From Piromyces finnis finn (lineage: Eukaryota; Fungi; Neocallimastigomycota): a stretch of 64,000 nucleotides of DNA. Numbering within the stretch: the stretch's first letter is position 1; each line of letters opens with the position of its first letter. The translations under genes were made by a program, and so were the position numbers. The DNA lies in contig MCFH01000039.1 of the NCBI GenBank assembly GCA_002104945.1, positions 310,001 through 374,000 on the forward strand, read 5' to 3'. The notes beneath the pieces are model-generated. The model saw nothing but the letters and a program-made list of their open reading frames with translations, did not search any database and had not been told where the DNA came from. Shown piece by piece: positions 1-64,000 of this stretch.

Positions 1-2
1 TG

Positions 3-2654
3 CTATGGGAAAAACTCGAGGTTATTCTAGAAGATAAATTTAATTCAGTTATTAGTGTTAAATATTTTCAAACTTTCAATGATCACTTTTTCTTAGTCAA
101 GGTTCATGGTTCATCGAAAAATTGTATTAAAATCTTACACATGTTAAAGAAGAAACTTTCAGTTACCTCAATTTCCTTTTCAGCTCGTAGTAGAAGGAAT
201 CATAAATACACTTTTTCCACTCTCAAACGTAAAATTTTAGTTTCTAATAAACATCAACATTCTATTCAACAATCATTTCAACAATCAGTTCAACAATCAG
301 TTCAACAATCTCATCAACAATCCGATCTTCAACAAGATCTTCAACAGGATCTTCAACAAGTTTCCCATCATGAAAATATTCCAGATCTACAGCAAACACA
401 ATTTCAATCTCAACATTCAACAATTAATTCTAATAGTTCTATCAACTCTGATAACAGTTCAATAGTTGATAGTTCTTCAGTTTCACAGCCATCTAGTAAT
501 AGTTCTACTTATTCCTCTGATGCATCATCCATTAATAACGATGACTTTAATAATAATAATAATAGCAACGATTCTTCCTCATCCAACAAGCCTGATAACT
601 TTTCTTTTTGTCTTAGTTGGAACACCAATGGGTGGAATCATGAAAAGAGGGATAGTATTAGCTATTTCACAGCTATTTTCAAACCATTATTCTTATGTTT
701 CCAAGAAACTGGTAATGGTTCTGGTTCGAATACAGATTATCCTTGTCGTGTTACTTTGCGAAACTATAGACACTTTTTCAAGAAAGCTGACGAATCAGTT
801 CCGGGAATGAGAGGTTTATATTTAGGTTTTCACAATTCGTGTCAAGCCTCACTTGAAAACTTCTCTGGAAAGTATATTATTTCTATTTATACTTTTAGTC
901 TCTGGAATAGATTCAAATGCTCCATTGGAAATGTTTATATGCCTCATAGTCATCACAACATCTATGTTGATCATGCAAAGTTAGAAGTTCGCTTGTGGTT
1001 ACAAACTCATTCATCCCATTCATCGATTCTTGTTGGTGATTTTAATATGTCTAAAGTAAAATTATCCAACTGGTTATCAACTAATGGATTAGGAGATTGG
1101 GAAATTCTTCCGCTTAGAGGGTCTACTATCTCTTGGACTCGAGGTGATCAATCTTCCGACATTGACCATGCTCTTATCAATTCGAAGATGAAAGATCTTA
1201 TTCACTCAGGATCATTTATAAATAATTTTTATCCTGTATCAGACCATAAGCCACTTCTTATTAATGGTAAAATTATTCCTATGGAAGATTTTTCTAATGA
1301 CTTTAATGTTCCTAAGAAAATTCTGAAATGGAATAGATTAAAATGTATTGAGGAAAAGGAATCTATTCTCAGTCATAATAAATTCCAAATACTTTCAGCA
1401 AAATCCAACGATCCTAATGTTTCTACAGATGAACTTTCCAAAGAGTTTACTTCAACTGCTTTTTCAATTGCAGACGAGCTCAGTATTACTTCAGCAAATA
1501 ATGTTATAAAGTCTTCATTTCATATTTCACAACAAATTTTTAATCTTCAAAAAATCAAAATGAAGTTGTATAAGAGATTTAAAAAAGAAAGAATTTATGA
1601 TATAGATGAATTTATTAAAAGAATTAAAATCTACCGTAAACTCATTGATTACATCCACAAAAGATGTAATGAATTTAGGAAGCAAGAATATCTTTGGATT
1701 AAAACAGGATGTGAGTATATGAAGAGTCATAATCCTAAGAAGGCCTGGAAATGGATCAAGAAAACTGCAAAAATTGGAAAAGATTCTTTCTTTATTGCTC
1801 AACCAATTAAAAATAAAAATGGAGAATTAGTTGTTGCTACGGAAGAACAACTAGATGTGTGGCATGATCATTTCGAAAATCTTGCATCAGACCCAAGTGG
1901 TGTAAGTCTTGATTTGGAGCATTGGTATGAAGAACCAACGAATAAACGTTTTTCACTTCCTATGCTTGATGAGTGGGATATCAACCAAGATATTAGTATT
2001 GATGAAGTCAAGTCAGCTATCCTCACTACTCCAAATTATAAAGCATCAGGTCCGGATGGTATTCCAATTGAATTTTACAAAGCATTAGTTCCATCAAGTA
2101 ATGATTCTAATAATGCTACAGATAATAATTCTTCCGGTAATACTATTTCAGATAATGATGCTCATGGTTTAAATTTTATTCTTAAATTATTCAACCGTAT
2201 TTGGGATGGAGATTTCCCCAACTCATGGAATGAATCCAGTATTGTTTCTATTCCTAAGAAGGGAGATTTGACAGATTGTGATAACTATCGAGGTATATCA
2301 CTTATCAATAATGGTATTAAGTTGATTTCCAAAATTGTCACCACTAGAATCTCAGAATATGGTTTAAAGAATAATTTCATTAGACCTGAACAATTTGGTT
2401 TTCGAAAAAAAGAAGAAAGTATTAGTCTTTTCATTTCAATCCAAGAAATATGCCGTAGACGTCAATTAGATAATAAAGAGACATATTTGGCCTTTTTAGA
2501 TCTCAGGAAAGCATACGATTCAGTCCCAATCGGTAATATTCTCCATAAATTAGATTGTTTAGGAATCCGAGGTAAGAGTCTACAATTCATCAAAAATTTA
2601 TATTTAACATCTAAGGCTAATGTCAAATTAGATGGACAATTCTCGAAATCTTAA
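3..2654 (+). pseudogene. LINE-A ORF, endonuclease plus N-terminal RT; cut short by a deletion-induced frameshift
   Basis: ORF 141..2654 stays open upstream to base 3 (LWEKLEVILEDK...), so the true start is off-window. It ends at GQFSKS*, where copy 2 continues FDVKKGVRQG. Confidence 0.9.
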
Positions 2655-4032
2655 TAACAAGGTTTTGAAAGGGCTTTTCTCAGTCAGTAAATTCTTAAGA
2701 AATCCTAATATTCCTATTCCTTTCAAAAAACTAGTACTTAACTCACAAGTGATTAGCAGAGTTTCATACTTTGCACCATTACTTGGATCCAACAAAGCTA
2801 GGTCTAGGATTGCTCAGAAGCATGTTAACAAAGGAATACGATGGGTTGCCGGAGTTCATAAAGCTGTATCGTTTATATCTTTATACTCTATCTCAAAAGA
2901 TTTGAATATTCCTCCATTGTCAGCCAAATGTGCGTTAGCTCAGGTTAGATGTTTTAACAAATGGAAAAACTCAAATTGTATTATCTCACACCTTGTCAAT
3001 TACATTCCTAAATTTAGAAAATACACGTGGTGCAAATCAAGTAGGACACTTGATAAAAAATTAAAGAAACATGGAGATGTTAAAGCAGTTAAAAACTTTT
3101 ATTGGAAAGATCTCAAAGGGAATTCAATCAAAGCGCAATATTATGATGATAATAAATTTATTGAAACTAAAGATTTTATTAAATTATGTTATGAATACCC
3201 AGAGTTTGCCTATGGCTTCTACTGGCTATTGAAAGCAAGAAGCGGATACAAGTTGGATGCTAGAGTTGCCAAAGCTGCCAAATTTGTTGATCCAGTTTGT
3301 CCTAACTACTGTCCATGTTGCAAGTGTGGAGATCAAAGTATTAAACATTGGTTATTAGATTGTCCAACATTTAGAGATATCCGTATTAAACATTATGATT
3401 CCATAGTCCAGCTACTAAATTTTTTCAGTCAACGTAATTCCAATAGTCCTATCAATAATAATGAAATTGATAATATCAGTAGAGATAGTAATAACATTAA
3501 TAGTAATAGTAACAATAGTAGTAATAACAATAGTAATAGTAACAATAGTAGTAATAATAGTAACAATAGTAATAGTAACAATAGTAACAATAATAATAGT
3601 AGTAGTAGAAATAATAATATTAGTAATGATAGCAATAGTGAAGATAATAATTCTAATTTAGATAGTAATTTAGTTAATGATAGTAATAGTTCTAATAATC
3701 CGGTGAATATTAATGTGTATGATTATTCTAGTGTGTGCAGTAAAATATTTAAATTCCTTCTTGGGGGAAGAAGTTTTAACAATATTAATTACAATTCAAG
3801 GGAATGGAAAGAACTTTGTAAGCGTCAGATTCAATCTGGTACTAACGAAGGAACACCATTCTTGACGGTAACCGCGGAACTTCTAACCAAAATCATGCCT
3901 TTTGCTATTGGCCAGCAATGGTCAATGTTCAAAAGGTTTGAAGCAACATCCAAGAGCGTCAATGCTGAAGAAACAGTAAGACAGGCCAGGAGGGCCAGCG
4001 CAACCAATGGAGATCATAATTTTGTTCCATGA
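2653..4032 (+). pseudogene. LINE-A ORF C-terminal part (post-RT region, CCHC-type zinc finger, Asn/Ser-rich insert)
   Basis: Matches copy 2 from NNKVLKGLFSVSK onward; CPCCKCGDQSIKHWLLDC; FLLGG motif. Confidence 0.9.
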
Positions 4033-4267
4033 CAAAATTTTGATCTTTGGCTCGGTGTCCCATTGGAAGTCAAATACAATTATTATACTTTAGTATGATA
4101 GTGGCTTTCTTACTTTAATTAAAATTACTAGAATACATTATACCCAATTTTTATTCATTTGTGTTAAAACATATTTTTTTTTTATTTTTATTTTTATTTT
4201 TTAATTTTTTATTACATGTATTATAATTTTAATTAAATTAATAATAAAGTTTATAATATTTGATGCC

Positions 4268-4301
<34 letters not shown>

Positions 4302-4303
<2 letters not shown>

Positions 4304-6400
4304 CAAAGTATGCTCTTTCTCATAATTTTATAAGACCTGAGCAATTTGGTTTTCGCAATAAAGAAGAATGCATTAGCTTATTTATTTCCATTAGAGAAAT
4401 CTATCAAAGATGAAAATTTAAAGGAAAAGTAAATTATGTTGCTCTTCTTGACCTTAAAAAAGAATACGACTCAGTTCCTATTTTTAATATCCATACAAAG
4501 CAATATAAATTAGGTATACGTGGTAAATGTTTTGATTTTCTCAATAATCTCTACTCTACCTCAAAAGCTCGTGCACGTTTCTTGGATATGATTTCCAATG
4601 AATTCCCTATAAACCGTGGTGTAAGACAAGGATGTCCTCTTTCTCCTATACTTTTTAACCTTTTTATCAATGATATTTTAAATAAATGTGAAAGGCTTGG
4701 AGTTAGCTTAGGAAATAAACGTTGTTGTGGTGGCCTTTTCGCTGATGACATTGTTTTGATTGCGCCTAGTAAGAAGAACCTTCAAAAGATGCTCAATCTA
4801 GTCCTTGATTGGGCTAATTTAAATGAAATGTCTTTTGGAATAAATAAATGTGCAACTATTGTTGTTAAACCTATCAATTTTAATAGATCCTCTAGTTATG
4901 TTGACCCAACATTTTACATCGGTATGTACTCGATTCCAAAGGTTTCTTGCTATACTTATCTTGGAATCCCATTCGACGAAGATCTTTCTCTGACTCCTAT
5001 TCTGTCTAATATGTACAAAAAAGTTCAGAAATCTTTATTCTCTTTTAAGAACTTCCTCACCAACAATTGTGTTCCTATTGACTTAAAAAATATAGTAATT
5101 CATTCTTATATTTTAAGCAAAGTCTCTTATTATACTCCTTTGCTTGGTTCTAACAAAAATAGAACTAGAAGAGTCCAATCTCTTATCAATACTGCTGTTT
5201 TATGGAGTGTCAATAGCTTTCACAATAAAAGTTTTAATAACAAAGATTTTGTTTTTGAACGAAATTCATTTATTAATTTGTATGCTCTTACAAGAGATAT
5301 GAAGATTCCTACCCTTTCAGGTATTTGTGCTGTGCAACAAGTGAAATGCTTTGTTAAATGGAGAAAATCAAATTGTATTATTAAAGATCTCGTCCGATCT
5401 ATTCCTCCCATGTCTCATTACTCTTGGGCCAAAGAATCTTGTTCACTACATAAGAAGCTTATGAAAATAAATATTAAAAGTACTAAAGATATTAGAGAAT
5501 ACTATTGGAATAATAGTAGCCTAAATAATGGAAGTAAAGCCATCAGATATACTAACAACAAATTCCTTAATTCAAATCGCCTAATGCATATCAGTCTCAA
5601 TAAACCTCACTTAAATTTAGGAATTACCTGGATTATTCGTATTCGATTCGTTTATAAATACACTACCCGAATTGCTATTGCCAGTAATAGAGTTACTCCT
5701 GACTGCCCTCGTGTCTGTTTATGTTGTGGATATGACAAACAATCTTTTTTCCATTGGATATTAAAATGTTCTGCATTCTCTGAGTATAGAACTTCTTCAC
5801 TTAGCTTTCTTGACGATCTTTTTACCCTTTTTTACAATAGATATAAGAATCAATTCATCACATACTTACTCCCCGAAACGGAAGTAAGAAAAACAATTTA
5901 TAACTATATTTTTACGTTCCTTCTTGGTGGAACTTTAGCTTATGATGAGCTACAAATCGATAAGGCGAAACAAAGACATTTGAATGAACAGCTTTACAGT
6001 TCATCGGGGTCTCATGTTCCATAGGTAGAGGGTCTCGGGACTTTTCTTACCTAAGCAATCCCTATAATTAGTAGTTCAATGAAGCTACTTTTTGATTGGT
6101 TTAGTAAGACACCTAATGTCAATAAGAGCGCCGTTGTCGTACCAATATGGCAAAGGAATATTCCTAATGTTCCGTACATAGGGTTCAATGTTTGTATTTC
6201 TTCAAATCAAAACATTATGAGCTCATGGGAGCGTTTAGTAGACACCATACTATCCTACCTGATGCTACTCTTTCATTTAATTTATTAGGTAGGGACCAAT
6301 CCCCCAAAGTACAAATTGCAGAGTTCATTGAACTTTTATGCAACTTTAATAATTATTTTATTTTATATTTATATTTTTATATAAATATATAAATATATTT
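4302..6400 (+). mobile_element. LINE subfamily B, 5'-truncated or interrupted, pseudogenised
   Basis: One frame reads SKYALSHNFIRPEQFGFR, an in-frame TGA at 4411-4413, then GVRQGCPLSP, GGLFADD, YLG and CLCCGYDKQSFFHWILKC. It continues through stops at 6022-6024 and 6052-6054. The protein is clearly diverged from LINE-A. The 3' boundary is approximate. Confidence 0.9.
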
Positions 6401-7467
6401 TATTATTTTGTTTTATATATATATATATTTAATTTTATTATCATTATTATTATTTTTTTATAAATAATTATGTTGATTAGTAATTATATCAAATTACTAT
6501 AATAACTTATTCTTTTATTGTTGTTGTTGTTGTTGTTATTGTTAGTATGATATAAATATGTTGGATTTCGATCCAATCTTTCATGGGAATGAAGAAGAAC
6601 ATTTTTCAAATTATTATAATAGAATAAACTTTCTCTTGTTTCATTATACCCATTACTATACTGATTTATTCTTTTACCGGGAATACTACTACCACCATGT
6701 GTCGCATTAGAATAAATGGATTCGGCAGTAGTACTATAAGGAAGGGAGTATTGGACGATGACAATAATTGCTTATTTCATTTGTAATTAGAGGTTGATCC
6801 TCTTCTTTAAATAATTTTTAGGATAATGAATTGACCTGTTAAAATGGAAAGAAGGTTTTGAAGGGGAAACCGTACTCGGACTCCCCATACTATGAGTACC
6901 GTTGGAAGCATGAATTTCGTTAGAGGTGTAACTAATACCTTTTAAAATTTGAATGACTATAGGTTATTCAAATTTTAAAGGTAGACACGATATTCCGATA
7001 CTATACGAAATTTTTGTAAAAATGAATTTTCACCCTTTTTTGTTTTCCCTAAATCTTTAAAACATTTCTTTTTAAAGCAATAATTACAGCAATATCATAG
7101 GCTAAACTTCCTATTTGTTGTAAAGATACTAATACCCATTTTTTATAGGTATATTCTGCTTTACATTTTGTAATTTCATATCGATTCTCCTTATTATCTT
7201 CATACAAATTTCCGGTAAATATTTGAATTATTTTTATTATATTATAAAGGATACAGATTATCAAAACCCATCGTGTTTTTTCTTTATTTTTAATGAGAAT
7301 TCGAATTCTAATCAAGAGATACCAATCTCCAATAATTTCACTTGAATACCATAATTATATAAAAAGTAATATTTTTATATTAATATTTAAATAAATATTT
7401 AAATAAATGTATATATTAATTAAAAAATAGAGAAATCTAAATCTATATACCATTCTATAATTTTTAT

Positions 7468-8733
7468 TTATTGTATTTCTTTTTTGTAAATAACATTTTC
7501 ATTTGCTTCATGTTCAATAAAATAATTAATTATATAATAACTTCCATAAGAAGAAATTATAGATAATGGTGTTTCACCTTTATTATTAGCTTTGTTTATA
7601 TCCGCTCCTTTTTCTATTAAATATTTCTTAGTATTTCCACCTTTTAGTTCAACTTCTCTATTACAAGCTAATAATAAAGGGGTATTACCTTCAATACCTT
7701 GCTTATTTAAATCCGCACCATAATCAATTAATAACTTAGATATATTTTTTCCCATATTTACAAGATACTAACAATGGTGTTTCACCTTTACTATTTGCTA
7801 TATTTATATTTGCTCCTCTTTCTACTAATAATGGTATACCTTCATCTTTATAAGTACAGCTACACAAACAAAACAAGGGAATCTCACCTTTATTATTGAC
7901 TATATTGACATCCGCGCCTCATTCTACTAAATATTGTATCATTTCTCCATTACCGCTTATATCTTTACAAGCCATATGTAATGGTGTATTACCATTAGTA
8001 TTTTGCATATTAACATCAAAATTATTTTTCAATAAACAGTCTATTGCTTTCTCTTTAAATCCTCTAACGGTATAATATAATGCAGTGTTTTTATCGTTAT
8101 CCTTAATATAAATATTAGCACCATAATTAAGAAATAATTTTAAAACTTCTTACATATTAATATTATCATACCAATAAACCTCACACAATTTAAGTATTGA
8201 CGTAGCTCCTATACTATTTCTTATATTTATATTAGTTCCATACCTAATTAATATAATACCTTTACTATAAAAAAAATAAGGTTATATGTAAGGGAGTTAC
8301 TGACTCGTCAGGTCATCCTGTATGTTCATCTCCATCATAATAATTTGAATTTATATTAAAATTAAGTACAGAATTAAACTTTTCCTCCTTTTCTTTTATC
8401 AATAACAATCTAAATTCTTTTACTGAAAAGGAAACCTTGTTTTTTATAATATAAAAGTAATTTTAAAATAAAATATTATCATATTTAAAATTCTCATCAA
8501 TTTAATAATCTCTATCATACTTGTAATTTTCAAATATTTCTTTTTAACACCTTTTCTAATATTTCTTTTCTTATTATGTCACTTTCTTCATAATTTCTTG
8601 GCTTTAAAATTGAACAAATTAAAAATTTAATATCTTCGACATCAAAACGACCTTCATAATACAAATTATATTCTTTAAGATATTTTATTACCTCGGAATC
8701 TTTTTTATTTTTACAATATTCAAGATTGTTCAT
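7468..8733 (-). pseudogene. Ankyrin-repeat protein pseudogene
   Basis: Fragments GETPLSII, GNTPLLLAC, LIEKGADINKANNKG, GNTPLHMAC and GADVNIVNNKG, broken by stops and frameshifts. Confidence 0.75.
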
Positions 8734-9484
8734 ATTTATTTTCTAAAATAAATATTTTTTTTTATGTTTCAAATGCATAAACAAGCAACATTTCTTAATC
8801 AATTTAAATTTAAACATTAGGGTAGGAGACGGTTGACACGGATCAATTTGACTATATGAGACTTAGTATTATGATTGAAAATATCGTACATTTAATGTAC
8901 ATGGATTAAGTGAGCGTCGAGGCTGAAGATTCAGTATGACAGACCAGGAGGGTCACAACTACCTAGCAATAGGAAAAAGCCAATGTTTCTCTAAGAACTA
9001 TCATTGGAGCTTACTCTGATTGATAGGAGAAATGGACTAGGAAGTTAAAAAAAAACAGTAATAGTAAAATAATATATTACATTACTAAATGAATATTAAA
9101 ATGCGAGAGTAATAAAATGAAAATATTCTTTTTTTTTATTATTATTATTATTATTATTTTTATTAGTATTATCGTTGTAATATCGTTGTCCTACATTAAT
9201 AATTATTTATTTCTTTATTTATTTTCATTATTTATTATTATTTCATTCAAAGGTTACTTTCTTTTTTTATATTTAAAAAAAAAAAGAGAGAAAAAATGTG
9301 GGTTTTTTTTTTATAAAAAAGTGGAATGGGTTACAAAAAAAAAAAAAATTAAATTTTTTAAATAAAAATTATCAAGTTAAAAATTAAATTTTTATAATTA
9401 AATTCTTTGACAATTTCTGTTACACAAAATAAATTCATTTATTTTTTTTTTTAATTAAAAAAAAAATAAAAAAATAAAACCTGT

Positions 9485-9583
9485 TTAGTTTGTTAACGGA
9501 TTACTTTAGAGTATGCATGCTTAGTTTGTTCATTAATGTTATTATTAATGGTTTACTTTAGAGTATGCATGCTTAGTTTGTTC
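9485..9583. repeat. Short direct repeat: 31-bp unit TTACTTTAGAGTATGCATGCTTAGTTTGTTC twice (9501-9531, 9553-9583)
   Basis: Two exact copies 52 bp apart, plus a partial TTAGTTTGTT at 9485. Confidence 0.85.
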
Positions 9584-9952
9584 GTTTATTAACAAAATAC
9601 TTTAAATAGAATTGATAAAGATATCTAGATGTTTTAAAAAAAAAGTTATACTAGATGTTTTTTTTTACAAGTAAATTGTATTGTTGATGGTTTATTAAAA
9701 ATATATATATATTTAAAAGGTTTATTTCTAAGAAAACTTTATGATTTTGAAATGTGTAATTTTTTTTCTTATGAAGTATTAACATAGTAAACTTTAAAAA
9801 AAAAAAGGTTTATATCTATAAATTTGAAATTATACACATTTACCTCAAATAATAATATGAATAATTATAATTATAATAATTAATTCATAACATTATTATA
9901 AAGAAAAAAAAAGTTAATATTTCGAAATTATCTTATTATTATTATTTATTAA

Positions 9953-9996
<44 letters not shown>

Positions 9997-10342
9997 ATTA
10001 TTTAAATTAATGATTTAAATTTAAAGAATTAGAATAATCATTTTTTAATATTTCTATTTCTATAAATATTATATTGCTTCTAATAGTATTACATATCATT
10101 GATAATGTAATTACTATTATTATTATTTCTATTATCTTTTGATTTTTTTTTTTATTGTTATTATCTATTGATATTGGAAGGACTATTGGAATGATTTTGC
10201 TAAAAATTATTATTGAATATTTGAATTAAATCATTGTAATATTAATACTTAATACGGATAGTTAGATTTATCAACTTTTTTTTTAGTAGTCTTTAATAAA
10301 TATATTTGGAAAAATTGAAAGTTTTCCTAATTTTAATGATAA

Positions 10343-12607
10343 TTTTTTTTTTAACGGTATCAAATATTTTAAACTTTATTATTAATTTAGTTAAAATTAT
10401 AATACATGTAATATAAAAAATTAAAATTAAAAATAAAATAAAAAAAAAATATGTTTTAACACAAATGAATAAAAATTGGGTATAATGTATTCGAGTCATT
10501 TTAATTAAAGTAAGAAAGCCACTATGATACGAAAGTATAATAATTGTATTTGACTTCCAGTGGGACACCGAGCCAAAGATCAAAATTTTGTCATGGAACA
10601 AAATTATGATCTCCATTGGTTGCGCTGGCCCTCCTGGCCTGTCTTACTGTTTCTTCAGCATTGACGCTCTTGGATGTTGCTTCAAACCTTTTGAACATTG
10701 ACCATTGCTGGCCAATAGCAAAAGGCATGATTTTGGTTAGAAGTTCCGCGGTTACCGTCAAGAATGGTGTTCCTTCATTAGTACCAGATTAAATCTGACG
10801 CTTACAAAGTTCTTTCCATTCCCTTGAATTGTAATTGATATTGTTAAAACTTCTTCCCCCAAGAAGGAATTTAAATATTTTACTGCACACACTAGAATAA
10901 TCATACACATTAATATTCACCGGATTATTAGAACTATTACAATTATTAACTAAATTACTATCTAAATTAGAATTATTATCTTCACTATTGCTATCATTAC
11001 TAATATTATTATTTCTACTACTACTATTATTATTGTTACTATTGTTACTATTACTATTGTTACTATTATTACTACTATTGTTACTATTACTATTGTTATT
11101 ACTACTATTGTTACTATTACTATTAATATTATTACTATCTCTACTGATATTATCAATTTCATTATTATTGATAGGACTATTGGAATTACGTTGACTGAAA
11201 AAATTTAATAGCTGGACTATGGAATCATAATGTTTAATACGGATATCTCTAAATGTTGGACAATCTAATAACCAATGTTTAATACTTTGATCTCCACACT
11301 TGCAACATGGACAGTAGTTAGGACAAACTGGATCAACAAATTTGGCAGCTTTGGCAACTCTAGCATCCAACTTGTATCCGCTTCTTGTTTTCAATAGCCA
11401 GTAGAAGCCATAGGCAAACTCTGGGTATTCATAACATAATTTAATAAAATCTTTAGTTTCAATAAATTTATTATCATCATAATATTGCGCTTTGATTGAA
11501 TTCCCTTTGAGATCTTTCCAATAAAAGTTTTTAACTGCTTTAACATTTTTATGCTTCTTTAATTTTTTATCAAGTTTCCTATTTGATTTTCATCATGTAT
11601 ATTTTCTAAATTTAGGAATGTAATTGACAAGGTGTGAGATAATACAATTCGAGTTTTTCCATTTGTTAAAACATCTAACCTGAGCTAACGCACATTTGGC
11701 TGACAATGGAGGAATATTCAAATCTTTTGAGATAGAGTATAGAGATATAAACGATACAGCTTTATGAACTCCGGCAACCCATCGTATTCCTTTGTTAACA
11801 TGCTTCTGAGCAATTCTAGACCTAGCTTTGTTGGATCCAAGTAATGGTGCAAAGTATGAAACTCTGCTGATTACTTGTGAGTTAAGTACTAGCTTTTTGA
11901 AAGGAATAGGAATATTAGAATTTCTTAAGAATTTACTGACTGAGAAAAGTCCTTTCAAAACCTTGTTATTAAGAGCTTTAATTACTGGTTTAAGGGACAG
12001 ATTCTTATCAAATGGAACACCAAGATAAGTATAACAATCAGTAGTTGGAATGGGTTGTCCTGCTAAGTAAAATGTTGGATCTTTCTTGTTCTGATTTTCT
12101 ATTGATTCAGGACGAATCACCATCGTTGAACATTTCTGGATACCAAATTCCATTTCATTATACAATGCCCATTCATTAACTCTTCTAAGCATCTTTTTTA
12201 AGCATCCTCTTGTTGGAGCACAAATAACTATATCATCTGCAAAAAGTCCACCACAGCATCGAGTGTCACCTAAATTGACTCCAAGATCTTCGCACTCTTT
12301 AAATATATCATTAATAAAGAGATTAAAGAGAATAGGAGAAAGAGGGCAACCTTGACGGACCCCTTTCTTCACATCAAAAGATTTCGAGAATTGTCCATCT
12401 AATTTGACATTAGCCTTAGATGTTAAATATAAATTTTTGATAAATTGTAAATTCTTACCTCGGATTCCTAAACAATCTAATTTATGGAGAATATTACCGA
12501 TTGGGACTGAATCGTATGCTTTCCTGAGATCTAAAAAGGCCAAATATGTCTCTTTATTATCTAATTGATGTCTACGGTATATTTCTTGGATTGAAATGAA
12601 AAGACTA
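10343..12607 (-). mobile_element. LINE subfamily A copy 2, 5'-truncated, with 15-bp TSD
   Basis: Near-identical to copy 1 but keeps the RT core (GVRQGCPLSP, GGLFADD). Poly(A) appears as T10 at 10343-10352. TAATTTTAATGATAA flanks it at 10328-10342 and 12628-12642. Premature stops near 11590-11595 and at 10789. Confidence 0.93.
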
Positions 12608-13305
12608 TTTTTCAAAATTGCCTTTTTTAATTTTAATGATAAAAGTCTATATTGCAATGATACATAATGTCTCAATTTATAAATAATTTTTTTTTTTTTT
12701 TTTTGGTTATTATAAAAACATGTAAAAAAAAAAAAAAGATAATAATTTGATAACATTGATATTTATTTCCTTTTTTTTTTTCTTTTTATTTATTTTTTAT
12801 TTTATTCTATTACTATTTTAAAATTTTATTTCCTTTCTTTTTTTTTTTTTTTTCAATATATATTTTTTCCCAAAAATTATTTTTCGGGAAAAGAATAATC
12901 AATATTCCTTTTTTTATTTTTTTAGTATAATTTTTTTTTTTAAGAAAAAAAAAAATTCATATAATAATCCTGAGAGTTACAAAAAAAAATTAAATAAAAA
13001 AAATATTTAATAAAAAAAAATATATTTTATTTTCTTTTTTAATTTTAGTTACATATACAAAATTTTTATTTTTATTTCTTTTTTGTTGTAAAACTATACT
13101 AAACTTTTAAACTATATTTTTAAAAAAAAAAAAAAAATCTATAAAATAAAAAAAATTTTTTATAAACATTAGGTTTTTGTTGTTGATTGCTTGGTTTTTT
13201 TTTATTTTTTTTTTTAATATTATTTTAAATTTATCTGTTGTTTAAATTTATCATTACTATTGACCGAATTTATTAATCAACAGATAAAACATAAAATAAA
13301 ATGGA

Positions 13306-14097
13306 TTAACATTTGGATTCATCAATTAAACACCAATCACCATTTTCAACACTCCATTTACCATCACTATCAATAGTTACTACATAACAAGATTGTTCAC
13401 AACATGGATATCCTTGAGCAGAACAACTGGCATTACTTTTACCACAATCTTTTGAAAGACCGCACCAATTACCATTTTCAATACCCCAATCACCATCACT
13501 GTCTGAATCAATAACAGTGGTACATGTAGAACAACATGGATAGCCTAATGCTTTTGACCAACAAGAAGAAGAAGAATTACTTGAACTTTGTCCATTAGTA
13601 CTTGGAGTAGTGGCATCGGCAGATATAAAAGTCCAGGATTGATTATCCTTACCTCCATCAGTCCATTGACATACATTCGTACCATCAGCAGTTCTTTCAC
13701 CTTCAATATCAAGTGCTTTACTTCCATTACTTGCTTGAGTATCAATAACATAAACACCGGATGGATAAGTTTCCCTAATAATAAACTTTTGAGCTTCGCC
13801 TCCGTGAAGTGGATAAATTTGGATATTAGCACCATTATCACCGAGACCTCTGTCAACATCTAAAGCATAATCACCTAATTCACTAATGATATAAACTGTA
13901 CCATCACTATTATTACTGATCTTCCATTTTTGTTTGGTTGAACCAATTTCAACATTTTGAGCATTAGCTCCTATACCATCCTTGACAACAAGATACTTGT
14001 TTGAAGATACACTCTTGATATAATAATTACCATCCTTTATTTCACCACTACTAGCATTTTGGTTTTGGTTTTGATCTTGGTTTTGATGACTACTTGA

Positions 14098-14136
<39 letters not shown>

Positions 14137-15786
14137 AGATGGGGTGGAACTTTCATAGGCAATATTACCTTGGTTCCACTTTTCACGTTCATATTTAATG
14201 AAATCAAAATCGGCATAACCACCAGTATTTTTAGTTGGATAACTAAAAAGACCACTTCTGTAACCAGTAAAAAGTTTAAGATCATAGGTCATACCAATTT
14301 CTTTACCAATCTTGGTCCATTGACTACCATCATAAGAATAGTAAAAGTTAACCTTATCAATATTCCATGAAGCACTACCATCACTTTCAACATTACTAAA
14401 ACGGAAATCTAATTTGAGATAAATTTCATTACCATTTAATTTGGTTTCTTGAACAATATTATTTCTACTGTCTTTGATGTCTTTATTATCACCCATACCA
14501 CCGTTATTAGACATAAAGATACGCTTTTCACCATTATCAGCAACATAAACACCAACATTACCATAGTTATATTGGAAAGCGGAAAGACCAGCATAATCAC
14601 CAACCTTTAAATTGGTAACATCTAATTTAACAACACTACTACAGGCGGGACCTTCAGTACGCATAGTAAGAGTATTTCTAGCTTTAAGAATATCTGAAGC
14701 AATAATTTTGTTCTTAAGTCTTAACCAACCTGAACGTTCAGTAACAGACCAAGCAGTATTATCTGGGTTATGATTCCATTGCCATACTAAATCTAATTTA
14801 TTGCTACTATAATCAAAATCATCACTTTTAGCAAGTCTACTACCTTGGAAACCACCATCAATTTGGAAGGTAAGTGGAGCTTTACCATTAACACCCATCA
14901 TTGGCCATCCATTTTGCCAATTAACTGGAACAAGAACTGGAATTCTACCAACAGCACCATGATCTTGGAATAATAAACCATACCATTTACCGTCTGGTGT
15001 ATCAACAATACCACCTTGAGCAACACCACTACCATAGGAACCTAAACCGGATTCTAAAACAGTTTTGTTTTCATAATATCCAGTAAGATCCTTACTACGG
15101 TAACAAATTTCAATACGACCTTTACCACTTGGCCAAGCAATAATAAAGACATAGTAATAACCATTTATCTTTTGAATGTGAGATCCTTCACCAGCAAGTC
15201 CAGAAAGATTTGTTTTAAATAAGGTTTTATCAACACCACCCCATTTAAAATCGGTCATTTCAGAATTAAATTCCTTAATTTTAATTTCACCACCACCTCC
15301 ATAAACAAGATAATTTCTACCATCATCGTCAAAAAGAAGGGAAGCATCATGATACATACCACCAATTTCAGTACGATCCCATTTACCACTTTCAATATTT
15401 TTTGTCTTAAAAATATATGATTTATTTGTACCATAACTACCAAAGAAAACATAGAAAGTTCCTTTATGATAACGTAAACTAGCAGCCCATGAACCATGAG
15501 AATAGTCATGTTGACCTCTTGATAAAGTTTGAACATCACCACTAGCTAAGATATCATAAGTATAAGTAACAATTTCCCATGATACAAGATCCTTTGACTT
15601 CATAATTGGAGCTCCTGGAGTGAAATACATGGTAGTACTTACCATATAATAGGTATCATCAACTCTAATAATATCTGGATCTGGAACATCAGCCCAGATA
15701 ACTGGATTACGTATAGTAGAAGCAGCAGTTGCTACTCCTAACATAAATAAGGTGATAAATAATTTTATAAATTTGAAATATTCCAT
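13306..15786 (-). CDS. Secreted cellulosomal GH43 beta-xylosidase/alpha-L-arabinofuranosidase: GH43 + C-terminal beta-sandwich + ricin-type CBM13 + 2 fungal dockerins (CBM10-like)
   Basis: Signal peptide; NPVIWADVPDPDIIRVDDTYY and EGSH GH43 motifs; WQWNHNP C-domain; poly-Asn linker; QxW ricin repeats; two CWS/C..GYPCC...WGIENGNWC-type dockerins; intronless, 826 aa. Confidence 0.93.
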
Positions 15787-18275
15787 TGTGTATTTATCTG
15801 TTTTGTTTTTGTTTTTGTTTTATTGGTATATATACATTAATAAATATATGGATTGTTGTTTTTGTGTATAAATATCAAAATTTTTATTTTTATTTTTATA
15901 TTATATATCAAATATAATATTTTTTTCCTTGGATGAATTAATAAATTTGAAATTATCAAACTTATTAAATGACTTCTTCTATAATTTCTTTTTTTTTTTT
16001 TTAATAATAAAATAAAAACCTTTATAAAATATTTTTAAATGTTTTAGTTATATATACAACAATAATTATTATTAAAGGATTATTATTTAAAAAAAAAAAA
16101 AATTAAAGGTTTAAACAAGGTAAAAGGGAAACTATTTTGGTATAAATATAAATATCAAAATTATTAATAATTTTTTTTTTGACCATTTTAATATAAAGAT
16201 AATATTAATTATAATTTATTTTATTTTATTTATTTAATAAATAATTAATAAAAATGTATTATTAACATTTTTGTATTAACGAATAAGAGAATGAAATAAT
16301 ATATTATCAATATTGATCATTGTATACAATAAAATTTTTTAATAAACGAATTTTACTTATAATTTAATAAGAATTTGATACAACTTTAAATTTATATTAA
16401 AATATTTTTAACCAATAAATTTAATATCTCATCAAATTATTTAAATTAATTTTTGTAAATGATAATTAATAAAAAAACTTTATTAATTATGAAATAATTA
16501 AAAATTTAATATAATGATCTTCAAAAAAAATAAAAAAAAGGAATTTTTTGGGAAAATCTTTTGTATCATCCTAATTTAATTATAAATTAAAGTTTAATTA
16601 TTAATCACTTTAAAAATTTTAATAATTATAAAAAGTTTAATTTATATTATTTAATTTAATTTATTAATAATTATTATAGATTAAAAATTATAAAAAAACT
16701 TTTTATAAAAATTATACATTCTTTACTTTCCATCTTAATCAATTTAATAAAGTGAGATATTTTCATATAACAAAAAAAAAGTTTATTATGTAAAATTAAG
16801 TAACAGCAATAAAACAAAAAAAGATGAAAAAGAAATAATTAAAGAATTTACAATAGATGATGATAAATAAATTAGGTAAATATATATATACATATATACT
16901 ATTTCAAATATAAAAATTAAAGATTATAAAAAATGTAAAAAAAAAAAAATTTCCGTAATTATCTTTCAATTATTGTACAAATCCTTACCCTAAAAATTAA
17001 ATGATACAAAATGTAAATGTAAATTAAAAATAAATAGTTGTGTAACTTATTTTAATAATAAAATTTTATTACTTAATGATTCATTCTCCATTCACTCGTC
17101 AGGAGGATTAAAAATTTTGTGAATGTCCTCAACAATCAAAAACTTTATTTAAATATAAAATTTAATAATTTTAATAATTTTTTAATTTATTAATTACACA
17201 TTTTATTTATATTTTATTTATGCTTACTTTTAATTTATTTTAATTAATTATTATTAAAATAGTATTCTTCTTTCTTTGGCATTATTATTAAATTCATTGT
17301 AGTATTTATTGTAATTTTATTATTACCTTTTTATGTGATATAAAAATAATGCTAATATTAAAATCTAGGGTAAAAAAATAGTTTAAGACTTTTCTTTAAA
17401 TTGGTGGTAGTGTTGGTTGGTAAATAAATAATATACAAATGGTGGTTGGTGGTAAATAAATAATATACAACTGCTACATAATTTAATAATTATATAATTT
17501 GTTACATTTGTTTTATTGTATTTGTTTTGTGTGAAAAGAAATCAGAAAAAAAAGATGTGAGAATTTCCCAGTTACTAAGCAAAAAATAAATTAAATTTAA
17601 TTTAAAGAAAAAAAAGTTAATATTTATATTATAAAAACATTTACTATGAAATAACGTTTTTAATTTAAATTAATCTAATTCTACAATATCTTTTGTATTT
17701 TGACGGTCGGTGTCAATATGGTCAAATTGTTGAAGAATAATAAGTTTATATGAAGAATAAAACGTAAAGGTACAAATAATGATAGTTAAAAAATTATTAT
17801 GAAATTAAACAATGCTAAAATAAAATAATTAGATTTATGTTTAATTTATACTTATCCTATTAAGAATTTACATAGACCACTTTCATTATTTTATGGTTAA
17901 TTTCCTTTCTTTTGATCAATTTATTTTTAAAGGTATAACACCTTATTACCTAGTTATTTCTTTAAAAAAAAATAGTTTTTGTTTAATACATGTAATTACT
18001 ATTATTCTTAACTCTGAGTCACTTGAAACTTCACTCTTTTTAATATAAGATTCGTTTTTTTTTTTCATTATTAAATATAAATTTACACGAAAAATAAAAA
18101 AGTATAAACTTTATTTATTAATACATTCATCTATATAATGAAATGAATATATCAAAATTTAACAAAAATCTTTTTTTATATATATATATATAATCTTTTT
18201 ACACAAATAAACAATGATGAACTAATTTTCATTAATTTAAAAAAAACGGAATCAAAAATATAATTATAAAATGAT

Positions 18276-18347
18276 TGCCAACTGACGGAATTGAACCACC
18301 GACCTTCGCTTTACAAGAGCGACGCTCTACCACTAAGCCAAGCTGGC
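18276..18347 (-). tRNA. tRNA-Thr(TGT)
   Basis: Reverse complement GCCAGCT...AGTTGGC-A folds as a cloverleaf: anticodon arm TCGCT-CT-TGT-AA-AGCGA, T-loop TTCAATT, and a T-run terminator downstream. Confidence 0.95.
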
Positions 18348-18362
18348 AATTAATTATTCTTT

Positions 18363-18984
18363 TGATAACGGATTGGTAGTTATATTACAACTTTTTAACT
18401 ACTTCTTCTGTTATCTTATATTGTTTTATCTCGACAGCTATTGTACGAGCTTTAACAATATCTACTAGTTTTATTAATTTATTTTAAGCTATTTTATAGT
18501 TTTAATAGTTTTATTATTTAATAATATTTATATAGAATAATAACACCAGATTTATTCTATAAAATATTATTTATTATTAACACAATAATTACAAATTAGA
18601 CAAGTTTAATTTCGTTTTTATATTTTCTTTTATTTATTGTTCTTACGCTCTTTTTAACAATAATTTTTATTATATAAAAAACTTATTTTTGTCTTTTTAA
18701 ATATTATTATGTATTCACTAATTAATTATATTAACTATTATTAAAATTTAACTTATTATTAATAATCTAAGTCTTCTCATTTTCTACTAAAAATTATTAT
18801 TATTCTTTATATTAAAAATTATTTTTATAATTTAACCCAATCAAATATATAAATTTATAAAATATTTGATTTTATGTAAATTATATTTTTATAATAAACT
18901 ATATAAAATTATTTAATAATTATTTTATAATAAAATTTTCTACTAATATCAAATTTATAATATATTTATAATTATTATTTATCA
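18363..18984 (-). repeat. 3' LTR of element A
   Basis: Identical by eye to 28416-29037; PPT AGGGGAGGAAA (minus strand) just inside at about 18988-18998. Confidence 0.92.
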
Positions 18985-19096
18985 AGATTTCCTCCCCTAA
19001 GATACGACTTAGTGGTAGCTGATAAAAGTATTCATAAATAATAATAAATATATAAGTTTTTGATATTTTTATACTAAATATTTAAAAATTTAAATT

Positions 19097-19131
<35 letters not shown>

Positions 19132-19338
19132 TATATGATAAAAATAATATAAAATAAAGTTTATAAAAAAAATGATGAAAAATTTGAAAATTTTTATTAA
19201 TAAAATTTTTTTTTCAAAGAGAAATAAAAAAAATGAAGTGAAATTTTGTTAAATGTCGTAGTGTAAATATTTTTGTGTTTTTATATATTTTTGTAATGTA
19301 ATTGTCGTATTATTTGTATATAAATGTTTAATGTGGTT

Positions 19339-20517
19339 TTATCTTTCTTTAAACTTTGAAAATAGATGAAATTTTGATTTTAATATGTCGAAATAATGTC
19401 GTTTTAAAATTGAAGTTACTGATTTGATATAATCTTTTAGATTGAAAATAATTGAATTTGAAATACTTTCTTTTACACTTTTTATTATACTGAAATATAT
19501 ATTCTTAAACGAATTATTTGATGAATTTTTGATTATATCATTTTGTTTATTTCGCTTTTTTCTTGATTTTAATTTCCTGTTAATATTAATATTCAAATGA
19601 TTATATTTTAGAATTTTACTTTTATTTTTATATATCTTGATTTTGTGGCATTTTTCGTGAATAATTGGCGTTTTTTCTGCTTCATCACGGCCGACAAGAT
19701 TTGACTTATTAATTGAAAATTTAATAAGTGAATCGTTTTTAATTCTTTTTGGAAATTTGCTGAAATTTGAATGAAAAATGTGATATTTTGGATAAAAATA
19801 TTTATTTTTAAATTTGAATAAATGTCGAAATTTAATTGAATATAAAAGTTTGTTTTTATTGTTAAAAGTCGAATTAAAATTTTGAATTTTGATATTATTA
19901 TTAAATGAATTAAATTGAGATTCATTAATATTTGATGGATTGAAACAATGAATCATTGAAATATTTGAAAGATTATTTTTATTTTGTTTAAAATTTGAGG
20001 GACGAGCAACCATAATAGGAGATGAATTAGTTTTCATGTAGAGAGAGTCATCATCAGGATCAATGTATAATCGGTGATTCTTTTGAGATTGACGACCTAA
20101 TATAATATCATAACATGAATCTTCATCTTCTAGAATCCAGAATAATGCATAGATTTTTAAATCACCAAATTTAAGAGTTAAATTAACAGCTTGATTTGTT
20201 GAAATAACTTGTTTGCTAGCTAATTTAAAGAAAGTTCTCTTAAAATGTGTAATATTATGATTTGCTGATATTAAATTAAAGAAGGATTTAGTAATAACAT
20301 TAACATCAGAACCAGTATCTACTAAAACTCGGACAATGTTATTATCAATTGAGCCAATGACAGAAGCAATGTTGATTTTATTAATGACATTAATTTCGTT
20401 ATCTGCTATATTGATAATATCATCATCATTGTCATTATCAGCATCATCATTGTTTTCATTATTTTTATTATTATAATTTTCATTAATGATATTAATAAAT
20501 GAATTAATATCATCATC
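19339..20517 (-). CDS. Element A -1-frame ORF, C-terminal part: retroviral-type aspartic protease plus basic Lys/Asn-rich tail
   Basis: In frame with the upstream part once the insert and one TSD are removed. VLVDTGS and YDIILGR motifs; no stop until 19339. Confidence 0.85.
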   Translation of the reverse strand, partial: DDDINSFINIINENYNNKNNENNDDADNDNDDDIINIADNEINVINKINIASVIGSIDNNIVRVLVDTGSDVNVITKSFFNLISANHNITHFKRTFFKLASKQVISTNQAVNLTLKFGDLKIYALFWILEDEDSCYDIILGRQSQKNHRLYIDPDDDSLYMKTNSSPIMVARPSNFKQNKNNLSNISMIHCFNPSNINESQFNSFNNNIKIQNFNSTFNNKNKLLYSIKFRHLFKFKNKYFYPKYHIFHSNFSKFPKRIKNDSLIKFSINKSNLVGRDEAEKTPIIHEKCHKIKIYKNKSKILKYNHLNININRKLKSRKKRNKQNDIIKNSSNNSFKNIYFSIIKSVKESISNSIIFNLKDYIKSVTSILKRHYFDILKSKFHLFSKFKER

Positions 20518-20522
20518 ATTAA

Positions 20523-21029
20523 TGTAAAGAACTAATGTTCAATAAATAAAAACACAAATATATAAAAAGGAAAATAATAAAAGCAAATAAAAATTTTATT
20601 ATTGAACACTTAACAAAATTATAACAGGTTAGTGTTTAATAATTTTATTTTTATTATAAAATTTCTTTGTTAATAAAAACTCGAATTCAAAATAATTTTT
20701 TGAGAAATTTCACTCGTATTTATATAAATGTTTTTAAAAGTAAATTTATAAAAATTTTACAACTTAATTTTTTAAGCCAATCAGAAATTATCTTCTTTGG
20801 TAAAATTTCGTTATAAAATATTTTAATAATTAAAAAAAAGATATTAATGAGGTTTCGAACTCGAGTAGTTCAAACCAAGGTCTTAGTTACTAACCACTAA
20901 GACAGGTTACTAATTTCTATGATTCGTTACATGGTCCTCCTCCAGGATTCGGATACCAGACGAATCAACTAAATTTATTTGTTACTTTATTATAAAAGAA
21001 ATAATTGAAACGAGTGAATACATTTTGAA

Positions 21030-21073
<44 letters not shown>

Positions 21074-24000
21074 TGAATATTAAATTATAAATATATTTTT
21101 TCATTTTCTATTTTCTATTTTCTATTCTCTTTTTCTCTTATCAATTACTAATTTTTTTTTAAATTAATAACTATTACTAATGTGAATTATTAAAGTTTTT
21201 AATTAGTTCATCGCAGTTTAAATTACTTTCAGGTTCCCAAGATGCTTCTGAAAGCGGATAACCTTTCCATTTTATTAGATATTGAATCTTCCCATAATGC
21301 TTTCTTTTATCAAGTATTTCTTCTACTTCGTATTCTTCTTCTTCATTTACTATTATAGGTGGAGGTGGATCTTTGATTCTTCCAAAACTATCTTCATAAT
21401 ACGGTTCTAGGTTTGAAACATGAACAATTGGGTAAATCTTCAGCGATTTTGGTAATTCTAATTTATAAGTGAGATTAGAGATTTTACTAATTATCCTAAA
21501 CGGGCCAAGTTTCCTAGGATTAAATTTTTTATTTCCTTTATGAATTATCAAGGAGCTATCCAATCATACTTTGTCACCAGTCTTGAATGTCGGAGGTTCT
21601 TGTCTATACTTGTCGGCATATTTCTTTTGAACTTGGATGGCCTTCTTTAAGTTTTCTTTTAGTTTCTCCATTAGGTCTTCAAAGTCTCTTGTAAACTCTT
21701 CAGCTCTTGGAACATTCGTTTGGTCAGGAATTACCGGAGAGTATTTTGGGTGATAACCATAATTTAGGAAGAATGGTGAGAATTTTGTTGAGTCTTGAAC
21801 AGCATTATTGTAACTGAATTCTGCCAATGGAAGAAAGTTGATCCAGTTTGTTCCTTTATAATTAGAAAAGCATCTTAAATATTGTTCAACAACGGAGTTT
21901 ACCCTCTCCGTTTGGCCATTGGATTGATGATGATATGGTGAAGAATATTTAACATTGACGTCCAAAGATTGACAAATAGATTTCCAAAATTTCGAAGTGA
22001 ATTGCGCGCCTCTATCGGAAATAATTTCAGAGGGGAGACCGTGAATTTTGAAAATATAATTCAAAAAAGCAAAAGCAGTATCAGAAGCAGAAGGAATACC
22101 TTTAAAGGGAATGAGGTGGCACATTTTAGTAAGGCGGTCAACTACAACAAGAATAGTGTTAAATCCATCCGAAGGAGGGAGGTCAGTAATGAAATCCATA
22201 GAAATAGAAGCCCAAGGATGGTCACTAATCTCAAGGGGTTGAAGTAAACCATATGGTTTATGACGAGAAGGCTTGGAGCGGCAACAAATCTCGCAAGATC
22301 GGATATAATTCTTAACATCAATAGAAATGGATGGCCACCAAAAGTCACGAGAGATCAAAGAAATAGTTTTGCGGATACCAAAATGACCGGCAGAGGGGGA
22401 ATCATGACAGAGTTTCAAAACGGAGGGACGGCATTTTAAAGGGACATAGATTCTACTATCAAAAAGAAGAAAACTATTACTAAGGGAGAATTTATTACTT
22501 TGTGGATGTGGAGCTGGGAGATTCTTATTTTCAAGAAAATTGCAAATGTCAATGTAAAAAGAGTCGTTCACATATTCAGATAATATTTCATCATTAAGAG
22601 AAGAAATGGAACAAATCAAAGCGCAGAAATTCTCAGGGCGTAAAACCGAAAAAGGAGCATCAGAAGGAAGAGAGGAATCCATATAATCAGGTCTTCGTGA
22701 AAGCGCATCAGGTTTACCATTAGATGAACCAGAGCGGTAGAGAATTTTAAAGTTAAATTCGGAAAGGAAAAGGGCCCAACGAACAAGACGTTGTGACATT
22801 TTTTCCGGTTTCTTTTGATATAGTAAGTTTCGATGATCTGAATAAATAGTAAACGGGGTTAAAGCACCTTTGAGAAAATGTCGCCAAGTTTCAAGAGCAT
22901 TAACAATAGCTAAAAGTTCTTTATCGTATATAGGATAGTTTCTTTCAGCGGAAGTAAGAGATCTTGAATAGAAAGCGACAGGATGGATCATTTTATCATC
23001 AGGAGATTTTTGAGACAGAACTGCTCCTATAGCAAAGTTGCTAGAGTCGGTTTCAACAATAAAGGGAAGATCACGATTTGGGTGAGACAGGATGGGAGCA
23101 GATGAAATTAATGATTTAATGGTATTAAATGCATCAAGAGCTTCAGAGGAAAAATCAAATTTAACGTTTTTACGAAGTAGTCTGTGAAGGGGTTGTGCAA
23201 CTTTGGCAAAATTAGGAATAAACCGACGATAGTAGTTGGCTAGGCCAATAAAAGATTGAACTTCCTTGACACTGGACGGAACTGGCCAATTAATAATAGC
23301 AGAAACTTTATTGGGGTCCATATGTATACCTTCAGAGGATATCCGATGACCAAGGAAATCAATAGAGGAAACAAAGAATTCACACTTTTCAAGCTTAGCA
23401 TAAAGACCAGCATTTCTTAAGCGATCCAGGACTTCGATAACGTGCTTAATGTGGGATTTATGGTTTTCAGAAAAAATAATTAAATCGTCAATATATGAAT
23501 AAACAAAAATCCCTAGAATATTTTCCAGAACATCATTGATAAAATGCTGAAAAACAGCCGGGGCGTTTTTCAGTCCGAATGGCATTACCAGGTATTCAAA
23601 GTGGCCGAATTTGCAGGTGAAAGCTGTTTTATATTCATCACCCTTTTTGATTCGGACCAAATTATATGCTGATCGTAAATCCAATTTTGAGAAGATTTTC
23701 GCTTTACCAAGATGCTCTAGCATATCTTGAATCAGAGGTAGAGGATAGGAATCTCTAATGGTAATTTTGTTGAGTTCCCTATAATCTTGACAAAGACGGA
23801 GTTCACCATTCTTTTTAGGAACGAAAAGTACAGGCGCACCAGCAGGAGATTTGGATTTCCTAATGAAACCCTTTTTGAGGTTTTCATCGATATAATCCTT
23901 CAAAACTCTTGTTTCTTCGTCTGTTAGTGGGTAGATTGGTCCATAAAATAGCTTGGCATTTTCGATTAGGTTTATTTGGCAATCATAAGGACGATGAGGT

Positions 24001-26651
24001 GGTAATTGAGCAGCAGAAGATTCGCTAAAGACGTCCATATATGATTCTAATTCCTTCGGAAGTTTAGTAGTAGGATTTGAGTCTTTAAAAGAGTTTTTTG
24101 GTGAACAAGAATCAACTTTAGAAAGAGATATATTAGAAGCCATGACAGTACAAGTCTCTTGTGATAAAGGATCGTTAACAGATTCATTGTTAATTAAGAC
24201 AGATTTAGAACGATTTTCTTTGGGATTACGAGAATGAGATAACTTAGAATTTGAAAAAGAAGATTTAGGTTTGTCAATAAAAATAGGCAAAGAAACGGAA
24301 GAAGAGTTATTGCAATCAGTAGAAAAAACAGAAGTTTCCTGATGGAATTCGGGAACATTCGAAGGGAGAGTCATACAATGATCCAAGCAATATGAAGAAC
24401 CAAAGGATAATTTATTATTTTCAAAGTCAATACTTGGATTATGTTCCTTAAGCCAACGTAGACCTAGAATACAAGGATATACAGGTAGATCAGTAACGTA
24501 AAAGACAGTACGGCATAGGTGATCCATGTAGCGAAGATTAAGAAGTGGAGTAACTCCGAACAGTTTTTGGCTACCACCAATACCGAATACGTTGGGTAAA
24601 TCTTCTTCATAGTGGTAGGGAATATTGTGATCGTTGCAATAGTCGGCATCTATTAGATTAAGTGTAGAACCGGAGTCTATAAGAATTTTTGTGTCTAGTT
24701 CAAACGATAATTTAAAATTTGAGGTTACCCTATCTTGTTGATTTTTCTTGGAATTGGTAGAATTATTTTGTAGAGAAACTAAAGATTCGAATGCTGAGTT
24801 TTTATTTCTTCTCTTATGACAATCTTTCAGTTGGTGTCCTGGAGATCCACAATAGACACATAAGTTTTCCTTACTTCTTCTTTCTTTTTCTTCCTTGGAT
24901 AACGGACCAAAGTATCTTTTCTTCTTGGGATGTTCTTTTAGATTTGTGGAAGCCTTTCTGGAGCCATTGCTGGAATTAGAACTTGGTCCCTTAGTATTTT
25001 TGTCAAAAAATAATCCCCTGGTAGCAAGTCTGGAGTCTATTCTAGCTGCAATAGTTTGGAGGGAAAACAAATCTCTTGGTCCTGGGAACATCTCTAATAT
25101 CTTCATTGCAACTTCTTGGTTGAGCCCAGCGATAAAAGCATCCATCTTAGCCTCTTCATTCCAGTTAGATTCATCAGAGTATTTGTTAAATTCAAGGATG
25201 TATCCTCTGATGCCGCCCAAACGATGTTGCTTGAGAGTACGTAGCATTTGATTGGCTACGTAGACTGCATCATTGTTCCCGTAGAATGCCTTTAGTCTTT
25301 CCTTGAATGCTTGGTAGTTGGTCAGACATGGATCATGGTTGTCAATAAGCGTAGCGGCCCAATTTAATGCATTTCCATAAAGGCGAGAAATCAGGTAGAT
25401 AACCTTGCTCTCTTCATCTTGATATCTTTCGGGATAAAGGAGAAAAACAAGTTCTATTTTGGCTAAGAAACCTTTGAGATATTTTCTGTCTCCTGCGAAA
25501 CCGTCTTTTAGTGAGGCGTTATCAAATATTTGTCCTTCCATTAAAATTAAAAAAATATAATTGTTTGAAAATAAAAATTATGTAAATAAGATAAAGTTAT
25601 GTTTGAAGAAATTAAGAAAGAAAAAAAAAATTAAATCTTTATTATTATTTATTGATTAAAATATTTTAAATATAGACAAAGAGTCAAATTAAATAGTATT
25701 GGACCATCAAATATTTAATTTTATTAGTATTCAATACTAGGTCCCTTGTAGCTCTTTGTTGATAACGTAGATATTATCAATTGTTAATATTGGAAATGAA
25801 AATTTTCAATAAAAGGAATTAACGGTATTAGTTTCTTTATTGTCACTTACTTAATTAAGCGGAAAGAAAAAAATAGGTTTAATTCCCCGATTATTAATAA
25901 TATCTAAACAACAAAGTATTACGTATAGGTGTCCAACTATCCACGCTAAGGGAGGTATTGAATCCTAACTTCTTTGTTATTTTAATATTTTTTCAAAAAT
26001 AATAAATAAAATTTAATTTTATTTATTAAAAGTAGAAAACGTTTTATTAGAAAATGAATTTTTTCTTTATTATTAAATTAAGCGTCCTGGCGCTCCCCTT
26101 ATAATAACTGTGGGTTTTACTTTTGTTTTCAGTACCCTTATTGTTAAAATAAGCTTCACTGACTTACTTAATTTTTTAATAAATTAAAAATTCTTCCTTT
26201 TTTAAACACTAAGGTGTTATTATATATTTTAGGAGTTTTTATTGTAAAGAACTAATGTTCAATAAATAAAAACACAAATATATAAAAAGGAAAATAATAA
26301 AAGCAAATAAAAATTTTATTATTGAACACTTAACAAAATTATAACAGGTTAGTGTTTAATAATTTTATTTTTATTATAAAATTTCTTTGTTAATAAAAAC
26401 TCGAATTCAAAATAATTTTTTGAGAAATTTCACTCGTATTTATATAAATGTTTTTAAAAGTAAATTTATAAAAATTTTACAACTTAATTTTTTAAGCCAA
26501 TCAGAAATTATCTTCTTTGGTAAAATTTCGTTATAAAATATTTTAATAATTAAAAAAAAGATATTAATGAGGTTTCGAACTCGAGTAGTTCAAACCAAGG
26601 TCTTAGTTACTAACCACTAAGACAGGTTACTAATTTCTATGATTCGTTACA
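20523..26651 (-). mobile_element. Full-length chromovirus (Ty3/Gypsy with chromodomain) nested in element A
   Basis: 409-bp LTRs at 20523-20931 and 26243-26651, identical by eye; 5-bp TSD ATTAA (20518-22 and 26652-56); PPT GGAGGAGGA next to the 3' LTR. Confidence 0.96.
21177..25541 (-). CDS. Chromovirus single-ORF gag-pol (gag, Zn knuckle, PR, RT, RNase H, IN, chromodomain) with one in-frame TGA at 21564-21566
   Basis: CVYCGSPGHQLKDC, LIDSGS, YIDD, ETDSS, HX6H/CX2C, SDRG, LGPFRI, and EEEEYEVEEILDKRK...YLIKWKGY chromodomain. The two supplied ORFs are adjacent in the same frame (GDKV*LDSS). Confidence 0.93.
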
Positions 26652-27470
26652 ATTAAGATCCATATTTTGAATGGCGTTTATTTTCCGAACGTCATTTGGA
26701 TCAAGCTTTAAACCTTTGGCACAAAGTCTTCTGATGATAGGACTGACTGCAAGCAATTGTGCAAAAGAGATACCAGCATTTGTATTATTAAGGGCATCAA
26801 AAATATTATATTCTTTATTTTTGCCCAACATGACAATAGAACGTAGGAAGTCATAATAGTTGCTTTTGGGAGACTTTTTGCTATCTATAACTTCTTCTAA
26901 TTCGTCCTGTTTACTTGGTATATCTGGACCAATTCTTCTTTTATTTCTGGTTTCTTTATTTTTCATCTTAGCAGAGGAAATATTCTTGCCTGCAATTACC
27001 GAGGGGTCTAAGATGTCTAGGCGGGAAGTAGTGGTATGAAAATTTGAATTTTTCTCATTACGAATTTCTTGCTGTTCTTTCATCTGAGTGGCCTTTGTGT
27101 GTATTGGTAATGGATTTTCTCGAAGTTTCTTTTTCTTCGACTGAGTCACGTGATCCTCATCATCACTTTCATCACTTTCTTCAGAACTTTTTCTCTTGAA
27201 TGCATAAATAAGGTTTTCGATGTCCTTATCATCGACTGTATTTGTCACGTGATCACGTGTAACGTAATCCTTATCATCTTCATTGATTGGATCATCCACC
27301 AAAGGGTTAGAGATTTTTTCTTTAGAATTTGGAAATTTTTTTGTTTTATGGAAATCACGTGTATCATCAACATAGATTTGCTCATTAATGTTGTTGATGT
27401 TGTGGGTTTGGTTATTATCAATTTTGGAGTTAGAAGGGGAAGATTGAGAACTTCCCCCATTTAATTTAAA
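26652..27470 (-). CDS. Element A -1-frame ORF, N-terminal part (interrupted by the chromovirus)
   Basis: Open from slippery TTTAAAT (27464-27470) to the TSD at 26652. LRENPLPIHT and ISFAQLLAVSPIIR resemble the pre-protease region of element C. Confidence 0.8.
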
Positions 27471-28315
27471 TGGTTTTGGGTTTTGAGGAGGGTAGCTATG
27501 ATTTTGTTCACATCGGTCATTTCGTTTGGGCAGAAGCGGGCATCATGTCCTTTCTGGTTACAACGGTGGCAGATATGAATTTTCATCTGGGCAAAGCTTT
27601 TGGTCAAAGCATCCAGATCTGATTCTTTAGCTTCTTCTTTAGTAGTCTTTTCATTATCAGTACTACTATTATTTTCGTTATTATTATAAGAGGTTTTATC
27701 TTCAACTTCTATTTTTCTCTTATAATAATTATTTTTGTTTTGAGTTCTTTTATTGGGTACATATTCATCATCACTTTCATAAGCAGATAGAAGCTCATCT
27801 GCTTTAATAGCAATGACCATAGCATCCTTTAAAGTTTTTGGTTGTTTGTTAATAAGAGAATTTAATATAGAAGTTCTCCTATTAAAAGCTTTTGTATAAA
27901 GAAAAACAAGTCTTTCTTCAGAAGGCTTGTCCCTTTCTTTAATTTCTTTCAAAAGGTCGTTAAAAGAACGGTTAAATTCTCTAACAGAGCTTTTGTTTAC
28001 TTTTATTTTTTCTAACTTATTTAGGTTTCTATTAGAGGTTTTATCATCCTCAAATAAGTTAGATATTTTATTGATAAATTCATTATAAGATAGGGATCTA
28101 TCTTCATAATAAATATCACTACAAAGATCCTTTGAGTTACCGGTAGTAGCAAGCAAAGCAATTCTCTTCTTTTCTTTTTCAGAAAGAGCTAAGTCTTCTA
28201 AGATATCTTCAAGTTCCATTTTCCATCTGAAGAACTTAGTATCTTTCTTGCCAAGAGGGCTTATTTCTTTAGCCATACTAGCGGCTCTTTCAAAATTGTT
28301 TTTATTTTCAGTCAT
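27461..28315 (-). CDS. Gag of element A (zinc knuckle CHRCNQKGHDARFC)
   Basis: Intact 284-aa ORF just after the PBS with a CX2CX4HX4C knuckle. Confidence 0.88.
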   Translation of the reverse strand: MTENKNNFERAASMAKEISPLGKKDTKFFRWKMELEDILEDLALSEKEKKRIALLATTGNSKDLCSDIYYEDRSLSYNEFINKISNLFEDDKTSNRNLNKLEKIKVNKSSVREFNRSFNDLLKEIKERDKPSEERLVFLYTKAFNRRTSILNSLINKQPKTLKDAMVIAIKADELLSAYESDDEYVPNKRTQNKNNYYKRKIEVEDKTSYNNNENNSSTDNEKTTKEEAKESDLDALTKSFAQMKIHICHRCNQKGHDARFCPNEMTDVNKIIATLLKTQNHLN

Positions 28316-28403
28316 ATTTAGTAAATAAATAAGATAATTATACTAAATATACTAATTAATAGGAATTATTTAAATTTTCGGCTTTCCCACGGGACGACTG
28401 AGG

Positions 28404-28413
28404 TTCTCCACCA
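28404..28413 (-). promoter_or_regulatory. Primer-binding site of element A (TGGTGGAGAA, probably tRNA-Ala)
   Basis: 2 nt from the LTR; complementary to a tRNA 3' end ...TTCTCCACCA, typical of eukaryotic tRNA-Ala; the same 10-mer is in element C. Confidence 0.7.
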
Positions 28414-28415
28414 CT

Positions 28416-29037
28416 TGATAACGGATTGGTAGTTATATTACAACTTTTTAACTACTTCTTCTGTTATCTTATATTGTTTTATCTCGACAGCTATTGTACG
28501 AGCTTTAACAATATCTACTAGTTTTATTAATTTATTTTAAGCTATTTTATAGTTTTAATAGTTTTATTATTTAATAATATTTATATAGAATAATAACACC
28601 AGATTTATTCTATAAAATATTATTTATTATTAACACAATAATTACAAATTAGACAAGTTTAATTTCGTTTTTATATTTTCTTTTATTTATTGTTCTTACG
28701 CTCTTTTTAACAATAATTTTTATTATATAAAAAACTTATTTTTGTCTTTTTAAATATTATTATGTATTCACTAATTAATTATATTAACTATTATTAAAAT
28801 TTAACTTATTATTAATAATCTAAGTCTTCTCATTTTCTACTAAAAATTATTATTATTCTTTATATTAAAAATTATTTTTATAATTTAACCCAATCAAATA
28901 TATAAATTTATAAAATATTTGATTTTATGTAAATTATATTTTTATAATAAACTATATAAAATTATTTAATAATTATTTTATAATAAAATTTTCTACTAAT
29001 ATCAAATTTATAATATATTTATAATTATTATTTATCA
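28416..29037 (-). repeat. 5' LTR of element A
   Basis: 622 bp, TG...CA ends, followed on the minus strand by a PBS. Confidence 0.92.
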
Positions 29038-29041
29038 CTTT

Positions 29042-29801
29042 TGATACAAGATGCATAGAAAAATATAATATTTTAAATATTTTATGAATAATATCTAATC
29101 CTTTTATAAATTGTATATCAATTACTAATGATAATAATAATTAAACTATATTAGTATAAATTATTATGACGCAAATGTTACACATACATTAGAATAATTA
29201 GTTACACAAGAAAGGAAAAGATATAAAAGAGAGTGTTAAAGCAGAAGATATCAAGAGAGAGAACTTTTCATTTATAAATAATATTTGATATTTTAGTTTT
29301 AAGTATTAGTTTTATTTTATTTTATTTTTATATTAATAGTTTTAGTTTAAGTTAGTTTTAGGTTAATAATTACGTATTTAGTATTTATTATATTTCCTTC
29401 AGTTTAAATATTAGTTATAAAAGAAAAGAATATTTATTGTTTATTTTTACTATTTCAGAAAAGTTATATTTTATCATTAATAATACTTTCATCAACATAT
29501 TTTTATATTTACACATTATATTTAACTATTTATATTTATTCAATAATAACTTTCGATCCTATTAGTATTGAATGTTATTAATGTTATAATCATAATAATA
29601 ATAATAATTAAATAAAGAATCTTTAAACCAAAATCTATTTAATTATATTATTATAAAATTTATTATTTTTATTATTTATTTTTATTATTATAAAATAGAA
29701 ATAAATACAATATTAACTAATATATTATTCATATATCATTCCCTATTGCTAACGTTCATAATTATATTTTATTTATGGTGTTTTTGAAATATATTGCATC
29801 A
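29042..29801 (+). repeat. 5' LTR of element C
   Basis: 760 bp; differs from the 3' LTR by about 3 substitutions and one 3-nt indel. Confidence 0.92.
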
Positions 29802-30059
29802 TAAAATTTGGTGGAGAATCCGGGCGTAGCAATATTGAATAATATGAAACATTAATAGTATTATTTCTATTCTAATTATATTTATTTTTTTTTTTTTTAT
29901 TATTTTTAATTAAAATAAGTTCTTTTATATAAATAAAACTTTCTACTATAAAACTATTAAATATACACAAATATTATATATATATATATAAAATTATTAT
30001 AACAATAATATATAAGAAGTTATTATATAAATTTATTTTAAAATAAATAAATAATTAAA

Positions 30060-31517
30060 ATGGTTGACGCCACTAAAGTAAAAAGAGACATTCCATACCT
30101 CTGCGATTATGGAAAGGATATTGATTCCTGGATGGAGGATTTTATAAGTGTCATGGAGATCCATGATATACAAGAGCCCTCTAGAATATTTGTGTGGTTA
30201 AAAGTTGCCGTTGAAGCAGATATCAAGAATGTTTTGAAATCTTTATGTACCTCTCATAATAACGTTAAAAGGTATCCTACTTATAAAGAGGTACAATCTG
30301 CTATTGAAGATTATCTGGAAATAAAGCCAGGGGATAAATGTTCAGTATTAAAAACATTAAAAATTAAACAAAACGAAACTATAAAAAGCTTCAACTATAA
30401 ATACTTAACTCTTTACCACCGCTTGGAAAGAGATTTTATGAAAATTATTTCTGTGGATGACTATTTAAACTCTATTAAGAAAAGAGTTTATCCACACTCC
30501 CAAGTTATATTAGCCGAATGTGAAACATTATCTGAAGCTTTTAAAGTTGCTGAAAAGGCTGAGAAAGCCGAAAGAAGAACCATAGAAAGTACTGAAACTA
30601 ACAATATTTCTATGGTATACCAAAATACAAAAAATACTCGAAATGTTTTGTTAGACCATCCGTTATATAGAGGATTAGTAGATGATGATAATGTTAATAT
30701 TAACCATAGCAATTTTAATAACTCTTATTCAAATTATGTACAAGAAAAGCCTATCGGAAGATCCTATCCAGGTATCCCAAGAAATTATGAAAATGTGTAT
30801 TTTAATAATAGTAACTTCCGGAGTATCAGATGTTACTATTGCAAGCAAATGGGACATAAAGCTAGTGAATGCCCAAATAAAAGAGAAAGAAATAATTTCA
30901 ATAATTTCAATAATTTTAATCAATTTAATAATCAAAGAAATTCTTATAACAGATATGGAAATTTATATAATAATAATGATAACAATAATTACAACAATAA
31001 TAGTTATTTAAATGGATTTAATACTAATACTAATAACAACAACCAAAAGGATAATAGAAACATTAATGAAAATAATTATATGGATTATCATCATAAAAAT
31101 AACTATAATAATATGAATAACAATTATTATATGTACACCAATAATGATTATAAGAAAGGTAATTTTAATCCAAATGGAAATTACAATTATAATAAAAGTA
31201 ATAATATTAATAGCTACAATAATTATAATAATACTATTGGATATAATGGATATAATAATAATGGTTTTAATAGTTATAATAAAAACAACACAATGAATAA
31301 TAATACATTTAATAACGTCAGTAATGTTAATAAGAATAATATGAGGAACAACATTAATGATAGTGATAACAGGAACAATATTAATAATAATTACCCTAAT
31401 CAATTAAATAATCAATATTATAATAATTATTATAATAAGACCTTACCAGAAAATAATTACAATAAAGCAACCAAAATAAATTTAAACAATCCATCTGAAT
31501 CAAATAATTTAAACTAG
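30060..31517 (+). CDS. Gag of element C (zinc knuckle CYYCKQMGHKASEC, Asn-rich C-terminus)
   Basis: 485-aa ORF after the PBS. Confidence 0.9.
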   Translation: MVDATKVKRDIPYLCDYGKDIDSWMEDFISVMEIHDIQEPSRIFVWLKVAVEADIKNVLKSLCTSHNNVKRYPTYKEVQSAIEDYLEIKPGDKCSVLKTLKIKQNETIKSFNYKYLTLYHRLERDFMKIISVDDYLNSIKKRVYPHSQVILAECETLSEAFKVAEKAEKAERRTIESTETNNISMVYQNTKNTRNVLLDHPLYRGLVDDDNVNINHSNFNNSYSNYVQEKPIGRSYPGIPRNYENVYFNNSNFRSIRCYYCKQMGHKASECPNKRERNNFNNFNNFNQFNNQRNSYNRYGNLYNNNDNNNYNNNSYLNGFNTNTNNNNQKDNRNINENNYMDYHHKNNYNNMNNNYYMYTNNDYKKGNFNPNGNYNYNKSNNINSYNNYNNTIGYNGYNNNGFNSYNKNNTMNNNTFNNVSNVNKNNMRNNINDSDNRNNINNNYPNQLNNQYYNNYYNKTLPENNYNKATKINLNNPSESNNLN

Positions 31518-31741
31518 TTTATGGGAGAAGGACAACTCCCAGTAATCAAACCAAGTTTGGCAATTCTTTTGATTCAAATGATGAAATAAATGAAAATATT
31601 ATGTATGTTCATAATAATAATAATGAACTAAATGGGAATAATTATTTCTATGATAGTCATAATGTTAATTTTAACAACAATCCTAATACTAATTTTATTT
31701 ATAATGATACTAATAATAATAATAATAACAATTCTTATGAT

Positions 31742-31810
<69 letters not shown>

Positions 31811-34800
31811 TCTTATGATATTAATAATAATAATAATTATATATATGACAATAATACTTATGTTTATGATATTAAACACAATGATAATAATTATGATATT
31901 AGTGATAATAAGGATAACTATATATATAATGAAAATAACTATGATGTTTATGCTACTAACTATAATAATCATGATGATAATAATAATAATAAAGACTTTA
32001 ACATAAATTGTGAAAATATTTATAATAATATCAACGAATATAAATGTAACAATATTAATAATATTAATAAAGACAATGATAAGTACATGGAAAACAACAA
32101 TAATGTTTATGAGAAAGATTATGGAATATTAAATAATTCTTGTGGGTGTGATAGAAGTTGTACATCTAATAATAATAATATGATAAGAAATTGTAAGACA
32201 TTAAATATAAAAGAACAATATTATAATAGACAACAAGAAAATAAGAATGAGTACTGCCATATAGGTGAAGATAATGAAGTGGTAGCTGTTACTCAGAAGA
32301 ATGAAAAATTAAATAAGTCTAAAAGGTTAACACCATTTAAAGATACCGAAAGAAAATTAAAAGAAAACCCTATTCCTTTTAGCACACCTGCTTTAAAATT
32401 AGCTAAACGGAAAATGAACAATAATAAAACTAATAAAAGCGTAGCTATGGATGAAGATACCACATTAGAGGAAATTATTGAAACCAATACTATGAATGAA
32501 AATAAAAGTCCAGATAATAATCCAAAGAAGGAAAAACAGGTATCATTTTCTGAAGATGTGAAATCAATTAAAGAATCAGAAATAATAGTTTTAGATGATA
32601 ATATTACCAAAGGAAATAACAAAAGTGATAAAGTCTTAGAAACCACTAATGATACTAGTAAAACAAATAAATTAAATTACTTAGATTTGTCTGTTATAAA
32701 TAAACCCAATATTTCAAATGCAAAAAAATTAAGTAAACAAGAAAAATTAAATGAAATAAAGAATAATTTAAATGATAGTATAAAAGAAATCCAATCTCTG
32801 AGCAAAACTAGTAATCCAAAATTAGAAAAACATATTAAAATAATGGAATTAATTGATGATTTCAAAATCAATGATTTAATAAAAGATGTTGCCTCTACTG
32901 ATGTAGTAACAAAGTTAGGTTATCTTTTAGATTTATTTCCGAAATTTAGATCCGAATTTATTAAAGCTTTGAAATTAAAAGAAATTGATAAGAAATCTCT
33001 AATAAATGTTATGACTGTTATTGGAAGTCATAAAGTCATTAAGGTTAATGGATTTATAGAAAATCGACCATCGGAAATATTCTTAGATTCTTGTGCTAGT
33101 GTAAACCTAATTACTACTGCTGCACTAAAGAAATTCAATATCAAGAAATTACCAGTTGGTAGAGTATCTGAAAAAATATTTCAAGTGTACTCAAATAGTT
33201 CTATTGATTCAAATATCTATGAACTTAAGATTACAATTGGAAATCACACATTTACAGATCACTTTAGAGAGGTAGAAAAAGATGATATCTTTGATGTACT
33301 TGTTGGAATTGCTACATTGAAAAGAAATAATTTTATTTTAAATTTAGTTGACGATTCTTTATTACATGTTAATAATAATAATGAATGTATTAAATTAACA
33401 CATTTACTCTATGATGTAAATTTTAATAATTCAAATAATATTAATAAAGATGATGATAAAAACTATATAGAGTACGAGTTGAGTAAATTTAATAGTGTGT
33501 GTTCTAATAATAATGCTCCTGATAAAATTTCCAATTTAAGAGTTTCTGATTTTATAAATAACTGTGAAAGTAATATATCTTATGTTCCTAATAATATTAC
33601 TACTAAAAATAGTTATAAATCTGATGATAATGCTTTATTTAAAAATTCCTGTTCTAGTCCACTTCCTGTTTTTATATCAATTGTCAAAGAAGATATCTCT
33701 TCTAATATTTCTAATAATAATGGTAGTGATAAGAAGCAGCTTATTATAAATGATATAATAAATGAAATACCTATTGATAGTAGAAATAATATAAAGCAAC
33801 TATTTTCTGAGTATAGAGATGTAGTGGCAATAAAGACAGATGATTTAGGTCATTCTAAATTAATGCCACATAGAATAAATTTAGTTCCTGGAACCCAACC
33901 TATTAAACAACATGCATATAGATTATCTAAAGTGCAAGCTGATGCATTAAAAAATGAATTAATTAAGCTTATTGATAATAAATTGATTGTTCCTTCTAGT
34001 TCGTCATGGTCATCCCCAGTAGTCTTAGTACCTAAGAAGAATAATCAAATAAGAATGTGTGTTGACTATAGAAAGGTAAATAATTGTACTATAAAAGATG
34101 CATATGCACTTCCCTTGATTGATGATATTTTATACTATGTGGGTAATGCTACTATTTTATCTACTATTGATTTGTTTTCGGGTTATCATCAAATACCTAT
34201 GCATCCTGATGATAGAGACATAACTTGCTTCACTACCATATATGGAAATTTTAATTTCCAAGTTATGCCTTTTGGACTTTGTAATGCACCGGCCACTTTT
34301 CAACGTGAAATGAATCGTATATTTTTTGATTTAATTGGTGTATGTGTATTTGTTTATATAGATGACCTTGTTATTTATTCTAATTCATTGGAGCAACATT
34401 ATGAAGACATCAAAAAGGTTTTTAAAATTTTACATAATAACGGTTTAAAAATTAATGTAGAGAAATGTCATTTTTTTAAAGAAGAAGTGGAACTACTTGG
34501 TCACACTCTTTCTACTAAAGGTATTAAACCTATTGATTCTAAAGTTCAAGTTATTATTAATTGGCTACCGCCTAAAAATATTAAACAATTACGTTCGTTT
34601 TTAGGTGCTATTGGTTATTATAGAAAGTTCATTTCTAACTTTGCTCAAGTAGCCAAACCTTTATATGATCTAACAAAAAAGAATGTTACATTTGAATGGA
34701 ATGATATTTCTAATAATGCTTTTGATACTCTAAAAAATAAATTAGCTATCGCACCTATTCTTACTCCTCCAGATTTCAATAAACAATTTATAATACGTAC

Positions 34801-35179
34801 TGATGCATCTAAATCAGGAATAGGTGGTGTACTTATTCAATTAGATAATGACGGCTTTGAAAAACCTCTCTATTTTGAAAGTAGAACATTATCTAATTCA
34901 GAATTAAATTATAGTATTACTGAACTTGAAGGATTAGCTGCTTTTTACTGTGTGTGTAAATTCAAACCATTTATAACTGGCAACAATCTTGAAACATTGT
35001 TGTATACTGATCATAAACCTTTGGTCTATATTTTTAATAGTAAAGAACCCTCATCAAGTCGTCATGTTAAATGGATAACAGAGTTCAGCATTTTGAAGGT
35101 TAAAGTCTTATATGAAGAGGGGAGGAAGAATGTTATAGCTGATGCTTTATCAAGACTTCAAAGTAAATCAGGAAATGAA

Positions 35180-35231
<52 letters not shown>

Positions 35232-36835
35232 TAAATGAAAAATATGATAGCAGAAAAATCAATAATATAAAGGATATAATGGAAGAAAATATAATTAAAA
35301 ATAAGAAAGAAGAATGTTCATTATTTATAAATGATAATACAGCAAATAATAATAATATAAATAATGATTTATTTAATAATACTAATATTCCAGATAATAA
35401 ACTTGGAAAAAATTATGTTAATAATTATAATATTAATTATGATAAAAATAACAAACTGAATGATATGATATTAATTGGAAATTATAATGAAAATTGTAAA
35501 ACAGATTTTGATTATATAAATAATGGAAATGATAATAATATAGAAAGTGATAATAATAGTGATATTTGTAAAGACAATAATAATGTTATGATAAATATTA
35601 ATGAGAATAACAACAAAAGAAATATGAATGATAATTATCTATATTCAAATACGAATAATAATAGAAATATGCTAAACAATTTTATTGAAGATTTTATAAC
35701 TAAAAGATTTGTATACATTGATGGAGTTCAATATTATAAACAAAATGATTTATTAAGAAAAGTTATTACAAATAGTGATGAAAAATGGAAACTAATTAAT
35801 GAAGCTCACTCTATTGGTCATGAAGGAACATACAAGACATATCACAGACTAAGAAGAGATTATTTTTGGAAAGGTATGACAAAGGATATTAAATTATTTA
35901 TTAAATGTTGTCATAAATGTCAAACACGTAAACCGCAACCAACTAATATGTATCCGGAAGATTTAGCAACTCCTCCAGGTTTACCATTTAGTAGAGTTGG
36001 TTTAGATTTAATAGGTCCGTTATATACCACTGCTAGAGGAAATAAATATATAATCGTATTGGTAGATTATTTAACCAAATGGGTAGAAGCAGAACCTTTA
36101 ATGAAAACGGAATCTGAGGATGTAATAAGATTCCTTACTAATGTATTTTCAAGACATGGTATACCAGAAGTATTAATTACAGATAATGGACCACAATTCA
36201 TATCTGATAAAACAAAAGCTTTTCTAGATTTACATGATGTATATGTTCATTATATTAATACCTATCATCCAGCCTCAAATGGAGAAGTTGAAAATAGAAA
36301 TAGAGAAATATCAAAATACTTACGATTATTAGGAAAGAAAAATAAAGATTGGGATGAAACACTACCTAGTGCATTATGGGCCCTTAGAACTGCAAAAAAC
36401 GAAGTTACAAAATTTAGTAGTTTTGAACTCCTATACGGAAGAAGAGACCTCCAACCATTTGAACTTAGTATCAATGTTGATAAAAGGTTAAAAGAAGAAA
36501 ATGAAGAAGAATATTATATTAGGAAATTTATAAATCATAACCAATGGATTAAAGAAGCAATAAATAATATTGAAACAGCTAATGAGCTATGGAAAGATAG
36601 AAGAAGACAAATCAAAAGACTACGTAGTGAATTTAAGCCTGGTGATTTAGTTCTAATTAGAAATTTTAATAGAAAAAAATTAGATCCTTATTATCTTGGA
36701 CCTCTAAAAATTGTAAAACAACAACTTAATACTGTAACAGTATGCGATCCAATTACAAATGATATTGCAGAAAGAAATATTCATTTAAAGAATGTAATTC
36801 CCTATATTAGTAGTTTTATTGAAATGAAACATTAA
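31508..36835 (+). CDS. Pol of element C (PR-RT-RNase H-IN), reached by -1 frameshift
   Basis: The -1 frame is open from the heptamer at 31508 into the 1744-aa ORF. FLDSCAS, YIDD, TDAS, DALSRL, HX3H/CX2C, TDNG and YLGPLKI (GPY/F-like) motifs; no chromodomain. Confidence 0.92.
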
Positions 36836-36888
36836 TGAAAAATACGACGACTTCAAGGGACGAAGTCTTATTTAAAGTGGGGGCCTCC

Positions 36889-37651
36889 TGATACAAGATG
36901 CATAGAAAAATATAATATTTTAAATATTTTATGAATAATATCTAATCCTTTTATAAATTGTATATCAATTACTAATGATAATAATAATTAAACTATATTA
37001 GTATAGATTATTATGACGCAAATGTTACACATACATTAGAATAATTAGTTACACAAGAAAGGAAAAGATATAAAAGAGAGTGTTAAAGCAGAAGATATCA
37101 AGAGAGAGAACTTTTCATTTATAAATAATTTTTGATATTTTAGTTTTAAGTATTAGTTTTATTTTATTTTATTTTTATATTAATAGTTTTAGTTTAAGTT
37201 AGTTTTAGGTTAATAATTACGTATTTAGTATTTATTATATTTCCTTCAATTTAAATATTAGTTATAAAAGAAAAGAATATTTATTGTTTATTTTTACTAT
37301 TTCAGAAAAGTTATATTTTATCATTAATAATACTTTCATCATCAACATATTTTTATATTTACACATTATATTTAACTATTTATATTTATTCAATAATAAC
37401 TTTCGATCCTATTAGTATTGAATGTTATTAATGTTATAATCATAATAATAATAATAATTAAATAAAGAATCTTTAAACCAAAATCTATTTAATTATATTA
37501 TTATAAAATTTATTATTTTTATTATTTATTTTTATTATTATAAAATAGAAATAAATACAATATTAACTAATATATTATTCATATATCATTCCCTATTGCT
37601 AACGTTCATAATTATATTTTATTTATGGTGTTTTTGAAATATATTGCATCA
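36889..37651 (+). repeat. 3' LTR of element C
   Basis: 763 bp, preceded by the PPT. Confidence 0.92.
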
Positions 37652-37654
37652 CTT

Positions 37655-38466
37655 TGATAAATAATGAAATTAATAAATATAAAATTATTATTATACCTGA
37701 TTTTTAAGTTAACCCTAAAAGTAACTTAAAACAAGTTATAGTTTAATTAAGTACTTTACCAAAATTCTTAAATAAAATTAATCCTAAACACTGCATATGT
37801 TTTGATTATTGAAAGAAAATAATAAACTTTAATTAATCGAGATCAAAATATATAACTTTTGTTAAATTAATTGTTAAATTAAATGTTTAATAACTTCGTT
37901 AGTAAATTACACTTTAAAAGTAAACAAATATAATAATTCATGTTATAAAATAATATAATTAAACACTTTTATTAAAATACTAAAAATAATTATTACTTTA
38001 ATTAATTGTAAAATAAACAACTTTTTATATTCTTTAACTTTTAATTATTTCTTTTATTGTTATTTCTAATTACTTTTATTACTTTTATTGTAAATAGTTA
38101 TTAATTTTATTGTTTTAATGTAAATAGTTTAAATTTAAAAGAAAATATAAATACATGTAAATATTCTTATTTTAATCATTATTATTATTATTAATAAAGA
38201 AATATTATATAGTTAGATTAATATTTTATAATTTTAATAATCACTTTTATACTTAAATAAATAAAAATTTTAAATATTTAAATATTTGAAAAACAAGTGT
38301 TTCTAATAAAACCATTTAGTGTTTTAACAAAACAATTTTATTAATTTTTATAAAAACGATTTTAAATCTTAATCAATATAACTTATATAGTTATAACAAA
38401 AGATATAATATAATAATCACTTTTTGAAGTAAAATTCAAAATTAAGATTATTATCAAATTATATCA
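37655..38466. mobile_element. Probable solo LTR of a further family ('D'), 812 bp
   Basis: TGATAA...ATATCA termini. Followed by TCTT (38467-70), matching TCTT at 18358-61 in the reconstructed target. No second copy in the window to confirm it. Confidence 0.55.
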
Positions 38467-38471
38467 TCTTT

Positions 38472-40094
38472 TGATAACGGATTGGTAGTTATATTATAAC
38501 TTTTTAACTACTTCTTCTGTTATCTTATATTGTTTTATCTCGACAGCTATTGTACGAGCTTTAACAATATCTACTAGTTTTATTAATTTATTTTAAGTTA
38601 TTTTATAGTTTTAATAGTTTTATTATTTTAATAATATTTATATAGAATAATAACACCAGATTTATTCTATAAAATATTATTTATTATTAACACAATAATT
38701 ACAAATTAGACAAGTTTAATTTCGTTTTTATATTTTCTTTTATTTATTGTTCTTACGCTCTTTTTAACAATAATTTTTATTATATAAAAACTTATTTTTG
38801 TCTTTTAAATATTATTATGTATTCACTAATTAATTATATTAACTATTATTAAAATTTAACTTATTATTAGTAATCTAAGTCTTCTCATTTTCTACTAAAA
38901 AATATTATTATTCTTTATAATAAAAATTATTTTTATAATTTAACCCAATCAAATATATAAATTTATAAAATATTTGATTTTATGTAAATTATATTTTTAT
39001 AATAAACTATATAAAATTATTTAATAATTATTTTATAATAAAATTTTGTTAAGTTTTTGGATTTGGTTATGCGGCCAGGTCAGAATGTTATCAATTATAT
39101 AGTAAATATGTTTTTTAAGAAATTAAATTTAAATATAAAATAACCCTTTAAACCTCCAAATGAGAAATTAATATTTATTCTTTAGAATAACTTTTTTATA
39201 AAATTTTATTTATTTATTAATAATAATATAAATGATAATATATTTAATAACTATATAATTAAGATTATAACTATAATCTTTACAAAGAATTAAAATCGAA
39301 TTCAATTCATTCTATTTTATATTCTTTGTTCAAATTATTAAATTGATAAAAATAAAGTATTACATGTAATATGTTAATAATATAATAAGATTGTTTGTTT
39401 GTTTGTTTGTTTGTTTTGTCATGACATAAAATAAAATAAACATATGATTAATCATTTAAACACTTGATCCATTAACCTATTTTATAATAATTAAAATTAT
39501 TTAATTTATAAATGTTAACCGTTACACCTAAATGGTTTAGTTCTATTTTTAGTAACAGTCACTATCATTAATTAAATTAATATAATTAGAATTTCTATTG
39601 ATATCTTTTTAATTTTCGTCAAGTCATAAGAAATGTCTATGATCCATACTTGATATCATATTAATTTTAATTTACTTATTAAAATCTTCGAATGATCATA
39701 TCTTCCTTAAATGACCTGTTAGAAGGACCGCGATTGTACCAAAATGTAGCTTTTTCCTTAAGCTTTCTAATAAACCTGGTTTCATAACCGTAGCACTTAC
39801 AGCCGTAGCGATCGTTTTTGGCGAGTTACACCTTGTTTCGTGTTTGTTTATTTTTGGTTAAGGGTTATAGTGTATTGATATTAAATTTTTTGAAATCATA
39901 ACCCTTTCACTGAACCAAAATTTAAAAGGTGACTTTTAAAGGTGTTTTAAAATAATTATTGGGATTATTTAATTCTAATTATTATGTTTAATTAATTATA
40001 GATATTATCTGAATTTGTTTTAAATCCAGTTAATATCTTCACAAATTTTCTACTAATATCAAATGTATAATATATTTATAATTATTATTTATCA
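38472..40094 (-). mobile_element. Older solo LTR of family A, interrupted by a 997-bp insert
   Basis: Aligns with the A LTRs from TGATAACGG to ATTATTTATCA with several substitutions; split at 39046/40044. Confidence 0.9.
39047..40043. mobile_element. Probable solo LTR ('E') nested in the A solo LTR
   Basis: TGTTAAG...CTTCACA termini with an exact 5-bp TSD AATTT (39042-46 and 40044-48). Confidence 0.75.
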
Positions 40095-40107
40095 TTTGAT
40101 TTAATAA

Positions 40108-40200
40108 GCTCGTGTAGCCTAGAGGTTTAAGGCGTCGTGCTTATAAGGGTGATCCTCTTATGCAACGCGAAGATCGCGGGTTCGACCCCCGCCATGAGCA
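40108..40200 (+). tRNA. tRNA-Ile(TAT) with 19-nt intron (40146-40164)
   Basis: Acceptor stem GCTCGTG/CATGAGC, anticodon arm TCGTG-CT-TAT-A...A-CGCGA, T-arm GCGGG-TTCGACC-CCCGC; resembles yeast intron-containing tRNA-Ile(UAU). Confidence 0.93.
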
Positions 40201-40294
40201 AATGAAATTTTTATAAATTAAAATTATTATTATTTTTTTTTACTTTTATAAAGTGTAAAAAAAATTTAAAATTATAATTTTTTCTTTTTCTTTT

Positions 40295-40327
<33 letters not shown>

Positions 40328-41559
40328 AATTTCTATTTTATTATTATTAGTTTAATAATCAGTTTCTATAAATTCTTTATTTATTGTTTCTCATTAAAAT
40401 GCGAGTCATTTATAAACAACAATAAATATGGAATATAATTTATTGTTGTTTATAAATACCATTTGTGTGTCCAATTATAGAAAAAACAAGAAACTAATAC
40501 TTTTAGAATTATAACACATGAATTTGACGATTTATTAAAAAAGAAAAAAGAGAGGTTTTATATAAGGATTGAAAATAAATATTATATATATATTGGGATA
40601 ATAGTAAACTTAATACTATTATTAGTTTCTACTCCATTTAAGAAAAATGTTTCATGAAATAGTTAAAAGGAGGTATTTTCTTCAGAGGATAATGAACTTA
40701 AGAATACGTGATTAAAATATCTGAAAATATTACAACAGTCACAATCATAATATCATAATAATAACAATGATATCAATTACTTCCGAACATAAATGCAAAA
40801 AAGTTTATTATTAATTATATATTTATTTTTATTTTATATTTAGTATTATTATCATTCTATATTTCACATAATAATATTATTTCATCATAAAATTTGAAAA
40901 TAATATTTTATAATTTGAATATATTATATATATAATATAAAATTCTAGAAATCTAAGAAATCTATTAAATATAATAATAAATATTCTAAAAGTTTTATAA
41001 ATATAAATAATATTTTTTAAAAATCACTTTTATTATAAATATAAGTATTAAAAATGATAATATTATATTATAGTATTATTATAGTATTTAGTCTAAGTTC
41101 TCTCTATAATTATAGAATATAATGTATACTTTAAATCAGATATAATATTATATAATATTATTTATCTTTTTTTAGTCCTTCCTACCTTTTTCTCCTACCT
41201 ATTACATTAATCCCTATTTATATACACTATTTAAATGAAAATATTTGTAAACATTTTTAATTTTAAATCTTAATTTTAATAGAAAATTCTTTTTTCCATA
41301 TTAGGAATTTATTAATTCTAATTTTATTAAAAACAAATTACTATGAAACAAAAATATTAATTTATATTAATTAAAATAAAAGCATAAATAGAAAGGGTAT
41401 TGACCCAAAAAAAAAAAAAAAAAACAAAACAAAGCAAGAAGGAACGGAAAAAAAAATACTTGCTACAACAACTACAACAGATATTCTTTCATCCCCTCAA
41501 AATCCTATATCGATTTTTGGTGATGAATATATTTTTTAAAAAATGAAGAGAATTATCGT

Positions 41560-42066
41560 TTGAAAACTTGTTTATATTCTATTCGTACTTTGTTAATTAC
41601 AAATGATGAAGATGAAAATCTGTTTACTTTTAAACTTAAACTTATGAATAATATTGATGTTTTTGACAAAAACAAAAATATATTAATTAATATTCATAGC
41701 AGATTTAGTAAAGATGAAGGTTTACTATATTTAAAAGATTCATAAGAAAATCCTATAATTACAATTAAACCAAGAAAAGGATATCCAAATAGTGATATGT
41801 ACAACATTGAATATTTTAATAATTATACCAGTAAAAAAGAAATTTTATATTTACATGTTAAAAAATACAACCACTGTTTTATATTTGAAGGAGAAGAAAA
41901 CACTGGAAAACGTATAATAATTGGAGAAATTAAATCTAATAATCTTTGTTCTTTCCATACAATAATCAAAGTTGCTCCTTCTGTTGATTATTTAAGCATG
42001 ATTACTATAACTCTTGGTGCTTTTAAACCAAATGGTTTTGGTCAAGTAGAATTTATAGGATTTTAG
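41560..42066 (+). pseudogene. Small beta-rich protein, possibly LURP-one/tubby-C/scramblase-like, with in-frame TAA at 41743-41745
   Basis: Two supplied ORFs lie in one frame joined by a single stop. The C-terminal IKVAPSVDYLSMITITL resembles the V.PG.D..L end of that fold. The family call is tentative. Confidence 0.4.
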
Positions 42067-42597
42067 GATTTTGATAATTTCATAATGTTGGACTAAAATA
42101 ATATTTAGTATTTTTTTTTTTTTTTTTTTTTTGATTCTTATATATTACTTTTTCGATAATAATGCTTTTAATATTTTATAGTTTTTTTTTTTCTTTTTCT
42201 TTTTCTTTTTTTTATTAATAGAAATAAATTAAATGTGAATTTAATATAGAAAACTTGATAGTGTAATTATAAGATTTAGAAAAGACACTCTTTGGAGGGA
42301 TCAAATTCGAGCCTCCTCCAGAGTGGTATACTTTTTCTAATTTAATATATTTAGCTACTATCATTATAATGTGATAATTGATGATAATAATTGGTGGAAT
42401 TCTTTTATTTTTCTTATTTTATTAATATATATGCCCAAAACAAATTAAAACACCAACAATACATAAACTAAATTTGTTTAAAAAGAAAATAAAAAAATTT
42501 TTTTATTATAAAAATTGCTTTTATCTTTTTATTTATTAATATTTATAAATTAAAATATAAAAGATATATATTATATATATTATCGTTAATCTTGTCG

Positions 42598-42633
<36 letters not shown>

Positions 42634-42733
42634 ATTATTATTACATATTTAAATATTACTTTTATAAATTACATAAAATAAAATTATTTTCCATAAAAAC
42701 TAGAATTATTATTTTGCTGCTTTAGTATTAAAT

Positions 42734-45860
<3,127 letters not shown>

Positions 45861-45909
45861 TTTAGATTATTATTTTTAGATAAAAAAAAAAGTTTTAATT
45901 TTTTAATTA

Positions 45910-46145
45910 ATATAAATATATAAAATAAATAAATAAATAAATAATATATAAATAAATAAATAATAATAATAATAATAATAATAATATATAAATAAATAAA
46001 TAAATAAATAAATAACTAAATAAATAATAAATAAATAAATAAATGAATAAATATAAATAAATAACTAAATAAATAACTAAACAAACAAACAAACAAACAA
46101 ACAAATAAATAAATAAATAAATAACTAAACAAATAACTAAACAAA

Positions 46146-46192
<47 letters not shown>

Positions 46193-46225
46193 CTAAACAA
46201 ATAAATAAATAAATAAATAAATAAA
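45910..46225. repeat. (TAAA)n/(CAAA)n/(TAA)n compound microsatellite upstream of CEF1
   Basis: Direct reading of the sequence. Confidence 0.9.
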
Positions 46226-47949
46226 TTACAAACCAACTATTATATTATATAATATAATTTATTTATTAGTGATAAATTGAAAGTTAAGAAATTTTACATG
46301 GAAAAGGAAAAATAATGCATATAAATTTCTGTTTTAAAATAAATTGATGATATTACTTTTATCAATGTACTATGATTATTATTCTTTTATTCATTTGCTT
46401 TTATAATACGTTATTAATCTTTCATTATTAGTATTATTTATATCATGATATAATATTAATTTTTATTTTTCATATTATTTCGTGACTTTTATAATAATTA
46501 ATATTTAAATAATTCTAACAGAACTTTGAGGAGAAAAAAAAAAAAGCTTGAATTATCATTTATTTCTTTTAACAATCCATCTTAAAACTAAACCGTTCTA
46601 GTTTTTATAAAAATCTATATATATTATTTAGATGTAGTAGTGGTTTCATTAGATTTTAATATAATTACAATATTGTAATTTGTAATTATTATTTTTAGAA
46701 AACTTTACTTATTCCCCCCTTTCTTCTTTTTTATTTGAAATAAAATAAAGTAGAAATTTCATTTTAAATAATACATTATTTTTTAAGTATAAAAAAATTC
46801 TGAATTATTTAGAACTATCTTTGATAAAGTAGTAATGTATTTCAAATATTTTAAATAGTTTGCATAGATTTTTTCTTTATATCTTAAATGAATAACATAA
46901 AAAAAATAATAATAATATGAGATTAGGATAGTTGAAATGCATTACTACTTTATTAATTATTAAAAAAACAAAGTATTATTCTTTTTATAACATTTGAATG
47001 TAAAGCCAAAATGATAGATTTTTTAATACATTTTTTGATAGGTAAAAAAGGAAAGACAGAATAATGTAAAGTTTTATAAAATATTTTAATTAATAATATT
47101 TACTAGTTATGCAATTTCATATTAAATGATAATATAATGATAACAATCATTATATATAATTAGTAAAATAAAAATTGTATGCAAATATATATTAATTTTC
47201 TAAGAAGCTAATGAAGTTAACTTTTCTTAAAAGCAAAATTTATTTATATTGTTAATAATCATTAAAATAGAAACTTAGAAAGAGTAAATATTAAATATAT
47301 TATATGAATATAAAATTTTAATAGTACAATATCAATTTTTGTATATCTATACTGAATTTCTCCTCATCATTTTATTTGTGGATTAGCGTATATATCTTGA
47401 TGAGTATTTAATTATAGTCTAATAATAATACCTGTATTCTTATTATACCACCTAATTTGTTAGTCATTTATGAGCTGATATTATTCCCAATATTTGCAGG
47501 CCCAAGAACACTAATTCTAATGGAATACATTTTTCTCTCTAATGAGGAACTGTTAAAGATATCTTTTTATTCTATTAATCTCTGCATATTAGATGTATTG
47601 GGAGAATGACAACAAAGATAGTATGGAAAAAACTCAAAAAGTTATGTTTTGTACATTACTGTAAAATGTAAAATTTTTTAAAAAAATAATTTTTAAAATT
47701 AATTTCTACGCTATGCTTATTCTTAAATATATATAATAGAATATTAATAATAAATAACAACAATAACAATATTAAATGATAAAACATTATTATTCAATTT
47801 CAATTCATTGACTATAATAAAAATAAAAAATTTATTAAAGGTGTATTTATGATATTATAATTAATAATAACATGTAATCTTCAATAATTAAAAAATTATA
47901 TATAAATATTACATTATTTGTTCTAACAGTAACTCATTTAGATTTTTAT

Positions 47950-48200
47950 ATTTTATTTATTTATTTATTAATTTATTCATTTATATTTTATATTTAATTT
48001 ATTTATTTATTAATTTATTCATACATATTTTATATTTAATTTATTTATTCCAATATTTATTTATTCATTTATATTTTATATTTGATTTATTTATTTATTA
48101 ATTTATTCATTTATATTTATATGCTTTATATTTATTTATTCCAATATTTATTTATTCATTTATATTTTGTATTTTACTCATTTCTATTTTTATATTCTAT
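47950..48200. repeat. Degenerate AT-rich minisatellite, unit about 43 bp (..TTTATTCATTTATATTTTATATTT..), about 5 copies
   Basis: Recurrent TTTATTCATTTATATTTT and TTATTCCAATATTTATTTATTC blocks. Confidence 0.6.
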
Positions 48201-50246
48201 TTATTTATAGTTATACTTATTTATTCAATTAAAAAATTATATTTATTAAAGTTTTATTTGTTTATATTTTTTTATGAAATTGAAATGCTATTTTTAATAT
48301 ATTAATAACATATATTTTCTATATATTAAATATAAATTAGTAATAGTATAATTTCTTTTTTTTTTTTTTAATTTCGAATTTAATATAAAGAAATAATTAA
48401 AATTTAATATTTAATTTTCTTTTTCAAACTTTATTAAATAATAAACTAATAAAATTTGAAACTGAAATTAAAAAAATGCTCCATTAAAAATTAATCTTTT
48501 AAAAAGTTTTATTTGACAGAAAACAAAAAAAATGAAAAGACATTTGAAGAAGAATTTGGCATGAATGTTGTCAATACTGTCAATGCCGAAATGAAAAGAC
48601 ATTTTCATGAGCAAGTAACTACACCACTCTAATGATGTTCTTTTTTTTAATTTCTGTAACATAAAAGCATTTAGTTTAAAACTCTATTATAATTTTTTTT
48701 TCAATTCATATAAACATTTGATGTATTTCCTTTTTTACTTTTTCAAAACATTTTTCTTTTAAAAATTTTTATTTGTTTGTTTCAATTCTGGGTACAATCA
48801 AATCACAATTTATAATTTGATGATGGATTCTTTATTGAATAGATGTTGACCTTTTCTATTCTTTCGTTTTTTGTTTAAAGTTAACAATGTACATTTTATT
48901 AATTACCATTATTACTTTTCTAATATAAACAAATAAATAAAAATGAATGAATAAATACCTTTATAACATATTAAATAAATAAACACTATATTAGTAAATA
49001 AATAATAATATTTAAATAAATTCATTATTAATTAAATGAATAAATAAATATTAGAATAAATAAATTGTTTTTTTCTAAAATTCTTTTTCGGTGGGAAATT
49101 ATGTTAATTTTATTGGTAACATATAAAATTAAATTAATATAAATTAATATATGAATGATTATATTCTAATAAATTAAATAAAATATCCACATTTAAAATA
49201 GATAAAATGTAAAAAATTAAAATATAACATTCTGTTATTCAGTAAATAACCAACTATTAAATTTAACCAGTTTTTAGAATGAATTTTTTATTTACATACA
49301 AGAGAAACAAAAACAAAATTATAAAATGTATATAATCAGAATTACTCTATAAATATAAATAAATATTATAGGTATAATCTTCTATTATTTATATTTAAAT
49401 ATTCATTATTTATTTATTAGTTATTTTTGTTATTAATAGCTATAGTGTGTTTTCATTTTTATTTATTATTATCATTAATACATAATTAATATATGAATTA
49501 AATTTTCATCTATGGATTTATTTTTTAATATATTTAGAATATAATATTACATATATTAATTTTATATTAATATTTATTTAGTTTCTTATTATTTAATAAA
49601 GTTTAAGAAATTTACTTTAATATATATAATAAAAAAGAAATAATACAAAAAATAAAAACTAAATGGATAATATTATTATATAAATAAATTATTTCTATAT
49701 ATCAAATTAATTAAATGAATAAAAATTATATAATAAAAGTATATTCAATACTAATATAAAGTAAATAAATGAGTTATTAAATAACTAAATAAATGATTTT
49801 AATTAAAAATAAATGAATAGAAGTTTTAAAAAAATAATTTTTTTTTATATAAAAGTATCAATCCATACCCTTCCTTTATACAAAAAGGTTTAATTGTAAA
49901 AAAAAAATAAAGTCAACATTTATATATACTTAATTACGATTATATATAAATATTACTTTTTTTAAAAAGTGATTATCCATTTAGAAAAAAATAATAAATC
50001 TTTTTAAAAGAAAAAAGTTTTTAAAATAATCATTATTTATTTAAAAAAACTTTTTTTTTTTTGTATTGAAAATAGTTCAATAAATTAGAAAACATTATTG
50101 TATTATTACTATCTATTTATATTCTTTAGAATTTACATCATTTATTCATTGTAGATATAAAAAATAAATTTAATTTAAACCATTTATTAAAACAATCAAT
50201 AGTCAATATTAAAATTAAGTTATTATAATTGGAATAAAAATTAATT

Positions 50247-53200
50247 ATGGATTCTTCAAATTTAACTTCAGAGGATTACATCAAATTAATCCGTTCAACC
50301 GATTTGGAAACAAGGTAAATAATAGTATTTATAAGTATAGTTTGAATAATAATAATAATAATGAAATGTATTAGTTTTTACATATTATAATAATATATAT
50401 TTTTAAATTATTATTTATAGTTGAAAAAAAAAAAAATCAATTATTTGATAATAAATAACAAAGTATAATATATTTTTTAAATAATAGTCACTATTAATTG
50501 TTTATATATGTGCTTGTAATAATAAATTTTAAATAAATAAATAAATAAAAAGAATCTATATAAAGATATTTATACAAAAGTAAAAATTTTTATTATATTT
50601 AATATTAAATATTAATATATATATTTTTTATTTTAAAAGTATTAAAATTTCCAATGCTAAGAGTATCATTGAAAAAATGAACCATCGTTTTGCTGTTTCC
50701 AAAGATAAGCCAATGATTGTTGCAAAAGAAAATATCTTAACACCACCATTTAAAGGTATTCCAAATGAAAAATTTCCATCTCCATGGCTTACAGTTTCTT
50801 TTAATGAATTTGAAAAATTAGCAAAGGCCATGGCATATGTTATTAATAAACGTTATCATTTAGAACCTCAGAGTCGTGTTGCTATTATTGCCAATTCTTT
50901 ACCAAAGAATCACTTATTATCTATAGCATTATGGTATTTACGTGTAGTTACTGTTGAAATTACACCAAAAATCGGTAATGATGTTAAGCAATGTTGGATG
51001 AGAATGTTAAATATGTCAATGGGTTTCTATGATTGTGTATTTAAACCATTTTATCAAGACCATAAGAATGAAGAAGAATGGGTATGGCCTTGGATATATC
51101 CACCTACTTCAAATGAAAATTTAGTTGCTGGAAATGAAGGTGTTTTAATGGTTGATATGGACAGTGAAAGTTTCATTCAAGAAGTAATTGAAGCTAGAGA
51201 CCAAGGTTTAACATTTGAACGTGAAGGTGATTGGGATGATTTACTTACTATTGGTGGTACTTCCTCTTCTGCACAAGCTATTATTAAAAATGGCCAATGT
51301 TCAGGTATAAAGATTGAACTAAATTTCAATTATAAATAATACATCATTTGATTATATAAATAACATATTATTAGTAATTTTAAATATATTATTTAATTAT
51401 AAATAATATTATTAACATTTTTTTCTTTATTAATAAAAGAAATGAAGTTTGTTGGGGTTCATCATAGAAAAGCTGGTAGTTGCTATGAAAAATACCTCCA
51501 CAAACATCTTCCAGAAGAAACTAACTTTTTATTAGTTTCTCCATTCCATCATTTACTTGGTATTTGTCAAGGTATGTTACACCCAATTTATGATGGTGGA
51601 CCACTTATTTATCGTACTCAAAGTGTTGATGATGTTGGTGTTATATCTGAAATGCTTTTGGATGACATTGCTGAAATTGATGTTACTGAAACTCTTATTT
51701 TTTCATTCCAGGTAATAATATTTTTTTTGTATAAAAGTTTTTTTTTTTTTGAATTATAATTATATTCATTGATGTTTATAATAAATTTAACAAATAAAAA
51801 TCAATATGATTTTTTATTTTTATTTTTATTTTATTTTTAGTTTGCTGAATGGAAAAAGTTAAAGGAAGCTGGTCATCCAAAATGGCCAATTTGGGAAAAG
51901 GCTATAAGATCAAGACCAATTGGTTGTTTCCAAACTGGTGGTGCTCCACCTATTCCGGAAGTTACAAAATGGTTAGCTCGTGAACTTCAACTCTTTCCAG
52001 CGGAAAGTTATGGTTCTTCTGAAGGTGGTGTTATGATGTACACAGAAGGTTTACCACCACTTCGTGGAGAAGAAGGCTATCTTAAAAGAATTCCATATGT
52101 TGATATTTACCTTAAACCTTTAAATGAAGATGATCCAAATATTGGTGAAGCTTATATTCATTCTGCCCAGAATTTCACTGGTTATGTTAGAAGAATAGAA
52201 AGTGGTGAAACTTGTGAAAATTCTCCATGCCCAGGTCTTCGTGTAGATATTAAGGCTGATGAATGTTTTGTTGAAATCGATGGCAAAAAATTCTTTAAGA
52301 CGAATGATATCTTTAGACGTAGTCCAATCACTGGTGATTATAAATTTGTTTCCCGTGTTGATGATATTATCGCTTTCTCTACTGGTTTAAAGATGAACCC
52401 TGTTCCATTTGAAAGAACTATGGTTCAATTTTGTAAGAATGTTAAACTTTGTTGCCTTCTCCTTGATACTACTGGTACAGAAGCTGTATGTTTTGTCGAA
52501 CCACAATGGGAAAATATTCTTTTAGATGATGGTAAGGCTTTCAAACCAGATGAAAATCCAGCCAATATTATATCTAGAGAAGAAATTCAACATCTCAATG
52601 AATTAGCCCACACCCAAATTTGGGATTCTATTTATAGTATCCTTATGGATGATTCTCAAAGTTTAACAAATTGGGTTAAACAACTAACTAAAAACAATAT
52701 TATTATTGTTGAATATGGAGATAAATTCCCAACTACAGAAAAGGGTTCACTCTCAAGAAGAGTTGCAAAAATGAAGTATTCTGAAACTTTAAACCGTATC
52801 TCAAAGATTATTCACGGTGAAGAAACCTTGGATGACTCTGAAAGAACAATGGCTTCTGATGAAGAAAATGATACAACTAAATATAGCATTGATTCAGAAG
52901 AGATTCATGAATTTAAAGCTAATCCAAACTTTTCTGGAAAATCAAAGGATTATTTAATTATTTTAATTTATCAATCCATTAAAGAAATTATACCATCTAC
53001 TCCAGATTTTGATCAATTTGATCCAGAAATGTCATTCACTATGTATGGTATCGATTCTCTCTCTACCGTTAAATTAACAAATATTTTATCGAGAAAGTTA
53101 AAGAAGAACTATTCTCCTTCTATTATTTTCAATTATGCTTCTCCACTTTTACTTGCTCAATATTTATCTCAACCAACTCAAATTAATCCAGTTATGAAGG

Positions 53201-55881
53201 ATACCCAAAAATCGTTCAACAGTAACAAATCAAATAGTATTGCTATTATTGGTATGGGTTTACGTCTTCCAGGTGCTATCAATAGTGACAAGTCTTTATG
53301 GTCTACTTTAGTTAAAGGCAGAGACTGTATTACAGCTATTCCAAAGGATAGAAAATTACATGAAAACTATGTTGATAAGCAAAGTAGTGAATTAAACATG
53401 GGTGAACATAATGTTAAGCGTTGTGGCTACTATGACTCCCGTTCAAGTGGTAAAAAGATTTCTCAATTCGATGCAGAATTTTTCAATTGCCTTCCGGATG
53501 AAGCTATTGGTCTTGATCCAAAGCATCGTTGGATCTTAGAAACAAGTTGGGAAGCTCTTGAAAATGCTGGTATTTCACCTGAATCCCTTGAAAATACCGA
53601 TACAGGTGTTTTTGTTGGTATTGGTGATCAACAAGAACATGTCAAGTTTATGCAAGAATGTCAAAAGGAAAAAGTTGTTGCCCATCACAATAGTAATCCA
53701 TCAGCTATTGCTGGACGTTTAAGTTACTTTTACAAACTTTATGGTCCATCTGTTACTGTTGATACAGCTTGTTCCACTGGTGCAACAGCTCTTCATACTG
53801 CCTGTCGTTCTATGATTTTCGGTGATTGTAACCTTTCCATTGTGACCGCCTCCAAATTCTTATTCTATTCAGAAGAATTTGAAATGACAAGTAAGGCAAG
53901 AATGACTTCTCCATCTGGTCGTTGTGCTACTTTTGATAAGAATGCTGATGGTTATGTCCCAGCTGAAGGTTGTGTAACCTTTATATTAAAACGTTTAGAA
54001 GATGCTGAACGTGATAAGGATCATATTCTTGGTGTAATTCTTGGTACTAGTAGTGGTCAAAGTGGTTTCCGTCAATCCATTAGTGTTCCTTCATCAGAAG
54101 GTCAAGCTCGTAATATTGAACGTGCTATGGCAGTTGCTGGTGTTCAACCTTCTGACATATCTTACATTGAAGCACATGGTACTGGTACACCATATGGGGA
54201 TGCCATTGAAATTCAAGGTATTAATCAAGTTTATGCTGGAAGCCACACCTCGGAACATCCATTAGTCATCGGTAGTATCAAGACAAATATTGGACATACA
54301 GCTGAAACTGCTGGTTTAGCTAGCATTGCCAAGGTTTTATTAGCTATGAAGAATAAAACTATTCCAAGAAATCTTCATTTCAAGAACCTTAATCCTGAAA
54401 TTGACTTGGGAGTTGTTCCACTCTCCGTCCCAACACATAATGTGAAATGGGAAACTGTTGATGGTAAACCAAGAACAGCTTTGGTATCTTCTTATGGTTT
54501 ACAAGGTAGTGCTGTTAATATTATTCTACAAGAATACGTTCCACCACAAAATAGGGAAGTTGAAGATGTTACCGATAAGTCTGTTGAAAAACAATTAAAC
54601 AGTGATATCATTGGTATCAAAGAAAAATCTTTGTTAACCATTAGTGCCAAAGATAAGATAGCTTTACTTGATTTATGTAATAAATATAGTAATATTTTAG
54701 ATTCCATGAATAATGATGAAAGTATCCAAAATCTTTGTTATACCAGTAATGTTGGTCGTCAACACTTTGAAAATCGTATAGTGGCTGTTGGTGAAGACGT
54801 TGAAACATTATCAGACAATCTTCAAAAAGTCATGGATAAAATATTTGATGATGAAGTCAAGGTTGAATCTTTTGGTAAGAAGAGAGTTTTCAAGAATACT
54901 GGTATGTCCTTCACTAGTTACTACCAACAACCTAACCTTATCACTGATGAAATGTATAAATTTTCTTGCTATCTCTACCGTACTCAACCTGTCTATGCTA
55001 AAGCCTTAGAAGAATGTGATAAGATTATCACTGAGTTAAGTAACTTTAAGATTTTATTGGTCAATTTGGTTATTTGTATGGGCGAATTGATACAACCAGA
55101 ATTATTACAAGAATACAAAAAGCAAGTAGATGAAGATCCATGTATGGCTCAATTCATTGCTCTTTCCATGAACTATGCTTTAATAAAACTTTTAGAACAT
55201 TTATCTATTTCACCAAATCTTGTTGTGGGTTATAAATTTGGTGAAATTACAGCTGCTCTTGCCTGTGGTAAGATTTCTTTGAGAAATGCTTTCCTTATTA
55301 TTCATTACATTTGTAAAATAATTCGTAAGAATATCCAACTTTCTGATGAAACTATTACTTCAGATATCACTCAATTAATGATTATAAAGGATGAATCGAA
55401 GGCATTTTCATCTGCAAAGAATAATGATTATTCCTACAGAATGGAACATAGTCAATCCTTTTATTCTTCCATTCATCAACAGGTATTTTCAAAGGGTCAA
55501 AATCTCAATGGAGATTATTGGGTTAAATTTGTCAAGTCTATGATTTCTAAGGAAGAAGACCACAATACCTCTATGATAAACCAATACAAAAAAGCTATTG
55601 AAAAGTTTAACAGTGATCTCTGTCTTTTTATTCATACCTCTTTTATGGAAGGTCTTGACTTTTCAGATACCATGGTTCATTGTCCACTTTATGGTTACAA
55701 AGAATCCCAACCAAACGATAACTTTATTAATATTATTTGTAAACTCTACAAAATAGGTAAAACCATTTCATGGAATCATTTCCATCAACGTCTTAATTAT
55801 GAAACTCAAAAACCTCATGTATTAGATAAAGTTTCATTACCAATGTATCCATTCCAAAGAAAGCATTTCTGGCCTATGTAA
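50247..55881 (+). CDS. NRPS-like/PKS hybrid: adenylation - thiolation - ketosynthase - degenerate acyltransferase (about 1681 aa); exons 50247-50314, 50640-51304, 51440-51711, 51841-55881
   Basis: GT-AG introns with matching phases join the supplied ORFs. A-domain motifs TGGAP, YGSSEGG, FKTNDIF, SRVDDII; carrier GIDSL; KS DTACS, EAHGTGT, KTNIGH; AT relic GYKFG; post-AT linker LPMYPFQRKHFW. Exon 1 is inferred. Confidence 0.88.
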
Positions 55882-57448
55882 ATCGTTTTTGTAAAAATAT
55901 ATATATATATATATATACCAGATAATCAACATTGTGAAGATATTTATTAATATTTCAAAGAAAAAAAATATTTTTTTTTTCTAATTCTATTAAATATAGT
56001 TGAAATTTATAAATTTTATTTTCTATATTATTATTATTATTATTATTATAGACAATTTAGAATATAAATTATTCAAATTATTATTTTTATATATAAAAAA
56101 AATATACAAAATAAAATATTTCAAAAAAATAAAATAAAAAAGAATTATTGTTGTTAATAATATTATAAAAAATATTTATTTTTTTTTTTGTTTAAATCAA
56201 TAAAAATAAAATCAATCAAAAACCATCCATCAATTAAAAAAAAAAAAGTGTATCATTTTATCGGGTAATAAGGAAAAATAAAGAGTGAAAGAGGATTCTT
56301 TTTTTTTTAAAAAAAAAAAAAAAAGGGAATAATAATAGGATTAAAAATAAAATAACGGTGAACAAACAGTCATGGTGAATACTTTTAATAATAAAGGAAT
56401 CATTCTTTTTTTTTTAAGTTCAATTAGTTAATGACAAATCAAATGGATAATCCTTGTGAAAACATTAATGAACGTATATATAATTTTTTATTCTAATGTA
56501 TGTAAAAAAAAAAAAAAATTTAATTCCTTTCCTCGGAGGAGAAAATTTAGCAATAATGATAATTCAAAGGAATGAAAAAAAAAAACTTTACAAGTAACAT
56601 TTTTTTTTTTTTTTTAGTTTATTTTAATATAAAAAAAAAAAAAAAAAAAAATAATTTCCATTATTTAATTATAATAATTATTTAAAGCTTATTTTAAATT
56701 GGGAGATAAAATGAAAAATGAAATAAAGAAAGAAATAAAGGTAAAAACGGTTCGGAAAAAAGTTGGAAAAAATAAAGATTATTTTTCATTTTTTTATGTC
56801 TTTATATTTTAATTTTTTTTTTTTTAATTCAATACATTTGTAGAGAAACTTTTACCAAAAATTCAATACTATTTTAGAATAATAATAATAATAAAAAGGA
56901 ACAAAATTTCTTTTATAAATAATAATACAATTAAAAAATCTGATGAAAAAAAAAAAAAAAAAGACAAAAACTTTAAATTATTTTAGATAAACAAAGTTAA
57001 TGAAAGAAAATTGACAAATTAAAAATAAAGTTTTTGGTAATTAACATGAAATTATTATAATGAAAGAAAAGTAAAATAAAATGAAAAAAAAAAAAAAAAA
57101 AAAAAAAGATAAATAATAAATCTATTAAAAGGAAATTCATACCAATTAAATTTTTATGAATAATAATTATATAATTATATTTTTATCGTAATTCTAATAA
57201 CTATTCTAATTATTATTATTTTTATTTTTATTTCTTCATTTTTTTTTATAATATTGAAAAATTATATATTCATTTTTTTTAAGGCTAAAAGATCATATTG
57301 TAATATTGTATATATAATAAATAATACTTGTAATAATTATATAGTAATCAAAATTTAACTTGTATTTTAATTAAAAAAAAAATACTATACCAGTATTAAT
57401 ACCCACTTTTTTTTTTAAATAAAAGATAATATATAAAAATAAAGGAGA

Positions 57449-58324
57449 ATGCTTAAATCAAGTATTTTTGCATTTGTAGCAGCATCATTAATATGTAGAT
57501 GCTATAGTAATGAATATAAAGAATATAATTTTGATGTAAATACTAAATGTCGAGTTATAGGGGAAGAAAAAGATTTAGAGCTTTATGAAAACAAGAAAAA
57601 TCCGTCTGTATTGTCTTATTCAAATTTCTTTTTTGATATCGATGGTGCTGGTGGTCATAATCTTTATACCGTTGAGTATTGTGAATGTTATACAGAAACA
57701 GGAAATTGTAGATTAGCTACTGGATTTGATAAAAATGATTCTATTACTGTTGGTTACAGCAGAGCCATTATTGAATTTGAAATGGATAAAAAAGATGATA
57801 TAAAAAATGAAACATACGACAGTCTTTTCAAGAAACATCAAACGGAATTCAATTTGCCCAGCAATTATAAACATAATAAAGATTTGGATGAAATCTTTTT
57901 TTCAAATATATATGAAACAACAAGTAGTGATGGTAACACATATATTGGGGAACATGCTGTCTATGAATCTGTAAAAGATGTCATCGATAAAAATTATAAA
58001 TTCCCAATTTATTATACAGTCAATAAGACAGAAGAAGGTTCAATAGTAAGAGTAGATACTAAAACGACCGTAAAGATCGGTGAATTTAAGGTTGCTAGTA
58101 TTATTGAATGTCTCAGTTATTATGACGGTACACAACAAGTTTCAAAGAAAAATATTTATGGCAGGGAAGGTTTTAAAATTAATGAATTAGATTGTACCTG
58201 GGGTAATCAAACCTATCAAATGGAACAAATAGAATCTGAAAGTAATTCGGATCATATTTTTCAAATGAATATTATTGTTTTACTTTTCCTAATTTCTCTT
58301 TGTTATGTGGTTACCAATATCTAA
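57449..58324 (+). CDS. Secreted or surface protein of unknown function (N-terminal signal, hydrophobic C-terminal tail)
   Basis: 291-aa intronless ORF; MLKSSIFAFVAASLIC signal-like start; Cys pattern; terminal IIVLLFLISLCYVVTNI. Confidence 0.75.
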   Translation: MLKSSIFAFVAASLICRCYSNEYKEYNFDVNTKCRVIGEEKDLELYENKKNPSVLSYSNFFFDIDGAGGHNLYTVEYCECYTETGNCRLATGFDKNDSITVGYSRAIIEFEMDKKDDIKNETYDSLFKKHQTEFNLPSNYKHNKDLDEIFFSNIYETTSSDGNTYIGEHAVYESVKDVIDKNYKFPIYYTVNKTEEGSIVRVDTKTTVKIGEFKVASIIECLSYYDGTQQVSKKNIYGREGFKINELDCTWGNQTYQMEQIESESNSDHIFQMNIIVLLFLISLCYVVTNI

Positions 58325-58676
58325 GAATTTTTAAAAATGGATAAAGGATCTTAACACTATTTTTATTAACATTTATAAAATACTTTTTACCTATCTATAC
58401 ATGTATCTATTTATTTACTTATTTATTTAAAATTGATAAGATGAATATAATTTTTAAAAATAAAAAAATTGTAATAGTTAAAAACATTAACACTAAAATA
58501 ATATTAATAAATGAGAAAGAATGAATAAAATAAAATAACTTGAAATTAATTAGTATAAATGTGCTTAAATAGAAAAAAATAAATATTTTATTTTTATCCA
58601 TAATAAAGGTGACTTTTCTTATTATTATCATTAATAAGAAATTAATTTATTTATATTAAAATTTTTAAGTTTTTTT

Positions 58677-58711
<35 letters not shown>

Positions 58712-58735
58712 TATATATATATATATAACAATAAA

Positions 58736-59503
58736 ATGCCGAAAATTCCTTCATTGAAATCTTTTTCAAATAATAAATCAAAAGATGACATACCAATACC
58801 CCCATTTAATCATACTATGCCTCCACCTTCAACATTCACACATTCTAATAAAAATATTGGAGAACAATTACAATTATTTCATCAACAACATTTTATGACT
58901 CCAACATTACCTATAAATTTATTTATGCCATATCCATTCCATCCTTTGAACAATAATACGTCAATAAATTCAAATCAATCATTTCCACTTAATCAAGGTA
59001 CTAATGAAGAAATAAATAGTGAAGAAGAAGAAGAAGAATATGACGAAAATTTTGAAAAAGAAATTTCTACATCTGGAAGCAATAAAAATAAAATATCTTT
59101 TGTTTTATCAAAAGAAACCATTGAAATGTTTCGTCATTCTGAACTTTATCGTAAAAAATGTAAAGAAATTTATATGTTATTATTATTATTATTATTATTA
59201 TTGTTATTATTCTCTTTTTATTAATATATACATGTCTTATTAAATCATATATATTGAATTTAAATTAAATAAATGTACATAGTAAAAGAAGAACAAGAAA
59301 AAGAAGAAGAGCGACGTTTACAAAAGGAAAAAGAAGAGGAACAAAGACTCTTAAAGATTTATCAAGAACATAATAAAGGATATGAAGAACATTTGGAAAT
59401 CTATGGTGATTTTAAACTAAAATTAATGGAGGATACACTTAACGAAGAATTTAAAAAAAAAAATATGGGTGAGCTGTGGCCTATTTTACCTTTAAATGAA
59501 TAA
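58736..59503 (+). CDS. Probable Gemin8 (SMN complex) homologue; exons 58736-59159 and 59283-59503 (214 aa)
   Basis: GT-AG intron in phase. An acidic run precedes FVLSKETIEMFRHSELYRKKL, then a charged helix, YGDFKLKLMED and terminal WPILPL, recalling the Gemin8 C-terminus (..LYG..IxAME...WPxIPL). Confidence 0.55.
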
Positions 59504-60231
59504 ATTAATAAGAAATTAAATAGAATAAAATTTAAGAAATATTTATGGAAATCGTATTTTTAAAAAAGAAAAATTACAAACTTTTTTTTTTTTTATTTTA
59601 TTTAATTGAACTATATATATATTAATCTTTTTAAAATTTTTCAATCAAATTTAATCATATTTATTTTGAAAAAAAAAAAAAGGAAAAAGAAAATGTATTA
59701 ATATTTTTTATTATAAGAAAAGCAATAATTATCTCAACTTTATGCTTTTATTTATAAAATTAAATTTCAATATACCCACATTTTCTATTAATAGATAAGT
59801 TATAATATATGTAAATAAATCAATACTAAATAAAATAGCCATTTATTTTTATATTGCAATATTATTTATTTATTTATTATTATCACTATTATCGCTATTG
59901 TTGTTATTCTTTAATACTGTTTTTATATGTATCGTTTTTGATTATAATATTTTACAAGTTTTTTTTTTTTTTTTAATATGAACATTTTAATAGAGTAGTC
60001 AATTTAATTCTATTATTTTACCAAAACTATTATAATAAATAGTTGTTTTTTTTTTAAGGTAATAATAGGATTTAAAATTTACATAAGATTTAATAATAGA
60101 TATTACAAATTGATATATTATAAACTTTTATCAATGGGATTTGAAAATGTAAAAAAAAAAAATTTCATCTTTTAATTTTATTATTATTTATTTATTTATT
60201 TGATAATAACAACAACAACAATAATAAAAAC

Positions 60232-61398
60232 TTATTCATAGCATTGTTCTAAGATGTGTAAGATTTCTTCGTGATTTAACTTCTTGTATGCTCCACCTAA
60301 AATAGAAGAATTAGCAATTAAAGGTAACATTTCACGAGTACAACCAATATCCTTAAGCTTGGTGACCATACCACAGTCTTTGGCAAATTGTTCTAAACAA
60401 TCAATACCTTCACGGGCAATTTCATCTTTAGTTTTACCTTGACCATCAACATTCCAAATAACTTGAGCAAATCTTACGAATTTATCTAAACCATACTTAT
60501 AGATGTAACGATAATATGGCATAGAAATACAACATAATCCCATACCATGTGGAGTATCAGCATAAGCACCTAACTGATGTTCAATAGCATGTACCTCCCA
60601 ATCCTGAGACTTTGAACAACCAACAAGAGTATTAAGAGCTAAAGTGGCACACCACATAATATTACTTCTAGCTTCATAGTTTGTTTGGTCAGCAATAGCA
60701 ATTTTAGCAGAATGAATGACACTTTTTAAAAGTCCTTCGATCATATAATCAGAAGTATTGTCATCATTACCAGAAAAGTATTGTTCCATAAGATGAGACA
60801 TAACATCAAAAATACCACTAACCATTTGGAATTTAGGAACTGTAAAAGTAAATTCAGGATTTAAAATAGAAAATTTTGGGAAGCATTCAACTGGGAATTT
60901 ACGAACCTCTTTAATCATTTGTTTGACATCACGAATTACACTACCACCATTCATTTCACTACCGGTACCGACCATTGTTAAAATAGAAGCTACTGGAATA
61001 GTTTTATTGGTGACAGGTTCTCTTCTAATCCAGTAACGGTTAAAGACTTCCCCTTCACAATAAGCAGTTGCGGAAATACCTTTTGCACAATCAATGACAC
61101 TACCACCACCAACTGCTAAAATTAAATCAACTTCATTTTCTTTAGCTAATTTGGAACCCTCTAACATTTTATCGAGAGTAGGATTAGCTGTTACATTACC
61201 AAATTCAATAATTTTTTTATTACATTTATTAAGGATGGCAATGACCTTTTCATAAATTCCATTTTTTTTAATAGAACCTCCACCATAAGTAAATAAAATT
61301 TTTTCACCAAAATTATTTAATTCTTCCTCTAATTTATCTAAAGAATTTTTACCAAAGATAATTTTGGTTGGATTATAAAAAGTGAAATCAATTATCAT
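60232..61398 (-). CDS. Iron-containing alcohol dehydrogenase, butanol dehydrogenase (BdhA/B, YqhD-like)
   Basis: FTFYNPTKIIFG, YGGGSIK, ANPT, AVGGGSVIDCAK, GTGSEMN, D..SH..EQY, HAIEH, HGMGL; intronless, 388 aa. Confidence 0.92.
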   Translation of the reverse strand: MIIDFTFYNPTKIIFGKNSLDKLEEELNNFGEKILFTYGGGSIKKNGIYEKVIAILNKCNKKIIEFGNVTANPTLDKMLEGSKLAKENEVDLILAVGGGSVIDCAKGISATAYCEGEVFNRYWIRREPVTNKTIPVASILTMVGTGSEMNGGSVIRDVKQMIKEVRKFPVECFPKFSILNPEFTFTVPKFQMVSGIFDVMSHLMEQYFSGNDDNTSDYMIEGLLKSVIHSAKIAIADQTNYEARSNIMWCATLALNTLVGCSKSQDWEVHAIEHQLGAYADTPHGMGLCCISMPYYRYIYKYGLDKFVRFAQVIWNVDGQGKTKDEIAREGIDCLEQFAKDCGMVTKLKDIGCTREMLPLIANSSILGGAYKKLNHEEILHILEQCYE

Positions 61399-62030
61399 CT
61401 ATTAATTTATTATTGTCCATTTGTTGTACACCATTATTATTTTATTTTATTTTATTTTATTTATTGATAATTAATAATACATTTATAAATAATTCAATTC
61501 AATTAATAATATTATTATTTCTTTGTTTATATAATTTAATGTTAAAAAAAAAAAGTCTTTTTTATACCTCTTATTATTAATATTTAATTTTATTTTATTT
61601 TATTTTTTATTTTATTTTATTTTATTTTTTTTTGTAATTTTAATAAGTAAAAATAAAAATTATTTTTTTAATTTATATTTTATCATAATTATGAAAAAAT
61701 TTAATTAATAAATGAAAACTTAAATTATTAATAAAATTTATTTATTAATAATTACATAAATTAAATTAAAATGGTCATCATGAAATAACGTGATTAAAAT
61801 TATGATATGAAATATTATATAAAACTCTAATTATTAATAAAAATATTTTATTAATAATTACATAAAATAAATTAAAATAGTCATGTAATAATGTGACTAA
61901 AAGCATGATACGGATTAATTTTATGTAGAAAGAATTAAATTTTAAATAATATATGTGTTATAATATCATAACTTAATAAACTTTAATTATTAATGATTAA
62001 TAATACATTAGTAATAATTATTAATGCACA

Positions 62031-63360
62031 TGTTCTAAGAATATCCATGTACATGATTTTTAGTAATAGATTAAGCCACATATTATAGTATAAATTTATT
62101 GAATTTTGAATTAATTAATTCCTTGTAATTACCTATTTATATTTATTATAAATAAACTTTATTAATAAAATCAACCTAAAATAAAAATAACAGATTAAGA
62201 GTCTCAGCTTAAACTACAGACATGTCTTCAACCAATATCAATTTTTCCTGTGACAAGCTAGTAGGTTGTGAAAACTTCCCCATCTGGTACATCACAATCA
62301 ACGATTATCTCAAATCCTTAAAATTAAACTTGTACATTGAAACCAATGTTACAAGTAACATTACCGATCCCACTACCGAAATGGATCACAATGCCAATGA
62401 TGCGAAGGCCATCATCATTATTCTAACAAATATAATAGACAAAATTAAATAATTACATTAAGGATTGTGCTACCGCTTATGAAAAAAATGGAAAAGCAGA
62501 AATCTCTATATGAAGTTGATAAGGCCACCTTTTGTGGTATGTGGATGAAAAGACTATACTCAATCCGCGCATAATCTGTCCGAGACACAATGGAAATAAT
62601 AAACGAAATTCTGGAGTTATTTAAATTGTTGAAAGAATCATCAATGGAGCCTCCAAAAATTGAGCAAATTACTATAATGTATGACGTATTACCGAAGGAA
62701 CTTAAATCAATTGTTACATACAGTTCTTCCAATACGGCCGAGGAATTTTATGAAGAAATTAAAGATAAATATTCCATTCTTTCTTATCGAATGGATAGGG
62801 GTGAACCTTTTTATACAAATCTCAATATAAATCGTTATAAGAATAACTCAATTTATAAGAATAACCAATCAAATCAAGAATATGAAGATAAAATGGATAT
62901 TGATAATATTGAAAGAAGAAGAAAAGATATATCATATATTACATATAAAAAAACTCAAAAATCAACTAAAACCTGTTTTATTTGCAACAAGCAAGGACAT
63001 TTGGCAAAGGATTGCTATTTTAATCCATGCGGCACAAATAAAAGAAATAGTAGATCTCGCAACTATTTCAATAACAACAATAATAATAACGTAAAAAACA
63101 GAATGAACAATAAAAGAAACACCAACAACAAAGGAAATTACAACAGAAAACGAAGCAAGAATTATAACACAATTAGCAATATTGAAAAGGAATATACACC
63201 CTCTTATGAAGAAATCAATTTTATGTATGGCAACAATATTGACAGTATAGAATATGATAAAGAAAAAATAATTGATAATCTATGCGATAACAACATAAAC
63301 TATCATTCAGAAAATGATTGTAAAGATATCATACGTCTCTGTTTGATATCTTTAATGTAA
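62031..63360 (+). mobile_element. Degenerate Ty1/Copia relic (putative short 5' LTR about 62031-62192 and frameshifted gag)
   Basis: KLVGCENFPIW, NDAKAIIIILTNI, KDCATAYE, ITIMYDVLPKELKSIV and CFICNKQGHLAKDC in shifting frames; no intact pol follows. LTR limits are uncertain. Confidence 0.7.
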
Positions 63361-64000
63361 CTTAAGCCACAAGTATTATTGTTTAAGTTACACAAATTAT
63401 ATTACAGAAAAAGAAAATGAGACATAATTTATTTATTAATAATTAAAGTTTAAAACAAAATAAATTATTAGTTTATTTTTAATGTTTAACAAGTAAATTA
63501 ATATTCTCAATGTAAATCCCTAGTTTTAGTATTGTTTTTTCATAGAAATAGATAAATAATATATAAATAATAAATGATTAATATATCAATAATACATGGG
63601 CACATATTCAAATTAAATAGTACTTAATTTGAATTGCCAATTGTATTTTACTAAAAATAGTTATAGTTTAAATATTTATTAATAATTAAAATTTTAATGT
63701 AGATTTTAAATAATAATATATTTTAAATAAATAGTTATAATATAATATAAATGTATTTAGGAAAAATATAAATAGAAGATATTTTTCATCATTTTGGTCG
63801 ATGTAATTGTTATTAATAAAATTTCTATTATAATAAAAGATATTTTTATAAAAACAATTTTTCTTTTTTCTTATTTAAATTTTAGTGCTATTGTAATAGA
63901 ATAGATATCCTAATCTATTCTTCCAGTGTTCAACATTACAATGATATGCGCGTGACCAATGAAATAAATATATTAAATACAGAATACTCTTTTCCAGAAC

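Follow-up and report, generated by a model that had tools for sequence, protein, structure and literature searches.

A gag-protease LTR retrotransposon lineage in Piromyces finnis, likely mobilised by its full-length sibling

Deleted or non-coding LTR elements of the mouse, IAP I-delta-1 and ETn/MusD, outnumber and out-transpose their full-length helpers by trans-complementation, and the plant TR-GAG elements are non-autonomous LTR elements with a gag ORF only. Ty3 of Saccharomyces cerevisiae, an autonomous element that uses a +1 frameshift, inserts close to the Pol III start region, a short way upstream of tRNA genes. In wheat, the Ty3/gypsy families RLG_Sabrina_SA and RLG_WHAM have been described as "semi-autonomous", with RLG_Wilma as the element that mobilises them (Wicker et al. 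2021, PMC9744471), and at Triticeae centromeres RLG_Quinta and RLG_Cereba make up a pair of one non-autonomous and one autonomous element (PMC11302176); the criteria applied here for pairing such LTR elements are taken from the latter work.

The window, the whole stretch of 64,000 nucleotides of the Piromyces finnis genome analysed here, contains an LTR retrotransposon, element A, at 18363-29037. The features of A, the insertion nested within it and the adjacent tRNA gene all lie on the minus strand. The 622-bp LTRs of A (3' LTR at 18363..18984, with TGATA...TATCA ends; 5' LTR at 28416..29037) agree at 622 of 622 positions, which makes this a very young copy, and they are bounded by a CTTT target site duplication (TSD), one copy on the tRNA side (18359..18362) and the other (29038..29041) doubling as the left TSD of a neighbouring autonomous element, C (29042-37651). 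A polypurine tract (PPT) read from the sequence, AGGGGAGGAAATCT (TTAGGGGAGGAAATCT on the element strand; 18985..19000), adjoins the 3' LTR. A PBS-like motif initiated by TGG, TGGTGGAGAACC (28402..28413), starts 2 nt (A and G) past the 5' LTR; a search for a tRNA gene whose 3' end matches this motif found none and identified no cognate primer. The TG...CA ends, short TSD, PBS-like motif and PPT, together with the Ty3-type capsid Gag of A and the PR-RT-RH-IN domain order of its full-length relative, are those of Ty3/gypsy (Metaviridae-type) LTR elements. A separate element, a chromovirus (gag-PR-RT-RH-IN-chromodomain) with identical 409-bp LTRs, is nested in A at 20523..26651 and flanked by the 5-bp TSD ATTAA (20518-20522 and 26652-26656); without this insertion and one of the two ATTAA copies, A measures 4541 bp.

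The gag gene (27461..28315; 284 aa plus stop, coding part 28315..27464) codes for a capsid of the Ty3 type as well as a CCHC zinc knuckle, matches Pfam Ty3_capsid (E 6e-11) and shows no nucleotide difference from gag of the sister copy L003. It ends in a putative -1 frameshift cassette (27436..27470), in which the slippery heptamer TTTAAAT (27470..27464, read T TTA AAT in the gag frame) abuts the gag stop TAA (27463..27461) and is followed, after a spacer of 6 nt, by the hairpin GGGGAAG-N8-CTTCCCC with its 7-bp G+C-rich stem (27457..27436). The site has the make-up of programmed -1 sites, namely a zero-frame X XXY YYZ heptamer, a spacer of 5-9 nt and a structure downstream; its fold z-score over 106 nt is only -1.7. 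ORF2, in the -1 frame, totals 665 aa and consists of a proximal piece (26652..27470; 273 codons from the slippery site), whose conserved pre-protease region gave no match in a Pfam search, and a distal piece (19339..20517; 392 codons plus stop), both open, with the phase kept across the nest. The distal piece holds a retropepsin (aspartic protease) domain (20092..20355) with DTGS and IILGR, seen as VLVDTGS and DIILGR, which matches Pfam gag-asp_proteas at E 1.5e-4, short of the curated cutoff; the protease of the full-length relative falls short of it too. Beyond the protease comes a 217-aa tail (19342..19992), and the ORF2 stop (19339-19341) lies 354 bp from the 3' LTR. Pfam yields the protease alone in ORF2, with no RT, RNase H or integrase. 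From these signatures we infer that frameshifting takes place in vivo, that the protease is active and that the RNA is packaged. A preliminary description of the locus had named identical LTRs with a clean 4-bp TSD, about 4.5 kb of element after removal of the nest, a PBS and a PPT, a gag with a -1 frameshift signal, an ORF of about 665 aa with DTG and IILGR that ends about 350 bp before the 3' LTR, and the lack of RT, RNase H and integrase, and all of these are confirmed. It had also called the element "intact", which does not fit this copy as it stands: the nest splits ORF2 upstream of the protease.

The form of A seen in the window, A-short, is the majority form in the genome. The 754-bp segment that follows its protease and is specific to it is present, at an identity of 98% or higher, in at least 28 copies that share junction and stop, against about 9 copies with full pol at 97% or higher (the long form, A-long), a ratio of roughly 3:1. 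Segmental duplication as the source of the 28 copies was considered and is ruled out by their differing flanks and TSDs. Sixteen full-length sister copies were fetched (4521-4548 bp), and 15 of them have their own matching 4-bp TSD within distinct flanks; the LTR pairs of full-length short copies mostly differ by 0-1 bases. Gag of 284 aa, TTTAAAT and an ORF2 of 665 aa (DTG/ILG) with the same stop, both ORFs being open, are found in 12 of the 16, giving the open gag and protease without RT/INT that define GAG-Pro semi-autonomous elements. Internally the copies are 99-100% identical. Three older short copies (C191, C13 and C187) are 89-93% identical, and C191 and C13 span the same PR-tail junction; the LTRs of C191 are only 2.6% diverged from each other, which places it in a separate, older subfamily. 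A-short thus presents the many independent insertions of a deleted form that mark a propagating lineage.

A-long is 6.5-6.6 kb in length, and its ORF2 of about 1356 aa contains PR (aa 335-422), RT (571-730), RNase H (794-927) and IN (1008-1174) by Pfam. Three A-long copies are uninterrupted; among the three youngest long copies examined, ORF2 is broken once in each of two, and a nested insertion sits in the third. The youngest long subfamily already holds the first 1.1 kb of the short lineage. A pol segment of 2794 bp in the long form is replaced by the 754 bp of the short form, which contains no RT/IN coding sequence. Outside that segment the two are close: identity is 93-99% between the LTRs, varying with the subfamily, and 97% over the 3' LTR together with the 240 bp that precede it, and the context of the PBS-like motif is the same, so that PBS, PPT and LTR termini are common to both partners. 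The frameshift cassette is identical, heptamer through hairpin, between young short copies and long copies; an old short copy has a single base change, in the spacer, the heptamer and hairpin being invariant in short and long alike. At the protein level, A-long is 81% identical to residues 1-450 of the A-short ORF2. Between the short and long forms the protease region is only 76% identical. The forms are mosaic: three subclades contain interleaved LTR variants of both, the first 1.1 kb of the short lineage is found in the long subfamily L001/L002/C197, and the N-terminal 140 aa of Gag are interchangeable between forms. Short and long have repeatedly exchanged LTRs and a gag segment, in both directions. 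The preliminary description had pictured a satellite that builds its own particle; the recombinants point to particles common to the RNAs of both forms, or else the exchange could reflect gene conversion at the DNA level, among copies that are stacked at one and the same tRNA locus.

Counted with simple Nei-Gojobori sites, which ignore the strong A+T mutation bias, dN/dS is 0.04-0.23 between short and long, while within the short lineage omega is about 0.18 across ORF2 (p 6e-15) and 0.21 across gag; in the protease it is 0.05-0.16, with 0.05 on the protease branch leading to the young copies. Gag and protease are under purifying selection inside the short lineage, at omega of about 0.05-0.2. 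The preliminary description had called for other full-length copies of the same structure with dN/dS below 1 in gag and PR, and for an autonomous element with A-type LTRs, and the genome supplies both; the opposite pattern that it allowed for, most A copies having full pol and the window copy a unique deletion, is not what the copy counts give.

Insertion sites offer a further link between the two forms. The tRNA-Thr(UGU) gene found by ARAGORN at 18275..18348 serves as an integration landmark, the 3' LTR of A ending 14 nt upstream of its 5' end. Eleven of the 20 family copies examined lie 13-17 nt from a tRNA gene, and the register upstream of the tRNA genes is 14-17 nt for the short form and 13 and 16 nt for the long. 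We hold with considerable confidence that A-short is a 4.5-kb semi-autonomous Ty3/gypsy lineage trans-mobilised by A-long. It would descend from an autonomous element that lost RT and RNase H and whose integrase decayed into the basic tail, and it would encode Gag plus, by -1 frameshifting at TTTAAAT and the hairpin, a Gag-(pre-PR)-protease-tail fusion. It retains all the cis signals of A-long (LTR ends, PBS-like motif, PPT, frameshift cassette), and the enzymes of A-long would reverse-transcribe and integrate it, which would account for the common register of 13-17 nt upstream of tRNA genes. Short and long RNAs packaged together would yield the recombinants in both directions. The Gag and protease of A-short probably matter for its own spread, since purifying selection acts on them within the short lineage. 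In the window, A may have inserted very recently into a CTTT target that C had used earlier, upstream of tRNA-Thr, and the later insertion of the chromovirus into ORF2 would have disabled this copy.

Other readings of the locus differ on what A-short is and on what moves it. The window element might be the isolated product of one recent deletion in a full-length element and belong to no separate lineage, its frames open merely through youth; identical LTRs do mark a very young copy, and open frames in young copies that are 99-100% identical inside prove little alone. This is almost certainly wrong, and the copy census rejects it: the junction is the same in 28 copies, 15 of the 16 fetched copies have their own TSD, short copies as old as 89-93% identity exist, two with this very junction, the protease region differs by 24% from that of each long copy, and omega is about 0.05-0.2 on the short-lineage branches. 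As to the helper, the preliminary description had stressed features common to A and C, among which the PBS 10-mer TGGTGGAGAA, the TGATA terminus, the 4-bp TSD (the very same CTTT) and the heptamer-stop-hairpin design are indeed common; its pre-protease motifs are not borne out, as BLASTP at E<=1e-3 finds no match between residues 1-450 of A ORF2 and the pol of C. That C supplied RT and IN to A is very improbable. The 10-mer, TGATA...ATCA termini, TSD length, frameshift design and use of one CTTT target upstream of one tRNA gene would speak for it, but no colinear similarity links the 760-bp LTR of C to that of A, the pol of C gives the negative BLASTP result, and A-long comes very close to A-short in LTRs, PBS, PPT and frameshift cassette, the two having also recombined. 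No A-short/C recombinants are seen, against abundant A-short/A-long recombinants. A-long is the likely helper on this comparison of sequences, with C a possible secondary one through cross-mobilisation, because the extreme ends and the PBS core are common to A and C.

The role of the A-short products can also be read in more than one way. The tail is very basic (K+R 47, D+E 11) and of low complexity, and no relatives were found in Pfam, by word-search or in Atlas. It is probably what decay has left of the RNase H end and of the lead-in to the integrase zinc finger, under weaker constraint: it is colinear with aa 933-1030 of the A-long ORF2 (shuffle p about 0.001), and its first 108 aa run colinear and in frame with that RNase H end and lead-in, the zinc-binding histidines having been replaced. 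To see it not as a relic but as a functional domain that the lineage has newly gained, and as its adaptive novelty, would fit its being stop-free at 19% G+C (0 of 20000 shuffles are stop-free), its omega of about 0.36 (p 0.003) and a predicted terminal helix of some 55 residues, from a poor model; the colinearity, the lost histidines, the lack of relatives and a composition such as A+T-rich drift would produce make this rather unlikely, and the two views can be reconciled if the tail is a relic that acquired a modest role. Ty1 p22 and dominant-negative Gag proteins are precedents for interference by co-assembly, and A-short might be mainly such a copy-number control factor, its Gag and Gag-PR-tail co-assembling with A-long products to poison or dilute them. 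A Gag-Pol-like fusion without enzymes, a 3:1 excess over the helper, and the interchangeable Gag N-terminus, which makes co-assembly plausible, are all in keeping with this. We nevertheless consider it distinctly unlikely: A-short is mobile, multi-copy and LTR-flanked with young insertions, so that its own propagation explains the observed selection, nothing points to host benefit or a fixed single-copy locus, and the effect would be a by-product of parasitism rather than a separate function. More tentatively, and this too is rather unlikely, A-short and A-long could be regarded as a single retroelement of two components that recombine and divide the labour between them. If so, the abundant short form would make the larger part of the capsid and protease and pass LTR and gag modules on to its partner, the rare long form would give RT, RNase H and a tRNA-targeting integrase, and the pair would be to retrotransposons what a multipartite virus is to viruses, with co-packaging as the bond.

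Compared with known systems, the semi-autonomous lineage proposed here combines familiar features. Ty3 resembles A in its Ty3/gypsy capsid, gag/pol frameshift design and insertion near tRNA genes, and differs from A-short in being autonomous and in shifting +1 rather than -1; we know of no Ty3 lineage with gag and PR only. IAP I-delta-1 and ETn/MusD likewise outnumber their full-length helpers, but they are vertebrate endogenous retroviruses with different deletions, and to our knowledge there is no evidence in them of long-term selection on a retained protease. The preliminary description had named TR-GAG as a known kind of gag-only element; A-short has, in addition to gag, the frameshift, pre-PR region and protease, the wheat GAG-Pro "semi-autonomous" elements are closer (PMC9744471), and the novelty implied was overstated. 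RLG_Quinta, like A-short, combines an intact GAG with a further domain whose function is unknown, and RLG_Quinta and RLG_Cereba, like the two A forms, have PBS, LTR termini and target specificity in common and a divergent GAG between conserved flanks, for which template switching was invoked; unlike A-short, RLG_Quinta lacks a protease, is tens of millions of years old and targets centromeres through an integrase CR domain (PMC11302176).

RLG_Sabrina_SA and RLG_WHAM, like A-short, encode GAG and protease without RT and integrase, are high in copy number relative to their helper, have LTR subfamilies that co-evolve with the autonomous partner, and were interpreted as contributors of structural proteins; they carry a single GAG-Pro ORF, whereas A-short has Gag and PR in two frames joined by the -1 cassette (PMC9744471). 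A-short further differs from the wheat elements in its anaerobic gut fungus host, in its tRNA-targeted integration and in an apparent RH/IN remnant, decayed yet still in the translated frame. Purifying selection in the non-autonomous lineage and short-to-long transfer of LTR and 5' gag are also seen directly in A-short, unlike in wheat. The likeness to the wheat families is one of organisation, and an independent fungal origin is to be expected. A-short is a well-documented new example of a known element type, not a new class.

The gag and protease LTR element on the minus strand at 18363-29037 (A-short) is a member of a lineage, not an accident that befell one copy. The genome searched (56.46 Mb in 232 contigs, about 15-35% G+C) contains at least 40 near-identical copies of the A-type LTR (from 296 first-look candidates), and the spacings between paired LTRs form two classes, corresponding to elements of 4.5 kb and 6.6 kb. 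When L003, a short copy, is aligned with the long copy L001, 754 bp in the short form replace 2794 bp in the long, with flanks common to both. The short-specific 754 bp occurs in 28 genome copies at 98% identity or better, plus older fragments at 82-95%, and the long-specific pol in about 9 copies at 97% or better. The count of 28 short to about 9 long copies runs against the possibility, raised in the preliminary description, that most copies carry a full pol and this one a unique deletion breakpoint. The sixteen full-length short copies fetched measure 4521-4548 bp, and their LTR pairs mostly show 0-1 base differences. All but one (15/16) have their own matching 4-bp duplication with differing flanks, and 12 of the 16 keep a gag of 284 aa, the TTTAAAT-TAA site, and a second reading frame (ORF2) of 665 aa ending in SKFKER. 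With the same junction in 28 copies, and both ORFs and the stop kept in 12/16, the suggestion of a propagating lineage rather than a single deletion is borne out. The autonomous element with A-type LTRs that was to be looked for also exists. This 6.6-kb sibling (A-long) has a 289-aa gag, and its ORF2, about 1356 aa long, encodes protease, RT, RNase H, and integrase. Three of the long copies fetched are uninterrupted, two of which, with identical flanks, look like a duplication. Long copies L036 (G000:C160:568500-578499) and L037 (C101:695500-705499) are identical in LTRs, flanks, and target duplication, and this pair more likely reflects a segmental duplication, or sequence duplicated in the assembly, than two insertions.

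The window copy shows the organization of the short form in full. Its outer LTRs (18363-18984 and 28416-29037, minus strand) are identical at 622/622 positions, start with TGATA and end with TATCA, and direct reading of the sequence finds a 4-bp target duplication, as had been claimed, with CTTT on both sides. A chromovirus (capsid, RT, RNase H, integrase, SH3, and chromodomain) is nested within ORF2 at 20523-26651; its own LTRs (20523-20931 and 26243-26651) are 409 bp and identical, with ATTAA on each flank. Subtracting 6129 + 5 bp for the nest and one ATTAA leaves 4541 bp, in line with the earlier estimate of about 4.5 kb. Genes run on the minus strand throughout. The 284-aa product of the gag gene (28315..27464, minus strand) includes a CCHC knuckle and a Ty3-type capsid (E 6e-11). 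Its 3' end reads ..cca ttt aaa tta a.., with the heptamer T TTA AAT in the zero frame and the TAA stop directly after, and a stem, GGGGAAG-N8-CTTCCCC, starts after a 6-nt spacer from the heptamer. Heptamer, stop, and stem make up a predicted -1 frameshift cassette (27436-27470). From the heptamer the -1 frame is open for 273 codons to the nest and is in phase again at 20517 for another 392, giving the unbroken ORF of 665 aa previously noted, with VLVDTGS and DIILGR motifs and a stop 354 bp before the 3' LTR. Pfam detects only an aspartic protease in ORF2 (E 1.5e-4, under the curated cutoff, as is the protease of autonomous relatives), which agrees with the reported absence of RT, RNase H, and integrase. 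The term "intact" is right as a description of a gag-frameshift-protease LTR element but not for the window copy, which is disabled, as the nest parts the protease from the frameshift site. In protein searches the two window pieces of ORF2 were queried separately, and the uninterrupted ORF2 of the sister copy L003 served as a whole query. The nest itself, despite its identical LTRs, has one in-frame TGA at 21564-21566 (GAC AAA GTA TGA TTG GAT), separating the integrase core from the SH3/chromodomain part; this is a recent mutation or else a stop that is read through.

Sequence comparison shows that A-short did not come from today's A-long by a recent deletion. Short and long copies are 99-100% identical over nt 1-1140 (5' LTR plus gag aa 1-140) and 97% identical over the last 240 bp plus LTR, but only 50-95% identical from nt 1140 to the junction (76% in the protease region). 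Comparison across the genome finds no short-type protease in long copies. A surviving autonomous ancestor was sought and rejected: no copy joins the short-type protease to RT, and all matches at 89% or better are short-type copies or fragments. Between the forms, dN/dS is 0.04-0.14 for gag and 0.07-0.23 for ORF2, with dS of at least 1 in several segments. Three older short copies are present. The one on contig C191 has 93% identity and has been broken up by later insertions totalling about 20 kb; its LTR pair has diverged by 2.6%, so most of its difference is older than its insertion. Fragments on C13 (82-92% identity by piece) and C187 (about 89%) are the others, and the C191 and C13 copies span the same protease-tail junction. 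When young copies and C191 are compared over the shared ORF2 and polarized by the long form, nonsynonymous to synonymous changes number 10:16 on one short branch and 24:27 on the other; as about 4:1 is expected under neutrality, omega is about 0.18 (p 6e-15; this and the following omega figures use Nei-Gojobori site counts, with A+T bias outside the model). For gag the same comparison gives 0.21. When short copies are compared three ways, the young-copy branch has a ratio of 3:16 in the protease region (omega about 0.05, p 3e-9). For the first 118 codons of the tail, the part of ORF2 after the protease junction, all branches together give 23:14 (omega about 0.36 with p 0.003). The expectation of dN/dS below 1 in gag and protease thus holds both between forms and within the short lineage, and these ratios indicate that gag and protease are kept by selection within the non-autonomous lineage, the tail more weakly.

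The tail is 217 aa long, of low complexity and rich in K/N/I/S/F, with a net charge of about +36, and is stop-free at 19% G+C, which none of 20000 shuffles equals. No relative appears in Pfam, in metagenome contigs, or in a word search of 5.8 billion proteins (ORF2 residues 440-665); the ESM Atlas yields a top score of 0.81, with low recognition and no relative, and a profile of the integrase N-terminus built from four other families does not detect it. AlphaFold2 on protease plus tail, with no alignment, reaches a mean pLDDT of 37.5 and models nothing beyond a C-terminal helix, which is not good enough to support a fold search. The homology signal is a pairwise match to A-long only. Tail residues 1-108 align colinearly, in the same frame, with residues 933-1030 of A-long ORF2, which finish RNase H and lead into the integrase H2C2 finger; the core of the match has 38 aligned positions at 45% identity (BLASTP with composition correction, E 0.002; 2/2000 shuffles reach the local score). 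Both H2C2 histidines are changed, to Asn and Arg. A-short probably arose when RT and RNase H were lost and the integrase decayed, leaving a remnant that is under mild constraint and may still be translated.

The two forms have exchanged sequence repeatedly, at least once from short to long. An LTR tree interleaves them in three subclades: L003 and the window copy (short) with L001, L002, and C197 (long); L011, L016, and L017 (short) with L034 (long); and L012 and L029 (short) with L036-L038 (long). Across these subclades, short internal regions are 99-100% identical to one another, and likewise the interiors of long copies L034 and L036 agree at 99-100% while their LTR variants differ. The youngest long subfamily, L001 (G000:C13:940352-946927), L002 (C159:175111-181691), and L008+L039 (C197), is recombinant: the opening ~1.1 kb, made up of the 5' LTR and gag aa 1-140, is of the short lineage, and the remainder is 99-100% identical to the L036 type. 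This gag 5' type is found in all short copies, including old ones, and its identity to the other long type is 83-90%. Template switching between co-packaged short and long RNAs would explain the exchange most simply; the alternative is gene conversion among copies that lie stacked together at a locus. The two LTRs of one short copy, L010 (G000:C217:15973-20826), belong to different subfamilies and mismatch at 13 positions, yet AAAA is duplicated exactly on its two sides; a heterozygous RNA pair or recombination between elements may have produced this copy.

Of 20 family copies, 11 sit, in either orientation, 13-17 nt upstream of a tRNA gene (14-17 nt for short copies, 13 and 16 nt for long), and most of the remainder adjoin the end of another LTR element. 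That the integrase-less A-short keeps the helper's exact register is what integration in trans predicts; A-short would be integrated by the enzymes of A-long, its proposed helper, and so inherit its tRNA-gene targeting. Short and long copies have in common the context of a putative primer binding site (PBS), the polypurine tract region, and an identical stretch from heptamer through hairpin. In the window, a 22-kb stack of LTR elements (18275-40200) is flanked by two tRNA genes. A tRNA-Thr(UGU) gene (18275-18348, minus strand) comes first, 14 nt from A-short, followed by A-short, CTTT, the autonomous element C (29042-37651, LTRs 99.2% identical), CTTT, and about 0.8 kb. A third A-type LTR (38472-39047 and 40043-40094, split by a ~1-kb insert) lies 13 nt from a tRNA-like gene (40108-40200, plus strand) at the far end. 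A-short and C occupy an identical 4-bp target; as CTTT lies on both sides of C, C inserted first, and A-short then took the same four bases on the tRNA side. The kinship with C proposed earlier stands for the PBS 10-mer, termini, target duplication length, and frameshift design, but LTR and pol are otherwise unrelated, which makes C a secondary helper at best. The PBS-like TGGTGGAGAA is common to A-short (28402-28413) and C (29809-29818). A genome pattern search finds no tRNA gene with a matching 3' end (one pattern has no matches, the other 3 non-tRNA matches vs 1 for the control). Tf1-like self-priming from the LTR is unsupported, the LTR having no PBS complement of 8 nt or more. Priming might come from a site within a tRNA or from a tRNA fragment.

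Between frameshift site and protease, ORF2 includes about 270 aa (26652-27470, minus strand) with a conserved block, NTNAGI[ST]FAQL..SP..R.LC.KGLKL, that has no Pfam match. A word search with ORF2 residues 1-450 finds seven relatives (P0001-P0007, 36-51% identity); the four read that have 46-51% identity keep the block, the 36% relative less exactly, and the block is probably an uncharacterized domain of this gypsy clade. The five relatives read, mostly fragments running into RT, give no clear sign of a gag-protease-only form elsewhere, and a metagenome scan finds no relative.

Non-autonomous LTR elements are usually regarded as passive passengers. Here, in a compact case (a 56-Mb genome with about 28 short copies and 9 long ones), the deleted form retains, under purifying selection, its capsid, a predicted frameshift-set Gag:Gag-PR ratio, and its protease, and exchanges LTRs and part of gag with its helper. 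The family is a small system in which to ask why a retrotransposon's parasite needs its own protease. For annotation, A-family ORFs should not be labeled host genes. A literature search on Piromyces finnis and retrotransposons, aimed at this species, finds nothing on its retrotransposon families, and general searching of one literature library finds no description of such an element in a fungus. The organization itself is already known from wheat. The GAG-Pro elements RLG_Sabrina_SA and RLG_WHAM are named semi-autonomous and co-evolve with RLG_Wilma (PMC9744471). In the Triticeae, RLG_Quinta retains GAG plus an unknown domain, has PBS, termini, and target in common with RLG_Cereba, and shows recombination around gag (PMC11302176). 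What A-short appears to add is the host group, the retained -1 frameshift cassette, the putatively translated integrase relic, and tRNA targeting, together with direct evidence, from comparison of its copies, for selection within a deleted lineage and for short-to-long transfer.
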